Notes: generated by a model not told the origin, from the sequence alone. 64,000 bases of DNA from Elusimicrobiota bacterium (GCA_043827405.1 JBDRPD010000062.1:64001-128000); one strand, 5' to 3'; positions 1 through 64,000 are shown, counted from the stretch's first letter. A program made the numbers and translations.

Positions 1-138
1 GCCGGTGCCGACGATCTCGCCGCCGCGTACGAGCACGCAGCCGACCATAGGATTGGGATGCGTGCCGCCAAGCCCCTTGACCGCCAGGGCGAGCGCCCGG
101 CGCATGTAATACTCATCGGTTTTGTCTGTTTTATTCAC
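1..138 (-). CDS. ribD: Riboflavin biosynthesis protein RibD, N-terminal part (runs off window start)
   Basis: Manual translation from GTG at 138: [53 protein letters not shown] and PNPxVGCV are the RibD deaminase N-terminal signature. Not in the ORF track. Confidence 0.9.
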
Positions 139-271
139 GGGGCGGCGGCTCAAAGATCTTAGACTGCAACGTTTCCCGAAAAGGGTTTAAAATTATAGCA
201 AATTTATCTTCGTCGACAAGGGGAGGGAACTTCCCGGCTGCTCGCTTGTAGACATGGGGAGCGTGCAGCAG

Positions 272-300
272 TTGACAGGCTGTAAACTATAGTTTACACT
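272..300 (+). promoter_or_regulatory. Sigma70-like promoter with overlapping 18-bp palindromic operator of the TA operon
   Basis: TTGACA (272-277), 17-bp spacer, TACACT (295-300). Perfect palindrome TGTAAACTATAGTTTACA at 281-298. Confidence 0.8.
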
Positions 301-603
301 ATGCATATTCGATTAAGCTCGACGCCTGAGTTCGACGAGTGGCTGCGTGAGTCGGACGCCAAAAGCCGCGCGCAAGTGGATGATAGATTGGATCGGGTCC
401 GTGAGTATGGGCATTTCGGACCTAGGCGGTATTTCGGCGGCGAACTCTATGAGCTGAAATGGAAGAGCGGCAGGCGGGTGTATTACTCGCTGGTCGATGA
501 CGGGAGCGGCATCATCGTCCTGCTGCTTCTGGGCGGTGACAAGCATGGCCAAAAGAAAGACGTCGCAAAAGCGCGGAAAATCATGGAACGTGAAGCTGCG
601 TAA
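301..603 (+). CDS. Type II TA toxin, RelE/HigB-like 'addiction module killer' family
   Basis: 100 aa with FDEWL, GHFG, LYELKWKSGRRVYY and LLLLGGDK..QKKD motifs; followed by an HTH gene. Confidence 0.85.
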   Translation: MHIRLSSTPEFDEWLRESDAKSRAQVDDRLDRVREYGHFGPRRYFGGELYELKWKSGRRVYYSLVDDGSGIIVLLLLGGDKHGQKKDVAKARKIMEREAA

Positions 604-907
604 GCTAAAGCTTGACGCGATGGCGAGACCGTACGATCCGACCGTTAGCTTGCGGGATCCCAAATTAGTCCAGCAAGCCATCCTGCAAGCTCTGCGTGAA
701 GGCGACTTCGATGCTGTGATCAGCATTTACCGGGCGCATCTCAGAGTCCTTAACCGTTCCCGGACCGCCCGCGCCATGAATGTGTCTCGGCAGTACATCC
801 ATAGGATGCTCAGAGCTCCAAACACCCCTTCACTGCGGACATTCACCGCATTCATGCGGGCGCTGCATAGAGGGGGCGAATCGGTCCAGAAGTTTTCCGG
901 TGGTTAG
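545..907 (+). CDS. Cognate HTH antitoxin (addiction module antidote-like)
   Basis: C-terminal HTH-like NRSRTARAMNVSRQYIHRML..NTPSLRTF..MRAL. Start uncertain (ATG 545 chosen; GTG 590 or ATG 620 possible). Confidence 0.75.
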   Translation: MAKRKTSQKRGKSWNVKLRKLKLDAMARPYDPTVSLRDPKLVQQAILQALREGDFDAVISIYRAHLRVLNRSRTARAMNVSRQYIHRMLRAPNTPSLRTFTAFMRALHRGGESVQKFSGG

Positions 908-1695
908 AGTTTTCTGAGGACGTCTTTGATGACCCGTTCCAGGGTCTTGGGGTCGACGTCCTTGCCCCGGCTTTTAGGACAGGCGGCGCCGTATTCCAGC
1001 CCGGGAGTCGGGCAGTCGCTGCGCCGCGCCGGCGTCTCATCGAGCCCGAAGTAGTGGGCGCGGGCTTCCAGCAGTTTCTGCACGTCGCTTTCCTTCAGCT
1101 TCTGCTCGCGGCCGAGCTGCCGCGCGGTCAGCGTAATCTTGGCGCAGTGCTCGACGAGCTCCATCTTGGCGTAGGCGTCGTAGAGGCACTTGCCCATGGT
1201 CACCACGCCGTGGTTGGCCAGCAGGATCGCGTCGTTGTCCCGGGCCAAATCCTTGAGGGAATCCACCAGCTCGCTGGTGCCGGGCGTTCCGAAAGGCGCC
1301 AGCGGCGCGCAGCCCAGGGCTTCGACGAACTCCGCGACCAGCGGCTGGTTGAGCGGAATGCCGGCGCAGGCGAAGCCGGTGGCGGTGGCCGGATGCGCGT
1401 GGACTACCGCTTCCATCTCCGGACGGCTGCCGAGCAGCGCCAGGTGCATCTTGACTTCCGAGGTCGGCTTGCGGCCGCCCTGGAGGCGGCGGCCCTGCCG
1501 GTCGATGACGAGCAGGTCGCGCGGCTCGATCTGCCACTTGCCCATGCCCGTCGGCGTGATGAGGAAGCGCTTGGCGTCGAGGCGGACGCTGATATTGCCG
1601 GAAGTCCCGGGAGCGTAGTCTTTCTCCGAGAGCCGGCGGCAGTAGCGGACGATCTCCTCTCTCAGCTCCCGTTCGACGGGCCGCGGCGCGCTCAT
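904..1695 (-). CDS. Class II aldolase/adducin family protein (FucA/MtnB-like)
   Basis: GNISVR, ITPTG, PTSE..MH, VVHAH and LLANHG Zn-binding motifs; 4-nt overlap with era. Confidence 0.9.
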   Translation of the reverse strand: MSAPRPVERELREEIVRYCRRLSEKDYAPGTSGNISVRLDAKRFLITPTGMGKWQIEPRDLLVIDRQGRRLQGGRKPTSEVKMHLALLGSRPEMEAVVHAHPATATGFACAGIPLNQPLVAEFVEALGCAPLAPFGTPGTSELVDSLKDLARDNDAILLANHGVVTMGKCLYDAYAKMELVEHCAKITLTARQLGREQKLKESDVQKLLEARAHYFGLDETPARRSDCPTPGLEYGAACPKSRGKDVDPKTLERVIKDVLRKL

Positions 1696-2579
1696 ACGCT
1701 GTATCCTAGCTCTTTGAGCGCGCGCTTGTCCCGGCGCCAGTTCTTGCGGACTTTGACCCAGAGCCCCAGCTGGGTTTTGCGGCCGGTGAAATTCTCGATG
1801 GCGGTGCGGCTCTTGGCGGTCAGGTCGCGCAGGGCCGCGCCCTTGCGGCCGAGCAGAACGCCTTTTTGCGTCGGCCGCTCGACGTAGATCGTGGCCTCGA
1901 TCTCATCCGCCCGTCCCGGCCGTTCGCGGAATACTTCGATGGCGACGGCGCAGGCGTGGGGAATCTCCTGGCGGTACTGTTTGAAAATCTCCTCGCGGAT
2001 GAGCTCGGAAGCGAAAAAGCGCTCGTAGCGGTCCGACAGCCGGTCGCCGTCGTAAAAGGCGGGCGATTCCGGCAGCAGCCGCACGAGCGCCGCCTGCAGC
2101 TCCTCGATGCCGGTCTTCTTGAGGGCGCTGATAAACACCGTATCGCAGGGGGGGAGGACATCGCGGTAGATCTGCGCGGTCTTCTCCAGCCGGACCCGGT
2201 CGGGAACCAGATCGATCTTGTTGACCGCCAGTATCAGGGGCTTGCCGGCGGAGGCCAACCGCTGCAGCTGGGCCAGCGTCTCGGGCGTGGGCGGCTTGGG
2301 CTCGACCAGGAGCACCAGGATATCGGCGTCCTGCTTGGCGGCGGAGCGCGCCGACTTGATCAGCATGTCCTGGAGCTTGTCGTCGGCGTGTCCCAGCCAG
2401 CCGGGGGTGTCCTGGAAGCAGATCTGATAGCCCTTGCCGTTGAGGATGCCGATAATCTTGTGCCGGGTGGTCTGCGGGCTGGGCGAGACGATGGAGAGCC
2501 GGAACTTGAGCAGGGCGTTGAGCAAGGTCGACTTGCCGGCGTTGGGGACGCCGATCAGGGCGACGAAGCCGGCTTTCAT
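1692..2579 (-). CDS. era: GTPase Era
   Basis: GFVALIGVPNAGKSTLLN, PQTTR, DTPG, NKID, EIPH and C-terminal KH domain (LWVKVRKNW). Start ATG 2579 (2600 possible). Confidence 0.97.
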   Translation of the reverse strand: MKAGFVALIGVPNAGKSTLLNALLKFRLSIVSPSPQTTRHKIIGILNGKGYQICFQDTPGWLGHADDKLQDMLIKSARSAAKQDADILVLLVEPKPPTPETLAQLQRLASAGKPLILAVNKIDLVPDRVRLEKTAQIYRDVLPPCDTVFISALKKTGIEELQAALVRLLPESPAFYDGDRLSDRYERFFASELIREEIFKQYRQEIPHACAVAIEVFRERPGRADEIEATIYVERPTQKGVLLGRKGAALRDLTAKSRTAIENFTGRKTQLGLWVKVRKNWRRDKRALKELGYSV

Positions 2580-2836
2580 AGGATATGGCCCAGCATGCAT
2601 AGAGCATAGCCAACACGGGCGGGGATGCGCTAGGGGGGGGGATTAGAATCGCTTATTAAGAAAGTGCTTGTGAAAAACGGCGCTACCGCGCCAGGGGGCG
2701 GCTTAAGTTCGGCGGGAAGGGACGGCGGCGAGGACCACGGCGTCGGCGTCGCGCGCGGCGTACTCTACCGGTGCCCGCATTCTGCATGGATCGCACCGAG
2801 GTGACGAACGCTGCTTCGCGAAGGGGAGAGCGGTTC

Positions 2837-2960
2837 TATCGGGTATAGAAATCAGTATTGCCTTGACAAAGAGGCGATTTAGGGTATAATAATAATGAAA
2901 CTATACCCGATATAGCCTATTACTGTTAAACATCATATAAATTGCATCCGAACGGGTATA
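2837..2960 (+). promoter_or_regulatory. Consensus sigma70 promoter of the hip operon with repeated GGGTATA/TATACCC operator half-sites
   Basis: TTGACA 2863-2868, 16-bp spacer, TATAAT 2885-2890. 12-bp inverted pair TATCGGGTATAG (2837-2848)/CTATACCCGATA (2901-2912). Imperfect palindrome TGCATCCGAACGGGTATA 2943-2960. Confidence 0.8.
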
Positions 2961-2971
2961 GTTCGATCAAT

Positions 2972-3181
2972 ATGAAAAAGAACCCTATGGCTGATTTTGT
3001 GCGAGAAAAGAGGCGCAGCGCCGGTCTCACGCAGACCGAGCTTGCAGCCAAGGCCGGTGTCGGGCTTCGCTTCATTCGAGACTTCGAACAGGGCAAGCCG
3101 TCCCTGCGCACGGACACAGTGAACAAGGTGCTGTTCCTCTTCGGAAAATGCCTCGGACCGATCGATCTGCCCCGCGAGTAG
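2972..3181 (+). CDS. HipB-like XRE HTH regulator/antitoxin
   Basis: VREKRRSAGLTQTELAAKAGVGLRFIRDFEQGK.SLR.D.VNKVL: XRE/y4mF-type HTH. Confidence 0.9.
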   Translation: MKKNPMADFVREKRRSAGLTQTELAAKAGVGLRFIRDFEQGKPSLRTDTVNKVLFLFGKCLGPIDLPRE

Positions 3182-3186
3182 CGACT

Positions 3187-3534
3187 ATGGAAAAGAACGA
3201 GGAGCGCGCCATCGTCTATTACGGCGACAAGGAAGCCGGCGAGCTGACCAAGAAGCCGAGCGGATTTGAATTCGCCTACAGGCGCGAGTACCTGAGCGAC
3301 CCGGATTCAATGCCGATCAGCTTAGCCATGCCTTTGACCGGAGAAATATACGAGTCGAGCGTCCTCTTTCCGTTTTTCGACGGCTTGCTTCCGGAAGGCT
3401 GGCTTCTCGATCTCACCTGCACGTCGGCCAAAATCGACAAGAACGACAAGTTCCGTCTCTTGCTTCACACCGGCAAAGATCCCGTAGGCGCCATCAGCAT
3501 CCGGCCCGCGGACCAGGAGCATCATGGCGATTAG
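3187..3534 (+). CDS. Stand-alone HipA N-terminal domain protein (HipS-like)
   Basis: AGEL, F.FAY..EYL, PISLAMPL, LFPFFDGLLPEGWLL and D.VGAISI motifs. Confidence 0.88.
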   Translation: MEKNEERAIVYYGDKEAGELTKKPSGFEFAYRREYLSDPDSMPISLAMPLTGEIYESSVLFPFFDGLLPEGWLLDLTCTSAKIDKNDKFRLLLHTGKDPVGAISIRPADQEHHGD

Positions 3535-4444
3535 ATGCCTGTGCTGCCAGCTCCTCCTCAAAGAAGAGGGGCGCTATCACGTGAAGTGCCTCAAGGCGCT
3601 GTGGGGTAAGCCCATTGTCCCGAAAATCTCATTTGCCCTGGCCGATCTGCCGTCGAAGGTCACTACCGCCGAGGATCACATGTCGATCTCCGGGGTTCAG
3701 GTCAAGGCGCTCGTGCGGCTGAGCCGGGACGCGTCCGAAATCGAGACCGCGCCCAACGGCAGCACTCATATCATGAAGCCGGAGCCCAACGAGTATCCAG
3801 GCCTGCCCCAAATGGAGAACGCCTGCATGAGCATGGCGGCGACGCTGGGGATGCCCGTCCCTCCGCATGGCTTGTTCCCCATGTCGGACGGCCGGCTTTG
3901 CTACATCGTCAAGCGGTTCGACAGGACGGAGGATGGCGGCAAGATTCAGAAGGAGACGATGTTTCAGCTGCTCGGCGCGACCGACAAGTATTCGGGGTCG
4001 CTGGAATCCGTCGGAAAGGCGATCCGCGCGCATGCCGAAAACGTCGGTCTCGACACCATCGACTTCTTCGAACGGGTCCTCTTCTGTTTTTTGACCGGGA
4101 ACGGGGACATGCACCTAAAAAATTGGGCGCTCCTCATCCGCGACAAGAAGGCGTCTCTGGCCCCCTGCTACGATTTGGTCGCGTCGAAGGTCTACCTCGC
4201 GAATGAGGAAGATTCGGCGCTGATGATTAACGCCAAGAAGAACAAGCTCAAAAGATCGGACTTCGAAGCGTTTTCCAACTATCTCAAGATTGATCCGAAG
4301 GCGGCGGCGAACGTTTTCGAAAAACTGAAGGGCGCACGGGAACGACTTCGGGAGATGTGCGTTTTTTCCGAACTCAACCCGTCGCTGGGGCAACAATTCG
4401 AGGACGTGATGGCAACACGCTTCAAACGCTTCTATTTGGCTTAG
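3524..4444 (+). CDS. HipA-family kinase toxin (HipT-like)
   Basis: SISGVQVK, IMKP, YIVKRFDR, GNGDMHLKN, LAPCYDL; N-terminal CLCC..YHVKC motif. Confidence 0.92.
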   Translation: MAIRCLCCQLLLKEEGRYHVKCLKALWGKPIVPKISFALADLPSKVTTAEDHMSISGVQVKALVRLSRDASEIETAPNGSTHIMKPEPNEYPGLPQMENACMSMAATLGMPVPPHGLFPMSDGRLCYIVKRFDRTEDGGKIQKETMFQLLGATDKYSGSLESVGKAIRAHAENVGLDTIDFFERVLFCFLTGNGDMHLKNWALLIRDKKASLAPCYDLVASKVYLANEEDSALMINAKKNKLKRSDFEAFSNYLKIDPKAAANVFEKLKGARERLREMCVFSELNPSLGQQFEDVMATRFKRFYLA

Positions 4445-4667
4445 GAGGACGCGCGAATACGTCTCGGTGCGCCATCGCCCCGAGCGGCCAACCCGTCAAT
4501 ATATCAAGGGGAAACTAAGACGGGACCACCCGCTCCGACAGGACCATCTCCGACCCGCAGCGCGGACAGCCCGACTGCCGGGTCGATAAGTTCCCCTGGA
4601 CCGGTTGCTGCCCCCCCTGAATTAGGCTAGAATGCAGCCCTGTCTGATTTTTCGTCTGGAGGGATTT

Positions 4668-5414
4668 ATGGGCCTGCTGCCAATTATCGTCATCGTCGCC
4701 GTCTTCCTTTTCTCGGCCGTCAAGATACTCAATGAATACGAGCGCGGCGTCATCTTCACGCTCGGCAAGTATGACGGCGTGAAGGGGCCGGGGCTCATTA
4801 TCGTCGTCCCGCTCATTCAGGCGATGACGCGCATCAGCCTGCGGACCATAGTCCTCGACGTGCCCCCGCAGGACGTCATCACCCGCGACAATGTGACGGT
4901 CAAGGTCAACGCCGTCGTCTACTACCGCGTCATGCAGGCCAACAAGGCCGTCATCGAGGTCGAGAACTACTACTACGCGACCAGCCAGCTGGCGCAGACC
5001 ACGCTGCGCGGCGTGCTCGGCAAGATGGACCTCGATCATCTGCTGTCGGAACGCGAGAAGATCAACGTCGAGCTGCAGCGCATCCTCGACCAGGATACCG
5101 AGCCGTGGGGCGTCAAGGTTTCGAAGGTCGAGGTCAAGAACGTCGATCTGCCGGAGAATATGCAGCGCGCCATGGCCAAGCAGGCCGAGGCCGAGCGCGA
5201 GCGCCGGGCCAAGGTCATTCATGCCGAGGGCGAGCTGCAGGCCTCATACAAGCTGGCCGAGGCCGCCGAAGTCATGGCGAAAAACCCGGCCGCGCTGCAG
5301 CTGCGCTACCTGCAGACGCTCGTCGAGATCTCCGTCGATAAGAACTCAACCGTCGTCTTTCCCTTGCCGCTCGACTTCATGCAGGGGCTGATGAAGAAGC
5401 TGAACGCGAGCTAA
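4668..5414 (+). CDS. SPFH/band-7 stomatin-like (slipin) membrane protein
   Basis: N-terminal [62 protein letters not shown] upstream of ATG 4668. Confidence 0.95.
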
Positions 5415-5436
5415 AGCCGCGGCCGTCGAGGACGCA

Positions 5437-6561
5437 GTGCATCGTCGAGAACCGCTGGGACTCTACGTCCATGTTCCGTTCTGCGCCGTCAAGTGCTTCT
5501 ACTGCGACTTCGTTGCCTTTTCCGGCCAGGGCGGCCGGGTCGACCGCTACCTGGACGCCGTGCTCTGCGAGTCGCGGATGCGCGGCGGCGCGTCTCCCGA
5601 CACCCTCTATATCGGCGGCGGTACCCCGAGCGAGCTGAGCGCGGACCAGCTGCGGCGCCTGCTGGCGGGACTGGACTTGCCGGAGCTGCGCGAAGCGACC
5701 TTCGAGGCGAACCCGGAAAGCATGGACGAAGAGAAGCTCGACGTTCTGGCGCGCGGCGGCGTTACCCGACTCAGCCTCGGCCTGCAGGCCGCGCAGGAGC
5801 GGCTGCTGCGAACGCTCGGCCGGCGCCATTCCTGGGGTGATTTCGCCCGCGTCTTCGCGGCGGCGCGCGCGCGCGGCCTCGCCGTGAACGTGGACCTGAT
5901 GTGCGGGCTGCCCGGACAGAGCCGCGCCGACTCCGGCGAGAGCATCGACCGGGTTCTGGCGCTGGCGCCGGAGCATGTGTCGCTCTACGGGCTGTCGGTG
6001 GAGGACCGGACGCTGTTCAAGAAACGCGCGGTTCAAGTTGATGAGGACGAGAGCCGGCGGATGCTGGAAGACGCGCATGCCCGGCTTGCCCGCGCGGGCC
6101 TGCGCCACTACGAAATATCCAACTTCGCCCGGCCGGGAGCCGAGTCCAGGCACAATATCAACTACTGGCGCAACGGCTCCTATGTCGGGCTCGGCTGCGG
6201 CGCGGCGGGCTTCATCGGCGGAACGCGCTACAACAACGAGGAGACGCTGTCCCGGTACCTCGACCGGGTCGACCGCGGGGAGCGCCCCGTCGCCTCGTCG
6301 GAGCGGCTGAAGGGCAAGGAGAAGGCGGGGGAGACGCTGCTGCTCGGGCTGCGCCTCATCGACGGGATCGGTTTGGCGCCTGGGGTGCAGGAGATGTTCC
6401 GGCCGGAGCTCGAAGGGCTGCTCGCGCGCGGGCTGGTGGAGCTCGCGGGCGGCTGCTCGCGCTCCTTGCCGCGGCTGCGGCTGACGAGGGAAGGGCTGTT
6501 TTTGTCCAATGAAGTTTTTCGCGAGTTCGTCCCGCCGTATGCGGACGCGGAGCGGACATAG
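5437..6561 (+). CDS. hemW: Radical SAM heme chaperone HemW (HemN-like)
   Basis: LYVHVPFCAVKCFYCDF, YIGGGTPS, YEISNFA and HNINYW (HNxxYW is the HemW hallmark). Confidence 0.9.
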   Translation: MHRREPLGLYVHVPFCAVKCFYCDFVAFSGQGGRVDRYLDAVLCESRMRGGASPDTLYIGGGTPSELSADQLRRLLAGLDLPELREATFEANPESMDEEKLDVLARGGVTRLSLGLQAAQERLLRTLGRRHSWGDFARVFAAARARGLAVNVDLMCGLPGQSRADSGESIDRVLALAPEHVSLYGLSVEDRTLFKKRAVQVDEDESRRMLEDAHARLARAGLRHYEISNFARPGAESRHNINYWRNGSYVGLGCGAAGFIGGTRYNNEETLSRYLDRVDRGERPVASSERLKGKEKAGETLLLGLRLIDGIGLAPGVQEMFRPELEGLLARGLVELAGGCSRSLPRLRLTREGLFLSNEVFREFVPPYADAERT

Positions 6562-6627
6562 GCGAGGGTAAATTTATGGTTAAGAGCCCTTGTAAAGGTC
6601 CGTCTTGCCCTCCATAATATTGCCGAC

Positions 6628-7818
6628 ATGGATACCATAAGAAATCAGCTGTTGAGCGGTGCCGTGACGTTGAGCCTGGTTCTCGTTTGCGCCGCGGCGG
6701 CGCGCGCCGGTGATGCCGACAGCGATCTGCTGCGCGCCGCGCTGACCCTGCGGCAGAAGACCTACAGCGCGGCCCAAGCGGTCAAGAAGGCCGATGACAA
6801 GCTGATGCAGAGCCTCTACGCCGTGCCGACTGCCGAGGGGGTTTTGGTCGATATCCATATCGCGCTCAGCGGCATCTCTCCCGACAGCTCGCGCTACTAT
6901 GGGGGGCTCGGGCCCGAGCTGTTCGCCGCGCGGCAGAAGCTGGAGCAGGGCATCCAGGATTTGGCGCAGGCGCCCAAGAACTGCGAGGCCGGTTCGCTGT
7001 CGCGCTGGCAGCTCGCCGTCGCCGGGCGGCGCAGCGTCGAGGACGCCGTCGGCATGGCCAGCCGGGCGCGCATGCGCGTGAGCCAGCTGTCCGGACTGGA
7101 GGCGAAGCTGTCTCCCATCGTCTTCGAGCTGCGCAAGAAAACGCGCTGGAGCGCGGATGCGAGCAAGCTCGACCGCCTGCGCCTGGACATCAAGGGCGCG
7201 CTGGAGAGCGCCGCCAAGTATCTCGACGCCGGTCTCAACAACGAGGCCTTGCACGATATCGACATCGGCCGCAGCGCCCAGTGTCCCGATTTCGCGATGC
7301 CGCAGATTGAAGAGTCGCTGACTTCGTCTTCGCCGGCGGTTCCGTTCGGGCAGACCGCCAGCCCGCGCGCCGCGCAGGCGCTGGCCTGGTCCGCCGAGCA
7401 GATGCCGGGCGGCAAGGGGACGGGCGTCAACCGCAACAACGGCCAGAGTACCGCCAAGAGTCAGAACGCCTGGAACTCCTGGTGCCTGGCTTTCGTGGCG
7501 ACCGCCTACGGCCGGGACGTGGAGGAACTGCGGGCGCCGAGCGCGATCTCTTCCTATAAGAAGTTCGTCCGCGCGGGCAAGCTGGTCAACTCGCGCAGCG
7601 GCATCCCGGCGGGCGCCCCGGTTTTCTTCAAGGCTACGCGGGGCAACAACTACTGGGGACATATCGCGATATTCACCGGCCGCTACACCGAGAGCGGAGA
7701 GCCCATCATCCGCACCACCGGCTGGGGCAGTTGGCCGGGCATCCACGAGATTACCCTGGCGGAAATGGAGCGCAAGGGCGGCACCACCTATACGGGTTTC
7801 GGCGTCGTCACGCCGTGA
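6628..7818 (+). CDS. Secreted protein with C-terminal CHAP/NlpC-P60-like cysteine hydrolase domain
   Basis: Signal-peptide-like N-terminus ending ARA; helical middle region; C-terminal WCLAFV..AYG, PAGAPVFF, WGHIAI (Cys-His dyad pattern). Confidence 0.6.
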   Translation: MDTIRNQLLSGAVTLSLVLVCAAAARAGDADSDLLRAALTLRQKTYSAAQAVKKADDKLMQSLYAVPTAEGVLVDIHIALSGISPDSSRYYGGLGPELFAARQKLEQGIQDLAQAPKNCEAGSLSRWQLAVAGRRSVEDAVGMASRARMRVSQLSGLEAKLSPIVFELRKKTRWSADASKLDRLRLDIKGALESAAKYLDAGLNNEALHDIDIGRSAQCPDFAMPQIEESLTSSSPAVPFGQTASPRAAQALAWSAEQMPGGKGTGVNRNNGQSTAKSQNAWNSWCLAFVATAYGRDVEELRAPSAISSYKKFVRAGKLVNSRSGIPAGAPVFFKATRGNNYWGHIAIFTGRYTESGEPIIRTTGWGSWPGIHEITLAEMERKGGTTYTGFGVVTP

Positions 7819-7936
7819 CCTGATCCCGCTCCGTCTCCGCTTGACTGAACTGTCCTTCCTATTTTGATATCCTTCTATTGAGCCGTATTGGCCCTCCGTA
7901 CACTTTTCACGAACATAAACCGATGGGGGTATAGTC

Positions 7937-9910
7937 ATGCTGGAGCGCAAAAAAGGCGTAGATATTTTAGTCGAGATCGGCGGCATCAAGAACGCCGATG
8001 ATGCCATGAAGCTGTTCAAGAAGAAGCTCGACGCCGAGCACCTCGGTCGGCTCAAGAAGATCAAGAACGAAGAGGCGCGCATCAAGATCGCCAACGCCAT
8101 CGCCATGTGCGAGCCGGATAAGGTCTATATCAACACCGGCGCGAAGAAAGATTTGCAGTTCATCCGCGAGCTCGCCCTCAAGACCGGCGAGGAAAAGAAG
8201 CTGGCGATGAAGAACCATACGATCCACTACGACCTGGCCGGCGAGCAGGGGCGGATCACCGACCGCACCTTCTATATCGCCAACGAGGGCGAGGCCGTCA
8301 GCTCGCTGGGCAAGAAGATGCTGCGCGCCGAGGCCCTCGAGGACATCCGCGGCAAGATGAAGGGCATCATGCGCGGCAAGACCATGGTCGTCGGCTTCTA
8401 CAACCGCGGCCCGGTCGGGGCGCCGCTGTCCAACCCGGCGCTCGAGATTTCGAGCTCGGCCTACGTCAGCCACAGCGCCGAGATCCTCTACCGCAACTGC
8501 TACCCATCGTTCGACAAGGAGGTCAAGAAGCTTGGGCATATGTTCGTCAACGTCCACAGCGAGGGCCCGAACCGGCCCGAGGACCTGCCCAACGCCCGCG
8601 TCTTCATGGACCGCAGCCACTGGACGACCTTCAGCATCTTCTGCACCTATGCCGGCAACACCCTGATGATGAAGAAGGGCAACCACCGCTTCGCGGTGGA
8701 TAAGGCCGTCTACACCAACCGCGGCAACGAGCTCTCCGAGCACATGTTCATCACCGGACTCAAGGGCCCCGGCGGGCGCGTTACCTGGTGCGCCGGCGCC
8801 GCGCCCAGCGGCTGCGGCAAGACGACGACGGCCATGGCCGGCGACCTTTTCGTCGGCGACGACCTGGCGCAGATGTGGATCGCCAAGGACGGCACGGTGC
8901 GCGCGATCAATCCCGAGGCCGGCATCTTCGGCATCGTCCAGGACGTCAACTGGGAGGGCGACCCGCACCTCATGAACCTGCTGCGCAAGGAAGGGGCCGA
9001 AGTGATCTGGTCGAACGTGCTCGTTGACGACAAGGACGTTCCCCACTGGGTCAATAACGGCGAGAAGCCGCCGAAGAAGGGCAAGAACTTCCAGGGCGAG
9101 TGGTTCGCGGGCAAGAAGGACGCCGCCGGCAAGGACATCCCGCTCTCGCACCCGAACTCGCGCTGCACGGTCTCGGCGAGCAAGCTGGCCAACTACTCCA
9201 AGGAGAACGAGAACCCCAAGGGCGTCGTCACCCGCGTCGTCACCTACAGCGGCCGCGACTCCGACACTATGCCGCCGGTCTGGGTGGCCAAGAACTCGGA
9301 CCACGGCGTTTTGATCGGCGCCTGCATCGTCTCGGCCGCCACCGCGACCGAGGTCGGCGCCAGCGGCGTCAAGCGCGCGCCGTGGGCCAACGCCCCGTTC
9401 ATCCCGGGGGCGCTGGGCGACTACATGGACGCGCAGTTCAAGTTCTTCGGCAGCAAGAAGATCGCCAAAGGCAAGCGGCCGATCATGGCCGGCCTCAACT
9501 ACTTCCTGACGCATGAGGCGCGCGGCGGCGAGGGCAAGCAGCTTCTCGGCGAGAAGCGCGACGTCAAGGTGTGGCTGTCGTGGCTCGAGCGCCGCGCCTT
9601 CAACGAGGTCGAGGCGATCGAGACCCCGATCGGCTTCCTGCCGAGGTACGAGGACTTAAAGAAGCTCTTCAAGGACAAGATCGGCAAGGAGTATCCGGAA
9701 GGGCTCTACGAGAAGCAGTTCTCGCTCCACATCGACAACATCGTCAAGCGCCTGGACCTGCAGCTCGAGGCCTACGGCAAGGAGGAGAACCTGCCGGAGC
9801 AGCTCTTCGCGGTGCTCAAGGAGCAGCGGGCGGGGCTCATGGCGCTGAAGGAGAAGCACGGCGCCGTCGTCAAGCCCGAGCAGCTGGCGCTGCAGGGCGC
9901 GGCGAACTAG
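7937..9910 (+). CDS. pckG: Phosphoenolpyruvate carboxykinase (GTP)
   Basis: YAGN, EHMFI, AAPSGCGKT, VGDDLA, INPEAGIFG, HPNSR motifs. Confidence 0.95.
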   Translation: MLERKKGVDILVEIGGIKNADDAMKLFKKKLDAEHLGRLKKIKNEEARIKIANAIAMCEPDKVYINTGAKKDLQFIRELALKTGEEKKLAMKNHTIHYDLAGEQGRITDRTFYIANEGEAVSSLGKKMLRAEALEDIRGKMKGIMRGKTMVVGFYNRGPVGAPLSNPALEISSSAYVSHSAEILYRNCYPSFDKEVKKLGHMFVNVHSEGPNRPEDLPNARVFMDRSHWTTFSIFCTYAGNTLMMKKGNHRFAVDKAVYTNRGNELSEHMFITGLKGPGGRVTWCAGAAPSGCGKTTTAMAGDLFVGDDLAQMWIAKDGTVRAINPEAGIFGIVQDVNWEGDPHLMNLLRKEGAEVIWSNVLVDDKDVPHWVNNGEKPPKKGKNFQGEWFAGKKDAAGKDIPLSHPNSRCTVSASKLANYSKENENPKGVVTRVVTYSGRDSDTMPPVWVAKNSDHGVLIGACIVSAATATEVGASGVKRAPWANAPFIPGALGDYMDAQFKFFGSKKIAKGKRPIMAGLNYFLTHEARGGEGKQLLGEKRDVKVWLSWLERRAFNEVEAIETPIGFLPRYEDLKKLFKDKIGKEYPEGLYEKQFSLHIDNIVKRLDLQLEAYGKEENLPEQLFAVLKEQRAGLMALKEKHGAVVKPEQLALQGAAN

Positions 9911-9936
9911 TTCGCGGCATAACGGTCGCAGCAATG

Positions 9937-9978
9937 AGCCGCCCGGCTTCGCCGGGCGGCTTGTTTGTTTATTTTTTT
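9937..9978 (+). terminator. Rho-independent terminator after pckG
   Basis: Stem AGCCGCCCGGC/GCCGGGCGGCT (9937-9961) followed by TGTTTGTTTATTTTTTT. Confidence 0.85.
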
Positions 9979-10029
9979 AAAACAAAATTTCCTTTAGCGT
10001 ATGCTATTCTCGGTAGGGATGTCGGGAAG

Positions 10030-11760
10030 GTGCGGCGTTTGAAATCGCTCGTACGCCGGCTGCTTGGCGGCGTGCTCCTTGTCCCGCTGGCCTTGAGCAG
10101 GGCCGGCGCGGGGCTCTTTTATGTCGATGTGCGCACGTCCACGGAAAAGTTCGAGCTCCGGCTTCCCCGTTCCGCGAACTACGAGCTGGTCAGCGGCTCG
10201 CTGAATTTTACCGTTCCGGACGGCGTCAGGATGACGGTTCTTTCGGGACAGGCGACCATGATGGTCGAGGGGACCGCGATCGTCGGCGATGCCGGAGACA
10301 CCTTCAGCTTCCTGATCGCCGACGGCCGGGCGCATATCGTCGTGCACGCCGGGGAGATGAGCGTCACGCTGCCGGGCTATATGACGGCCGTCATCCGTGC
10401 CGGTCAGTTCCTGCCGGTGAGAGTTTCCAAGTTTGGAACCGTTACCGCTCCGCAGGCGCCCCAGGTGAAGGCGCCCCAAGTTAAGGCTCCCCAGGCAAAG
10501 GCTCCCCGGACGCGGCCCCCGATCGTTCCCGGACCGCCCGCAAGGAAGCCGTCGGTGCGGACCCCGGGCATCAATCTGAATATCCGCCTTTACCCATATT
10601 ACGCCGTCACCCAATCCTACGATACGAATATCTACCGGGTGCCGCGGGATAAGGCCGATGCGGGCACGGTGGGCGGCGGCGTGCTCGGCTCCTGGATAAC
10701 CAGGAATACCGTCGGTTCACGGCTGCAAATCCCGTTCAATAAGCAGCACCGTTTCGGGGCGGGCTATGCTTTGAGCATCGAGAACTATTCCACCCAGCCC
10801 GGGGTGAATGACACGAACGACCAGCAGTTCGACGCGCTGTACCGGTACGATATGCGCCGCCGCGTCGTCCTGCAGCTCGCCGACAAATACAAGAATACCA
10901 AGGACCCCGCCTTCAGCTCGCTCGTTGAGCGCAAGCGCCGGTATGAGAACGAGGTGTCGGCGCTGCTGGACTACGGCCGCAGCCGTCTTTTTGTGTGGGC
11001 GATCGACGCCCATTTTAACCACCACAAATATCTTGATCCCATGCTCTCCTCCCTGCTGAACCGGTACGAATCATCCTTCGGCGGCCGCGTGGGCATCAGG
11101 CTGCAGCCGCATTCGGAGCTCTACCTCCACTACCATCGCGGCATCGTCCATTACTCCGCGGGCCGGGCGGACCATTCCAAGTCCCATGACCTCGGTCTCG
11201 GGCTTTCCGGCGAGCTCGCTCCCCGGCTCAAAGGCATGGTCTCTTCCGGCGTCGCGGTCCGGCGCTACGAGCGAGCGACCGGCGAGGAGCGGCAGACGGT
11301 GAGCCTGCTGACGACCGCCGTCGACCTTAAATACGAACTGTCCCGGCGTACGCGGTTCGCTCTGGTCGGCTACCGGCGCATGCAGGAATCGACTTTCGGC
11401 GGCAGCCGGTATTATGTAGCGACCGGCGCGACGCTGAACGTCCGCCAGCGTATTAAAGCGCTGGTTGTTTCGGTGAGCGGAGGGCATGAGACCAGCGTAT
11501 ATCCGGTTTCGACCACTATCGGCGCCGCGGCCGCTTTCCGGCGGGACCGCCATTACACGGGAAGCGTGAGAATCGATTATGAGCTGCGCAAATGGCTGTC
11601 TTTGAGCGCGCAGTATACGAGCATGCAGCGTCTTACCAGTTTCGCCGAGGAGTTCGACTACCGTGCCGATGTGACTTCCGTAGGTCTGCGCGCCGGGTTC
11701 GGCGGACATGAGCCGAACCGCCGATATGCGGAGCCTGCTTCGTCAAACAGCGCCTTTTAG
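10030..11760 (+). CDS. Outer-membrane beta-barrel protein with N-terminal beta-rich domain and Pro/Gln/Lys linker
   Basis: True start probably GTG 10030 (after the terminator), then a signal peptide. C-terminal ~390 aa of Tyr-rich alternating beta-strands. Linker PQAPQVKAPQVKAPQAKAP. Confidence 0.65.
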   Translation: MRRLKSLVRRLLGGVLLVPLALSRAGAGLFYVDVRTSTEKFELRLPRSANYELVSGSLNFTVPDGVRMTVLSGQATMMVEGTAIVGDAGDTFSFLIADGRAHIVVHAGEMSVTLPGYMTAVIRAGQFLPVRVSKFGTVTAPQAPQVKAPQVKAPQAKAPRTRPPIVPGPPARKPSVRTPGINLNIRLYPYYAVTQSYDTNIYRVPRDKADAGTVGGGVLGSWITRNTVGSRLQIPFNKQHRFGAGYALSIENYSTQPGVNDTNDQQFDALYRYDMRRRVVLQLADKYKNTKDPAFSSLVERKRRYENEVSALLDYGRSRLFVWAIDAHFNHHKYLDPMLSSLLNRYESSFGGRVGIRLQPHSELYLHYHRGIVHYSAGRADHSKSHDLGLGLSGELAPRLKGMVSSGVAVRRYERATGEERQTVSLLTTAVDLKYELSRRTRFALVGYRRMQESTFGGSRYYVATGATLNVRQRIKALVVSVSGGHETSVYPVSTTIGAAAAFRRDRHYTGSVRIDYELRKWLSLSAQYTSMQRLTSFAEEFDYRADVTSVGLRAGFGGHEPNRRYAEPASSNSAF

Positions 11761-11819
11761 CCTTGCAAATTCCGCGATTTCCTGCTAAACAATGAGAGGT
11801 CTGCGCCGAGAGGAGGCTT

Positions 11820-12572
11820 ATGTCCTTTCGGTTGTCGCGGGCTTTTTTTATTTGGGTGCTGTTTCCCGTCTATGCGGCGGGCATGGGCCGTTCCCCCGCC
11901 GAAGAATACACGCTTGATCCGCAGACGCCGGCGGTGGTGGCCATCGATCCCGGTCACGGCGGCAAAAATGAGGGCGCCGATGTTTACGGCCGCAAGGAAC
12001 GTGAAATCGTGCTCGCGGTGGCCCAGCGCCTGCAGGAAATCCTGGAAGAGCGGCCGGCCCTTTCTCCGTACCTGACGCGCTGGGACGACGATTTCGTCGC
12101 TCTGACCGACCGCGTGACCCGCGGCGAAGCCGTGGGGGGGAAAGTTTTTGTCTCCCTGCATGTCGACAACAACCGCGTGCGCAAGGGGCGCGGCGTAATA
12201 ACCTATGTCTACGGCAGCAACCGCACCATCCCCAAGGGCCCCGAGCGCGAACGGGATGAGAAGATATTGCCCAAGCCGCCCCGTGGTCAGATCGCGCAGT
12301 CGCGGCGCCTCGCCGCGCATATTCAGAAATCGATGCGGCGGCACGGCATCAACGCCGTGGAGTATGTGGACCGGGGTCCGTTTGCCGTGCTCAAGAGCGC
12401 CTGGATGCCGAGCGTCATCGTGGAGCTGGGCAACCTGCGCGACAAGAAGGAGGCCGCCATGGTCTCCGACCCGCGGCAGCAGGCGCGCCTGGCGGAGGCG
12501 ATCGCCGACAGCATCGAAGGCTACCTGCGCGAGCGCTACGGCGGGGTCGCAAAGCGCGCCGGGACCGACTAA
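11820..12572 (+). CDS. N-acetylmuramoyl-L-alanine amidase (Amidase_3)
   Basis: IDPGHGG, KEREI, FVSLH, FAVL and VELGNL Zn-amidase motifs; N-terminal signal/lipoprotein-like segment. Confidence 0.92.
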   Translation: MSFRLSRAFFIWVLFPVYAAGMGRSPAEEYTLDPQTPAVVAIDPGHGGKNEGADVYGRKEREIVLAVAQRLQEILEERPALSPYLTRWDDDFVALTDRVTRGEAVGGKVFVSLHVDNNRVRKGRGVITYVYGSNRTIPKGPERERDEKILPKPPRGQIAQSRRLAAHIQKSMRRHGINAVEYVDRGPFAVLKSAWMPSVIVELGNLRDKKEAAMVSDPRQQARLAEAIADSIEGYLRERYGGVAKRAGTD

Positions 12573-12595
12573 TCTAATAAGTATAATAAGCCGCT

Positions 12596-15325
12596 ATGCT
12601 GGATAAAGCCTATTCTCACGAGGACGTGGAATCCCGTTGGACCGCGGCCTGGAAGGAAGCCAAGCTCTTTCATTCCAAGCCCTCCGACCAGCCGTCCTAT
12701 ACGATCGTCATCCCGCCGCCCAATATCACCGGCGCCCTGCACATCGGCCATGCGCTAAACAATACGCTGCAGGACATCCTCATCCGCTACCACCGGCTGC
12801 GCGGCCGCGAGGCATGCTGGGTGCCCGGAACCGACCATGGCGGCATCGCGACCCAGAACGTGATGGAGAAGATGCTCAAGCAGGAAGGGCTCACGCGCCA
12901 TGATCTGGGGCGGGAGAAATTCCTGGGACGCATGCAGACCTGGTCGCGGGAAACCAAGAATACGATCCTCGGCCAGCTGACCCGTCTGGGCTGCGCTCTC
13001 GATTTCAGCCGCGAAGCCTTTACTATGGATGAGACGCGGGCCGCGGCCGTCTGCCATGCCTTCAAGCAGTTCTACGACCAGGGGCTCATTTACCGCGACA
13101 AGCGCATGGTCAACTGGTGCGTGCGCTGCGGCACCGCCCTGTCGGACATCGAAGTCGAGCACGAGGAGCGCAAGGGCGGCCTGTGGCATATCAAATACCC
13201 GGTGGTGGGCGAAGAGGGCCGTTTTCTGACCATCGCCACGACGCGTCCCGAGACCATGCTCGCCGACACGGCGATCGCCGTCCATCCGGACGATGAGCGC
13301 TACCGGGACCTGCATGGAAAGAAAGCGATCCTGCCCCTGGTGAATATCGAGATTCCGATCATCGCCGACGCCTACGTCGACCGGTCCTTCGGCACGGGGG
13401 CGCTGAAAGTTACGCCGTATCATGACGTCAACGATTTTGCGATTTGGCAGAGGCATAAGGACGTGATGCCCGCTCCGCCCCAGGTCATCGGCTTCGACGG
13501 CAGGATGACCGAGCAGGCGCCCGAGAAGTATCGCGGACAAACGCGCGATAAGGCGCGCGACGCGGTGGTCGCCGACCTGGAGGAATGCGGTCTGCTCGAC
13601 AAGATGGAAAAATACAAGAACGCCGTCGGCACCTGCTACCGCTGCCAGCAGGCGATCGAGACTTTGCCCTCGGAGCAGTGGTTTATGAAGATGGGAGAAC
13701 TCGCCGCGAAGGCGGGCGCTGCCGTCGACGCGGGGGACTTCAAGCTGTACACGCAGTCCTGGACCAAACCCTACCGGAAGTGGCTCGCGGATATTCACGA
13801 CTGGTGCCTGTCCCGGCAAATCTGGTGGGGGCACCGCATTCCGGTCTGGTACTGTCCCGAGTGCCTGGGCGACAAGCTGGAGCTCAGCGGCGACGATGAG
13901 TACCGGCTCAAGAGCGGCGGCGAAAAGCTCGAACGGGGCGTTCGGGTCGCCGCTTCCCGGCCGGATAAATGCGCCTGCGGCGCCGACCGCTGGGTGCAGG
14001 ACGCCGACGTCCTGGATACGTGGTTCTCGTCGGCGCTATGGCCGCTGTCGGTGTTCGGCTGGCCGGAAGATACCCCAGACCTGCGGTTCTATTACCCGAC
14101 CAAGGTGCTCGTTACGGGCTACGAGATCCTGTATCTCTGGGTCGCCCGGATGCAGATGATGGGGCTTTACTTCAAGGACCGCGTCCCCTTCGACGACGCG
14201 CTCATCCATGGGATCGTGCGCGACAATAAAGGCAAGAAGATGTCGAAGTCCTTGGGCAATGTTATCGATCCGCTCGTCATGATGGACAAATACGGCACCG
14301 ACGCGCTGCGCTTCGCCCTCGCCGCGCAGGCGCACCCCGGGCGGGATATCCCGTTCTCCGAAGACTCCTTGACCGGACCCCGCCATTTCGTCAACAAGAT
14401 TTGGAACTCGACGCGCTTCGTCCTGATGAACGTCCCCGAGACGGCGCCCGCCGGGGGCTACGCTCTCGCGGAGCTGGATGGAAAATCTCTCGAGCTCGCG
14501 GATCGCTGGATCCTTGACGCCTTCGCCGCGGCCGTCGAGCGCGTCCACGCGCATATCCAGGTCTATAACGTGGCCGCGGCGGCCGACGAGCTTTACGGCT
14601 TCCTGTGGGATGACTTCTGCGACTGGTATGTGGAGCTGGCCAAGATCCGTCTTGAGGACAAGTCCGCCGACGGCCGGGCGGCGCGCACGATTCTCGTGCA
14701 GGTCCTGACGGCGACGATGAAGCTCCTGCATCCGTTTATGCCTTACGTAACCGAGGAGCTCTACGGGGCGCTCAAGGCGCATGCGGGCGAGAAGGCGGAC
14801 TACATCCTGCGGGCCGGAGAATCCCGGTTTACGGGGGAGCTCGCGGACCGGGAAGCGGCCGAGAAGATGGCCTTTGTGATGGGCGCGGTCCGCGCCCTGC
14901 GCGCCCTGCGCTCCCAGCTCAATGTGCCTCCCGCGATGAAGCTCAACGTGATGTTCGCCGGCGAGGACCAGCATCTCGAGACCCTGCTCAACCACGCGCA
15001 CTACGTCCGGCGGCTGGCGCGGCTGGAGTCTTTCGAGAAATCGCCGGGCGAGCGCCCTCCTCAATCGGCTACCGCGGTGGTCGGCGGCCTGACATTCTAT
15101 GTCCCCTTGGCGGGGGTTATCGATTTGGCCAAGGAGCGAAAACGACTGGCCAAGGAGTTCGACGCCCTGTGCCAGGAGCTCGCGCGCTGCGAAAAGCAGC
15201 TGGGGAATCCTTCGTTTGTCGAGCGGGCTCCCGCCGCCGAGGTCGAGAAGATCCGCTGCCGGCAGCAGGATTTTGCGAGCAAAAAGATTTCGCTGGAGGG
15301 GACGCTGGCGAGCCTGGGAAATTGA
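12596..15325 (+). CDS. valS: Valine--tRNA ligase
   Basis: PPPNITGALHIGHA, GTDHGGIATQ, SRQIWWGHRIP, KMSKS; C-terminal coiled coil. Confidence 0.98.
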   Translation: MLDKAYSHEDVESRWTAAWKEAKLFHSKPSDQPSYTIVIPPPNITGALHIGHALNNTLQDILIRYHRLRGREACWVPGTDHGGIATQNVMEKMLKQEGLTRHDLGREKFLGRMQTWSRETKNTILGQLTRLGCALDFSREAFTMDETRAAAVCHAFKQFYDQGLIYRDKRMVNWCVRCGTALSDIEVEHEERKGGLWHIKYPVVGEEGRFLTIATTRPETMLADTAIAVHPDDERYRDLHGKKAILPLVNIEIPIIADAYVDRSFGTGALKVTPYHDVNDFAIWQRHKDVMPAPPQVIGFDGRMTEQAPEKYRGQTRDKARDAVVADLEECGLLDKMEKYKNAVGTCYRCQQAIETLPSEQWFMKMGELAAKAGAAVDAGDFKLYTQSWTKPYRKWLADIHDWCLSRQIWWGHRIPVWYCPECLGDKLELSGDDEYRLKSGGEKLERGVRVAASRPDKCACGADRWVQDADVLDTWFSSALWPLSVFGWPEDTPDLRFYYPTKVLVTGYEILYLWVARMQMMGLYFKDRVPFDDALIHGIVRDNKGKKMSKSLGNVIDPLVMMDKYGTDALRFALAAQAHPGRDIPFSEDSLTGPRHFVNKIWNSTRFVLMNVPETAPAGGYALAELDGKSLELADRWILDAFAAAVERVHAHIQVYNVAAAADELYGFLWDDFCDWYVELAKIRLEDKSADGRAARTILVQVLTATMKLLHPFMPYVTEELYGALKAHAGEKADYILRAGESRFTGELADREAAEKMAFVMGAVRALRALRSQLNVPPAMKLNVMFAGEDQHLETLLNHAHYVRRLARLESFEKSPGERPPQSATAVVGGLTFYVPLAGVIDLAKERKRLAKEFDALCQELARCEKQLGNPSFVERAPAAEVEKIRCRQQDFASKKISLEGTLASLGN

Positions 15326-15399
15326 GCAGGGATGTTCGACCATTTCTATTGATTTCTGCGAACTAAGCTGATAATCTACCTCCGCGAGACTTCGGCAAA

Positions 15400-16743
15400 A
15401 TGGGCGAAAAAATTCTGGTAATAGAAGACGATCAGGCGATCGCGGAGTACGCGGTCCTGGTGCTCGAAAAAGAGAGCTTCCAGGTCGAAAAAGCCCTGGA
15501 CGGCAAAGAGGGGCTGGAGCTGGCCAGGGAGTTCATGCCGGACTTGGTCGTTCTGGACCTCATGATGCCCGGCATGCACGGCTATGAGGTCTGCCAGCAC
15601 CTGCGCCAGGACGAAAAGCTGCGCGACGTCCGGATATTGATCACCTCGACCAAGTCCTACGACGCCGATGTTGCGGGCGCCTCCGGAGCCGGGGCGAACG
15701 CGTATTTGACGAAACCCTATACGGCGCAGCGGCTGGTCGAGGAAGTCAAAAACCTGCTCGCGCAGAAGCCGTCATGCGGGAAGGTCGCCGGCAACGGCTC
15801 GGCCGATGAGCCGGACGTAAAAACCGAGGTCGTGAGCGGCGCCGCGGAGCCGAAGACGGCCGGGGTGAAGCCGGAAAATTCCGCCGTATGCATCCGTTTC
15901 TGGGGCACGCGCGGGTCGACGCCGGCCCCCGGGCCGTTTACTATCCGCTACGGCGGGAATACCTCCTGCACCGAGATGCGCTTCGGCGACAACCTCTTTG
16001 TCGTCGACTGCGGCACGGGCCTGCGCGAACTGGGCGTCAAGCTGGTAGATGAGTTCAAGGAGCGGTCGATCGAAGGGCACCTTTTTGTCGGACATACCCA
16101 TTGGGATCATATCCAGGGCTTCCCGTTCTTCACGCCGTTCTACATCCCCAAGAACAACTTCCGGCTCTACAGCGTACGTGGCGCCGGCAAGAGCCTCGAG
16201 CGCGTCTTCCGGGGGCAAATGGCCGCGGACTACTTCCCCGTGCCGCTGCGCAGCCTGGCCAGCGGGCTGACATTCGTCGAGCTGGAAGAGCCGGTGGACA
16301 TCGGCGGCGTCAAGGTGAGCTACCAGCATCTGAACCATCCCGGAGTCGCCATCGGCTTCCGCTTCGAGTACCAGGGCCGGATCGTGAGCTATATCAGCGA
16401 CCACGAGACTTTTTCCCGGCTGAGCGGAGTATGCGAGATGACCCTGAAGCAGGACCGGTCCATCGCCGATTTCGCGCGCGGCAGCGACCTGATGATTTGT
16501 GAAGCGCAGTACACGGAAGAAGAGTATAAGGTCAAGAAGGGCTGGGGGCACAGCACCTTCAACGACGCCGTCGATCGCGCGATCGCGGCGGACGTGAAGC
16601 ATCTCGTGCTGTTCCACCACGACCCGCTCCATACCGACGAGATGATGGACCGTTATCTCGCCGCCTGCCGGCGGCGGCTGCAGGACGCCGGCAGCGCCAT
16701 CGAGTGCAGCGCCGCGCAGGAAATGCAGACGATCAACCTCTAG
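15400..16743 (+). CDS. Response-regulator receiver fused to MBL-fold metallo-hydrolase
   Basis: REC domain (IEDD, LDLMMP, KP), then FWGTRGS, YGGNTSC, HTHWDHIQG, GWGHS, LFHHDP. Confidence 0.9.
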   Translation: MGEKILVIEDDQAIAEYAVLVLEKESFQVEKALDGKEGLELAREFMPDLVVLDLMMPGMHGYEVCQHLRQDEKLRDVRILITSTKSYDADVAGASGAGANAYLTKPYTAQRLVEEVKNLLAQKPSCGKVAGNGSADEPDVKTEVVSGAAEPKTAGVKPENSAVCIRFWGTRGSTPAPGPFTIRYGGNTSCTEMRFGDNLFVVDCGTGLRELGVKLVDEFKERSIEGHLFVGHTHWDHIQGFPFFTPFYIPKNNFRLYSVRGAGKSLERVFRGQMAADYFPVPLRSLASGLTFVELEEPVDIGGVKVSYQHLNHPGVAIGFRFEYQGRIVSYISDHETFSRLSGVCEMTLKQDRSIADFARGSDLMICEAQYTEEEYKVKKGWGHSTFNDAVDRAIAADVKHLVLFHHDPLHTDEMMDRYLAACRRRLQDAGSAIECSAAQEMQTINL

Positions 16744-16757
16744 CCTTCGCCGCGGCT

Positions 16758-19019
16758 TCAGCGTGCGCCGCGGGCTTGCAGCAGAAAGGAATTGTCCGTG
16801 CGAAAGGTCTGTCCGCGCAGCAGCTTGCCCAGCGGGTATTCCGTAATCGGGCGGTCGTCGGTTACCAGGCGGTAGGGGCGTACGTAGGCGCGGGCTTCCG
16901 CCGGCGTTATGCGAAATCCCTCCCGCACCTTTTCTTCGGTCAGCGAAGTGAGAATTCGGGGCTGGACGCGTTCCTTGAGCCGCCGCTCCAGAACACCGGG
17001 GGCCCACGACAATGGTTCCTGCGAGCCGAAATACATCACGCCGGCGCGGATATCCGGATGGCTCCAAACCGCGACATGGGGGAAGACTTCGTACATGCCC
17101 TTAAGGATGTCCCAGTAGTCGTCTTCAAACGAGGGCAGCGGCAGCCACAGGGTGAAGATTCCCTGACGGGTCAGCCGTTGGCGTACCAGCCGCATGAAGT
17201 CCACCGTATAGAGATTGGTCGTCCCCGCGGCAAACAGGGGCGGCGAACCGTCTACCAGGACCAGGTCGTAAGGCTTTCGTGAACGCAGCAGCAGGTTGCG
17301 CCCGTCCATCATGAAGATGCGGGTCTGCGGCCGCTCGTAGATCGGCCGGCGGCCGGGCTGGAACATGCCGATGCGGTCGGCGACCGGCTGCAGGAGCTCG
17401 GCCGCATGGACTTCGCCGCCGAGCAGGGAGGCGGCGACCAAGGTCGTGCCGGCGCCCACCCCGATCAGGAGCGTGCGGCGGGGGTCTTCCCGGAACACGT
17501 TGGGGATGGAGGTCATGAGGGCGCCGTTGATTCCCGTGCCCGAGATTATGATGCCGTTGATCAGGAGGGTGCTTTCGTCGGCAGATGCCACGCCGGTGGC
17601 GGTGCCCGCGGGGGCCTCGTCATGGAACATGACGCGGGGCATCTCGCCTTTCATCCTCTCGAGCCGCCGCATGATGATGTCCAGCGAGCGGTCGCGCCGT
17701 GCCGCAAAGCCGGCAAACAGTACGAGAACGGCGAGCGCCATCGAAGCCGGCCTGAGCAGCGAAGGCTTGTGCCGCAGGAGCGCGGCGGCGCCGATGCCGG
17801 CATTGAGCGCCGCGAGGATCAGGAAGCTCTTATGGGTGCCGAACCGGCCGATCCCCCAGAAGCCGATGACGAGCGAGCCGAGGATGCCCCCGGCCGTGTT
17901 GAAGGCATAGACGCGGCCGATCGTGGTCCCCGCCGTATCGTCGCCCGAGCTTTCCAGGCGGGCCGCGAGCGGAAAAAGGAGTCCCATTACGATCGACGCT
18001 GGAAGGACTATCATCGCGGCGTGCAGCGCCAGCCGGGGCAGGTCCTGGCGCGAGACCAGCGGAGTATAGAGGTACTCCGCCGCCGTCTGGCGCAGGCCGA
18101 GCCAGTCGCACAGCCACAGGCTCAGCAGCGCGGCCGCGGCGAGCAGCAGTTCCAGGCGGCCGAACAGTTCCCAGGCACCCCGCTCCGACGTATTCCGGCG
18201 TGCCGCCAGGGCCGAGCCCAGAGCGGTGCCGCCGAGATAGCAGATCAGCAGGAACCCGAAAGCGTATCCGGATGTGCCCAGCAGCAGAATGAGCCGGCGG
18301 GTCCACAGGACCTCATAGCCCATGGCGCAGAACCCTGAAAGCATGAACAGCAGGCAGGCGGCGGAGGGGGTGGAGATAACGGGCAGCGAAAGGCGGTGCG
18401 GCGTCGGCGGACGAAGGAAGCGCCAGGGGAGCTTTCTGCCCGACATGGAAAACGCCGCTGTCGCCGCCGTCAGGTTGCCGGCCGCAGCGGTCAGCGCGGA
18501 AGCGGTCTCACCCCAATAGGCGATGGTCCAGAAGCTCGCGGCAATGACGCCGAGCATGGCGCCCAGCGTATTCGCGCCGTAGAGGGCTCCGGCGCCGCGG
18601 CGTAGTTCGTCAATTCGCGTGATGCCGTGGCGGCATAGTACCGGCAGCGTCGCGCCGAAGAAGAAGGTCGGCAGGAGCAGTGCCGGCCCGGCCAGGACGA
18701 AGATAATGAGCGTGTCGGCGGCCGGACCCAGGCCCGCGTCCAGGGGAGAGATCGCCGCGACGATGCGCGGCAGGGCGCTCATCCACAGGGTCGCCAGCAG
18801 CGCGGCGGCGGCTCCCGCTGTTTCCAGCAGCGCGTAGACGCCGAGCCAGTCCGTCTCGCGGCGGGTCCAGCGTGAGGCGGCGAGCGCGCCCAAAACGAGC
18901 CCGCCGAAGTAGAGGGCGATAAGAAAGCTGACCGCGTGGATGGTGACGCCGAAGGCGCGGCTGAGCATCCGCAGCCACACTATCTCGTAGATCAGGGAGG
19001 CGGCTCCCGATAAGGCCAT
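16758..19019 (-). CDS. Fused MFS-like membrane/spermidine synthase-family protein
   Basis: Two SG...YE.VW repeats, LYGANTLG and VYAFNTAG, many TM segments; C-terminal SAM-type LLIGVGAGTT, DGRN, YDLVLVD, NLYT.DF. Confidence 0.85.
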   Translation of the reverse strand: MALSGAASLIYEIVWLRMLSRAFGVTIHAVSFLIALYFGGLVLGALAASRWTRRETDWLGVYALLETAGAAAALLATLWMSALPRIVAAISPLDAGLGPAADTLIIFVLAGPALLLPTFFFGATLPVLCRHGITRIDELRRGAGALYGANTLGAMLGVIAASFWTIAYWGETASALTAAAGNLTAATAAFSMSGRKLPWRFLRPPTPHRLSLPVISTPSAACLLFMLSGFCAMGYEVLWTRRLILLLGTSGYAFGFLLICYLGGTALGSALAARRNTSERGAWELFGRLELLLAAAALLSLWLCDWLGLRQTAAEYLYTPLVSRQDLPRLALHAAMIVLPASIVMGLLFPLAARLESSGDDTAGTTIGRVYAFNTAGGILGSLVIGFWGIGRFGTHKSFLILAALNAGIGAAALLRHKPSLLRPASMALAVLVLFAGFAARRDRSLDIIMRRLERMKGEMPRVMFHDEAPAGTATGVASADESTLLINGIIISGTGINGALMTSIPNVFREDPRRTLLIGVGAGTTLVAASLLGGEVHAAELLQPVADRIGMFQPGRRPIYERPQTRIFMMDGRNLLLRSRKPYDLVLVDGSPPLFAAGTTNLYTVDFMRLVRQRLTRQGIFTLWLPLPSFEDDYWDILKGMYEVFPHVAVWSHPDIRAGVMYFGSQEPLSWAPGVLERRLKERVQPRILTSLTEEKVREGFRITPAEARAYVRPYRLVTDDRPITEYPLGKLLRGQTFRTDNSFLLQARGAR

Positions 19020-19063
19020 CAGGGAGCATAAAAACGCCAGGCTCTTGGCGGCGGGACGCTTTA

Positions 19064-19681
19064 CTATTTTTTGCGACCCCGCTGCTGCATCCTTTCGCCC
19101 CGGCGGTCCATGCGCTCGCCCTTGTCGTCCAGGCGCTCGCCCTGACGCTGCATTCTCTTGCCCTTGCGCTCGAGCTTGCCGCCGGCGCGTTCGCGGCCAT
19201 GCTTCTGCATGCGCTCGCCCTTGCGCTCCAGGCGCTCGCCCCGCCGCTCGCGCTTCTCGCCCTTGCGTTCCAGGCGCTCGCCCCGGCGCTCACGCTTCTC
19301 TCCGCGCTTCTCAAGGCCCTTGCCGTGCCCGCGCGGGCCTTCGCCCGCCTGCTCCTGCCGCCGCTCTCCGCGCTTCTGCATGCGCTCGCCCTGGCGGTCC
19401 AGGCGTTCGCCTTTGCGCTCCAGTTTGTCCGCTTTACGCTCGAGCTTGTCGGCGGCGCGGTCCTTGCCGTGCTTTTCCAGACGGTCGGCCTTGCGCTCGA
19501 GCTGTTCTCCCTTGCGCTCGAGCTTCTCGCCCCGGCGTTCGCGGCGCTCGCCGCGGCCCGGCCCGGCCTCCGGGCTCTCGCTGGCGGCGGCGGGAGCTTC
19601 CAGGTCTTCTTCGGCCCGGACGTCTACGGTCAAGGTGAGGGCAAGGCATGCGGCGGTGAGCAGGAACAGGCTGGTCTTCAT
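19064..19681 (-). CDS. Secreted low-complexity charged repeat protein
   Basis: Signal peptide MKTSLFLLTAACLALTLTVDVRA, RBS GAGGAG, then 7-aa repeats of ERKGE(K/R)(L/M/R) type. Confidence 0.8.
   Translation of the reverse strand: MKTSLFLLTAACLALTLTVDVRAEEDLEAPAAASESPEAGPGRGERRERRGEKLERKGEQLERKADRLEKHGKDRAADKLERKADKLERKGERLDRQGERMQKRGERRQEQAGEGPRGHGKGLEKRGEKRERRGERLERKGEKRERRGERLERKGERMQKHGRERAGGKLERKGKRMQRQGERLDDKGERMDRRGERMQQRGRKK
19076..19550. repeat. Degenerate 21-nt coding tandem repeats
   Basis: Recurrent units such as GCGCTCGCCCTTGCGCTCCAG and GCGCTCGCCCCGGCGCTC; boundaries approximate. Confidence 0.7.
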
Positions 19682-19848
19682 GGCGGTCTCCTCAGAAATT
19701 GCGTTTATGATTCGGCTCCGCAGGCCAAGGGTGTAGCAGACGGATTATACCTCATTATCCGTCGTCGTCATCGGCGAAACCTTGTGCTTGACGGCTTCAA
19801 CTTTGCTAACCTGTTTTTACACTTTAATTGACCAACTAGGAGGACGTT

Positions 19849-20229
19849 ATGGGGAGCAAGACGAAGTCGTATATCGGCGCCGGCGTGAGCCTTGTGGCCG
19901 TCGCGGCCGGGGGCTATTTCCTCTACGGGAAGGACGGCCAGAAAAACCGCGACAAGATCAAGGGCTGGGCCCTGAAGGCCAAGGGCGAAATGCTCGAGCA
20001 TATCGAGAAGCTCAAGCAGGTCAACCAGAAGGCCTACAACGATGTCGTCGACCGCGTTGCGAAGCGCTACAAGAAGTTCAAGCAGGTCGACAAGAAGGAA
20101 CTGCAGCGTCTGGTCAAGGAGAGCAAGGGCTTCTGGAACAGCATCGCCAAGAAGGTTCCTGAGACCGAGGCCAAGATCGCCCGGGTCAACAACCGGCGCA
20201 AAAAGGCCGCGCCGCGCCCGAAGAAGTAG
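19849..20229 (+). CDS. Hypothetical membrane-anchored Lys-rich protein (YtxH-like topology)
   Basis: RBS AGGAGG; N-terminal hydrophobic IGAGVSLVAVAAGGYFLYG followed by a charged helical domain. Confidence 0.75.
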   Translation: MGSKTKSYIGAGVSLVAVAAGGYFLYGKDGQKNRDKIKGWALKAKGEMLEHIEKLKQVNQKAYNDVVDRVAKRYKKFKQVDKKELQRLVKESKGFWNSIAKKVPETEAKIARVNNRRKKAAPRPKK

Positions 20230-20251
20230 TTTTTCGCAGCCGCAGACACCG

Positions 20252-20290
20252 CAAGCAGCCGCCCGGCAGTACCGGGCGGCTGTTTGTTTG
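20252..20290. terminator. Terminator hairpin between convergent genes
   Basis: CAAGCAGCCGCCCGG-CAGTA-CCGGGCGGCTGTTTG followed by TTTG. Confidence 0.75.
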
Positions 20291-20315
20291 CGCGAGTGGG
20301 GGCAAACGCCGGGTC

Positions 20316-20654
20316 TTACTTCTTCCGGGGGACTTCGATGACGCAGCGGTTCTCGAGCGACCGGCTGGTGCGATTGCCGCCGTTGCGGGCGCGGGCCACG
20401 ATGCGGACCTTGCCCGGTTTCTCCGGCTTCCAGTCGTACCAGTAGTAGCCTGCCGCGGCGCGGCACTTGCTCCAGCCTTTTCCGTTGAACGCGACTTCCA
20501 CGTCGTGGCCGGCGCTCGCGCCGATGCGGATCGTATAGTCGCCGGGACGGATTACTTCTCCGTCCTGGGGGTAGTCGATGAATACCGTGCGGGCATGCGG
20601 CTTTGCGGGCGTCTTCTTCGCGGGCGTCTTATTGTTGGTCGTCTTTCCTGCCAT
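20316..20654 (-). CDS. Hypothetical protein (small Ig-like beta domain with Lys-rich N-tail)
   Basis: RBS GGAGAG before ATG 20654; IDYPQDGEVI..YTIRIGA..VEVAFNG.GW..CR.AAGYYWYDW..IVARAR. Confidence 0.7.
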   Translation of the reverse strand: MAGKTTNNKTPAKKTPAKPHARTVFIDYPQDGEVIRPGDYTIRIGASAGHDVEVAFNGKGWSKCRAAAGYYWYDWKPEKPGKVRIVARARNGGNRTSRSLENRCVIEVPRKK

Positions 20655-20795
20655 ACTCTCTCCATGGTTTGACATTCCCGGGGGGATGTCGAGTGCGCGC
20701 CCATTATACATGAAGCCGTCGACGGAAACCTTGATTTAGATCAACGACGGCGCGGGGGGGTTCCCGCCCCGCATTGTAAAAGATAGAATTGCGCC

Positions 20796-22163
20796 ATGCC
20801 CGATCAGCATGAATGCCGTTATCCGAACGGCAATGTTCTCTACCGGAGGCTGAAAAAGACCTATCCCCGGATCGTCCGGGGCGAGGGGATCATGCTCTAC
20901 GACGCGGAGGGCAAGGAGTATATTGACGCCTGCTCGGGAGCGTACGTCACCAATATCGGTCATGGCGTGCGCGAGGTCGCCGACGCGCTGTCGGCACAGG
21001 CTCGCCGCTTCGCCTACGTCAACGGTACGGCTTTCACCCACGACGCGGCCGAAGAAGCCGCGTATGAGCTCGCCAAACGCTGTCCGCATGGTCTCGACAA
21101 GGTCTTCCTGCTGCTCAGCGGCTCCGATGCCGTGGAGGCGGCGCTCAAGACCGCCCGCCAGTACTGGGCCGCGCTGGGCAAGCCCGAGAAGAAGAAGCTC
21201 TTTGCCCTGACGCCGAGTTATCACGGCAGCGGCCTGTTGGCGCTGTCCGTTTCCGGCCGGCCGGAGTATCAGAAGACCTACCAGGACTGGATCGTGGATG
21301 TGGTGCGGGGCCCGGCGCCGTATCCCTACCGCTGCCTGTGCCGCGGCAAGGATCCGGTCTGCCCCTCCTGCACGGGCACCGGCATCGAAAAAAGGATTCT
21401 GGAGGAAGGGCCGGAAAAAGTCGCCGCGATCATCATCGAGCCGATCGGGGGCTCCTCGACCGGCTGTTCCGTGCCCCGTCTTGAGTTCCTGCGCAACCTG
21501 CGCGCTTTCTGCGACAAGTACGACGTGCTGTTGATCGCCGACGAGGTGCTGACCGGCGCCGGACGCACCGGGACCTGGTCGGCGCTCGAGCACTACGGCG
21601 TGGTCGCCGACCTGCTGGTCTTCGGCAAAGGCATTACCGGCGGCTATGCGCCGCTCTCGGCGCTGGTGACTTCGGAAAAGATCGCCGACGTCTTCGCGCG
21701 CAGCAGCGGCAGCCTGCCGCATAATCAGACTTTCTCGCACTTCTCCGTCTCCTGCGCCGCCTGCGTCGCGGCGCTGGCGTACCTCAAGGAGCATGGGCTC
21801 ATCGAGCGCTGCGCACGGATGGGAGAGAAGCTGCAGGAAAAGCTGCAGATCCTGCGCGAGCACCCGAATGTCGGCGACGTTCGCGGCAAGGGCTTGCTGG
21901 CGGGCGTGGAGTTCGTGGAAGACCGGGAGTCCCGGATGCCGTTCGAGCGGCGGCGGCGCTGCGCGGAAACGTTCGCGCAGCTGGCGCAGGATATGGGGCT
22001 GGTGGTCTGGCCGAACTACGGACAGGCGGACGGGGTCAACGGGGACCTCGCGATGCTGGCGCCGCCGTTTACGGTCACGGAGAGCGAGCTCGACCGCATC
22101 ATCGATTTATTCCGGGGCGCGCTCAAAGCGACGCTTAATTCCATGCGCAAGGACGCGGCATAG
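20796..22163 (+). CDS. Class III PLP aminotransferase, YodT-like (candidate beta-amino-acid transaminase)
   Basis: YIDACSGA..TNIGHG, SGSDAVEAALK.ARQYW, SYHG, IADEVLTG.GRTG, FGKG (PLP Lys), GD...LAPPF. Resembles B. subtilis YodT as recalled. Confidence 0.85.
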   Translation: MPDQHECRYPNGNVLYRRLKKTYPRIVRGEGIMLYDAEGKEYIDACSGAYVTNIGHGVREVADALSAQARRFAYVNGTAFTHDAAEEAAYELAKRCPHGLDKVFLLLSGSDAVEAALKTARQYWAALGKPEKKKLFALTPSYHGSGLLALSVSGRPEYQKTYQDWIVDVVRGPAPYPYRCLCRGKDPVCPSCTGTGIEKRILEEGPEKVAAIIIEPIGGSSTGCSVPRLEFLRNLRAFCDKYDVLLIADEVLTGAGRTGTWSALEHYGVVADLLVFGKGITGGYAPLSALVTSEKIADVFARSSGSLPHNQTFSHFSVSCAACVAALAYLKEHGLIERCARMGEKLQEKLQILREHPNVGDVRGKGLLAGVEFVEDRESRMPFERRRRCAETFAQLAQDMGLVVWPNYGQADGVNGDLAMLAPPFTVTESELDRIIDLFRGALKATLNSMRKDAA

Positions 22164-22181
22164 TCCGCGGCGGAGGTTTTT

Positions 22182-23762
22182 ATGGCGACGGCAGCGAAGA
22201 CGGACAAAATCACCTATACGTCGGCGAATGTCGACATGACGGAGTTCCATTTACAATTCGATAAAGCGCTGGCGAAGCTCCGCGCCGAGGCCGGCAGGAG
22301 CTACCCGCTTTATATCGGCGGCCGGGCGGTGGAAACGAAGAACGAGCCCGTGGTCGACGTTTCGCCGATCGATACTTCGCTGGTTCTCGGCCGGTTCGCC
22401 AGCGCCGGCCACGACGAGGTGGACGCCGCGATCAGAAACGCCTACGGCGTGCGCAAGGAGTGGGAGCATACGCCCTGGCCGGAGCGCGTCAAGATTATGC
22501 GCCAGGCGGCGGCGCTGGTGCGCGAGCGCAAGTATGAGCTGGCCGCCCTCATGGGGCTTGAGGTCGGCAAGAATCGGATGGAGTGCATCGGCGACGCCGA
22601 GGAGTCGGCCGACCTCATCGATTACTACGCCCAGCAGATGGAAGACCACAAGGGCTACATCCAGGAGCTCAATAAGATTACGCCGATCGAAACCAATACC
22701 GATATCCTGCGGCCCTTCGGCGTCTTCGTCTGCGTCGCGCCCTTTAACTTCCCGCTGGCGCTGTCCTGCGGCATGTCGTCCGCCTGTCTGGTGGCCGGCA
22801 ACGTCATCGTCTATAAGCCGTCAAAGGATACGCCATGGACGGGCCTGAAGCTCTACGAGATCTACCGCGACGCCGGCGTCCCCGCGGGCGCCTTTAACTT
22901 CATAACCGGCCGGGGCGCGGATATGGGCGATTCGCTGTGGCGGCATCCGCTGGTCGGCGGCATCGTTTTCACCGGCTCCAAGCAGGTCGGCATGCATATG
23001 TACCGGGAGTTCAGCAGCCGGTGGGTGAAGCCCTGCATGCTCGAGCTGGGCGGCAAGAACGCGACCGTGGTCATGGACTCGGCGGATCTCGACGCCGCGG
23101 CGGAGGGCATTATGAAGTCGGCCTGGGGGCTGCAGAACCAGAAGTGCAGCGCCTGCTCCCGGGTTTACGCCCACAAGAGCGTGGTGCAGGAGCTCACCGC
23201 CAAGATCATTGAGAGAACCCGGGCGATCAAGATGGGGGATCCGACGGAGAAGGACGTCTACTTCGGCCCCGTCATCAACGGCAGCTCGATCAAAAAGTAC
23301 GAGCAGGCCGTGGCGCAGGCCAAAAAGGACGGGGAGATTCTTATCGGCGGCGAGCGCCTTAAGGGCGGCGTCTTCGATAAAGGCAATTTCCTCGCGCCGA
23401 CCATCGCCCGGCTTCCGCTGTCGAGCTCGCTGTTCATGGAGGAGCTGTTTGTGCCTTTTCTGGCTATCGGCGAGGTCGAGACGCTGGATCAGGCGCTCGA
23501 AGAATGCAATAAGGCCGAGTACGGCCTGACCTCCGGCATCTTCTCCAAGAACAAGGAGGAGGTCGAGCACTTCTTCGACATGATCGAGACCGGTGTGACC
23601 TATGCCAATAAGCGCACGGGGGCCACTACCGGCGCCTGGCCGGGCGCCCAGGCCTTCTGCGGCTGGAAGGGCTCGGGCTCGACCGGCAAGGGGGGGTGCG
23701 GCCCCTACTACGTCGCGCAGTTCATGCGCGAGCAATGCCGTACGGTTATCGAGGAGGTGTGA
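22182..23762 (+). CDS. Aldehyde dehydrogenase, 1-pyrroline-5-carboxylate dehydrogenase (RocA/PutA)-like
   Basis: PFNFPLA, FTGS..VG, LELGGKN (Glu), QKCSACSR (Cys), EYGLT, TGA..G.Q.F.GWKGSGSTGKGG.GP.Y..QF; RBS GGAGG. Confidence 0.88.
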   Translation: MATAAKTDKITYTSANVDMTEFHLQFDKALAKLRAEAGRSYPLYIGGRAVETKNEPVVDVSPIDTSLVLGRFASAGHDEVDAAIRNAYGVRKEWEHTPWPERVKIMRQAAALVRERKYELAALMGLEVGKNRMECIGDAEESADLIDYYAQQMEDHKGYIQELNKITPIETNTDILRPFGVFVCVAPFNFPLALSCGMSSACLVAGNVIVYKPSKDTPWTGLKLYEIYRDAGVPAGAFNFITGRGADMGDSLWRHPLVGGIVFTGSKQVGMHMYREFSSRWVKPCMLELGGKNATVVMDSADLDAAAEGIMKSAWGLQNQKCSACSRVYAHKSVVQELTAKIIERTRAIKMGDPTEKDVYFGPVINGSSIKKYEQAVAQAKKDGEILIGGERLKGGVFDKGNFLAPTIARLPLSSSLFMEELFVPFLAIGEVETLDQALEECNKAEYGLTSGIFSKNKEEVEHFFDMIETGVTYANKRTGATTGAWPGAQAFCGWKGSGSTGKGGCGPYYVAQFMREQCRTVIEEV

Positions 23763-23763
23763 G

Positions 23764-25158
23764 ATGAAAACTAAAAAGAAGCCCCGGGCGAAGAAGAAAA
23801 CCGGGCTGAAGCGGCCCGCGGCGTCCGCGCGCCGGGACTATCCCCGCATCGTCACGCCGCCTCCGGGTCCCAAGGCCCGGCAAATCATCGATATCGACGA
23901 TCGCTATTCCTCGACGAGCTATATGAAAATCTACCCGCTCGTCGTCTCGCACGGCGAAGGCTCGATGGTCGAGGACGTCGACGGCAACCGCTACATCGAC
24001 TTCATGGCGGGCATCGCCGTGGCCACCACCGGCTATGCCCATCCCAAGGTCGTCGCCGCGGTGCGCGAGGCGGCCGGCAAGTTCTTCAGCATGTGCTCGA
24101 CCGACTGGTACTACGAGAGCTTCGCGAAGCTGTGCGAGCGGCTCGCTCATCTCGCGCCCGGCGACAATAAGAAGCGTGTTTTCCTGACCAACTCGGGCGC
24201 CGAGGCGGTCGAGGGAGCGATCAAGCTGGCGCGCAACTCGACCAAGCGGACGGCCCTGATCGCCTTTCGCCGCGCTTTCCACGGCCGCACCTACGGCGCC
24301 ATGAGCCTGACCTCGAGCAAGGTCGTGCAGCGCGCCTTCTTCATGCCGATGCTGCCGGGGGTGTATCACACCGACTACCCGGACCCGTACCGCGTTGTCT
24401 ACGACCGCCGGCGCTTCAAGAACGTCTCGGAGTACTGCATCTGGCAGATTCATGAGGACCTGTTCCAGCGCCATGTGCTGCCGGAGAACGTGGCGGCCAT
24501 CTTCATCGAGCCCATGCTCGGAGAGGGCGGCTATGTGCTTCCCCCTAAGGAGTTCCTGGTCAGCCTGCGCAAGCTGTGCGACGAGTTCGGCATCCTGCTG
24601 GTCTTCGATGAGATTCAGTCCGGCGCCGGGCGCACCGGCCATATGTGGGCCGCCGACTACTACGGGGTCGAGCCGGACGTCCTGCTGACGGCCAAGGGGA
24701 TCGCTTCGGGCATGCCCATCGGAGCGATCATCGCCAAGGAGTCGGTCATGAAGTGGAAGCCGGGTTCGCACGGCTCGACTTTCGGCGGCAACCCCGTCTG
24801 CTGCGCGGCGGCGCTCGCGACGCTCGATCTGCTCGAAGGCGGGCTGATGGAGAACGCGCGCCGGATGGGCGCGCGGTTGATGAAGGGGCTGGAGCGGCTG
24901 AAGAACAAGTTCACGATCATCGGCGACGTACGCGGCACCGGGCTCTTCATCGGCGTCGAGTTCGTCAAGAGCCGGCGTACCAAGGAGCCCGCGAAGTCCT
25001 TCGTCAACGAGCTCTACATGCGCGCTTTCCACAAAGGCCTGCTGCTGCTGCCCTGCGGCGAGAGCGTGGTGCGCATCGCCCCGCCGCTGAACATCAGCGA
25101 GTATGATGTGGACAAGGGGCTCGAGATCCTCGAGAAATGTCTCGACGAGCTGACGTGA
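23764..25158 (+). CDS. Class III PLP omega-aminotransferase (GabT/ornithine-lysine omega-AT-like)
   Basis: PPGPKA, DVDGNRYIDF.AGIAV, NSGAEAVEGAIK, FHGRT.GAMSLT.SK, GEGGY, DEIQSG.GRTG, TAKG. Start ATG 23764. Confidence 0.88.
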   Translation: MKTKKKPRAKKKTGLKRPAASARRDYPRIVTPPPGPKARQIIDIDDRYSSTSYMKIYPLVVSHGEGSMVEDVDGNRYIDFMAGIAVATTGYAHPKVVAAVREAAGKFFSMCSTDWYYESFAKLCERLAHLAPGDNKKRVFLTNSGAEAVEGAIKLARNSTKRTALIAFRRAFHGRTYGAMSLTSSKVVQRAFFMPMLPGVYHTDYPDPYRVVYDRRRFKNVSEYCIWQIHEDLFQRHVLPENVAAIFIEPMLGEGGYVLPPKEFLVSLRKLCDEFGILLVFDEIQSGAGRTGHMWAADYYGVEPDVLLTAKGIASGMPIGAIIAKESVMKWKPGSHGSTFGGNPVCCAAALATLDLLEGGLMENARRMGARLMKGLERLKNKFTIIGDVRGTGLFIGVEFVKSRRTKEPAKSFVNELYMRAFHKGLLLLPCGESVVRIAPPLNISEYDVDKGLEILEKCLDELT

Positions 25159-26063
25159 CGGGCAAGGTCGTCTCAATGCGGGAGGCCGTGGCCTCCTGCG
25201 TGCAGGACGGCGCGACGGTCGTCATCGAGGGGTTCACGCACCTCATCTGCTTCGCGGCGGCGCACGAGATCATCCGGCAGGGGCGGCGGGACCTGACCGT
25301 CTGCCGCCTGACGCCGGACCTCATCTACGACCAGTTGATCGGCGCGGGCTGCGTGAAGAAGCTGGTCTTCTCCTGGGCCGGCAATCCCGGCGCCGGCTCG
25401 CTGCATGCCTTCCGCCGGGCGCTGGAGGGCAAATCCGATAAGCCTCTCGAGATCGAGGAGTACTCGCACTTCGGCATGGTCGCGCGCTTTCAGGCCGGTG
25501 CGGCCAACCTGCCGTTCTGGCCGCTGCGCAACTTTATGGGCACCGATCTCCCCGTCGTCAACGACCGCATCAAGAGCGTGACCTGCCCGTTTACCGGCGA
25601 GGTCCTCGCCGCGGTGCCGGCGCTCAACCCCGACGTGACCATCATCCACGCCCAGCGCGCCGACAAAAACGGGAACGCGCAGGTCTGGGGGCTGCTGGGG
25701 GTGCAGAAAGAAGCGGCCTTCGCCTCCAAGAAGGTGATCGTGGTCGTCGAGGAACTGGTTGACGAGCAGGTCGTGCGCTCCGATCCGAACCGGACCTTGA
25801 TCCCGGGCGCCATCGTCAGCGCCGTGGTCGTTGAGCCTTTCGGCGCCCATCCTTCCTTCGCCCAAGGCTACTACGACCGCGACAACGCCTTCTACCTGTC
25901 GTGGGAGAAGATCGCGCGCGACCCCAAGGACTTCGCCAAGTACCTCGACGAGTTCGTCATGGGCGTCAGCGGCCGGGCCGAGTACATGGAAAAGCAGGAA
26001 GGGCTCGCCGCGCGGCTCAAGGCGGATCAGCGCGTCTGCGCCGGGGTGAACTATGGCTTCTGA
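25155..26063 (+). CDS. Family I CoA-transferase subunit A, CatI/PcaI (3-oxoadipate)/GctA type
   Basis: EGFTHLI.FAA.HEIIRQG, TPDLIYDQLIGAGC..KL.FSW.GNPG.GSLH, CPFTGE.LAAVP, HAQRAD..GN, HPS.A.GYY.RDN.FY. GTGA overlap with the upstream gene. Confidence 0.9.
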   Translation: MTGKVVSMREAVASCVQDGATVVIEGFTHLICFAAAHEIIRQGRRDLTVCRLTPDLIYDQLIGAGCVKKLVFSWAGNPGAGSLHAFRRALEGKSDKPLEIEEYSHFGMVARFQAGAANLPFWPLRNFMGTDLPVVNDRIKSVTCPFTGEVLAAVPALNPDVTIIHAQRADKNGNAQVWGLLGVQKEAAFASKKVIVVVEELVDEQVVRSDPNRTLIPGAIVSAVVVEPFGAHPSFAQGYYDRDNAFYLSWEKIARDPKDFAKYLDEFVMGVSGRAEYMEKQEGLAARLKADQRVCAGVNYGF

Positions 26064-26832
26064 GACTCTCGACTATACGCTGAGCGAGATGATGGCCGTG
26101 GTTTCGGCGCGGGAGCTCAAGGACGGCGAAGTGGTTTTCGTCGGCATCGGCCTGCCCAACTTGGCCTGCAATTTGGCGCGCGTGACGCATGCCCCCAATC
26201 TGACCTTGATCTACGAGTCCGGCGCCGTGGGCGCCGTGCCTGAGCGGCTGCCGGTCTCGATCGGCGATCCGGCCCTGGTGACGGGTTCGCTCATGGTGGC
26301 GACCATGCCCGATATTTTTCAGTATTTCCTGCAGGGCGGCAAGATCGACGCCGGATTCCTCGGCGGCGCCCAGATCGACCGCTGGGGGAATATCAATACC
26401 ACGGTGATCGGGGACTACGCCAAGCCGAAGGTGCGCCTGCCGGGAAGCGGCGGCGCTCTTGAGATCGCCGTTCACTCGAAGCGGACGCTTATCATCAGCA
26501 AGTTGTCCAAGCGGGTGTTTCCGGAGGCGGTGGACTTCGTGACCAGCCCCGGCTACCGCTACCGCGGCAGGAGCCGCAAGGAGTTCGGCATGCCGGGCGC
26601 GGGACCGGTTAAGGTTATCACCGACAAGTGCATTCTCGCAGCCGATCCGGAGTCCGGGGAGATGACGCTGTCCGCGCTTTATCCGGGGGTCGAAGCCGCG
26701 GAGGTTCGCGACAGCGTGGGCTGGGACCTTAAAGTCCGGCCGACGCTTGGCGGTGTCGAACCGCCGACCGCGGAAGAGCTGCGGCTGCTGCGCGAAGAGC
26801 TCGATCCCGATAAGCTTTTCCTCAAGGGCTGA
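26053..26832 (+). CDS. Family I CoA-transferase subunit B, CatJ/PcaJ/GctB type
   Basis: EMM, FVGIGLP, LIYESG (catalytic Glu), LP.SIGD, LQGG.ID.GFLG.AQID..GNINTTVIGDY.KPKVRLPG.GGA. Confidence 0.9.
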   Translation: MASETLDYTLSEMMAVVSARELKDGEVVFVGIGLPNLACNLARVTHAPNLTLIYESGAVGAVPERLPVSIGDPALVTGSLMVATMPDIFQYFLQGGKIDAGFLGGAQIDRWGNINTTVIGDYAKPKVRLPGSGGALEIAVHSKRTLIISKLSKRVFPEAVDFVTSPGYRYRGRSRKEFGMPGAGPVKVITDKCILAADPESGEMTLSALYPGVEAAEVRDSVGWDLKVRPTLGGVEPPTAEELRLLREELDPDKLFLKG

Positions 26833-26837
26833 GCCGC

Positions 26838-27434
26838 GTGACGCGCAACGTCTACGTCTTTCGTCACGGCGAGACGGATTGGAATGCCGAGCGGCGGCTG
26901 CAGGGGCATTCCGACGTGAAGCTCAATGCCGCCGGCCGCGAGCAGGCCCGGGACCTGGCCAAGCTTCTGCGCCCCCTGGACCTCCCAGCGGTGCTGTGCT
27001 CCGATTTATCGCGTGCGGCGGAGACCGCGCGCATCGTCTTTTCTGACGCCCCGGAGCTGATCCAATACAAGCGCGAGCTCCGGGAAGCCTATCTCGGCAA
27101 GCTGCAGGGTACGCTGCGCAGCGAGTATGAACGTGTTCACGGCAAGGAGCAGTTCTCCCGCTGGCTGTCGGTGAAGGACGAGGATCAGGATTTCTGCTTT
27201 CCCGGGGGCGAGACCAAGCTGCAGCATCTTGCGCGGGTGCGGACCTGCCTCGAGTCCTACCTCGCCGTTCACGACTTCGCGCGGATCGGCGTCTGCACTC
27301 ACGGCGGGACCATCCGGCGCTTCGTCCATTTTGTCCGGGGGTCCGGCGCCGAGCCCGTATCCATCGCCAACTGCGCGGTCTACCACCTGAAATACGACGG
27401 TGTTCGCTGGGCTTACGTCGGGAAGCTGTCCTGA
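26838..27434 (+). CDS. Histidine phosphatase family protein
   Basis: FRHGETDWN, QG..D..LN..G..QA, SDL.RA.ETA, LRE, THGG. Confidence 0.9.
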   Translation: MTRNVYVFRHGETDWNAERRLQGHSDVKLNAAGREQARDLAKLLRPLDLPAVLCSDLSRAAETARIVFSDAPELIQYKRELREAYLGKLQGTLRSEYERVHGKEQFSRWLSVKDEDQDFCFPGGETKLQHLARVRTCLESYLAVHDFARIGVCTHGGTIRRFVHFVRGSGAEPVSIANCAVYHLKYDGVRWAYVGKLS

Positions 27435-27436
27435 AA

Positions 27437-28264
27437 TTAGTTGAAAACGACGTTCTTTTGGAAACGGCTCTTGAGGATCGCGCCTTGCGCCGGGTAGTTT
27501 TTAAGTTCGCGGTCGAGTTCCTGCAGCCGCTGCGCCAGCGGCGGGTGGCGGCTGTCAAAAGAACCCTTGCTGGGCGCGTGCTCGCCGCCGTAGAGGCGCT
27601 TGAGCGCCGCCGGCAGGCCGTCCGGGTGATAGCCGCTCGCCGCCAGTATCCCCAGCCCCTTATGATCGGACGCGGTTTCCTGCTGGCGGGAATAGCCCTT
27701 GTCGGCGATGTACTCGACGGCGAGCTCGGCGAGCCGGTGGGCGCCGCCGCCGCCATTGAGCTTCTCCAATCCCAATCCCGCGCCCTTCATTACGCGGATC
27801 CCTTGGATGGCATGCTTGTCGTCGACGTGTACGATTTCATGCGCCAGCACGCCGGCGAGCTGGGCTTCGTTGCCCAAGCGCTGCAGCAGGCCCCGGGTTA
27901 CAAAGACATAGCCGCCGGGAGCGGCATAGGCGTTGACTGAGCGGGAGTTCAGGATGCCGAAATGATAGGTCATGCCGCCGCGTTTCGCCTTGCGGATCAG
28001 CGTGTTCCCTACCAGGCCGACATAGCGCGTCAGCGCGTCGTCTTCGTAGATGCCGAAGCGGCCGATGAGCCGGGCGGCGACCTCGCGGCCGAGCTCCCTC
28101 TCGCTTTCCGGCGTCAGGTGAAACTCGGCGGCGATTTCCGCGCCCTTCTGCAGATACTTCTCCCCTTTACGGCCGAGCTCCTTGAGCTCATACTTGCGCT
28201 CAGCGCGGGAAGGGGCGAGTCCGGCAAGCAGCAGGGCGGCGGAGAGAACGGCGGCGCGCCTCAA
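27437..28264 (-). CDS. Secreted M48-family zinc metalloprotease
   Basis: Signal peptide; NAYAAPGGYVFVT.GLL, AHEIVH (HExxH), YSRQQE..SD, HPP...R. Confidence 0.88.
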   Translation of the reverse strand: MRRAAVLSAALLLAGLAPSRAERKYELKELGRKGEKYLQKGAEIAAEFHLTPESERELGREVAARLIGRFGIYEDDALTRYVGLVGNTLIRKAKRGGMTYHFGILNSRSVNAYAAPGGYVFVTRGLLQRLGNEAQLAGVLAHEIVHVDDKHAIQGIRVMKGAGLGLEKLNGGGGAHRLAELAVEYIADKGYSRQQETASDHKGLGILAASGYHPDGLPAALKRLYGGEHAPSKGSFDSRHPPLAQRLQELDRELKNYPAQGAILKSRFQKNVVFN

Positions 28265-30237
28265 AGCATTTTCTCTTGCTCGAAGATGCGGGCGTCCTCC
28301 CAGAAGATAAAGGCGCCAAAGAGCAGAAAGAGCAGGCCCAGCGGCAGCAGCGCGCCGGTCCCCTGCAGCCGCTCTCGCAGCTTGGCGAAGGGCTGTTCGC
28401 TCATGCGTCGGAAGGCGGATTTTTTCTTCTCAGCAGCGGCCGCGGTCTTGGCGGCGGCGGCGGTCGCGCTCATCTCTACCGCGATCCCGTCGGAGGACAT
28501 CATCTGGTCGACGGCCTCGCTGCGCTGCTGCTGCGCCGCGACGGGCCGGGCGCCGTCTTTCTGCTGCTTGTCCATTTCCGGCTGGTAGTTCGCGGCGGCG
28601 GCGAAAAAAAGCGCGGCAGCGCCGCAGAGGACGAAGAAAAAGGTGCGGATAGGGACGGCCTCTTCGGGATGGGTGCTGCGGTTCTTGAACAGCGCCAGGA
28701 AGTAGAAACATGCGCCGGCCAAGGCCAGGACAGGAGCCCGTTGATGGCGGGCTTGTGCGTCAAGCAGGACGCGCCAGGTGAGGCTGTCGGGAAGGCCGAA
28801 CTGAAAGGCGGCGGCGGCCGACAGCGCCGAGAACAAGAGCACTCCGACGATCGTCAGCCGGCTCTTGCGCGACTGGGAGGCCAGGCGCACCGTCATGAGA
28901 AAGCCGAATACGGACAGCGGCAGGAATATCGCGCGGCCGGCCGCGGCCAAGGACTCCGGCGTGGGCGGTGCGCCTTGGATGCCGGCGAAATACAGCTGCG
29001 CGACGCCGAGACTCAGCAGGGCGAGCGAGACGACGCCGAGACCGGCGGGAGCGGCGCCCGCCGAAGCGAGGGTCAAGAGGACCGGGGCGCTCAGGTAGAC
29101 CAGGTCCTTCATCCCGGCGAAGACGGCGCTGGCGCCCGTCGCGAGCCACAGCACGGCGGAGACCAGCGGCTTCCAGCTGACGGGATTAAGCGCATGCGGA
29201 TCGTCAGGATCATCGATCTCTTGGAAAGTTTCGCCGGGAGAATCCGCCGGCGGCAGCGGGGTGCGTAAAGTCGGCGTCATGCCGCCCGGGTTGGGCGCGG
29301 GGATCGGTACCGCCGCTCCTTCCACGTGCGTGGGAGACGGACGCTTGCCGGGCGTTATGATGCCGAGGTCGATGACTTGGCCGCCGGTCATCATTTCGTT
29401 GGCGTCGCCGACGACCATGCCCGGGGAGTTGAGCGCCTGCAGAAGTTCCGTTACGTCCTTGTAGCGCTCCGCCGGCTTCTTGGCCATCATCTTCATGATG
29501 ACCTCGGCGGCCATGGTGCTCACGTCGGGATGAACCGAGCGGGCATCCGGTACCGGATTATTGCAGTGCATGGCCACGATATCCTGCGGCGTCGGGCCCA
29601 TAAACGGCGGCTGCCCCGTGATCATGTGAAAATAGGTCGCGCCCATAGCGTAGATATCGCAGCGGCCATCCACCGCCTGGCCGTATATCTGCTCCGGCGC
29701 CATGTAGAGCGGCGTGCCGATAACTTCGGCGGCCTGGGCTTTGCCCGCAGGGTCCGTCTTGAGCGCCAAGCCGAAGTCGGCGAGGCGGATAGCGCCGTCT
29801 TTGGCCAGCAGGATGTTGGAGGGTTTGATGTCGCGGTGGACGATGCCGTGCTTATGCGCTTCCTGCAGCCCTTCGAGCGAGGCTTTGATGATCTGCAGGC
29901 AGCGCAGCGGTTCGATCTTGCCCGAACGTCCGAGCAGGTCCTCGGCGGTCTCACCGTCGACGAACTGCATGACGATGTAGTTGAGGTTGTTCTCCGCTCC
30001 CACGTCGTAGACCTGGGTGATGCGGGGATGTTCGAGGCGCGCCGCCGCCCGCGCTTCCAGCTGGAAGGATTCCACCGCGCCCGGACGGGCGGCGACTTTG
30101 GGATAAAGGAACTTGATGACGACGACGCGATCGAGGCGGACATGATGGGCCTGGTAGGCGACGCCCATGCCGCCCTCGCCAAGCTTCTTGAGGATTTGGC
30201 AGCCGCCGACTGTTTTGCCAATCATGGGATCGGGCAT
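28261..30237 (-). CDS. Hanks-type Ser/Thr protein kinase with multi-pass membrane C-terminus
   Basis: LGEGGMG, VVIK, HRDIKPSN, DFG, GTPLYMAPE; Pro-rich linker, then several hydrophobic segments. Confidence 0.93.
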   Translation of the reverse strand: MPDPMIGKTVGGCQILKKLGEGGMGVAYQAHHVRLDRVVVIKFLYPKVAARPGAVESFQLEARAAARLEHPRITQVYDVGAENNLNYIVMQFVDGETAEDLLGRSGKIEPLRCLQIIKASLEGLQEAHKHGIVHRDIKPSNILLAKDGAIRLADFGLALKTDPAGKAQAAEVIGTPLYMAPEQIYGQAVDGRCDIYAMGATYFHMITGQPPFMGPTPQDIVAMHCNNPVPDARSVHPDVSTMAAEVIMKMMAKKPAERYKDVTELLQALNSPGMVVGDANEMMTGGQVIDLGIITPGKRPSPTHVEGAAVPIPAPNPGGMTPTLRTPLPPADSPGETFQEIDDPDDPHALNPVSWKPLVSAVLWLATGASAVFAGMKDLVYLSAPVLLTLASAGAAPAGLGVVSLALLSLGVAQLYFAGIQGAPPTPESLAAAGRAIFLPLSVFGFLMTVRLASQSRKSRLTIVGVLLFSALSAAAAFQFGLPDSLTWRVLLDAQARHQRAPVLALAGACFYFLALFKNRSTHPEEAVPIRTFFFVLCGAAALFFAAAANYQPEMDKQQKDGARPVAAQQQRSEAVDQMMSSDGIAVEMSATAAAAKTAAAAEKKKSAFRRMSEQPFAKLRERLQGTGALLPLGLLFLLFGAFIFWEDARIFEQEKML

Positions 30238-30305
30238 AATCGATTAAGTATGAGAATAGCAGTACATTTAGCTGTTGGCAAGTCATCATTTGCTAAAATG
30301 AGCAC

Positions 30306-31664
30306 ATGAAAAAAGCGGCACGCACGAGCAAAATGAAAGCGCAGGTTTCCGAACAGCCCTTCAAATATCCCATCGCCAAGCCCTTCGCGGAGCCGGACTG
30401 GCGTCGTTTTGCGGTCTGGAAGGATGCTTCACGCGCGGACTGGGAGAGCGCGCTGTGGCAGCGGCGCCATTCGATCAAGAACCTCAAGGAGTTCAAGACC
30501 GCGTTCGGCGAGCATCTCGCGGACGATCTGCTGGCCGACATCGACCGGGATCAGCAGCAGTTCGCGACCATGTCGATGCTGATCCCTCCGCAGATGATCA
30601 ACACCATGGATGAGAAGGATCTGCGCGCAGATCCCGTCCGCCGCTATATGGCGCCCGCCGCCAGCGAGCGCCATCCCGAGTGGTCGAATCACCCCAAGGC
30701 TTCGCGCGACAGCCTGCACGAAGCCGACATGTGGGCCGTCGAAGGACTGACGCACCGCTATCCGACCAAGGTGCTGGCCGAACTGCTGCCGACCTGCCCG
30801 CAGTACTGCGGGCACTGCACGCGGATGGACTTGGTGGGCAATAATACGCCGCAGGTGCAGAAGGTCGGCTTCGCCATGAAACCGAAGGAGCGCTACGCGG
30901 CGATTCTCGACTACCTGCGCCGGACGAAGTCGGTGCGCGACGTCGTCATCTCCGGGGGAGATATCGCGAACCTGCCCATTCAGGTGCTCGAGCCGTTCGT
31001 AAACTCGGTCATGGAACTCCCCAATGTCCGGGATGTCCGGCTTGCAACCAAGGGCCTGATGGGGCTGCCGCAGCACTTCCTGCAGGATGAGGTGCTTAAA
31101 GGCTTCGAGCGCATCGCCAAGAAGGCGCATGAATGCGGCGTCGAAATCGCCGTCCATACGCACGTCAACAGCGCGCGTCAGCTGACCCCGCTGGTCGCTA
31201 AAGCCGTGCGTAAGCTCCTGGATATGGGCTACCGCGACGTGCGCAACCAGGGGGTGCTGATGCGCGGCGTCAACGCGACCGCGAAGGATCTGCTGGAGCT
31301 GTGCTTCACTTTGCTCGACCATGCCAAGATCATGCCGTACTACTTCTACATGTGCGACATCATCCCCAACTCCGAGCATTGGCGCCTCGCCGTATGGGAG
31401 GCGCAGCAGCTGCAGCATGACATCATGGGCTATCTCCCGGGCTTCGCGACCCCGCGTATCGTCTGCGACGTGCCGTTTGTCGGGAAGCGCTGGGTTCAGC
31501 AGTGCGGCGGCTATGACCGGGAAAAAGGAATATCCTGCTGGACCAAGAACTACCGCACCAGCATTGAGGCGGACGATCCCGATGCGCTGACGCGCAAGTA
31601 TGAGTATTTCGATCCGATCTATACGCTGCCGCCCGCCGGACAGGAATACTGGAGCAAGCAATAG
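30306..31664 (+). CDS. kamA: Lysine 2,3-aminomutase (KamA-family radical SAM/PLP enzyme)
   Basis: GLTHRYPTK, CPQYCGHC (CxxxCxxC), DVVISGGD, RNQGVL.RGVN, MPYY.Y.CD, DVPFVGK (PLP Lys position). Confidence 0.85.
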   Translation: MKKAARTSKMKAQVSEQPFKYPIAKPFAEPDWRRFAVWKDASRADWESALWQRRHSIKNLKEFKTAFGEHLADDLLADIDRDQQQFATMSMLIPPQMINTMDEKDLRADPVRRYMAPAASERHPEWSNHPKASRDSLHEADMWAVEGLTHRYPTKVLAELLPTCPQYCGHCTRMDLVGNNTPQVQKVGFAMKPKERYAAILDYLRRTKSVRDVVISGGDIANLPIQVLEPFVNSVMELPNVRDVRLATKGLMGLPQHFLQDEVLKGFERIAKKAHECGVEIAVHTHVNSARQLTPLVAKAVRKLLDMGYRDVRNQGVLMRGVNATAKDLLELCFTLLDHAKIMPYYFYMCDIIPNSEHWRLAVWEAQQLQHDIMGYLPGFATPRIVCDVPFVGKRWVQQCGGYDREKGISCWTKNYRTSIEADDPDALTRKYEYFDPIYTLPPAGQEYWSKQ

Positions 31665-31668
31665 GTTA

Positions 31669-31857
31669 ATGTTTTACCGGATGCCGAAAGGCGACGGCGC
31701 GTTTCTCGCCGGGCTCTTGGTCTTTTCCGCCTTGGCCTTTCTCATTCCGGCGCTGCGCACCGCCAAGTTTGCGGGCGTCGCATATTTCGGCTGGTGGATG
31801 GCCGCCCTGATGTTTCTGGGACCGCTGTGGGCGCTGCTGCGGATGCTTAAGAAATGA
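31669..31857 (+). CDS. Small 2-TM membrane protein preceding the symporter (SSS accessory-subunit-like)
   Basis: 62 aa with two hydrophobic segments (G..YFGWWM..LM); ATGA overlap with the SSS gene. Confidence 0.7.
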   Translation: MFYRMPKGDGAFLAGLLVFSALAFLIPALRTAKFAGVAYFGWWMAALMFLGPLWALLRMLKK

Positions 31858-33278
31858 GCGTCGAAGCGGTCCTGGTCGTTCTCTATCTCGCGTGCTGCAT
31901 CGCTATCGGCGTCTATTTCGCGCGTCAAGGCCTGTCCTCGCAGGAGGAATACTGGGTCGCGGGGCGCAATATCGGCGTCGCCGCCAATGCCATGGCGATC
32001 ATGGCGAGCCTGGCCAGCGGCGGCTCGATCATCGGCGTCATGGGCCTGGCCTACGCCTACGGCATCCCGTATACGCTGTCGCTGTTCGCCGGAGCGATTT
32101 TGGGATTTCCCATGGCCGCGGTGCTCGTCGCCGGGCCGCTGCGTAAGTTCGGGGGCTTCACGCTGTCCGATTTCCTGTCCTACCGCTACCCGCACGCCGC
32201 CGTGCGCTGGCTGGTCCCGCTGTTTGTCGTCTTCGCCTTCACCGTCTACATCATCGCGCAGATGAAGGCCGCCGGCATCACGGCGGAGGTCCTGCTGGGA
32301 CTGCCCTACAAGCCGGCGGTGACGGCGGCGGCGATCGTCTTCATCCTCTATGTGTCGATCGGAGGCATGCTGGCGGTTACCTGGACCGATATCGTCCAGG
32401 GGTCGCTGATGCTTTGCGTCGTGCTGGGTACGGTCTGCGCGCTGATGGTGAAGCAGGGCGCGCCGCTCGCCCTGCTGGAGCGGGCGACGGCGGCGGCGCC
32501 GGAGCTCGGTGAGATGACGGATGCGCCGCTGTCGAGCCTGCTGGGAATTTTCGTGCTGTGGGCCGCCGCCATTCCGGTGATTCCGCATATCGTCATGCGG
32601 GTGTTCACCGCGAAGGATCCGCGGGGAGCGCGGCTGTCGCTGAACCTGGCGATGATCGCCTACAGCGCTATGATCCTCGGCGCTGTTTTCATCATCGTCC
32701 CGGTCGGCAAGATGATGTTCCCCGATCTCGCGGACCAGGACCGCGTCTTCCTCATGGTCATGCAGAGCGAGTTCCCTCCGGTGGTGCGCGGCCTCGCGAT
32801 CGCCGCGGTCATGGCCGCCGTCATGTCCACGACCGACGCCCTGCTGCTGGCCTGCAGTGCGGCCGTCACCCATGACCTTCTCGGCCCTTGGCTCGAGCGG
32901 TCCTCTCCCCGGGCGCGCAAGTGGGTTACGGTCGCCGTGCCGTGGGCCATCGGCCTGGCCGCGATGTGGCTGGCCTATTCGCCGCCCGCGGTCATCACCA
33001 AGTTCTACTCCGGCGCTATCGGCTTGCTGAGCGCCAGCCTGTTCGTCCCGCTGATCGCCGGCCTATGGTGGAAGCGGGCCAATACCTTGGGCGGCGTGCT
33101 GTCATTGTGCGCCGGAGCCGCGGTCTACCTCGTCGTTCAGTACGGGACGAGCGCGCCCGCGTTCTCCGCGGTCCTATACGCGCTGGGGGCGAGCGCTGCC
33201 GGCATGGGGGTCGGCGGCCGGCTGGGCGTCGTGTCCGCACCCGCCATCCTCGCGCGCATCGACGAGCTGCACGGGTAG
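31854..33278 (+). CDS. Sodium:solute symporter (SSS/PutP-ActP family)
   Basis: YWVAGR, TLSDFL..RY, GGMLAVTWTD.VQG, PHIVMR.FTAKD, AAVMST.D, GLWWKRAN; about 13 TM segments. Confidence 0.95.
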   Translation: MSVEAVLVVLYLACCIAIGVYFARQGLSSQEEYWVAGRNIGVAANAMAIMASLASGGSIIGVMGLAYAYGIPYTLSLFAGAILGFPMAAVLVAGPLRKFGGFTLSDFLSYRYPHAAVRWLVPLFVVFAFTVYIIAQMKAAGITAEVLLGLPYKPAVTAAAIVFILYVSIGGMLAVTWTDIVQGSLMLCVVLGTVCALMVKQGAPLALLERATAAAPELGEMTDAPLSSLLGIFVLWAAAIPVIPHIVMRVFTAKDPRGARLSLNLAMIAYSAMILGAVFIIVPVGKMMFPDLADQDRVFLMVMQSEFPPVVRGLAIAAVMAAVMSTTDALLLACSAAVTHDLLGPWLERSSPRARKWVTVAVPWAIGLAAMWLAYSPPAVITKFYSGAIGLLSASLFVPLIAGLWWKRANTLGGVLSLCAGAAVYLVVQYGTSAPAFSAVLYALGASAAGMGVGGRLGVVSAPAILARIDELHG

Positions 33279-33283
33279 TGCGG

Positions 33284-33823
33284 CTACTGTCCGTCTACCG
33301 TATCGGCCAATGAAGATGCGACGTCGCAGTAGCTGCGTACCTGGCTCGCCTCGCTCAGTTCCGGCACCTGGATGTCGATCTTGTTGTGCAGGACGAGGAT
33401 GCGCAGGTCCGGCAGCTGCAGCAGCCGCTGGCGCATCGCCGGGTCGACGGCGGACTGGCCGAACTCCAGAGGCGTCGAGCGGACCATATAGCGCGTATCG
33501 AACGCCTTGTCGCCGAAGTCGACCCGGTCCGGGACGACCATGCCCGCCGCCTGCTCGACTTCCTGCCGGGGACCGATCTCGATGCGGATATTGGTCCGGC
33601 ACTGGAGGGGGGAGGTCAGGACCATGCTCTCGGGATGCGCGGTGAACGCCATCTGGCGGTTTTTCCACTGCCCGGTCATGGCCGGCGGGTTCGCGGTGAA
33701 CTGAAACTCGATAATTTTCGCCAGCTCCGGCCAACGGCTGGCCGGGTTGTTGTGGCGGCTTTCCCGCCAAACATAAAAGGCGATAGGAACAGAAATACCG
33801 ATCAGAATTAGCAGAATTTCCAT
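33284..33823 (-). CDS. Hypothetical protein with N-terminal TM anchor
   Basis: MEILLILIGISVPIAFYVW then a soluble domain containing GD.AFD.RY.VRS; extended -10 element 6 nt upstream of the ATG. Confidence 0.75.
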   Translation of the reverse strand: MEILLILIGISVPIAFYVWRESRHNNPASRWPELAKIIEFQFTANPPAMTGQWKNRQMAFTAHPESMVLTSPLQCRTNIRIEIGPRQEVEQAAGMVVPDRVDFGDKAFDTRYMVRSTPLEFGQSAVDPAMRQRLLQLPDLRILVLHNKIDIQVPELSEASQVRSYCDVASSLADTVDGQ

Positions 33824-33883
33824 ATGGGCATCGTACCACATTTACTTGAAGAGTTCTCTGATGACTGCTATCCTCATTGGCGT

Positions 33884-34936
33884 ATGAGCAAGCCGCAGAC
33901 TCCGCGTCCGTCGCGCGGCCGGCCGGATCCCCGGCCGATCGACTGGGAGCAGGTAACCGACGAGGAGCTCCTCGCCAAGCGCATCTGCGACCTTCCGCTC
34001 AAGATCGAGGGGACGGTCCTGGAAGAGTGGGTACGGACCGTCTACCGGGAACTGGAGACGAAAGGGATAGGGTTTCACCCCGAGGTCTATTTGGGCGACG
34101 AGTGGTTCTCTCCCGAAGGTGATCCCATTATCAGCATCCCGTACTACTTGGCGCATCCGCGGCTCATCAAGCTGGAACGCAGCCGCGTGCTGGAAGCCGA
34201 GGGTGAATCGCGGGAGTGGTTTCTTAAGCTGCTGCGTCACGAGATGGGCCATGCTTTGTCGCATGCATACGGTCTCGGTCGCAGTAAGGGCTACCGCAGC
34301 GTTTTCGGCGACCCCGCGCAGGAGTACCCGGACGGCTTCCGTCCCCGGCCGTACAGCCGGAAGTACGTGCAGCATCTTTTCGACTGGTACGCGCAGCTTC
34401 ATCCGGACGAGGACTACGCGGAGACTTTCGCGGTTTGGCTGACCCCGGACAAGGACTGGCGCCGGGAATATGCGTCCTGGCCGGCGCTGCGGAAGCTGGA
34501 GTTCGTCGACCGTCTGATGGGCGGCATCCGCGGACGGCGGCCCAAGAAGAGCCGCGCGCCGAAGTGGCGGCACCTGCGCTCGATCCGCATGACGATCGCC
34601 TATTCGCACAAGCTCAAGCGCCGGGCGATGGAGGAGGACTTTCCCGACTACTTCGACCGGGATCTGCTGGCTATCTTCGCAAGCGGGGGGGAAGCCGAAA
34701 AAGCCGGCTGCTTTCTGCGCCGGCACCGCAAGGAGCTGGTGCGCAGCATCGCGCAGTGGACGCTGGCGAAGAAATATACGGTCAATGAGCTCGTCACGCG
34801 GCTCGCCGAGCGCGCCGACGAGCTTGCGCTGCGCGTCGCGCGGCCGGAGCTTACGACGCTGACCCGGGTGAGCGTCTGCCTGACGGCGATGGCCAAGAAC
34901 TACTTCCTGACCGGCAAATTCAAGAGGCGCGTCTGA
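33884..34936 (+). CDS. Putative zinc-binding metallopeptidase
   Basis: DEWFSP, PYYLAHPRL, LRHEMGH (HExxH), YAQ.HPDED.AETFAVWL. Confidence 0.85.
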   Translation: MSKPQTPRPSRGRPDPRPIDWEQVTDEELLAKRICDLPLKIEGTVLEEWVRTVYRELETKGIGFHPEVYLGDEWFSPEGDPIISIPYYLAHPRLIKLERSRVLEAEGESREWFLKLLRHEMGHALSHAYGLGRSKGYRSVFGDPAQEYPDGFRPRPYSRKYVQHLFDWYAQLHPDEDYAETFAVWLTPDKDWRREYASWPALRKLEFVDRLMGGIRGRRPKKSRAPKWRHLRSIRMTIAYSHKLKRRAMEEDFPDYFDRDLLAIFASGGEAEKAGCFLRRHRKELVRSIAQWTLAKKYTVNELVTRLAERADELALRVARPELTTLTRVSVCLTAMAKNYFLTGKFKRRV

Positions 34937-35958
34937 TGGGAAAATCACTGAAGGTTTTGGCGCTCTTTGACGTGGGCGAACCGGTTGAACGCGGCCATGA
35001 CTTCTCCGAGGATTTCAAGCTGCCGGCGTGGAAGTCGGAAGCGCATGTGTTCCGAGGACTTAAGAGTCTCGGCCATGAAGTGCGCGCGCTGGGGCTCCAC
35101 GACGATCTGCATCAGCTGGTCGATGAAATTAAGGACTTCCGGCCCGATGTCGTCTTCAACTTGATGGAAGAGTTCAATAAGGAAGCCAGCATGGTGCCCA
35201 ATGTCGTGGCCGTCCTGGAGATGCTGCAGGTGCCTTACACCGGCGCCTCGCCGATGGGGCTGCGGCTGTGCAAAGACAAGGCGCTGACCAAAACCATCCT
35301 GACCCAGCAGGGCATCAGCAATCCGCCGTTTCAGGTTTTCGATCGGGACAAAATCGTCAAGAAGGCGGGCGGTCTGAACTATCCGCTCGTCCTCAAGCCG
35401 ATGGTCGATGACGCCTCTTACGGCATCCATCAGACCTCGGTCGTCTACGACGACGAGCAGCTCGCCGAGCGGGCGAAGCTTATCCATGAAAAGGGCCAGG
35501 ACGCTCTGGCCGAGGAGTACGTGAAGGGCCGTGAGCTCTATGTGAGCGTGCTCGGGACCAAACGGCTGCGCGTTTTTCCCATCCGCGAGGTGCGCTTCGG
35601 CCGGCTCGCGGACGACACCGCCGAGCCCGTAGCCTCCTACAAGGTAAAGTGGGACAAGAGCTACCGGCGCAAATGGAACATCACCTACGGCTACGCCAGC
35701 GATTTGGACGAGGCGCTCACTGCGCGCATCCAGGATATGGCGCGGGCGGCCTTTCGGGCGCTGCACCTGACGGGCTACGCCCGCGTGGACATGCGGCTGA
35801 CTCCCGACAACGAACCCGCTATCCTCGAGGTCAATCCCAACCCCTATATCGCCAAGGATGAGGATTTCGCCCAGTCGGCGAAGAAGGGGGGGCGGTCCTG
35901 GAAGCAGCTGCTGCAGGCGATCATCAACGAGGCGCTGTCGCTGCCGGATGACGAGTAG
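34936..35958 (+). CDS. D-Ala-D-Ala ligase-like ATP-grasp protein
   Basis: DVVFNL.E, PYTG, DKALTK, PLVLKP..DDAS.GI, EEYV.GRE, GYARVDMR, LEVNPNP. Lacks the canonical Ddl GG.S.E..VS N-terminus. Confidence 0.85.
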   Translation: MGKSLKVLALFDVGEPVERGHDFSEDFKLPAWKSEAHVFRGLKSLGHEVRALGLHDDLHQLVDEIKDFRPDVVFNLMEEFNKEASMVPNVVAVLEMLQVPYTGASPMGLRLCKDKALTKTILTQQGISNPPFQVFDRDKIVKKAGGLNYPLVLKPMVDDASYGIHQTSVVYDDEQLAERAKLIHEKGQDALAEEYVKGRELYVSVLGTKRLRVFPIREVRFGRLADDTAEPVASYKVKWDKSYRRKWNITYGYASDLDEALTARIQDMARAAFRALHLTGYARVDMRLTPDNEPAILEVNPNPYIAKDEDFAQSAKKGGRSWKQLLQAIINEALSLPDDE

Positions 35959-36832
35959 CGGCGTTCCTCTCTGGTTCGTGCTGGCGGCCGCCTGCGGCGT
36001 CTGCAATGCGTTGGAGGGCGCCTGGGTCAAGCATCTGAGCGGCCGGGGCTTTAAGCCCGAATTTTTCGCCTGGTGCGCCGCGTCTTTTACCCTCCCCATA
36101 TTATGGTTCAGCGTCAGCGTCGAGGGCTGGCCGGCGATTCAGCCGGCGTTCTACTTTCCGTTTGCCATGGCGGTCCTGGGCAATACCGTCGGGCTCATCT
36201 GCTTCTTTCGCGCCTTGTCTTACGGTCAGCTCTCCTTGGTCTATCCCCTCCTCGCCCTGACGCCGGTGTGGATGCTGCTTTCAACGGAGTTCATCACGGG
36301 CGAGTTTCCGGGCCGGCTCGGCCTCTGGGGAATCCTATTGAGCACCGCGGGCTGCTATGCCCTGGGGCTCGACCGCACCGGCCCCCTGTCCCCCTTCCGC
36401 AACCTCTGGGGCATCCCGGGCAGCCGCTGGGCGCTGATCACCAGCGTGATATGGTCGTTTACCGCCAACTTCGACAAGGCCGCGGTGGAGGCATCGTCGG
36501 CGATGTTTCACCCGGCCGCCGCGGGTACGGCGCTGGCGGTTACGCTGTTCGCCGCCGCGCCGCGCTCCTGCGTCGACGGCCTCAAGCGGTGCGCGAAGTG
36601 GGACGACCTGTGGCGCGTTCTGGTGCTGACCGCGCTCGTGGGGGTGCTGGTGCTCACGCAGTTCGCCGCCGTGGACCGGGCGCAGGCCACCTATGTGACG
36701 GCGGTTAAGCGCGGCGGCCTGGTGGTGGGCGTGCTGCTGGGCTGGCTGCTCTACAAGGAGCCCTACGGCTTGCGCCGGCTGGCGCTCAGCTGCGTGGTGC
36801 TCGCCGGCATCCTTTGCCTGGTTTGGGCGTAG
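35948..36832 (+). CDS. EamA/DMT family transporter
   Basis: About 10 TM segments; LSLVYPLL.LTP, ITGE, NFDK, YV.AVKR, LYKE. Confidence 0.85.
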   Translation: MTSSGVPLWFVLAAACGVCNALEGAWVKHLSGRGFKPEFFAWCAASFTLPILWFSVSVEGWPAIQPAFYFPFAMAVLGNTVGLICFFRALSYGQLSLVYPLLALTPVWMLLSTEFITGEFPGRLGLWGILLSTAGCYALGLDRTGPLSPFRNLWGIPGSRWALITSVIWSFTANFDKAAVEASSAMFHPAAAGTALAVTLFAAAPRSCVDGLKRCAKWDDLWRVLVLTALVGVLVLTQFAAVDRAQATYVTAVKRGGLVVGVLLGWLLYKEPYGLRRLALSCVVLAGILCLVWA

Positions 36833-37113
36833 GGCCTCCCTGGATGAAATGTTGCATAATCTTTTAGGCATGCTCCTCAACTCGCGGCAGTATTCTGAAA
36901 TTACAGAAGCGCGGGTCGCTTTGGATGGGGCGGTCTGCCGCTCCTCGATGAATGGGAAATGCTTAAATTAATAATGCGTTCCAGTTCAGCACAAGCAGCA
37001 CGGATGGATGATTCTGGCCTGGCGGGCTGTGCCGGAATCGCCGGGGCAGAAAAACCTGTACTTACCCCCGGGGTGAGGCGGGAGTATGGGATTGAGGGGG
37101 TAGCAGAACGCCG

Positions 37114-37605
37114 ATGAAACATAATTTGGTCGACACTACTTCAGGGAAGCGCAAGGATGGATTGATCGCCATGTTGCAGGATATCCAGGCCGAGATGGGC
37201 TATCTGCCGGAAGACGCCTTGCGGGCCGTCGCCGCGAATACCGGCCGGCCGCTCATCGACGTCTACAGCGTGGCTACCTTTTACAGCTCCTTTCGTTTTA
37301 AACCCAAGGGGAAGCACCTCATGCAGGTATGTGTGGGGACCGCCTGCCATGTGCGCGGCGGAAGCCAGGTCGCGGAAGAGATCGGCAAGCGGCTGAAAGT
37401 CGAGCCCGGCGATACGACCGAGGACGGGGAATACACTTTGGAAACGGTGAATTGTTTGGGCTGCTGCGCGATAGGCCCCGTTCTGGTTAAGGACGAAAAG
37501 TATCACGGCCAGGTCGCCATGAAGGACCTCAAAGCCCTCCTCTCGGACCAGAAGGCTAAACCGGCAAAACGGAAATGCCGTTGCAAGGACGGAACCAAGA
37601 AATGA
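37114..37605 (+). CDS. NuoE/HydC-like [2Fe-2S] thioredoxin-fold subunit
   Basis: LQDIQ.E.GYLP, VATFY, VCVGTACHVRG, VNCLGCCA.GP. Confidence 0.92.
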   Translation: MKHNLVDTTSGKRKDGLIAMLQDIQAEMGYLPEDALRAVAANTGRPLIDVYSVATFYSSFRFKPKGKHLMQVCVGTACHVRGGSQVAEEIGKRLKVEPGDTTEDGEYTLETVNCLGCCAIGPVLVKDEKYHGQVAMKDLKALLSDQKAKPAKRKCRCKDGTKK

Positions 37606-38003
37606 TCAAGATTAGGGTGAAGTGCCAACACTGCGGGAAATCCCTGATGGACCCGAAACATCTCATCGATTCAAAGCCGTCGATACGACTGGCGGCGATA
37701 ATCGGCCGCAAGAAGGCCACCTTGCGGCTCAGCGCCTTCTACGGCAGCTACCGATTCGAGAGCTCCGTTCCCCTGCGGGAGGGGCAGCTCGTTCGAGGTT
37801 TATGCCCCCACTGCCGCAAGGAGCTTAAAGGCTCCCGAATCTGTGAGAAGTGTGAGGCGGCCATGATCCCGCTCGCGATGCAGGAGGGCGGGATGGTGCA
37901 GATATGCTCACGGAAGGGGTGCAAGAAGCATCTCATCGAGTTCGAAGATCCTGAAGCCGAAATCCGCGCATTCTACGCCAAATATTCCACATTTTTCAAG
38001 TGA
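37602..38003 (+). CDS. Small Cys-rich (zinc-ribbon-like) protein in the oxidoreductase operon
   Basis: CQHC, CPHC, CEKC and CSRKGC..H motifs; 4-nt overlaps on both sides. Confidence 0.8.
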   Translation: MIKIRVKCQHCGKSLMDPKHLIDSKPSIRLAAIIGRKKATLRLSAFYGSYRFESSVPLREGQLVRGLCPHCRKELKGSRICEKCEAAMIPLAMQEGGMVQICSRKGCKKHLIEFEDPEAEIRAFYAKYSTFFK

Positions 38004-41000
38004 GTCCAAGCATGACCGCAAAAACACTGACCAAGAACCCGGTCGGACTGACCACGCAAAATAAGATACGCAGTGTTTCGGACTATGACGCGCTGCGGAA
38101 GGTCGTTTCCGCCGAGCGGAACTCCTATGAGACCCGTATCAGCGTCGGCTGCTCGAGCTGCTCCGCTTCCGATGCCGAGGCTTTGCGGATTGCGCTGACA
38201 AATGCGGTGGTCAAGAATGGTCTGCAGGACCGGGTTCTGGTTCGGATTTCCGGGTGTCACGGCTTTTGCGCACAGGGCCCGCTGGTGCTGATGATCCCCG
38301 AAGGAATCTGCTATGTGCAGGTCAAACCGGAGGATGCCGACGAAATCATAGAAAAGACGGTGGCCAAGGGCAATATCATCAAACGCTTGCTGTATGTCGA
38401 CCCGAAGACAAACGAAGCTTATCAGTATGAGAGAAGGATCCCTTTTTATAAAAAACAGATGCGCCTCCTCATGGACTACAACAAACGCATCGACCCCAGA
38501 GATATCCGCACATTTATAGCGATAGACGGTTATGACAGCTTGGCCAAGGTCCTCAGCCGGATGTCTCCGGAGGACGTGATTCTTGAGGTCAAAAACTCCG
38601 GTCTGCGAGGCCGGGGCGGGGCCGGATTCCCGACCGCGTTCAAATGGGACTTCTGCCGAAAAGCCAAGGGCGAGCCGAAATATGTGATCTGCAACGCCGA
38701 TGAAGGCGACCCCGGCGCCTATATGGATCGCAGCGTCATGGAGAGCAATCCCCACAGCGTTCTCGAGGGCATGATCATCGGGGCCTACGCTATCGGGGCC
38801 CGTGAGGGCTACATTTATATCCGGAACGAATATCCCGTGGCCGTCAAGCACATTCAAGAGGCCGTCAAACACGCCTATGAGTACGGCTTGCTCGGCAAAA
38901 ACATCCTAAACACGGGGTTCGACTTCGATGTCCATGTGGAGCGGGGCGCGGGTGCCTTCGTCTGCGGCGAGGAGACGGCCCTTATCGCCGCCATTGAGGG
39001 CCGGCCGGGCGTGCCGATGCAAAGGCCGCCCTTCCCCGCCACCAATGGCCTTTGGGGCAAACCAACAAACATCAACAACGTTGAGACCTGGGCCAACGTT
39101 CCCTTGATCTTCACCCGGGGTGCGAGCTGGTACTCCCACTTCGGCACTCGCAACAGCAAGGGCACTAAGATTTTTTCTCTGGTGGGCAAGGTGCGCAATA
39201 CCGGCCTAGTGGAAGTGCCCATGGGGACGACGTTTCGGGAGATTATCTACGACATCGGCGGCGGCATCAAGGACGACCGTCAGTTCAAGGCTGTCCAGAC
39301 CGGGGGGCCCTCCGGAGGATGCATCCCTGAGGAGTACCTCGATCTGATGGTGGACTATGAGAGTCTCGCCAAGGCGGGTTCGATCATGGGCTCCGGCGGC
39401 ATGATCGTCATGGACGAGCAAACCTGCATGGTGGACGTGGCCAAGTATTTCATGAACTTCCTGCGCGGCGAGTCCTGCGGCAAGTGCCTGTCCTGCCGGG
39501 AAGGGACGCAGAGACTCTGGGAGCTGCTGGGAGATATCTGCGAGGGGAGAGGAACGGAGGAGCATGTCGGACTCATTGAGGAGCTGGCGCTGACGGTGAA
39601 GGAGAGTTCGATGTGCGGGCTCGGCCAGACGGCGGGCAACCCCGTGCTCAGCACTCTCCGCTACTTCCGCGAGGAATACGAAGAACATATTCGTGACGGG
39701 AAGTGCCGCGCCGGAGTATGCACAATGGGGAAGGCGCCTTGCGAGTTGGGCTGCCCGATCAGCATGAATATCCCCGCCTATATCGCGCTGACGCAGGCGG
39801 GTCGGTTGGACGATGCCTACCGGGTTCTGAAGCGGACTAATCCGTTCCCGAGCGTATGCGGCCGCGTCTGCAGCCAGCAATGCGTGAGCAAGTGCCGGCG
39901 CGCGCAGCTCGACGAGGCTCTTGCCATCAAGAACCTGAAGCGCTTTATCACGGACCAGGGCGAGCGGCCGCGAGTCGAAAAGATTCCGACCACGCGCAAG
40001 GAGCGGATCGCCGTGGTGGGGGCGGGACCGTCCGGCCTCGCCGCCGCCTGGGAGCTGCGCAAAAGGGGCTATGCCGTCACTGTATTTGAAGAGCATAAGG
40101 ATGCCGGCGGCATGATGCGCCTATGCATCCCGGCCTTCCGGCTGCCGCATGAGGTGCTGGAGCAGGAGATACAGGACATCGTGGCGACCGGCGTCGAGCT
40201 GCGGCTCGGCACAAAAGTCGGCCGTGACGTTTCCTTCGCGGAGCTTGATCAGGACTTCAAGCATATCTATCTCGCGGTCGGCGCCCAGTTCGGTGCCGTG
40301 CTCGGCATCCCCGGCGAGAAGGCGACGGGAGTTTATGACGCCCTGCGCTATCTGAAGGAGGTCAATGCCGGCAGGAAGACCGGCCTTGGCCGACGGGTCG
40401 CGGTTATCGGGGGCGGCAATACGGCGATCGACGCGGCGCGGACCGCCGTTCGGGACGGCGCCTCGGAGGTCACCATTTTTTACCGGCGGCAGCGCCAGGA
40501 GATGCCGGCGCTCAAGGAAGAAGTCGAAGCCGCGGAAGCCGAAGGCGTCAAGATCGAGTTTCTCGCGGCGCCGGTCCAGGTCCTCGCAAATAACGACCGC
40601 GTCGCCGCCCTTGAGCTGCGCCGCATGAAGCTTGGCGACATGGATGCGAGCGGCCGTCGGCGGCCGATACCGATAGAGGGCTCGGAGTTCAAGGTGGAGG
40701 TGGATGCGGTCATTTCCGCCGTTGGGCAAGAGGCGGACCTTGGTTTCGTGCCTGCCGGGAGCGGAGTTCGGATAACCCGGAACCGCGTTTTGGTGGACGG
40801 GAAGTTCCATACGTCCATGCACAAGGTATGGGCCGGCGGAGATGTGGTAACGGGACCGGCCATGGTCATCGACGCTATCCATGCCGGAGTAGAAGCTGCC
40901 CGCGCCATCGATGCCGCGGTGCGCAAGGCCAAGGGAGAGGGGCCGTGGATCCCGCCGTTGGCGGAGCCGATCGCTATTCCTATGGATCCCCCCGCCGGGT

Positions 41001-41224
41001 CCAAAAAACAGCCCTGCGTGCATATGCCGACGCTGGCGGCCGGGAGAAGAAGAGACGGATTCCAAGAGGTCGAAACGGGCTACTCGGATGAGCAGGCCCG
41101 GCTCGAAGCGAGCCGGTGTCTGCGCTGTGATTTCAAGGCGGAGCCCCCTGTGGTGAAGAAGAAGGGGGCGGGTAAGACGGAAATCCGCAAAGGGAAGAGA
41201 GGCCGCGGAAAAAAACATGCCTAG
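38000..41224 (+). CDS. NuoF/HydB-like FMN/NADH subunit fused to a GltD/NfnB-like FAD-NAD(P)H domain
   Basis: N-terminal GCHGFCAQGP; GLRGRGGAGFP, CNADEGDPGAYMDR, CGEETAL, GGPSGG, SCGKC..CREG, CGLG; then PC..GCP, CGRVC...C...C, VGAGPSG, VIGGGNTAID, GGD.V.GP, EASRCLRC. Confidence 0.92.
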   Translation: MSPSMTAKTLTKNPVGLTTQNKIRSVSDYDALRKVVSAERNSYETRISVGCSSCSASDAEALRIALTNAVVKNGLQDRVLVRISGCHGFCAQGPLVLMIPEGICYVQVKPEDADEIIEKTVAKGNIIKRLLYVDPKTNEAYQYERRIPFYKKQMRLLMDYNKRIDPRDIRTFIAIDGYDSLAKVLSRMSPEDVILEVKNSGLRGRGGAGFPTAFKWDFCRKAKGEPKYVICNADEGDPGAYMDRSVMESNPHSVLEGMIIGAYAIGAREGYIYIRNEYPVAVKHIQEAVKHAYEYGLLGKNILNTGFDFDVHVERGAGAFVCGEETALIAAIEGRPGVPMQRPPFPATNGLWGKPTNINNVETWANVPLIFTRGASWYSHFGTRNSKGTKIFSLVGKVRNTGLVEVPMGTTFREIIYDIGGGIKDDRQFKAVQTGGPSGGCIPEEYLDLMVDYESLAKAGSIMGSGGMIVMDEQTCMVDVAKYFMNFLRGESCGKCLSCREGTQRLWELLGDICEGRGTEEHVGLIEELALTVKESSMCGLGQTAGNPVLSTLRYFREEYEEHIRDGKCRAGVCTMGKAPCELGCPISMNIPAYIALTQAGRLDDAYRVLKRTNPFPSVCGRVCSQQCVSKCRRAQLDEALAIKNLKRFITDQGERPRVEKIPTTRKERIAVVGAGPSGLAAAWELRKRGYAVTVFEEHKDAGGMMRLCIPAFRLPHEVLEQEIQDIVATGVELRLGTKVGRDVSFAELDQDFKHIYLAVGAQFGAVLGIPGEKATGVYDALRYLKEVNAGRKTGLGRRVAVIGGGNTAIDAARTAVRDGASEVTIFYRRQRQEMPALKEEVEAAEAEGVKIEFLAAPVQVLANNDRVAALELRRMKLGDMDASGRRRPIPIEGSEFKVEVDAVISAVGQEADLGFVPAGSGVRITRNRVLVDGKFHTSMHKVWAGGDVVTGPAMVIDAIHAGVEAARAIDAAVRKAKGEGPWIPPLAEPIAIPMDPPAGSKKQPCVHMPTLAAGRRRDGFQEVETGYSDEQARLEASRCLRCDFKAEPPVVKKKGAGKTEIRKGKRGRGKKHA

Positions 41225-41921
41225 GATTACGATAGACGGTATTCCGCTGGAGGCGGAAAAGGGTTGGAGCGTTCTGGAGGCCGCGCGCTTCCTGGGTCTT
41301 GAGATTCCCACCCTTTGCCACCTGGACGGGCTTTCCTCTTTCGGGGGGTGCCGGCTTTGCGTGGTTGAAACCGGGACCGGAAAGCGGGCACGCCTGGTCA
41401 CCTCTTGCACTTATCCGGTCGAAGAAGGCTTAAGCGTGAGGACGAACTCCGCCCGGGTCTTGCGGAGCCGGAAGATGCTTATCGAGCTGCTGCTGTCGGT
41501 CTGCCCCAGTTCGAAGGTCATCCAGGATATGGCGGCCAAGTTCGGCGTCCAGAAGATGCGGTTCAAGCCGAGAAACGACGACTGCATCCAATGCGGGCTG
41601 TGCACCAGGATTTGCGAGGAGCAGATGATGGCGAAAGCCATCGGCTTCGTCGGCCGGGGGCAGGAGCGGCGCATCACGACGCCGTTCGATAAAACGTCGG
41701 AGCAGTGCCGGCGCTGCGGAGGGTGCATGCATGTGTGCCCGGTCTGCACGTCGCGGTGCCACGGCTCCACCGCTGCGGGCGCCGTCTGCAACAACTGCAT
41801 GCCCCTGCAGCCGACTTGTATCGAGAGCTTGGACGACTTCGCATGCTACTTAGGACCGACGGGAAATTGCGGGACCTGCGTCAAGAAGGATGAACAGGAA
41901 AAGGCGACTCCAGGAGGATAG
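41217..41921 (+). CDS. NuoG/HydA N-terminal-like Fe-S subunit without catalytic domain
   Basis: IPTLC, GGCRLC, TSC ([2Fe-2S]); CIQCGLCTRIC and CRRCGGCMHVCP ([4Fe-4S]); extra Cys-rich tail; only 234 aa. Confidence 0.88.
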   Translation: MPRITIDGIPLEAEKGWSVLEAARFLGLEIPTLCHLDGLSSFGGCRLCVVETGTGKRARLVTSCTYPVEEGLSVRTNSARVLRSRKMLIELLLSVCPSSKVIQDMAAKFGVQKMRFKPRNDDCIQCGLCTRICEEQMMAKAIGFVGRGQERRITTPFDKTSEQCRRCGGCMHVCPVCTSRCHGSTAAGAVCNNCMPLQPTCIESLDDFACYLGPTGNCGTCVKKDEQEKATPGG

Positions 41922-41923
41922 CT

Positions 41924-43507
41924 ATGGCTACAAACGGCGTAAACGCCAGCGCGGCGACACTTACTAAGAACAGGACCCCGGACTCTACGAGCCCGCTCAG
42001 CGGACTCTGCTCCACCTGCGTGGACGGCTGCATCGGGATGTGCGAGGTCGGGCGCTCGGCCATCCGGGCGCATGAGACGATATACCCGCAGCCGTTCGGG
42101 ATTATCACCACGGCCAGCGAGAAGAAGTATCCGGTGGATTTTTCCCATTTCAATATTATGGGCACGGCGGTCGGAGCGCACGGGATCGCGGCCGATTCGG
42201 ACAAAGCGATCTTTCCGAACGTGAAGCTCGAGACTCGACTGGGCGCTAACGGCGGCATCAAGCTCAAGCTCCCGTTCGTGTCCGGAGGCATGGGGTCCAC
42301 CAATGTCGCGGCCAATAATTGGGAGGGACTCGCGGCCGGAATGGCCATCAGCGGCGCGGGCCTCACCATCGGAGAAAACGTCTGCGGGATGGATCCCCAG
42401 AGCACCATTACGCGGGGGAAGGTCGTGGATTCCCCGGAGCTCGCCCGCCGCGTGAAGCTCTATACGCGCTGGCAGCGCGGCGGCTACGGTATCGTCGTGG
42501 TGCAGGCGAACGTGGAGGACACCCGGCTCGGCGTGCAGGAGTACGCTATCAAGAAGCTCGGCGTGAAGGCGGTCGAGCTGAAGTGGGGGCAGGGCGCCAA
42601 GAACATCGGCGGCGAGGTCAAGATCAAGAGCCTGAAGAAGGCGCAGCTCCTGGCGGACCGGGGCTATGTGGTGCTGCCGAACCCGTATGACAAAAACGTG
42701 ATCCAGGCTTTTGAAAAAGGAGGATTCTCGGAGTTCGAGCGTCACTCCCGCGTGGGCATGGTCGAGGAAGAGAGCTTCCTGGACCGCGTCAAGGAACTGC
42801 GCAAGGCCGGAGCCAAATACGTGAGCCTGAAGACCGGCGCCTATCGTCCGGCCGATCTGGCGCGGGCATTGAAGTTCGCCTCCAAGGCCAAGGTCGACTA
42901 CCTTACGGTCGACGCGGCGGGCGGCGGGACGGGCATGAGCCCCTGGAAGATGATGAACGAATGGGGGATGCCCCCGGTGGAGCTTTTCTCGCTGCTCCAC
43001 AAGTACTGTGAAGTGCTGGCGTCGCGGGGCGAGTATATTCCGCCCATCCTCCCGGCCAGCGGGTTTGTCTTTGAGGATCACATCTTCAAGGGCTTCGCGA
43101 TGGGCGCTCCGTACGTGAAGGCCATCTGCATGGCGCGCGCTCCGCTGACCGCCGCCATGGTCGGAAAGACCATCGGCCAGAAGCTCGCTGACGGCGTTCC
43201 GCCCGTGTTCGTCGGCCGCTTCGGGGCGACGGTCGAGGAGGTCTTCGTTGAGGCGAATCATCTAAAGCGGGAGTTCGGCAAGGACTACGCCAATCTTCCC
43301 CCCGGGGCCATCGGGGTGTACTCCTATCTGCAGCGCTGCGCTCAAGGTCTGCGGCAGATGATGTGCGGCGCCCGGAAGTTCGCGCTTAACTACATAACCC
43401 GGGATGACCTGGCCGCGCTGACGCCCGATGCCGCCCGGATCAGCGGTATTAATTACGTGATGGACCTGGATCGGGATGAGGTGGATAAAATACTCACTGG
43501 ATCGTAA
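41924..43507 (+). CDS. Stand-alone FMN-binding glutamate synthase family protein
   Basis: RBS AGGAGG; N-terminal CSTCVDGCIGMC; GMGST, IGEN, ELKWGQGAK.IGGE, SLKTG, DAAGGGTG, KGFAMGA. No glutamine amidotransferase domain. Confidence 0.88.
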   Translation: MATNGVNASAATLTKNRTPDSTSPLSGLCSTCVDGCIGMCEVGRSAIRAHETIYPQPFGIITTASEKKYPVDFSHFNIMGTAVGAHGIAADSDKAIFPNVKLETRLGANGGIKLKLPFVSGGMGSTNVAANNWEGLAAGMAISGAGLTIGENVCGMDPQSTITRGKVVDSPELARRVKLYTRWQRGGYGIVVVQANVEDTRLGVQEYAIKKLGVKAVELKWGQGAKNIGGEVKIKSLKKAQLLADRGYVVLPNPYDKNVIQAFEKGGFSEFERHSRVGMVEEESFLDRVKELRKAGAKYVSLKTGAYRPADLARALKFASKAKVDYLTVDAAGGGTGMSPWKMMNEWGMPPVELFSLLHKYCEVLASRGEYIPPILPASGFVFEDHIFKGFAMGAPYVKAICMARAPLTAAMVGKTIGQKLADGVPPVFVGRFGATVEEVFVEANHLKREFGKDYANLPPGAIGVYSYLQRCAQGLRQMMCGARKFALNYITRDDLAALTPDAARISGINYVMDLDRDEVDKILTGS

Positions 43508-43527
43508 ATCAGCGCCGCAAAGTTGAA

Positions 43528-43567
43528 AGCGCCCCGGCGTACGCCAACGCCGGGGCGCTGTTATTTT
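43528..43567 (+). terminator. Rho-independent terminator of the oxidoreductase operon
   Basis: 13-bp stem AGCGCCCCGGCGT/ACGCCGGGGCGCT, loop ACGCCA, then GTTATTTT. Confidence 0.85.
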
Positions 43568-43605
43568 CGGCAAGAAGGGGCGCGGCGTGTCCGGTTCGGG
43601 GGCCG

Positions 43606-45444
43606 TCAGGTGATCCGGCGGCTGTAGAGCTGCAGCAGGTCGGTACGGCTGACGATGCCGATAATTTTTCGCGAGTCTTCGCGGTCGACGATCGGCAGGT
43701 GGTCGATCCCGTCGATGTTCATGCGGCGGATGACCTCGCCGGCGGGATCGTCGGCGTACAGCGGCTTGCCGGCGGTGCGCATGATCTTCTCGATCGGCAG
43801 ATCGGACGGCGGCGGCGGCTCGTGATCGTAGGCCGCCTGCGTCTCGGCATAGGTTACCATGCCGACCAGCCGGTCGTCCTTGTCGACGACCGGGAAGCCG
43901 GTGCGCTTGGTCTTGTTGAAGTGGCGGCCGAGCTTGCCGATCGGAAAGTCGTGCTCGATGGTGATCACCTTCCGGGTCATGATCTCCGAGATCGGCGTGA
44001 CATTCAAGAGCGAAGTGTCCGGGCGCTGGTTGAGCTGGATGCCGCGCCGCGCGAGCTTCATGGTGTAGATCGACTCCGGCTCAAAGGTGCGGGCCGTCAT
44101 CACGGCGGCGACAACGGAAACCATCAGCGGCAGGATAATCGAGTAGTCGTTGGTCATCTCGAAGAGGATCAGGATCGCCGTTAGGGGCGCATGCGTGGCG
44201 CCGCCGACGAAGGCCGCCATGCCGACCATGGCGTAGGCTCCCGGATCGACGATGCCCGGAAAGGGGATGCTCATCACCGCGCCGAACAGGCCGCCGAGCA
44301 TGGCGCCGCAGAACAGCGACGGCATGAACACGCCGCCCGAGCCGCCCGAGCCGAGCGTCAGCGAGGTCGACAGCGTCTTCGTGAGCAGCAGCAGCAGCAG
44401 GACCTTCATGGTAAAGGCGCCGGTCAGCGCCTGTTCGATGACGAGGTAGCCGGCGCCCAGCGCGCCCGGGACGAAAAAGCCGAGCGCGCCGACCAGCAGG
44501 CCGCCGACCGCCGGCTTCCAGGCGTCGTCGATTTTGAGCCGCAGGTCGAACTCGTCCTCTATGGCGTAGAGCGCGCGCACGAACAGCTTGGAGGTTATCC
44601 CCGCCAGGACGCCGAGAATGAGGTAGAGCACCAGCTCGCCGGAATGGATGAGGCGGTAGTGCGGGACCGAGAAATAGGCCGACGCGCCGTGCAGCCCCCG
44701 GGAGACGCTTGAGGCGACGACCGTGCTCAGCACCACCATGGCGAAGGGCGCCGCCGAGATTTCGCCGAGGATGATCTCCATGGCGAATGCCATGCCGCCG
44801 AGGGGGGCGTTGAAGGCGGCGGCGATGCCGGCCGCCGAGCCGGCGGCGGCCATGGTCTTGAGCGTTACCGGGGGCAGGCGGAAGCGCTGGGCCAGATAAG
44901 AGCCGATGGAGGCGCCGATCTGTACGATCGGGCCTTCGCGTCCGGCCGAGCCGCCGGTGCCGATCGTCATGGCGCTGCAGAAGGCCTTGAGCGCCGCCAC
45001 GCGGCCCCGGATGCGGCCGCCCTGCTGGTGCATCGCCAGCATAACCTCGGGGACGCCGTGTCCTTTCGATTCCGGCGAATAGTTCTTGATGATCGGCCCG
45101 ACGATCAGCCCGCCGATCGCCGGAAAAAACAGGATCTTCCAGCGCGACCACAGGGGGACGTCGGTCAGCGAAAATGGGGAGCCGCCCAGGCCGAGGTGGG
45201 AAACTTTGCGGATCATGATATCGAAGACGTAGGTGAAGGTGCCGGTGAACAGCCCGATGAGCACCGAGAGAACGACCAGAAACTTGGTCTCGGAAGGAGC
45301 GAGCATCGGCCCGTAATGCTTGAAGGTCGACCGCGTCCATCCGCGGACCTCTATCCAGTTTCGCAGGGCGGCCTGCGCCCAAGCCGGCACCTCGGAGAGG
45401 GTCTTCTTGTTCAGGTCTTGATCCGTTCGATCGCTTTGCGCCAT
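43606..45444 (-). CDS. ClC chloride channel/antiporter with tandem CBS domains
   Basis: GHGVPE, GREGP, FNAPL.G..FA.E, GGVFMP, FEMT..Y; C-terminal CBS pair. Start ATG 45444. Confidence 0.93.
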   Translation of the reverse strand: MAQSDRTDQDLNKKTLSEVPAWAQAALRNWIEVRGWTRSTFKHYGPMLAPSETKFLVVLSVLIGLFTGTFTYVFDIMIRKVSHLGLGGSPFSLTDVPLWSRWKILFFPAIGGLIVGPIIKNYSPESKGHGVPEVMLAMHQQGGRIRGRVAALKAFCSAMTIGTGGSAGREGPIVQIGASIGSYLAQRFRLPPVTLKTMAAAGSAAGIAAAFNAPLGGMAFAMEIILGEISAAPFAMVVLSTVVASSVSRGLHGASAYFSVPHYRLIHSGELVLYLILGVLAGITSKLFVRALYAIEDEFDLRLKIDDAWKPAVGGLLVGALGFFVPGALGAGYLVIEQALTGAFTMKVLLLLLLTKTLSTSLTLGSGGSGGVFMPSLFCGAMLGGLFGAVMSIPFPGIVDPGAYAMVGMAAFVGGATHAPLTAILILFEMTNDYSIILPLMVSVVAAVMTARTFEPESIYTMKLARRGIQLNQRPDTSLLNVTPISEIMTRKVITIEHDFPIGKLGRHFNKTKRTGFPVVDKDDRLVGMVTYAETQAAYDHEPPPPSDLPIEKIMRTAGKPLYADDPAGEVIRRMNIDGIDHLPIVDREDSRKIIGIVSRTDLLQLYSRRIT

Positions 45445-46415
45445 AGGGAAGATACAAGATACCTTTTCAGGTCCTGTTCGGGAACCCAGCGGGCCGCGGC
45501 CGGCAGCCGGCCGGAGATCGCGGCGGCGCGGACGCGGAGCGTGATGCGATGATGCGTGATGCTGTGGCGGATCGTCCGCAGCGGAACGCCCGCCTTGGCG
45601 CGGCGGAGGTGCCGCGGCTCGGGAAGCCCCCAGTGACCGCCGAGGAGGCGCTCGTCCGCGGCGCGGCGCCACAGCAGCCGCTTGCCGTTTCGCCGGATGT
45701 CCAGCCCGGTCCATTCCAGCCGGATCGTCGTCCGCCGGGCGGTCCGGCCGGGCAGCCGGTTCTGGGCGCCGTGCTGGCAGGCGAAGCAGAATTCCTGGAG
45801 CGGGCATTGCCGGCAGCGCGGGACATCCGGCGGGGGGAGGCAGACGAGCGCCCCGAGCTCCATAAGCGCCTGATTCCAATCCCCGGGACGCCGGGGATGC
45901 AGCAGCTCGCGGGCGGCCGCCCACAGCCGGCGCGATACCGCGGCCGTCTTGACGTCGCCGCGCACGCCGCGCAGGCGGGCGAGGACGCGCGCGACGTTGC
46001 CGTCCACCAGTTCATGGGGACGGCCGAAAGCGATCGAGGCGATCGCGGCCGCCGTATACGGACCGATCCCCGGCAGGGCGCGCAGCGCTTCGAGGCGGTC
46101 GGGCAGCCGGCCGCCGTGCTCGGCGGCGACCGCACGGGCCGCGCGGCGCAGGCTGCGGGCGCGGGAATAGTAGCCGAGGCCGGCCCACAGGCGGAGGACG
46201 TCGCTCTCGCGCGCCCGCGCCAGCGCCCGCAGCGACGGGTACTTTCGCAGGAAGCGGCGGAAGTACGGCACGACCGTGACAACCTGCGTCTGCTGCAGCA
46301 TGATTTCGGAGAGCCAGACGCGGTAGGGGGAGGGATTCTCCCGCCAGGGGAGGCGGCGGCGGTGCCTGTCATACCAGTCAAGAAGGCGCCGCCGCAGGGC
46401 CGCCCGCTTATTCAT
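45411..46415 (-). CDS. mutY: A/G-specific adenine glycosylase MutY
   Basis: WLSEIMLQQT, GLGYYSRAR, LPGIGPYTA, VDGNV.RV, four-Cys Fe-S motif, HSITH. Confidence 0.95.
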   Translation of the reverse strand: MNKRAALRRRLLDWYDRHRRRLPWRENPSPYRVWLSEIMLQQTQVVTVVPYFRRFLRKYPSLRALARARESDVLRLWAGLGYYSRARSLRRAARAVAAEHGGRLPDRLEALRALPGIGPYTAAAIASIAFGRPHELVDGNVARVLARLRGVRGDVKTAAVSRRLWAAARELLHPRRPGDWNQALMELGALVCLPPPDVPRCRQCPLQEFCFACQHGAQNRLPGRTARRTTIRLEWTGLDIRRNGKRLLWRRAADERLLGGHWGLPEPRHLRRAKAGVPLRTIRHSITHHRITLRVRAAAISGRLPAAARWVPEQDLKRYLVSSLWRKAIERIKT

Positions 46416-47116
46416 CGCGCGGCGCTTCGGCTAACGCCGGACCGCTCCTCGCGCAGCAGCCGTCCGTCTTTCATGTGCAGCACATGCTGTGCGCGGTCGG
46501 CGATCTCCTTGGCATGGGTGACGACGAGCAGCGTCATCCCCTCCCGGTGCAGGTCGTCGAAGAGATCGAGGATTTCAACCGCCGTGCGCGAATCGAGATT
46601 GCCGGTCGGCTCGTCCGCCAGCAGGACGGAGGGGGAGTTCGCCAGAGCGCGGGCGATCCCGACGCGCTGACGTTCTCCGCCGGAAAGCTCCAACGGGGTA
46701 TTGCCGTTCTTGCCGCCCAGGCCCACGCGCGCCAGCAGTTCCGCGGCGCGGGCGCACGCTCGGTCGCGCGTGATGCCGGCGTAGTTCATCGGCAGGCAGA
46801 CGTTCTGCAGGGCGGTCATGCGCGGCAGCAGGTTGAACGACTGGAAGACGAAGCCGAGCTTGCCGCGGCGCAGGCACGTGCGCTGGCCGTCGTCGAGCCC
46901 CTCTGCCTGCTGCCCGTCGAGCCGGTAGGAGCCCGAGGTCGGGGTGTCCATGAGCCCGAGCAGGTTAAGCAGCGTCGATTTGCCGCAGCCCGAGGGGCCC
47001 ATGATCGCGGCATACTCGCCGGCGGGGATGCTGAACGACACGGTATCGAGCGCGCGGAAGACGTTGTCTCCCTTGCCGTATTCCTTGACGAGGTCTTGCG
47101 CTTCGATTACCGCCAT
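46412..47116 (-). CDS. ABC transporter ATP-binding protein (MacB/LolD type)
   Basis: GPSGCGKST, FVFQSFNL, LSGGERQR, LADEPTGNLD, VTH. Confidence 0.95.
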   Translation of the reverse strand: MAVIEAQDLVKEYGKGDNVFRALDTVSFSIPAGEYAAIMGPSGCGKSTLLNLLGLMDTPTSGSYRLDGQQAEGLDDGQRTCLRRGKLGFVFQSFNLLPRMTALQNVCLPMNYAGITRDRACARAAELLARVGLGGKNGNTPLELSGGERQRVGIARALANSPSVLLADEPTGNLDSRTAVEILDLFDDLHREGMTLLVVTHAKEIADRAQHVLHMKDGRLLREERSGVSRSAAR

Positions 47117-48414
47117 ATCGGCTGCCCTATGGCCTTGCGATATTCCGCGCGGCTGATGTTCGTATCGTTGTAGGCGAGCATGCGCTCTCGCTGCGCGCGT
47201 ACGTGGTCCAGCAGCGCCTGTGAAAGACGGATGACGTCGGCGCTGCCCTGGCTGTACTGCTCCGCCACGATCTCGTAGTTCTGCCGGGAGATCTCTTCCT
47301 TGCGTACGGATATCTGATAGGAGCGGGTTGCGCGCAGCAAGTTGACATGCGCCCGGTAGACCTCCTCGCGCACGGCGCGGCGCTGTGCTTCGCTGTCGTG
47401 GAGGGTGGCGCGCCGGACGGCGCGGGCGGCGGCGAGGTCCTGGACCTGGGAGTAAAAGTTGAAGGACGAAGGGAGCGCCAGTTTGAGGGTGAAGCCGTAG
47501 GCGGCGGTGCCGATGCCGAAATCCTGCGTCGTCCGCTGGTAGTCGGCGGAAACCGGATGCGAGAGGTCGAAGTCCAGTGCGAGCCCGGGAAGAACATTGC
47601 GCACGGCCTGCTTGAATGCCGCGTCGGCGTGCCGGCGCCGCAGCCGGTCTTTCCGCATCTCCGGGCGGTCGCGCGGCGCGGCGCGCAGGCCGTCTTCCAG
47701 ACGCGGCGCCTCGGTAGTGCCCAAGGTCAGGTCGACGTCGAACTCTACCGGGGTGTCCTCGGGCTGGGCGAGAAGGATGTTGAACTTGAAAAGAGCCAGC
47801 CGTCTTTCCGCCTCGGCCGTTTCTACCTCCAGCTCGCTCGAGCGCCAGTCGGTCTCGGTCTTCAGCAGATCGGACAGGCTTTTCATCCCGTGCCGGTAGC
47901 GGTCCTGAGTAAGCTCGTATTGCTCGCTCTGCGCCTTGCGGTTGGCCTGCGCGACAGCGAGGAGTTTATCGCGCAGGAGCAGCGCGTAGTAGGCGCGCAC
48001 CGCCTCGAGCGCGCTCGCTTGCCGCGTGATTTCCAGGTCCTCGCGGGCGACTTCGCGGCTAAGGCGCGAAGTGCGAACGCTCAGCGAGTCCGCGAAACTG
48101 TTGAAGAGGTTCCATGAAGCTCCCGGCGTCAGACGGATATCGTTGGCTGCGCCGCGCCAGGCGCCGAACGTGAAGCGGTTGTCGCGGGCGAGCTTGGCGG
48201 GCGTCAGGGTTCCGGTGAAGGAAAGGGCGGGAAAAAAGGCGGCGGCGAACTCTGATTTCCAGCGCGCCGAGGCCGTGCGCAGGTCGTCGTGGGCCTTCTT
48301 GGATTCGGGCGAGGCGGCGATAACCTCCCGGATATAGGCATCGGGGGTGAAGCCGGTTTCCGCCGCTTGCGCGGAGCCCGCGATGAGAATAAGCAGGCAG
48401 CCCCGCGCTAGCAC
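47107..48414 (-). CDS. TolC-family outer membrane efflux protein
   Basis: Signal peptide; two OEP-like repeats (FFPALSF..WNLFN, RYRHG..S..DL; LPGL.L, QYSQG.AD...L). Confidence 0.82.
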   Translation of the reverse strand: MLARGCLLILIAGSAQAAETGFTPDAYIREVIAASPESKKAHDDLRTASARWKSEFAAAFFPALSFTGTLTPAKLARDNRFTFGAWRGAANDIRLTPGASWNLFNSFADSLSVRTSRLSREVAREDLEITRQASALEAVRAYYALLLRDKLLAVAQANRKAQSEQYELTQDRYRHGMKSLSDLLKTETDWRSSELEVETAEAERRLALFKFNILLAQPEDTPVEFDVDLTLGTTEAPRLEDGLRAAPRDRPEMRKDRLRRRHADAAFKQAVRNVLPGLALDFDLSHPVSADYQRTTQDFGIGTAAYGFTLKLALPSSFNFYSQVQDLAAARAVRRATLHDSEAQRRAVREEVYRAHVNLLRATRSYQISVRKEEISRQNYEIVAEQYSQGSADVIRLSQALLDHVRAQRERMLAYNDTNISRAEYRKAIGQPIWR

Positions 48415-48421
48415 AAAGGAT

Positions 48422-48727
48422 TTATTCCTGAGGGACGAGGTTGTTGACTACGGCCTGCACGCCCTGCACGCCGCGCACGATCGGGGTGATCTGGCGCTTC
48501 ATCGCATAGGTCAGGATCATGCCCGACAGGTAGACGGTGCGGTTGTGGACGGATATCGACATCAGGTCGGTCTCCAGCTCCGGACGCTGTTTGAGTTCGT
48601 TTTTTACCCGCGCGCGAATGGCGGCGTCGCTCATGTCGACGCGCTTCATCTGCCGGATGCAGCCGGTGGTGAGGGGCATGGAAAAACCGACGAAAATGGA
48701 AAGCAAAACAGCAAAACGAAAGTTCAT
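48422..48727 (-). CDS. BON domain lipoprotein
   Basis: Lipobox-like LTTGC; DAAIRARVK..L, VYLSG, GVQGVQAVVNNL. Confidence 0.85.
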   Translation of the reverse strand: MNFRFAVLLSIFVGFSMPLTTGCIRQMKRVDMSDAAIRARVKNELKQRPELETDLMSISVHNRTVYLSGMILTYAMKRQITPIVRGVQGVQAVVNNLVPQE

Positions 48728-48826
48728 AGCATGCTCCTGATATCCGTCCTGCCAGCTTGTTTGACGGAGTGTTTCATTGTACAATTTTGCCGGAAACGCC
48801 AATAGGCCCGCCGTTTCCTTTCCCAC

Positions 48827-49435
48827 ATGAAAATCCTTCTGGCTACGGGTAATCCGCACAAGGCACGCGAGGTCGCGCCGCTGCTGTCCGGCATCGACGT
48901 CGAGCTGCTGACGCTCGCCGACCTGCCCGAGATCCCCGCCGTCGTGGAAGACGGCGCGACACTCGACGCCAATGCCCGCAAGAAGGCGCTCGAGCCGGCC
49001 GCCGCTTCCGGGCTATGGACGCTCGCCGACGATACCGGACTGGAGGTGGAGGCTCTCGACGGCGCTCCCGGGGTGTACTCCGCGCGCTATGCGGGGGAGG
49101 GCTGCGACTTCGCGGCTAATATCGAGAAGCTCCTGCGCGAGCTGCGGGGCGTGCCGGAGGCGCGGCGCGGCGCCGCCTTCCGTACCGTCGTGGCGTTGGC
49201 CTCCCCGTCGGGAGAGGTGCGCTGCGTCGAAGGCCGGCTGGACGGCCGTATCGCGGAAGCGGCGGCCGGCGGCGGCGGTTTCGGCTATGATCCGCTCTTT
49301 TTCGTCCCCGAGCTGGGACGAACGCTGGCCGAGATCAGCGCCGAAAAGAAGAATGAGATCAGCCATCGCGGCCGCGCGATCCGGGCTATCGTTCCCGCGC
49401 TGCGGGACGTGATCGCCGCCGCCTCAACCGCATGA
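48827..49435 (+). CDS. rdgB: Non-canonical purine NTP pyrophosphatase (RdgB/HAM1)
   Basis: LATGNPHK, ADDTGL, PGVYSARYAG, GFGYDP.F, KNEISHRG. Confidence 0.96.
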   Translation: MKILLATGNPHKAREVAPLLSGIDVELLTLADLPEIPAVVEDGATLDANARKKALEPAAASGLWTLADDTGLEVEALDGAPGVYSARYAGEGCDFAANIEKLLRELRGVPEARRGAAFRTVVALASPSGEVRCVEGRLDGRIAEAAAGGGGFGYDPLFFVPELGRTLAEISAEKKNEISHRGRAIRAIVPALRDVIAAASTA

Positions 49436-51147
49436 AGATTCCCGCGGCGGGCGCACTTGCGCTTATGCTGGCGGTCGGTGCCGCCGCCTGGGCGGCGAAG
49501 ACCGACGGGGTCCGGCAGCTCACCTACTGGGATCAGATCATGCAGGCGCAGAGCCGCAAGTGGATGTCCCGCGGCTCCGAGCAGATGCGCCAGGGGAAGT
49601 ATGAGGACGCCGTTGAGCAGTTCGCCAAGGCCGCGGTGGCCGACCCCGAGGATCCTCAAGCGCACCGCTTGCTCGGCGTTTCCTACTACTGGGCGGGCCG
49701 CGTCGATCAAGCGGAGATCGAGATTCGTGAGAGCCTGCGCCTGGAGCCGAAAAGCAGCCAGGGGCATCTCCTGCTCGGAATCATCCAGGCCTGGAAGGGC
49801 GAACTGGAACTCGCCTATTCATCGTTTAAGCGTGCCTCCCGCATCGAGCCCGAGCGCGCCGACATCCAGATGAATCTCGGTTCCATGGAAGAGACGCTCG
49901 GGATGTATCCCGAGGCGCTGGCGCATTTTCGCAAGGCCGCCGAACTGGACAAGAAGCACCCGCTGTATCACTTCCAGCTCGGCATGATTTACCGGCGGCT
50001 CGGGCGTGAAGAGGAGGCGATCGACTCCATGCGCCAAGCCATACGGCTTTTCCCCGGCTTCGAAGACGCCATGCTGGAGCTGGGTGCGATATACGAGCGC
50101 ATCGGCCGGAAGACGGAAGCGCTGCGGATGTTCGAGAAGTCTGTTCGGCTCAAAGAGCGCGACTCGGTCGCCCGCTTCCGGCTGGCCCGGCTGTATCTTG
50201 ACCAGGGGAAGACGGAGAAGGCGCGGGCGGTGCTGCGGGAGGTCTTTCACTTGACGCCCGCGGACCAGCTGGGCGGTCTGGCGCTGTCGCTTTCCTTCGG
50301 CGGCAAGCCCACTGGGGGCGGGGAGGAGGCGAAACCCAATCCCGCGGCTCCCGATGAAAGCACTCCCGGCGCCGCCGGCCCGCTTGACGTGCTCAAGCGC
50401 AACCTGGAGCGCATCCCGTTGGATCAGGATGCGGTGCTTAATGCGGATGTAGTGTTTCTGTCGCCGTCGAAGCTGGTGGAGCGTGAACGGCGGGAGGGCC
50501 CGTCCTCGCTCAAGAATGCGCTGGAGCGCGCGGGAAAGGTTCCGTCAGGGACCACGCTCGGCGCCCAGCGCGAATTTCAACTGGCGGCGGGGAGCGCCGA
50601 GGCGCGGGCGCGGCAGATCGCGGAGGTCGTCAATGACCTGCGGGAAGTGCTGGATACCGCGCCGCCCGGAGCCGAGACGCGCTTCGGGATGAAGCTCAAC
50701 TTCACCAGCGCGGCGAAAGGCGCTGCCGGCGCCAAGCAAGGGAAAAAGGCCAAGGTCGCTTATCAGCCCCGGGATGTGGGCAACGATATGGGGCTGTGGG
50801 TCAAAGGTACGGGCTGGATGATCTTGGTCGACGAGCAGCTGACGCAGCGCGGTGAGACCATGGCGCACGCGGACAGCGCCGACTGGTGGAGCGTCGAAGG
50901 TATCGGGCTCGCCATCATGGGACGCGCGGAGCGGGCCGCGGCCGCGTTCGCGGAGGCTTTGCGGCTTGATGCCGGCAACGAGCTGGCCCATCTGGGTATC
51001 GGCGTCACCCGCGTCATTTCCGGCGACGAAGAGGGGGCGGTCGCCGCTTACCGCCGCGCGTTGGAAATCAATCCCAAAAATCGCGCCGCCGCCGACGGAT
51101 TGAAATGGCTGCTGCGCAAGCCCGCCGGGGAGGAAGAGAAGCCATGA
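49432..51147 (+). CDS. Secreted tetratricopeptide repeat protein
   Basis: Signal peptide; multiple TPR-like units (AHRLLG..YY..G, GHLLLG, YHFQLG, ARFRLA). Confidence 0.85.
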   Translation: MKIPAAGALALMLAVGAAAWAAKTDGVRQLTYWDQIMQAQSRKWMSRGSEQMRQGKYEDAVEQFAKAAVADPEDPQAHRLLGVSYYWAGRVDQAEIEIRESLRLEPKSSQGHLLLGIIQAWKGELELAYSSFKRASRIEPERADIQMNLGSMEETLGMYPEALAHFRKAAELDKKHPLYHFQLGMIYRRLGREEEAIDSMRQAIRLFPGFEDAMLELGAIYERIGRKTEALRMFEKSVRLKERDSVARFRLARLYLDQGKTEKARAVLREVFHLTPADQLGGLALSLSFGGKPTGGGEEAKPNPAAPDESTPGAAGPLDVLKRNLERIPLDQDAVLNADVVFLSPSKLVERERREGPSSLKNALERAGKVPSGTTLGAQREFQLAAGSAEARARQIAEVVNDLREVLDTAPPGAETRFGMKLNFTSAAKGAAGAKQGKKAKVAYQPRDVGNDMGLWVKGTGWMILVDEQLTQRGETMAHADSADWWSVEGIGLAIMGRAERAAAAFAEALRLDAGNELAHLGIGVTRVISGDEEGAVAAYRRALEINPKNRAAADGLKWLLRKPAGEEEKP

Positions 51148-52547
51148 AGGATTCGCGCATCATGGGCCGCGTCCGCCGCATCCATTTCGTCGGCATCGGC
51201 GGTATCGGGATGAGCGGGATCGCGCAGGTGCTTTTGAACCTCGGCTATCAGGTCGCCGGCTCGGATCTCAAGCCGACCGAGCTGACCCGGCGCCTGGCGG
51301 CGGGCGGCGCCCGAATATTTACCGGCCACCGGGCCGGCAACATCCGCGGCGCCGAGGTCGTGGTGGTCAGCTCCGCGGTCGCCCGGTCCAACCCGGAGGT
51401 CCGCGCCGCGCGGGCCGGAGGAATCCCCGTGATACCGCGCGCCGAGATGCTGGCCGAGCTCGCGCGCCTCAAGAAGACCGTGACGGTATCGGGCACGCAC
51501 GGCAAGACGACGACGACGGCGATGACCGCCGTGGCGCTGGCGGCCGCCGGGGCCGATCCGACCATGATCGTCGGCGGCCAGCTGGCGAACATCGGCTCCA
51601 ATGCCCGCTTGGGCATGGGCGAGCTCCTCGTCGCCGAGGCCGACGAGTCGGACGGCTCATTCCTGCGCCTGCGGCCGCTGGTTACGGTGGTGACGAATAT
51701 CGATTCCGATCACCTCGACCATTACGGCAGCTTCGGCGCGCTGAAGAAGGCGTTTTTGACGCATATCCATTCCGTGCCCTTTGACGGCGTCGCCGTGCTG
51801 TGCCTGGACGATCCTGTCGTGCGCGCGCTGCTGGCGCAGGTCGACCGGCCGGTCGTGACCTACGGCTTGCGCCAGGGGGCGGACTGGCGCGGCCGGATAC
51901 TGCCGGACAAGCGGAGCCGGAATTGGGGGATGCGCGTCGCGCTCTATCGCAAGGGACGCAAGGCCGGCACGCTGACGCTTAAAGTTCCCGGCCGCCACAA
52001 CGCGCAGAATGCCTTGGCCGCGGTCGCGGTCTGCTCGTGGCTGGGGATGGATCTTAAAAAGACGCTGCGCGGCCTGGCGTCGTACGACGGCGTCGGCCGC
52101 CGGCTCGACCGCCTGGGTGAGGCGGCCGGCGTGACCTTTATCGACGATTACGGGCATCATCCGACCGAGCTCCGGACGGTGCTGGAGACGGTGCGCTCGC
52201 GGATGACGCGGCGGCAGCGCCTGGTGGCGATCTTTCAGCCGCATCGCTACAGCCGGACCAAAGCGCTGCACCGCAGCTTCGGCCCGGCGCTGGCCCTGGC
52301 GGATAAAGCCTATGTGATGGAGATCTACGCGGCGGGAGAAAAGCCCCTGCGCGGGGTGACTTCCAGGCTCATCCTGGAGGCCGCGCGGCGCAGCGGCGCC
52401 GACGCGCATGCGTACACCCGCGTCGTGGATCTCGTTCGCGAGCTCAAGCCGGGCGATGTCGTGGTAACGCTGGGAGCCGGCGATGTCTGGAAGACCGGCC
52501 TTGATCTTCTACGGCGGCTTGATCGCCGCACTCTGGCTTCGATCTGA
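51144..52547 (+). CDS. murC: UDP-N-acetylmuramate--L-alanine ligase
   Basis: IHFVGIGGIGMSGIA, GTHGKTTT, EADESDGSF, DHLDHY, DDYGHHPTE, FQPHRYSRT. Confidence 0.97.
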   Translation: MKDSRIMGRVRRIHFVGIGGIGMSGIAQVLLNLGYQVAGSDLKPTELTRRLAAGGARIFTGHRAGNIRGAEVVVVSSAVARSNPEVRAARAGGIPVIPRAEMLAELARLKKTVTVSGTHGKTTTTAMTAVALAAAGADPTMIVGGQLANIGSNARLGMGELLVAEADESDGSFLRLRPLVTVVTNIDSDHLDHYGSFGALKKAFLTHIHSVPFDGVAVLCLDDPVVRALLAQVDRPVVTYGLRQGADWRGRILPDKRSRNWGMRVALYRKGRKAGTLTLKVPGRHNAQNALAAVAVCSWLGMDLKKTLRGLASYDGVGRRLDRLGEAAGVTFIDDYGHHPTELRTVLETVRSRMTRRQRLVAIFQPHRYSRTKALHRSFGPALALADKAYVMEIYAAGEKPLRGVTSRLILEAARRSGADAHAYTRVVDLVRELKPGDVVVTLGAGDVWKTGLDLLRRLDRRTLASI

Positions 52548-53329
52548 TGCCCGCGAAGCTCGACCAGCACTTCCTCATCGACGGCGCGGCGGCCGACAAA
52601 ATCGTGGCGGCCGCCGAGCTGCGCGGCGGCGAGCGGGTGGTTGAGATCGGACCGGGCCGGGGCGTTTTGACGGAGCGGCTGCTCGGCGTCGGCGCCCGGG
52701 TCACCGCCGTGGAGTTCGACCCGGAGCTGGCCGACCGGCTGCGCCGCAAGTATATCGATGGGAACCTCGACGTTATCCATAGTGACTGGCTCAGGCTTGA
52801 TCTGTCGTCTCTGCCGGCGCCGGCGAAAATCGTTTCCAATCTGCCGTATTCGGTGGCGACGCCGATCCTGCAGCGGCTGCTGGACTGGCCGGCCTGGACG
52901 ATCGCGGTGCTGATGTTTCAGAAGGAGGTCGCCGATCGCATCCTCGCGCCGGAGGGAACCAAGCCGTACGGGATACTGAGCCTCTCGGTGCGCATCAAGG
53001 CCGATGCCGAGCGCCTCTGCGACGTCGGGCGGGAGAGCTTCCGCCCGCCGCCCAAGGTCGAGTCGTCGGTTGTCGTGCTGCGGCGCCTGAGCCGCACGCG
53101 TCTCCCCAATGAAGTGGCGGAGCGGGATTTTTTTCGCGTCGTCAAGGCGGCGTTCGGCCAGCGGCGAAAGATGGCGGCGAAAAACCTCGCCGCCGAGTTC
53201 GGCGCCGAGCGCGCGGCGGTGGAGAAGCATTTTCGCGCCTGCTCCCTGCGCAAGGACGCGCGGGCCGAGACCGTGCCCCTGAAGGCGTTTATCGAGCTCA
53301 CCCAGCGGCTCTGCGAGAGCGGGGCGTAA
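52547..53329 (+). CDS. rsmA: 16S rRNA dimethyltransferase RsmA/KsgA
   Basis: LDQHFL, VEIGPG.G.LT, SNLPY, MFQKEVA.R, F.PPPKV.S, FGQRRK. Confidence 0.96.
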   Translation: MPAKLDQHFLIDGAAADKIVAAAELRGGERVVEIGPGRGVLTERLLGVGARVTAVEFDPELADRLRRKYIDGNLDVIHSDWLRLDLSSLPAPAKIVSNLPYSVATPILQRLLDWPAWTIAVLMFQKEVADRILAPEGTKPYGILSLSVRIKADAERLCDVGRESFRPPPKVESSVVVLRRLSRTRLPNEVAERDFFRVVKAAFGQRRKMAAKNLAAEFGAERAAVEKHFRACSLRKDARAETVPLKAFIELTQRLCESGA

Positions 53330-53392
53330 AGAACCGCGCTCCGGCCGCGGGGTAGGACGCGGCCGAAGCGCGGAGTACGGCTGAGATATCCC

Positions 53393-53506
53393 TCAGGGAG
53401 CGGGGGTCAGCGCGGTAATGGGCGCCAGGAACGTCGCCAGCAGAAAGAGTGCGGCGCAGGCCTTCACCAGTACCGTCCATTCACGCCGAGTCCAGTTGCG
53501 GGTCAT
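53393..53506 (-). CDS. Putative 37-aa single-TM small protein (not in ORF track)
   Basis: GGAGG-TCTG-ATG, then MTRNWTRREWTVLVKACAALFLLATFLAPITALTPAP*; fills otherwise empty intergenic space. Confidence 0.5.
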   Translation of the reverse strand: MTRNWTRREWTVLVKACAALFLLATFLAPITALTPAP

Positions 53507-53605
53507 CAGACCTCCACGGTTTTACCATCCCCGGACGGGGACGCTCGGCGGGTCACCAACAGCCTTGATTGTAACAGGAAAACCTTTATTTTTCCAGTGC
53601 GTCGA

Positions 53606-53860
53606 CTAACTTTCTCCCTTTACCCATTCCCTCATCAGTCGATTGACCTGCGTCTGGTAGGGCACTCCCAGTAATTCCGCTTTGCTGCGAAAAGACGAAA
53701 GCACGTTTTCTGGTATGCGAATACTGATAGGACGGCTTTTGGCGGGGACATTTCTTACGTGCAATATGCGCACGTCATCCAGCCATTTAACAATTTGCTC
53801 CGGTGTGAGCTTGCGGCATTGCGTTAGATATTCCGGCGTGAATTTTTGGATAGCCTTCAT
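53606..53860 (-). CDS. BrnA/CopG-like ribbon-helix-helix antitoxin-type protein
   Basis: C-terminal SRPISIRIPE.VL..FR.KA...GVPYQTQVNRLM motif. Confidence 0.75.
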   Translation of the reverse strand: MKAIQKFTPEYLTQCRKLTPEQIVKWLDDVRILHVRNVPAKSRPISIRIPENVLSSFRSKAELLGVPYQTQVNRLMREWVKGES

Positions 53861-54321
53861 GAATTTGCCTGCAAAGCCTTCACGTCTTCTATGTCCTGCT
53901 CCCTTCCGGCGGCCTTTTTCATCGCAATCAGGTCTTTCTTCGCTATAACTCGAAGCATATACTTGCCGGATTGAATCTTCTTCGATTTCATCTTCTTTAA
54001 GTCGTGCGTAATGATAATGTCAATTACTTCAGAGGAATCAGATGGGTTCTGGAAAGTCCATGCCTTAAGGTTCTTGTTGTCGATATATTCCTGGCGGAAA
54101 TTGAACATTTGCTCAGCATTAATGGGCTGCCGGGACTTTAATCCGATGCTCGCAAGGGCTTCTTCGACGCCTAGGATGTTTTTTTTGTCGAGTTTTATGA
54201 CAATATCGATATCGTATGTGGCCCGTAGGGCGCCGTGGAATGCGAGCGCATGTCCGCCCGCGATCGCATATGCGATTCCCCGCGATTCCAGCGCTTCAGC
54301 CATCCGGTAAATTAAAGCCAC
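53857..54321 (-). CDS. Small Pol-beta superfamily nucleotidyltransferase
   Basis: YAIAGG.A..FHG..RATYDIDI (GG plus DxD), third Asp in VIDII, C-terminal LIAMKKAAGREQD.ED. Confidence 0.8.
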   Translation of the reverse strand: MALIYRMAEALESRGIAYAIAGGHALAFHGALRATYDIDIVIKLDKKNILGVEEALASIGLKSRQPINAEQMFNFRQEYIDNKNLKAWTFQNPSDSSEVIDIIITHDLKKMKSKKIQSGKYMLRVIAKKDLIAMKKAAGREQDIEDVKALQANS

Positions 54322-54359
54322 TGTATATACAAGTATATACAGTTTGCCGAATTATGCAA
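54320..54359 (-). promoter_or_regulatory. Promoter and 11-bp inverted-repeat operator of the NTase-RHH pair
   Basis: ACTGTATATAC-AA-GTATATACAGT (54320-54343). Minus-strand TTGCAT (54359-54354), 16-bp spacer, TATACT (54337-54332). Confidence 0.75.
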
Positions 54360-54399
54360 GACCCAGACAATACGGCTCCCCGCGGTCCGCAAGGGGGGG

Positions 54400-55410
54400 T
54401 TAGCCGCGGCAGCGCAGGGCGCTCAGCGCGTCACGGAAGGCGGCCAGGGCCGTTTCCACCGGGATGTCCCGGCAGGATTCCCAATCTTCGGCTACGGCGC
54501 AGAAATGCGGCGCGGCGCCCGACGGGCGGGGCATCCACACGGTCTGCGTGTAGCGGCTCAGCAGCGAGAATGTCGGCGCTCCCGCGGCGATCGCGAGATG
54601 GGTCGTGCCGGTGCAGTTGCCGGCGAAGATATGCAGTTCCCTGAGCAGGGCGGCGGCGGCGCCCAGCGGCAGCGCTTCGAGCACGGGAAGGGGGCGGTTC
54701 AGGCGCGCGGCGACGTCTTGTACGGCTGCCGTCTCGCCGGGTCCCGCCATGAAAAACGGAAACAGACCGTCCATTTCCTGCAGCCGCCCGGCGAAAGCCG
54801 CGAACTTCTCCCGCGGCCAGCGGTTTTCCCGCTTTTTGAAGTTTCCCGGAAAGATGCCGACGAGACGAGCCGCGGCGGGGGCGCCGATAGCCCGGAGAGC
54901 GGCGGCCGCCGCGCGCCGGTCCGCCTCCGTGAGCCTGATGCGCGGCGTGGGGGCATAGGGCGCGTCGATCGCTTGCGCCAGCCGGCCGTAGCGGTCCAGC
55001 ATATGCTCTTTTTCGCCGGGGGCCTCCAATAGATGGGAGAAGGCTCCGTTGCCGTGCTTCTTGCGGAAAGCGATTTTGACGCGGGCGGAGGCCAGGCGGG
55101 CCAGCATCCAGGCCGAGCGCGAGAACGACGGATTCAAGTCGATGAGGAGGTCGGCCCGGCGGGCCGCCAGCCCTGCCGTCAGCGCCAGATTGGCCAGCGG
55201 GCGGTGGAAGCGTCCCAGTACGCGCACCTCGTCGACGTCGGGGATCAGGCGCGCGGCCGCGATGCCTTGTTCGCCGGTGATGAGGGTGATTCGCGCCGCG
55301 GGGAATTTGCCGCGCACGGCCGCGACGGCCGGGGTTGAAATCAGCAGGTCGCCGATCCGGCCGATCCAGAGCAGGACCACATCTTGAATATCGTCGGATA
55401 GTGCAAGCAT
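54400..55410 (-). CDS. Glycosyltransferase family 9 (LPS heptosyltransferase-like)
   Basis: GRIGDLL.STP....R..FP.A.I, RWP.E.F, GNCTG..HLA.A.GAPT. Confidence 0.88.
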   Translation of the reverse strand: MLALSDDIQDVVLLWIGRIGDLLISTPAVAAVRGKFPAARITLITGEQGIAAARLIPDVDEVRVLGRFHRPLANLALTAGLAARRADLLIDLNPSFSRSAWMLARLASARVKIAFRKKHGNGAFSHLLEAPGEKEHMLDRYGRLAQAIDAPYAPTPRIRLTEADRRAAAAALRAIGAPAAARLVGIFPGNFKKRENRWPREKFAAFAGRLQEMDGLFPFFMAGPGETAAVQDVAARLNRPLPVLEALPLGAAAALLRELHIFAGNCTGTTHLAIAAGAPTFSLLSRYTQTVWMPRPSGAAPHFCAVAEDWESCRDIPVETALAAFRDALSALRCRG

Positions 55411-55496
55411 GGGCGGAATATCTTATCATAAGGGGTCGTTTTGCCACTTTGAGGAAAAAGGATGATTCCGCCGAACGATTTCCGGAAGGGGCTCTT

Positions 55497-56192
55497 TTGA
55501 TCAAGGGCATCATCTTCGACATCGATAATACGCTGACCGACTTCATGCGCACTAAGCGCGCGGCGGTCGACGCCGCGGTCGAGCGGATGATCGACGCCGG
55601 TCTGCGCGTCGAGCAGCAGCAGATGGTCGATAAGATCTTCGACCTGTACTGGAAGGAGGGCGTTGAGGATCAGCAGATCTTCGATAAGGTTCTTATGAAG
55701 GAGTTCGGGGAGATCGACTACAAGATCCTCGCCGCCGGCGTCGTGGGCTATCGCCGGGCCAAGGCCGGCGCCCAGGTCCTATACCCGAACGTCAGCCGGA
55801 CCTTGATCGAGCTCACCCGGCGCGGCCTGGACATGACGGTGATCTCCGACGCGCCCAAGCTCGAGGTCTGGCTGCGTATCGCGGGGCTGGGGCTGCACCA
55901 TTTTTTCGCCCATATCATCACTTCCGAGGACTTCGGCGTGCATAAGCCCGACCCTAAGCCGTTTCTACAGGCGCTGGAAGCGCTGGGCACCAGGCCGGCA
56001 GAGACCTTGATGGTCGGCGACTGGGCCGAACGCGATATCGCCGGAGCCAAGAAGCTCGGCATCCGCACCGCCTGGGCCAAGTACGGCGATACGCATGACA
56101 CGCAGGTTTCCGGCGCCGACTTCGAATTGGACGATATCTCGGATATACTTGCCGTCGTGGAGAACAGCATGCAGGAGAAAGACGGTGTTTAA
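55497..56192 (+). CDS. HAD-superfamily hydrolase
   Basis: FDIDNTL, ISD, KPDP..F, MVGD...RDI.GA. TTG start inferred. Confidence 0.9.
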   Translation: MIKGIIFDIDNTLTDFMRTKRAAVDAAVERMIDAGLRVEQQQMVDKIFDLYWKEGVEDQQIFDKVLMKEFGEIDYKILAAGVVGYRRAKAGAQVLYPNVSRTLIELTRRGLDMTVISDAPKLEVWLRIAGLGLHHFFAHIITSEDFGVHKPDPKPFLQALEALGTRPAETLMVGDWAERDIAGAKKLGIRTAWAKYGDTHDTQVSGADFELDDISDILAVVENSMQEKDGV

Positions 56193-57855
56193 CGGTCGGG
56201 CGCGCGCCATGCTATTGGGAAGCTGCCTCGCTTTCGCGGGGGCGGCGAATGCGGTGCAGATCGAATACTATGACGGCGCTAAAGGTTTTGCGCCGGCGGG
56301 CGAGCCGGCGCCGCCGTTGGAAGTGGCCGCGGGCCAAGCCTTCGTTCGCTTCGCTGACGGCACGTCCGCAGCCGATAAAGAGAGCAGGGTTTCGTCGTTA
56401 AGCGCAAAGATTACAGGCGAGACGGGCGGCGGCGTCTGGACCTTGGTCGAACTGCCCGCGGGCATGCGGGTCAAGCAGGGAGTCGAAGCTCTGGCCGCTC
56501 TGCCCGGCGTGATCACGGCCCAGCCGAACCTGATCTTCCGTCTTAACCGGCTGCCCAGCGATCCGCTGGCGCTGAGCCAGTACCACCTTAACAAGACCAA
56601 CGCTTTCGCCGCCTGGGAATATGATACGGGCGGTTCGAACGAAGTCACCATAGTGGTGATTGACGCCGGAGTGGACTTCACCCATCCGGACCTTGCCGCC
56701 AAGAGGGTCGTCGGCGCCAGCCGAGCCTGTTTCAATAACCTCGCCTGCGCGGCGGAGGCGCCGGATACGGGCAATGTCGCCTGCAACCATGGGACGCGGG
56801 TCGCCGGGGTGGCGGCCGCCTCCGGCGACAATGGGCAGTTCGGCGCCGGCCTATCATGGGGCGCCAAGGTCATCTCGGTGCGGATCTTCGATACCGCCGC
56901 CTGCAACGATGACTGCGGCCCCGGGACCTGCGTGACCACCGAAAGCGATGTCGTGCGCGCCATTGACTATGCGACGACGCTGCAAGGCGTCGGCGGCATC
57001 GGCAAGGTCGTCATCAATATGAGCATCGGCGGGCCCTGCGAATGCGGTTCGACGATCAAGCTCGTCGATAGCGCCAATTGCGCGGGCGCCAACGGGGCGA
57101 TTACGACATCGATTTTCAATGCGCAGGCGGCGGGCGTGGTCCTGATCGCGGCGGCGGGTAACTATCCGGGCTCTACCAATGGCGGCCCGGTGCAGGCGCC
57201 CGGCAACTGCGAGCATGTTATCCCCGTCGGCGCCACCGACGAAAGCGACAGCGTGGCGGGATTCTCCGCCCGCGGCTCTTCGCTGGCCGCGCACGGCGTG
57301 GTCGCGCCCGGCGTTAACGTCCAGACGACCGATATCGGCGGCGGCATGGCGGCGGCCAACGGCACCTCGTTCTCGGCGCCCATCGTGGCCGGGGTCGCGG
57401 CGCTCATTTTGTCGGCGAACCCGACGATCAGCACCACCAGCCTCAAGGCCGCGATGCGCAATTCGGCCGACGGCATCGGGGTGTCGAGCCTGGGCCTGGC
57501 GCACGGCGCTTCGGGGACGACGGCCGGCGCCGGACGGATCAACGCCTTCAAGGCGATGCGGCTGGCGCTGGGCAAGACGACCTTCGAGGGCGACGAGCGG
57601 GCCATCGGCTTTCCCAACCCCTTCCGTCCGACAACGCATGGGACCGCCACCCTCACGATTCCGTCCGGGCTGCAGGGCAAAAACCCCAAGATCAGGCTCT
57701 ATACCATGGATGGGAAGCTGGTCCGCGATATGGGAGCCAATACAACCTGGGACGGACGCAACGACAGCGGGCTGGATGTGGCCACCGGGGTCTACCTGTT
57801 TCTGGTGGAAACGGATAAGGGGCAGGAGCGCGGCCGGATTGCCGTTATCCGTTGA
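56185..57855 (+). CDS. Secreted S8 (subtilisin) serine protease with C-terminal FlgD-Ig-like domain
   Basis: Catalytic triad VIDAG, NHGTRVAG, NGTSFSAP; C-terminal FPNPF..IRLYTMDGKLVR..WDGRN..G..VATGVY. RBS AGGAG before GTG 56185. Confidence 0.9.
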   Translation: MFNGRARAMLLGSCLAFAGAANAVQIEYYDGAKGFAPAGEPAPPLEVAAGQAFVRFADGTSAADKESRVSSLSAKITGETGGGVWTLVELPAGMRVKQGVEALAALPGVITAQPNLIFRLNRLPSDPLALSQYHLNKTNAFAAWEYDTGGSNEVTIVVIDAGVDFTHPDLAAKRVVGASRACFNNLACAAEAPDTGNVACNHGTRVAGVAAASGDNGQFGAGLSWGAKVISVRIFDTAACNDDCGPGTCVTTESDVVRAIDYATTLQGVGGIGKVVINMSIGGPCECGSTIKLVDSANCAGANGAITTSIFNAQAAGVVLIAAAGNYPGSTNGGPVQAPGNCEHVIPVGATDESDSVAGFSARGSSLAAHGVVAPGVNVQTTDIGGGMAAANGTSFSAPIVAGVAALILSANPTISTTSLKAAMRNSADGIGVSSLGLAHGASGTTAGAGRINAFKAMRLALGKTTFEGDERAIGFPNPFRPTTHGTATLTIPSGLQGKNPKIRLYTMDGKLVRDMGANTTWDGRNDSGLDVATGVYLFLVETDKGQERGRIAVIR

Positions 57856-58218
57856 ATGGACCGAGGTTTTTTGATAGCGTTTAACCGCACGCGTGAACGC
57901 CGGATCGCCGCGAAAGTGACCCGGGCGGACACGTTGGAAACACGCAGCCGCGGGCTTCTCGGCAAGTCGCGGATGGACCCGGAAGAGGGGCTGTGGATCG
58001 ATCCGTGTCCCATGATCCACACCTTTTTTATGCGGTTTTCGATCGACGTTCTGTTTCTGGACAAGGGACTTCGTGTTCGCCGCGTAATGGAAAACTTGCG
58101 GCCGTGGCGGCTTTCCCCATGGGTGTTCACCGCGCAGAGCGTGCTCGAGCTCCCGGGGGGCAAGCTGCGGGGGTCGGTCGTCAAAGGCGACGTACTGGAG
58201 TTTCAGCACGATGAGTGA
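57856..58218 (+). CDS. DUF192 family protein
   Basis: ADT...R.RGLLG, IHTFFMRF.IDV.FLD, SVLELP.G. Confidence 0.85.
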   Translation: MDRGFLIAFNRTRERRIAAKVTRADTLETRSRGLLGKSRMDPEEGLWIDPCPMIHTFFMRFSIDVLFLDKGLRVRRVMENLRPWRLSPWVFTAQSVLELPGGKLRGSVVKGDVLEFQHDE

Positions 58219-59818
58219 AGCCGAAAATGCGGAATTTATAACGCCTGCGGGCATCGAGATCCGGCGCGCCTACGACGCCGCCGATCGCGATACGCGCGAC
58301 CCGCAGTACGAAGCCGCCAAGCTCGGACGAGCCGGCGAGGCGCCTTTTACCCGCGGCATCCAGAAGACGATGTACCGCGGGCGTCTGTGGACGATGCGCC
58401 AGTATGCGGGCTTCGGGACCGCCGAGCAGACCAATGAGCGCTTTCGTTGGCTGCTCGAGCAGGGCCAGACCGGCCTGTCGGTCGCTTTTGACCTGCCGAC
58501 TCAGATGGGCTACGACGCCGATCAGCCGCCGGCTGCCGGCGAGGTCGGGCGCGTCGGCGTCAATATTCAGACGCTCGACGACATGGAGGCGCTGTTCGAC
58601 GGCATTCCGCTCGATAAGGTTTCGACCTCGATGACCATCAATGCGACGGCGCCGGTCCTGCTCGCGATGTACTCGGCGGTCGCCAAGAAGCAGGGCGCGG
58701 CGGTCGACTCCCTGCGCGGCACGGTGCAAAACGATATCCTCAAGGAGTACCTCGCCCGCGGGACCTACATCTACCCTATCGACCAAGGCATGCGCCTCGC
58801 GGCGGACACCATCGAGCATGCGACGCGCCATATGCCGCAGTGGTATCCGATCTCCATCTCCGGCTATCATATCCGCGAGGCGGGAGCGGACGCCGTCCAG
58901 GAGCTCGCCTTCACTTTGGGCGACGCCGAAGCCTATATCCGCGAGCTGCTCGATCGCGGGCTCGCCATCGACGATTTCGCGCCGCGCCTGACCTTCTTTT
59001 TCGGCTGCCACAACCACATCCTCGAAGAGATCGCGAAGTTCCGCGCGGCGCGGCGCATCTGGCATCGGATGATGACCGAAGAGTACGGCGCCAAGGATCC
59101 GCGGAGCTTCAAGCTGCGCTTTCACGTGCAGACCTGCGGCTCGACGCTTACCAGCCGCCAGCCGCAAAACAACGTCATGCGGGTGGCCCTGCAGGCGCTG
59201 GCCGCCGCGCTGGGCGGCTGCCAATCCCTGCATACCAACTCCTATGACGAAGCCCTCGCCCTGCCGACCCAGGAATCGGCCGAGATCGCGCTGCGTACGC
59301 AGCAGATCCTGGCGTTCGAGACCGGCATCGCCGATACCGTCGATCCGCTGGCCGGGGCCTATGCGATTGAAGCGCTGACCGATGAGATGGAGGAGAAGGT
59401 CATGGCGACCCTCAAGCGCGTGCGCGAGCTGGGCGGGATGCGGACGGCGATAGCCAAGGGCGTCGCGCAGCAGGAGATTCAGGAGTCCTCCTACCGCTAT
59501 CAGATGGACATCGAGCGCCGCCGGCGCCGCATCGTGGGCGTCAACTGCTACGAAGGCGGCGGGGAGGCGGACGTGCGCCCGGACCTGCTCAAAGTCTCGC
59601 CCAAGATCGAGCAGGAGCGGCGGGCTCATCTCGCCGCGTTCCGTCGCCGGCGCGCCGGCAAGGCGGCCGAGCGCGCGCTCAAGGAGCTCGCCGCCGCGTC
59701 CGGCGCACCGCAAGAGAACCTTTATCCGCATATCCTCCACTGCGTAGAATCCCGCGCTTCGTTGGGCGAAATCTGCGACACACTCCGCAAGCAATTCGGG
59801 GAATACCATGGCAGTTAA
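58211..59818 (+). CDS. Methylmalonyl-CoA mutase, substrate-binding (large) subunit
   Basis: PFTRG, WTMRQYAGF (Tyr), GLSVAFDLPTQ.GYD, QNDILKEY.ARGT (Arg), ISISGYHIREAG, QSLHTNS.DEA; no fused B12 domain. Confidence 0.92.
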   Translation: MSEAENAEFITPAGIEIRRAYDAADRDTRDPQYEAAKLGRAGEAPFTRGIQKTMYRGRLWTMRQYAGFGTAEQTNERFRWLLEQGQTGLSVAFDLPTQMGYDADQPPAAGEVGRVGVNIQTLDDMEALFDGIPLDKVSTSMTINATAPVLLAMYSAVAKKQGAAVDSLRGTVQNDILKEYLARGTYIYPIDQGMRLAADTIEHATRHMPQWYPISISGYHIREAGADAVQELAFTLGDAEAYIRELLDRGLAIDDFAPRLTFFFGCHNHILEEIAKFRAARRIWHRMMTEEYGAKDPRSFKLRFHVQTCGSTLTSRQPQNNVMRVALQALAAALGGCQSLHTNSYDEALALPTQESAEIALRTQQILAFETGIADTVDPLAGAYAIEALTDEMEEKVMATLKRVRELGGMRTAIAKGVAQQEIQESSYRYQMDIERRRRRIVGVNCYEGGGEADVRPDLLKVSPKIEQERRAHLAAFRRRRAGKAAERALKELAAASGAPQENLYPHILHCVESRASLGEICDTLRKQFGEYHGS

Positions 59819-61655
59819 GGGACTGGCGCGGCGCAAGACCGTCGCGGAGATCGTACAGGAGCGCAAGCTTGTCAGCGACAAGGATTTTAAGAAGGCGCAG
59901 CTCGAAGCCGACCAGAAGAGCATGTCGCTGCAGGAAGCTCTTATCGAGCTCAAGGCGATCAATAAGGCCAAGCTCCTGAAGGTCCTGTCGGAGGACTGGC
60001 AGGTCAAGGCGGTGGATGTCAGCCAGATGGAGATTGACGATGAGGTCGTCAAGATCCTCCCCGAGGCGGTGGCTAAACGGCACCAGGCGATCCCGTTCGC
60101 CAAGGAAGAGTCCATCCTGTTCGTCGCCATGGCCGATCCCAAAGATTTCTTTGTGACCGAAGATATCCAGCTGCGTACGGGCCTCGAGATTCAGCCCTAT
60201 CTGGCGATGCCGTGGGACATTATCGCGGCGATCGATACGGCCTACGGCCACGCCGGCGGCGGCAAGAACAGCGACGAGGCTCTTGAGACTTTGATGGAGG
60301 ACGTGGGGGCGGATGGCCCGCCGGAAGACTCCGACGGCATCGAGCGGGCCGAGGAGGTCTCCGACATTTCCGACGTCGACGCCTCGGCGCCCGAGGTGGA
60401 GAAGTGGGTCAACGCGATATTTCTCGCCGCGCTTAAGGCCAAGGCCTCGGATATTCACATCGAGCCCTTTGAGGATCCATCGGGCAAGCACAACCGCATT
60501 CTCCTGCGCTTTCGCACCGACGGCGTCCTTAAGTCCGGACCGTTCAAGATCCCATGGGCCTACCGACAGGCTATTTCGGCCAAGCTCAAGATTCTAACCA
60601 ACTCGATGAACCTGACCGAGCGGCGCATCCCGCAGTCGGGCCGCATCCAAATCCTCGCCGGCGGCAACCCTATCGAGTTCCGCGTTGAAATCGTTCCCAC
60701 TGTTTACGGCGAATCGGCCGTGCTGCGTATTCTCGACCGCCGTTCCATTCAGGTCGACATCGAAGTCATGGGCTTTATGGACGATACCAAGGCCAACCTT
60801 CTCGGCATGCTCCAGGGCATCGGCGGCAAGAAGAACTTCGGCCTCATCCTGGTCTGCGGCCCGACGGGTTCCGGAAAATCCACGACGCTCTATTCGTGCC
60901 TCAACTACATCAACCGCCCCGACATCAAGATCCTGACCGCCGAGAACCCCGTCGAATACAACCTCGACGGCGTCATCCAGGTACCGGTCAACCCGGACTT
61001 GAAGCTCGGCGGCAACAAGTGCTTCGACTTCGCGGCGGCGCTGCGCTCATTTCTGCGTCTCGACCCGGACGTCATCATGGTCGGTGAAATTCGCGACGGT
61101 GAGACGGCGCATATCGCCATGGAGGCCGCGATGACCGGTCACTTGGTGTTCTCGACGATTCACACCAATGACTCGACGTCGACCCTGTCGCGTATCGCCG
61201 AAATGGGCGTGCCGACCTATATGGTCGCCTCGACGATGAAGGCGATCCTTGCCCAGCGTCTCGGCCGCCGCATCTGCAAAGACTGCAAGGTCGAGGTCGA
61301 TATGAAGGCGGAGGAGGTCGAGATCTTCAAGGAGTATGGAGTCGAGCCGCCGGAGAACAGAAAGCTGTGGAAGGGCGCGGGCTGCGAAAGCTGCAAGGAT
61401 TCCGGCTTTAAGGGCCGGTTGGGCTTTCACGAGCTTCTCGTTATGGTCGACGATATCCGCAAGCAGTGCCTGATCAGTTTGGCGTCGACCGATGTCCTGC
61501 CGGTCGCCATAAAGCACAGCCCCGATTTCCGCACCATCATGCAGGACGGTCTCGAGAAGGTCAGGATGGGCTGGACCACGGTCCGTGAGGTGCTCGGCGG
61601 GCAGCAGGACGAAGAGGAAGAGGAGCCGAAGCCCGTCGAGGAGGAGAAGAAATAA
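59808..61655 (+). CDS. GspE/PilB-type secretion/pilus assembly ATPase
   Basis: ASDIHIEP, GPTGSGKST, TAENPVE, LRLDPDVIMVGEIRD, TGHLVFST.HTND, two CxxC pairs. Confidence 0.93.
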   Translation: MAVKGLARRKTVAEIVQERKLVSDKDFKKAQLEADQKSMSLQEALIELKAINKAKLLKVLSEDWQVKAVDVSQMEIDDEVVKILPEAVAKRHQAIPFAKEESILFVAMADPKDFFVTEDIQLRTGLEIQPYLAMPWDIIAAIDTAYGHAGGGKNSDEALETLMEDVGADGPPEDSDGIERAEEVSDISDVDASAPEVEKWVNAIFLAALKAKASDIHIEPFEDPSGKHNRILLRFRTDGVLKSGPFKIPWAYRQAISAKLKILTNSMNLTERRIPQSGRIQILAGGNPIEFRVEIVPTVYGESAVLRILDRRSIQVDIEVMGFMDDTKANLLGMLQGIGGKKNFGLILVCGPTGSGKSTTLYSCLNYINRPDIKILTAENPVEYNLDGVIQVPVNPDLKLGGNKCFDFAAALRSFLRLDPDVIMVGEIRDGETAHIAMEAAMTGHLVFSTIHTNDSTSTLSRIAEMGVPTYMVASTMKAILAQRLGRRICKDCKVEVDMKAEEVEIFKEYGVEPPENRKLWKGAGCESCKDSGFKGRLGFHELLVMVDDIRKQCLISLASTDVLPVAIKHSPDFRTIMQDGLEKVRMGWTTVREVLGGQQDEEEEEPKPVEEEKK

Positions 61656-62770
61656 TGGAAACTCCCAACAACGGAGCCGCCAGCCAGGCCGACGGGTCGG
61701 TGCACGATACGGCGCTCGCGCTCGAGCTGTTCTCTATCGCCGGCTCTCTCAACTCGACTCCCGATCTGGACTATCTGCTGGAAAAGATCGGCGCCGCGGC
61801 CGAGCGGCTGCTGGATTCGGACGCCAGCGCGACCATGCTCCTTACCGACGACAAGAAGAGCTTGTACTTCAAGGTCGCCGGCGGCGAAGCCGGCAAGAAG
61901 CTGAAAAAAATGACGCTCCCCGTCGGCCAGGGCATCGCCGGCTGGGTGGCTCAGCACGGCAAGCCCGAGATCGTTCCCGACACCACCGTGGACGAACGCT
62001 TTGCCGGGCAGTTCGACAAGAAATCCGGCTTCATCACCAAGAGCTTGATCTGCGTGCCGATGTTCTTCCGCGGCGAGCTGATCGGCGTCGCCGAAGTGCT
62101 CAATAAGCGCAACGGAACCTATACCGAGAAAGATGTGAGCCTGCTCTCCAGCGTCGCCAGCCTGGCTTCGGTGGCGATCACCAATACCCGCATCATCCAG
62201 GAGCAGAAGAACTTTTTCTCGCATGTGCTTGAGCTGCTGGTAAGCATGATCGAGGTCTCGCAGCCTAATATGCTCGAGCATCCCAACCGGTCCGCGCGCC
62301 TGGCGTGCGCCGTCGCCCGCGCCCTGGGCTACGACGAGTACCAGTACCGGATGGTGTATTACGCGGGGCTCCTGCATGATATCGGCTTCGTCGGCTTCAA
62401 GAATCCGAAAATCCTCGCTGATATGGGGATCAGCAAACCCGTCATGGAGGTGCATCCGATAATCTCCTTCAAGATGCTGCAGGGCATCAAGATGCTGGAG
62501 GGCGCCCTGCCGATCATAAAGCACCACCATGAGACCTACGACGGCAACGGCTATCCCGGACGGCTCAAAGGCGAGGAGATCCCCGAAGGCGCGCGCATCC
62601 TCGGCTGCACCGAGGCTTTGGAAGACCTGCGGCTGCTGGGCGGGCTGAAGCATGCCGAGCTCTATGCGCGCGGTATCAAGGAGCTCAAGGACGGCAAAGG
62701 TGCCCGCTTCGATCCCAATATCGCTGATGTTATGGTCCAGATTCTCGAGACGCAGGAGGGCTTGTGGTAG
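61655..62770 (+). CDS. GAF + HD-GYP domain phosphodiesterase
   Basis: GAF (G.GIAGWV, D.RF, SLIC.PM, EVLNK), then LHDIG, HHHE.YDG.GYP, IP..ARI, FDP. Confidence 0.88.
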
Positions 62771-63234
62771 ACACAAAAAAACGCCGTATCCTGATCGCGA
62801 AACCGGGCCTGGACGGCCATGACCGCGGCGCGAAGGTGATCGTTCGCTCCCTGCGGGATGCGGGCTTTGAGGTGATCTATACCGGTATCCGTCAGACCGC
62901 GGAGATGATAGCGCGTACGGCGCTGCAGGAAGACGTGGACGCCGTCGGACTGTCGCTGCTGTCGGGTTCGCATATGACGCTGTTTCCGAAGGTGATCGAG
63001 CTGCTGAAGAAAAGCGGACTCGACAATGTGCTGGTGCTCGGCGGCGGCATTATCCCCGATGAGGATGTTCCCCTGCTGAAGAAAAAGGGTGTCGCCGAGG
63101 TTTTTGGCCCAGGCACCTCGACCGACGATATCGTGAGCTTCCTGCGCGCTCGCTTTGCGCAGGAGGCGGCACCGTCCAAGCCACGGGCCTCCGCCAAGAA
63201 GAAGAAAAAGAAGTCCCGGAATGCCGGCCGCTAA
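62764..63234 (+). CDS. Methylmalonyl-CoA mutase cobalamin-binding (small) subunit
   Basis: [10 protein letters not shown] (DxHxxG), SLLSG.H, GGGIIP, FGPGT. Confidence 0.93.
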
Positions 63235-64000
63235 GGCTCAGCCTACCGATCCCGCCCGGCTGGCGGAGCGTGTATGCGCCGGCGATCCGGCGGCGCTTGC
63301 CCGGGCGCTGACTTGGGTTACCAACGAGTCCGCGGGCCACGAGCAGGTCAGCCGCGCTTTGTTCGCCAGCCACGGCCGCTCGCACAAGGTCGGCCTGTGC
63401 GGGGCGCCGGGCAGCGGCAAGTCCTCGCTCGTCAGCCGCCTGGTGAGCTGGTACCGCCGGAGCGGCCGCACGGTGGGCGTCCTCGCGGTCGATCCGACGA
63501 GTCCCTTTACCGGCGGTGCTTTTCTCGGCGACCGGCTGCGCATTCAAGAGCATGCGCTCGACGAGGGCGTCTTCATGCGCAGCCTCGCGACGCGGGGAAT
63601 GATGGGGGGGCTCAACGCCAATATTTTCGGCGCCATTCATGTGCTGGAGGCCTATGGCTTCGACGTCGTCATCATCGAGACTGTGGGTACCGGGCAGGAC
63701 GAGGTGGATATCGCGGAAGTGGCCGATACTGTGGTTTGCGTTACGGCGCCCTACCAAGGGGACGAATACCAGGCGATGAAGGCGGGCGCGATGGAGATCG
63801 CCGATGTTTTCGCGGTCAATAAGGCGGACCTCGAAGAGGTGGACCGCGCGGTGGCGGCGCTGCGCGACGCCTTGAGCCTGGGCGAGCAGGATGAGAACGC
63901 GTGGTCCAGCACGGTCATGGCGGTCTCGGCGCTCACCGGGCGCGGCATCGATGAGCTGTGTGCCCGGATCGAGGAGCATCGCGAGTTTCTGGCCTCTTCC
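63221..64000 (+). CDS. meaB: Methylmalonyl-CoA mutase-associated GTPase MeaB (partial, runs off window end)
   Basis: Manual translation from ATG 63221: [54 protein letters not shown]. Not in the ORF track. Confidence 0.93.

What the first reader, a model, noticed from the sequence alone, without database searches (positions are those of the whole stretch)
20796..33278. Candidate new lysine catabolic pathway: beta-lysine -> 3-aminoadipate -> 3-oxoadipate
SEEN: a tightly coupled operon of aminotransferase 1, P5CDH-like ALDH, aminotransferase 2, CoA-transferase A and B, and a phosphatase (gaps 18, 1, -4, -11, 5 nt). About 3 kb downstream on the same strand is kamA, a small membrane protein and an SSS symporter. 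The window has no kamDE, kdd, kce, kal, beta-lysine acetyltransferase, deacetylase or aromatic ring-cleavage genes. KNOWN: KamA makes beta-lysine (3,6-diaminohexanoate). The clostridial route continues via the B12-dependent 5,6-aminomutase. The Pseudomonas B4 route, and the one proposed for the B. subtilis yodTSRQP-kamA operon, protects C6 by acetylation before C3 transamination. CatIJ activates 3-oxoadipate. INFERENCE: here C6 is oxidised instead. The omega-AT gives 3-aminoadipate 6-semialdehyde, the ALDH gives 3-aminoadipate, the YodT-like AT gives 3-oxoadipate, and CatIJ gives 3-oxoadipyl-CoA. A PcaF-type thiolase (not in this window) would then give succinyl-CoA + acetyl-CoA. The five catalysts map one-to-one onto five consecutive steps, and the route would link lysine to the lower beta-ketoadipate pathway. 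I do not know of a description of it.
Basis: partly seen in the sequence, partly recalled or inferred. Interest (0 to 1): 0.92.

Follow-up and report, generated by a model that had tools for sequence, protein, structure and literature searches.

The report
Candidate lysine breakdown route via 3-oxoadipate
A conserved gene set joins the enzyme that turns lysine into beta-lysine to two transaminases, an aldehyde dehydrogenase and a CoA-transferase, which points to an undescribed and still untested way of burning lysine through 3-aminoadipate and 3-oxoadipate.

Summary
Three details need correcting. Two genes on the opposite strand (M48 peptidase, Ser/Thr kinase) lie between the operon and kamA. 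The CoA-transferase is glutaconate-CoA-transferase-like, not CatIJ/PcaIJ. The phosphatase is not conserved with the set.

The linkage is real. Four relatives carry AT1-ALDH-AT2-CoTA-CoTB-kamA as one same-strand operon, and two Actinomycetota MAGs carry kamA-amidohydrolase-ALDH-AT2-CoTA-CoTB-AT1. In 101 genomes of the order the genes are mostly all present (45, plus 18 lacking only the CoA-transferase) or all absent (7).

KamA keeps the lysine-binding residues. Its clade sits beside kamDE/kdd in Nocardioidaceae-type loci. The own genome has no kamD or kce hit, but has a PcaIJ-family pair and a PcaF-like thiolase elsewhere, without ring-cleavage or Paa genes. One metagenome contig fuses AT1-ALDH-AT2 directly to pcaR-pcaI-pcaJ-pcaF.

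Best reading (about 0.6): lysine -> beta-lysine -> 3-aminoadipate semialdehyde -> 3-aminoadipate -> 3-oxoadipate(-CoA) -> succinyl-CoA + acetyl-CoA. No enzyme has been tested. My searches of the open-access library found no description of it. Earlier notes of this scan reached a similar idea on other DNA.

The parts
20796..22163 (+). AT1, a class-III aminotransferase of the omega/beta-amino-acid:pyruvate transaminase group. Proposed 3-aminoadipate (or its CoA ester) to 3-oxoadipate transaminase.
   Evidence: Pfam PF00202, 305.8 bits. Best NCBIfam hits are PRK07483 (405 bits, cut-off 485) and PRK06917 (401 bits, cut-off 535). Best PDB hits are omega-transaminases, including 3I4J at 243.8 bits and beta-alanine:pyruvate TA 4B98. 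Orthologues at 53-62% identity found in 84 of 101 genomes of the order.
22182..23762 (+). P5C-dehydrogenase-like aldehyde dehydrogenase. Proposed 3-aminoadipate-6-semialdehyde (1-pyrroline-5-acetate) dehydrogenase.
   Evidence: PF00171, 424 bits. PRK03137 421 bits (cut-off 648) and TIGR01237 403 bits (cut-off 659.65). Best PDB hit is Thermus P5CDH 1UZB/2BHP, 325 bits; the best other aldehyde dehydrogenase scores 254 bits. Found in 82 of 101 genomes of the order.
23764..25158 (+). AT2, a class-III aminotransferase of the archaeal ornithine-omega-AT / GABA-AT group. Proposed beta-lysine C6 (omega) aminotransferase.
   Evidence: NCBIfam PRK05769, 599 bits, above the cut-off of 552. Best PDB hit 7VNO, 404.9 bits. 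Shine-Dalgarno-like GAGGAGG lies before the ATG. Orthologues found in 84 of 101 genomes of the order (after dropping two genomes with only a 42% paralogue).
25155..26063 (+). CoA-transferase subunit A, glutaconate-CoA-transferase-like.
   Evidence: PF01144, 84 bits. TIGR02429 pcaI/scoA only 42.4 bits (cut-off 128.5). Best PDB hit GctA 1POI_A, 149.4 bits; ScoA 3CDK scores only 31 bits. Found in 62 of 101 genomes of the order.
26053..26832 (+). CoA-transferase subunit B, glutaconate-CoA-transferase-like, with the catalytic Glu retained.
   Evidence: PF01144, 117 bits. TIGR02428 44.6 bits (cut-off 243.55). GctB 1POI_B 168.2 bits. The Glu of the 'ESG' motif aligns.
26838..27434 (+). Histidine-phosphatase family gene, 5 nt after CoTB. 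Not part of the conserved module.
   Evidence: PF00300, 139 bits. No counterpart at >=40% identity in the 25 relative loci or the 80 metagenome loci.
27437..28264 (-). M48 metallopeptidase on the opposite strand. An insertion between CoTB and kamA that is shared by some genera of the family.
   Evidence: PF01435, 85 bits. Found at the same position in L124, L125 and L138 at 45-49% identity. Absent in L118, L119, L120 and L142, where kamA directly follows CoTB.
28261..30237 (-). Ser/Thr protein kinase on the opposite strand. Intervening gene, not seen in the relatives' loci.
   Evidence: PF00069, 169.7 bits. Not matched in the loci.
30306..31664 (+). Divergent KamA-family radical-SAM/PLP aminomutase. 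Proposed lysine 2,3-aminomutase.
   Evidence: Has the CPQYCGHC cluster motif. 2A5H scores 157.6 bits, with the equivalents of R134, D293 and D330 conserved as R173, D351 and D388, and K394 near the PLP lysine. The clade is 60-75% identical across phyla and lies next to kamD/kamE/kdd in 10 of 80 loci.
31669..31857 (+). Small hydrophobic protein (62 aa), overlapping the symporter start by 4 nt.
   Evidence: Sequence. No Pfam hit. Conserved between kamA and the symporter in L124 at 50% identity.
31854..33278 (+). Sodium:solute symporter. Proposed uptake of lysine or beta-lysine.
   Evidence: PF00474, 199 bits. Conserved after kamA in L124 at 71% identity. Other lineages have an APC amino-acid permease in the module instead: L132, L133 and L065.

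Best explanation
The window encodes a catabolic route for lysine that goes through beta-lysine but does not use the B12-dependent 5,6-aminomutase or acetyl protection.

Inferred steps:
1. KamA converts L-lysine to beta-lysine (3,6-diaminohexanoate). Beta-lysine is the beta-homologue of ornithine.
2. AT2, an ornithine-omega-aminotransferase-like enzyme, removes the C6 amino group. This gives 3-amino-6-oxohexanoate, which should cyclise to 1-pyrroline-5-acetate, the homologue of P5C.
3. The P5C-dehydrogenase-like ALDH oxidises it to 3-aminoadipate.
4. AT1, an omega/beta-transaminase, converts 3-aminoadipate to 3-oxoadipate. It may instead act on the CoA ester after step 5.
5. The Gct-like CoA-transferase makes the CoA ester. 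In genomes that lack it, a PcaIJ/ScoAB-type pair would do this.
6. A PcaF-like thiolase encoded elsewhere gives succinyl-CoA + acetyl-CoA.

The symporter and its small partner would import the substrate.

What is shown: the gene families, the residues retained in KamA and CoTB, the conserved linkage and the co-distribution. What is inferred: every substrate, every intermediate and the order of the steps.
For: Linkage
- AT1-ALDH-AT2-CoTA-CoTB-kamA is one contiguous same-strand operon in L118, L119 and L142. L120 has it from ALDH onward.
- The order AT1-ALDH-AT2-APC permease-kamA occurs in L132 and L133.
- kamA-Amidohydro_3-ALDH-AT2-CoTA-CoTB-AT1 occurs in two MAGs labelled Actinomycetota, L042 and L046.
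- kamA-AT2-ALDH, with AT1 divergent, occurs on metagenome contig L185.

Co-distribution in 101 genomes of the order (tallied by hand)
- All six genes are present in 45 genomes, all but CoTA in 18, and none in 7.
- Comparing the AT1/ALDH/AT2 core with KamA gives 79 (both), 7 (core only), 6 (KamA only) and 9 (neither).
- Comparing the core with the PcaF-like thiolase gives 80, 6, 5 and 10.
- The core without CoTA in 18+ genomes fits a free-acid route up to 3-oxoadipate.

KamA substrate
- R173, D351 and D388, the equivalents of R134, D293 and D330 of 2A5H, are invariant in 8 aligned KamA sequences, including ones from classical clusters.
- The same clade (60-71% identity) lies beside kamD/kamE/kdd in 10 of 80 loci.

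Alternative routes not found in the own genome (98% complete)
- There are no kamD, kamE, kdd or kal hits by tblastn.
- PF09043 gives 0 hits. The model does ring in G090, G142 and G352.
- PF05853 gives 0 hits.
- Sister genus g2 has the classical kamA-kdd-kce-CoT cluster plus kamD, and none of the module.
- Five module-positive genomes have no kamD.

End of the route
- The own genome has a PcaI/PcaJ-ScoAB family pair above the cut-offs (287 against 128.5, and 316.5 against 243.55).
- It has a thiolase whose best hits are 3-oxoadipyl-CoA thiolases (531 against 605, and 522 against 597).
- It has no intradiol dioxygenase and no PaaA/C.
- Metagenome contig L172 carries AT1-ALDH-AT2-pcaR-like-pcaI-pcaJ-pcaF-like on one strand.

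Enzyme logic
- AT2's best solved relative is 7VNO.
- PH1423 of P. horikoshii is listed as an ornithine delta-aminotransferase that also takes lysine and omega-amino acids (PMC9986279, passages read). That 7VNO is PH1423 is recalled, not checked.
- The ALDH is closest to P5CDH.
- The CoTB catalytic Glu is kept.
Against: - No enzyme of the set has been assayed. Every substrate is inferred.
- In the window itself kamA is separated from the operon by two opposite-strand genes. In family f3 it lies 7-21 kb away, among unrelated genes.
- Only 1 of the 80 metagenome loci found with the ALDH shows kamA within the flanks. Many of those contigs are short, but several have 7-10 kb flanks.
- Only 6 of the 80 kamA loci carry AT2 or more of the module; one further locus carries CoTB only.
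- KamA, the ALDH, AT1 and both CoA-transferase subunits all score below the curated cut-offs of every named NCBIfam family.
- The thiolase is not in the operon, and it scores below the pcaF cut-off.
- Four genomes (G430, G431, G367, G088) have the set without the ALDH, and 7 have the core without a KamA match. Most of those 7 are incomplete assemblies, but G150 is 97% complete.
- The genomes compared are relatives of each other, so the co-distribution counts overstate independence.
Confidence: 0.6

Rival explanations
1. Same genes, different order. A lysine epsilon-aminotransferase and the ALDH first make 2-aminoadipate. The KamA-like enzyme is then a 2-aminoadipate 2,3-aminomutase giving 3-aminoadipate, which the second aminotransferase converts to 3-oxoadipate.
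For: - The gene content fits this order equally well.
- Earlier notes of this scan proposed 2-aminoadipate aminomutases in other genomes (unchecked AI notes).
- AT2 has a weak hit to 2-aminoadipate transaminase, 322 bits against a cut-off of 650.
Against: - KamA keeps both Asp residues (D351, D388) that in 2A5H hold the lysine epsilon-ammonium group. That role, and their replacement by Lys/Asn in glutamate 2,3-aminomutase, is recalled from the literature.
- The same KamA clade sits with kamDE/kdd, which need beta-lysine.
- The ALDH is P5CDH-like, not piperideine-6-carboxylate-dehydrogenase-like: 268 bits against a cut-off of 730 for NF050084, compared with 421 bits for PRK03137.
Confidence: 0.1
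2. CoA-first route without acetylation:
1. Beta-lysine is converted to beta-lysyl-CoA by the CoA-transferase.
2. AT1 makes 3-oxo-6-aminohexanoyl-CoA.
3. A thiolase yields acetyl-CoA + 4-aminobutyryl-CoA, hence GABA.
4. AT2 acts as a GABA aminotransferase.
5. The ALDH acts as a succinate semialdehyde dehydrogenase, giving succinate.
For: - AT2 is related to GABA aminotransferases (TIGR00700 387 bits).
- This parallels the Pseudomonas B4 route (recalled).
Against: - 18+ genomes have kamA + AT1 + ALDH + AT2 but no Gct-like CoA-transferase.
- The ALDH is nearer to P5CDH (325 bits) than to any other solved ALDH (254 bits or less).
- In L172 the trio is fused to PcaR/PcaIJ/PcaF-like genes.
- By chemical reasoning, unprotected 4-aminobutyryl-CoA and 3-oxo-6-aminohexanoyl-CoA should cyclise readily (inference).
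Confidence: 0.1
3. The operon is an ordinary ornithine/arginine or diamine/omega-amino-acid catabolic operon, for example ornithine to glutamate, or cadaverine to 5-aminovalerate to glutarate to glutaryl-CoA. kamA merely lies nearby and serves another purpose.
For: - AT2 is ornithine-AT-like and the ALDH is P5CDH-like.
- Gct-type transferases act on C5 dicarboxylates such as glutarate (recalled).
- The own genome has no other P5CDH above the cut-off and no proline dehydrogenase.
- Most ALDH loci from metagenomes show no kamA nearby.
Against: - kamA is translationally adjacent inside the same operon in several relatives and in Actinomycetota MAGs.
- The genes show an all-or-none co-distribution with kamA.
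- The ALDH is below the curated P5CDH cut-offs.
- The fusion to PcaR/PcaIJ/PcaF-like genes in L172 does not fit ornithine or cadaverine.
Confidence: 0.1

Closest known systems
Clostridial lysine fermentation (KamA, KamDE, Kdd, Kce, Kal, or the Kat variant)
   Same: Starts with a lysine 2,3-aminomutase making beta-lysine. The same KamA clade sits in such clusters in Nocardioidaceae-type loci. The pathway is described in PMC3149608 (passages read).
   Different: No kamD, kamE, kdd or kce found in the own genome. C6 is oxidised rather than the amino group being moved to C5, and no B12 step is involved.
Pseudomonas B4 beta-lysine route and the B. subtilis yodT-yodS-yodR-yodQ-yodP-kamA operon
   Same: Beta-lysine is transaminated at C3 and then handled as a CoA ester. 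AT1 falls in the same transaminase group as 3I4J, and PMC6522883 lists 3I4J as YodT's closest solved structure.
   Different: No acetyltransferase or deacetylase in the window. There is an extra aminotransferase plus an ALDH instead. The CoA-transferase is Gct-like rather than of the short ScoAB type. The pathway details of B4 and the yod operon are recalled, not read here.
Ornithine catabolism: ornithine delta-aminotransferase + P5C dehydrogenase (RocD/RocA), then glutamate to 2-oxoglutarate
   Same: Same enzyme families in the same logical order: omega-AT, cyclic imine, P5CDH-type ALDH, then transamination of the remaining amine.
   Different: The proposed substrate is one CH2 longer on the carboxyl side (beta-lysine = beta-homo-ornithine). 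The ALDH scores below the P5CDH cut-offs.
Lower beta-ketoadipate pathway (PcaIJ/CatIJ + PcaF)
   Same: The proposed end point is 3-oxoadipate to 3-oxoadipyl-CoA to succinyl-CoA + acetyl-CoA. A PcaIJ/ScoAB-family pair and a PcaF-like thiolase exist elsewhere in the genome. They are fused to the AT1-ALDH-AT2 trio in L172.
   Different: The in-operon transferase is not PcaIJ. No ring-cleavage or Paa genes were found in the genome.
Glutaconate CoA-transferase GctAB (Acidaminococcus fermentans, PDB 1POI)
   Same: Best solved relative of both subunits (149 and 168 bits). The catalytic Glu is conserved.
   Different: Different genomic context, with no hydroxyglutarate pathway genes. The substrate is unknown. 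The Gct-like family also contains non-transferases (5MZW and 6CO6 appear as weaker hits; their functions are recalled).

Membership tests
Lysine 2,3-aminomutase (KamA/AblA) | CxxxCxxC radical-SAM cluster motif | tested here: met
   C164, C168 and C171 are invariant in the 8-sequence alignment.
Lysine 2,3-aminomutase (KamA/AblA) | Residues binding the lysine carboxylate and epsilon-amino group (R134, D293, D330 of 2A5H; their roles are recalled) | tested here: met
   R173, D351 and D388 align and are invariant.
Lysine 2,3-aminomutase (KamA/AblA) | Curated family score cut-offs | tested here: not met
   TIGR03820 177.7 against 525.4. TIGR00238 169.9 against 199.2. No LAM_C domain, and Radical_SAM only at E=0.0039.
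Lysine 2,3-aminomutase (KamA/AblA) | Enzyme activity on L-lysine | not testable with these tools
   The only support is indirect: the clade is adjacent to kamD/kamE/kdd in 10 of 80 loci.
3-oxoadipate CoA-transferase CatIJ/PcaIJ | Membership of the pcaI_scoA / pcaJ_scoB families | tested here: not met
   42.4 against 128.5 and 44.6 against 243.55. Sco/Pca-type PDB chains score only 31-45 bits. A true family member lies on another contig.
Glutaconate CoA-transferase family (family I, Gct-like) | Two subunits homologous to GctA/GctB, with the catalytic Glu in subunit B | tested here: met
   1POI_A 149.4 bits and 1POI_B 168.2 bits. The Glu of the ESG motif aligns.
P5C dehydrogenase (L-glutamate gamma-semialdehyde dehydrogenase) | Curated family score cut-offs | tested here: not met
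   PRK03137 421 against 648. TIGR01237 403 against 659.65. It is nonetheless the closest solved fold family.
PRK05769 aminotransferase family (archaeal ornithine-omega-AT / racemase group) | Curated family score cut-off | tested here: met
   AT2 scores 599.2 against 552. The L172 counterpart scores 552.9 against 552.
Classical lysine fermentation pathway | kamD/kamE, kdd and kce present in the genome | tested here: not met
   tblastn gave no hits. PF09043 gave 0 hits, with a positive control. PF05853 gave 0 hits. The genome is 98% complete.
Acetyl-protected beta-lysine route (Pseudomonas B4 / yod operon) | Beta-lysine N6-acetyltransferase and a deacetylase next to kamA | tested here: not met
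   No GNAT or M20 domain among the 51 window ORFs scanned. The rest of the genome was not searched for ablB/yodP.

The most novel reading that the evidence does not exclude
A widespread lysine catabolic pathway, independent of B12 and of acetylation, runs lysine -> beta-lysine -> 1-pyrroline-5-acetate / 3-aminoadipate semialdehyde -> 3-aminoadipate -> 3-oxoadipate. It thereby joins lysine to the lower beta-ketoadipate pathway. 3-aminoadipate would be a new central intermediate, the P5CDH-like ALDH a new enzyme activity, and the Gct-like transferase a new 3-oxo- or 3-aminoadipate CoA-transferase. The AT1-ALDH-AT2 trio is a portable module that different lineages couple to kamA, to a Gct-like transferase or to PcaR-PcaIJ-PcaF.
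Probability: 0.55. Interest if true: 0.8.

Novelty: new variant of a known kind. Interest (0 to 1): 0.74.

Why it matters
Known bacterial routes for beta-lysine either need the B12-dependent 5,6-aminomutase or protect C6 by acetylation. A third route built from ornithine-type enzymes would have several consequences.

- It would add a lysine degradation pathway to metabolic maps.
- It would give roles to a large divergent KamA clade and to a P5CDH-like ALDH family that curated models leave unnamed.
- It would explain "orphan" PcaIJ/PcaF-like genes in genomes with no aromatic catabolism.
- It would predict new metabolites: 3-aminoadipate and 1-pyrroline-5-acetate.

All of this is directly testable with five recombinant enzymes.

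Tried and rejected
- **Pfam on KamA at the default threshold.** It gave nothing. This was resolved with NCBIfam, PDB and alignment.
- **PF09043 on the own genome.** The first search had no ringing control. It was repaired by showing that the model rings in G090, G142 and G352.
- **Tying PRK06917 to B. subtilis YodT through the control genomes.** The output says one control genome passes the cut-off but not which one. AT1 = YodT orthology therefore stays unproven.
- **Phosphatase as a pathway member.** Rejected, because it is not conserved.
- **A thiolase or other CoA enzyme in place of CoTAB in genomes that lack it.** The gene at that position is an APC permease, an M20 peptidase, a GDSL-like protein or an unknown, not an activating enzyme. 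A ScoAB/PcaIJ-type pair exists elsewhere in the 5 genomes checked.
- **KamA next to the ALDH in metagenome contigs.** Found in only 1 of 80.
- **Literature searches.**
  - '3-aminoadipate': 0 papers.
  - beta-lysine + 3-oxoadipate: 0 papers.
  - Synonyms of 3-aminoadipic acid: 6 papers, none on a pathway judging from the listing.
  - Six phrases for beta-lysine catabolism: 0 papers.
  - aminomutase + beta-ketoadipate + lysine: 1 unrelated paper.
  - The library lacks most subscription papers, including the 1970s-80s work on Pseudomonas B4.
- **Earlier notes of this scan around this place.** None found.

Full report
**What is in the window**

The plus strand carries a tight run of genes:
- AT1 (20796-22163)
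- a P5CDH-like ALDH (22182-23762)
- AT2 (23764-25158)
- two CoA-transferase subunits (25155-26063 and 26053-26832)
- a histidine-phosphatase gene (26838-27434)

The gaps are 18, 1, -4, -11 and 5 nt, from real start codons.

Two minus-strand genes follow, an M48 peptidase (27437-28264) and a Ser/Thr kinase (28261-30237).

The plus strand then resumes with a KamA-family gene (30306-31664), a 62-aa hydrophobic ORF (31669-31857) and an SSS symporter (31854-33278).

I Pfam-scanned 51 window ORFs. None is a kamD, kamE, BKACE, GNAT acetyltransferase, M20 deacetylase or ring-cleavage enzyme.

**What the proteins are**

*KamA.* It is divergent.
- It has no Pfam hit at E<=0.001 and is below all NCBIfam cut-offs, for example 177.7 against 525.4 for lysine 2,3-aminomutase.
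- It has the CxxxCxxC motif and aligns to the solved lysine 2,3-aminomutase 2A5H (157.6 bits).
- The equivalents of R134, D293 and D330 are conserved as R173, D351 and D388. They are invariant in an alignment with five clade members or relatives and two canonical KamAs taken from classical clusters.
- The roles of these residues (carboxylate and epsilon-ammonium binding; replaced in glutamate 2,3-aminomutase) are recalled from the literature, not read here.

*CoA-transferase.* It is not CatIJ/PcaIJ.
- It scores 42.4 against 128.5 and 44.6 against 243.55 on the pcaI/pcaJ family models.
- Its best solved relative is glutaconate CoA-transferase 1POI (149 and 168 bits), with the catalytic Glu of the ESG motif kept.

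*ALDH.* It is closest to Thermus P5C dehydrogenase (325 bits; the next ALDH type scores 254). It is below the curated P5CDH cut-offs.

*AT2.*
- It passes the PRK05769 cut-off (599 against 552), and its best solved relative is 7VNO (405 bits).
- A table in PMC9986279 (passages read) lists P. horikoshii PH1423 as an ornithine delta-aminotransferase that also accepts lysine and omega-amino acids.
- That 7VNO is PH1423 is my recollection.

*AT1.*
- It belongs to the omega/beta-amino-acid transaminase group. Its hits include 3I4J (244 bits) and beta-alanine:pyruvate transaminase 4B98.
- PMC6522883 (passages read) gives 3I4J as the closest solved structure of B. subtilis YodT.

**Is kamA really linked to the operon?**

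Starting from KamA, I fetched 80 loci at 60-75% identity. Their labels include Myxococcota, Acidobacteria, Gemmatimonadota and Actinomycetota.
- Six of the 80 have AT2 or more of the module within 10 kb: L013, L022, L032, L065, L042 and L046. One more, L014, has CoTB only.
- In L042 and L046 (labelled Actinomycetota) the order is kamA-Amidohydro_3-ALDH-AT2-CoTA-CoTB-AT1 on one strand.
- Ten of the 80 have kamD next to this same KamA clade, with kamE, a kdd-like dehydrogenase, a hot-dog protein and an Lrp regulator. This supports lysine as the clade's substrate.
- Most of the 80 have neither arrangement.

Among genomes related to the window's own:
- AT1-ALDH-AT2-CoTA-CoTB-kamA is one uninterrupted same-strand operon in L118, L119 and L142. 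L120 has it from ALDH onward.
- L124, L125 and L138 have the M48 gene inserted as in the window.
- In another family the order is AT1-ALDH-AT2-APC permease-kamA (L132, L133). In L132 it is preceded on the same strand by malate synthase and isocitrate lyase.
- In family f3 kamA and the other genes are 7-21 kb apart, with unrelated genes between them.

**Co-distribution**

The sample was 101 genomes of the order, own genome included. Matches at orthologue level were found as follows.

| Gene | Genomes with a match |
|---|---|
| KamA | 85 |
| AT1 | 84 |
| ALDH | 82 |
| AT2 | 84 (86 matched; two with only a 42% paralogue dropped) |
| CoTA | 62 |
| PcaF-like thiolase | 85 |

I tallied these by hand.
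- All six genes are present in 45 genomes, all but CoTA in 18 and none in 7. The remaining 31 show mixed patterns, mostly in incomplete assemblies.
- Comparing the AT1/ALDH/AT2 core with KamA gives 79 (both), 7 (core only), 6 (KamA only) and 9 (neither).
- Comparing the core with the thiolase gives 80, 6, 5 and 10.
- These genomes are relatives of each other, so the counts are descriptive, not a statistical test.

Sister genus g2 (G090, G142) lacks all six genes. It carries instead a canonical kamA (with LAM_C) in a CoT-kce-kdd-kamA cluster, plus kamD. Five module-positive genomes have no kamD.

**The rest of the own genome (98% complete)**

- There are no kamD, kamE, kdd or kal hits by tblastn.
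- PF09043 and PF05853 each gave 0 hits.
- On other contigs there is a PcaI/PcaJ-ScoAB family pair above the cut-offs (287 and 316.5 bits). There is also a thiolase whose best hits are 3-oxoadipyl-CoA thiolases, just under the cut-offs (531 against 605, and 522 against 597).
- No intradiol dioxygenase, no PaaA/C and no proline dehydrogenase were found.

**Starting from the ALDH**

An alignment of six ALDH orthologues retrieved 80 metagenome loci at 44-69% identity. Within the flanks:
- 38 show AT2
- 23 show AT1
- 22 show the Gct-like CoTA
- 1 shows kamA (L185)
- 2 show ScoAB-type genes

L172 is the telling one. It reads AT1-ALDH-AT2, then a PcaR/PcaU-family regulator (266.6 against 284.75), PcaI (237 against 128.5), PcaJ (250 against 243.55) and a PcaF-like thiolase (542 against 597), all on one strand.

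This links the trio to the 3-oxoadipate enzymes independently of the window. It also reproduces on my own data an arrangement that earlier notes of this scan reported on other DNA.

**Most likely mechanism**

Beta-lysine is ornithine with one extra CH2 next to the carboxylate. The set mirrors ornithine -> P5C -> glutamate -> 2-oxoglutarate:
1. AT2 takes the terminal amine.
2. The resulting gamma-amino aldehyde should cyclise to a five-membered imine, 1-pyrroline-5-acetate.
3. A P5CDH-type ALDH makes 3-aminoadipate.
4. AT1 makes 3-oxoadipate.
5. CoA transfer and thiolysis give succinyl-CoA + acetyl-CoA.

Four observations fit a catabolic, free-acid route that yields acetyl-CoA:
- the core without CoTAB in 18+ genomes
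- amino-acid transporters inside the module
- a glutamate dehydrogenase next to AT1 in L134
- glyoxylate-shunt genes in L132

Every substrate is inferred.

**Rivals**

1. *Mutase acting third, on 2-aminoadipate.* The gene set is the same. This is disfavoured by the retained Asp pair, by the kamDE association of the clade, and by the P5CDH rather than P6CDH type of the ALDH.
2. *CoA-first route to GABA and succinate.* This is disfavoured by the many genomes without the transferase, by the ALDH type and by L172.
3. *An ordinary ornithine or diamine operon with an unrelated kamA.* This is disfavoured by the operon fusion and the all-or-none distribution. It is kept alive by the fact that most ALDH loci show no kamA nearby.

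**Literature**

My searches of the open-access library found no paper describing 3-aminoadipate or a beta-lysine to 3-oxoadipate route. Older subscription papers could not be searched.

**Verdict**

This is a credible, testable, undescribed variant of beta-lysine catabolism.

Noticed in passing
window 58211-59818 and 62764-63234: A methylmalonyl-CoA-mutase-type large subunit and a separate B12-binding-domain protein are split by a T2SSE secretion ATPase and a GAF-HD gene. This shows the organism has B12 enzymes even though it lacks kamDE.
   Followed up: no
window 3148-4444: HipA N-terminal domain and HipA C-terminal kinase domain lie on two adjacent ORFs. This is either a split hipA or a HipBST-like toxin-antitoxin arrangement.
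   Followed up: no
window 37114-43507: A run of redox genes: a NuoE-like 2Fe-2S protein; a 1074-aa fusion of NuoF-like FMN/4Fe-4S domains with a GltD-like pyridine-nucleotide oxidoreductase; a Fer2/Fer4 protein; and a protein with a glutamate-synthase-type domain.
   Followed up: no
window 33824-36832: Directly after the symporter region come a Peptidase_Mx-like protein, a D-Ala-D-Ala-ligase-type ATP-grasp enzyme and an EamA transporter. ATP-grasp pairs also precede kamA in L020 and L038.
   Followed up: no
L042 11265-12899, and cluster c12 in L050, L055, L056, L067, L069, L072, L076: An Amidohydro_3 protein of about 544 aa lies beside kamA in actinobacterial loci. It accompanies both the classical kamDE type and the AT/ALDH/CoT type. 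Its role is unknown.
   Followed up: partly
L172 16903-18153 (minus strand): An EpmA/GenX gene (EF-P-(R)-beta-lysine ligase; 370 bits, above the cut-off) lies just after the AT1-ALDH-AT2-pcaR-pcaIJ-pcaF operon. This is another beta-lysine-related gene next to the trio. It may be coincidence.
   Followed up: no
L126 12265-14272, L134 8063-10076, L014 7954-9348: In family f3 loci and in an MAG labelled Elusimicrobia, an acyl-CoA dehydrogenase lies immediately upstream of kamA; L126 and L134 also have a 3-hydroxyacyl-CoA dehydrogenase beside it.
   Followed up: no
L008, L012, L052, L053, L060, L063, L064: In Myxococcota/Bdellovibrionota-labelled loci a second KamA paralogue (25-30% identity, with a LAM_C domain) sits next to the divergent kamA.
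   Followed up: no
window 16758-20711: Four ORFs with coding-like GC3 (753, 205, 126 and 131 aa) upstream of AT1 have no Pfam hit. No regulator of the operon was identified in the window, whereas Gemmatimonadota-labelled loci have a GntR/FCD gene divergent from kamA.
   Followed up: no
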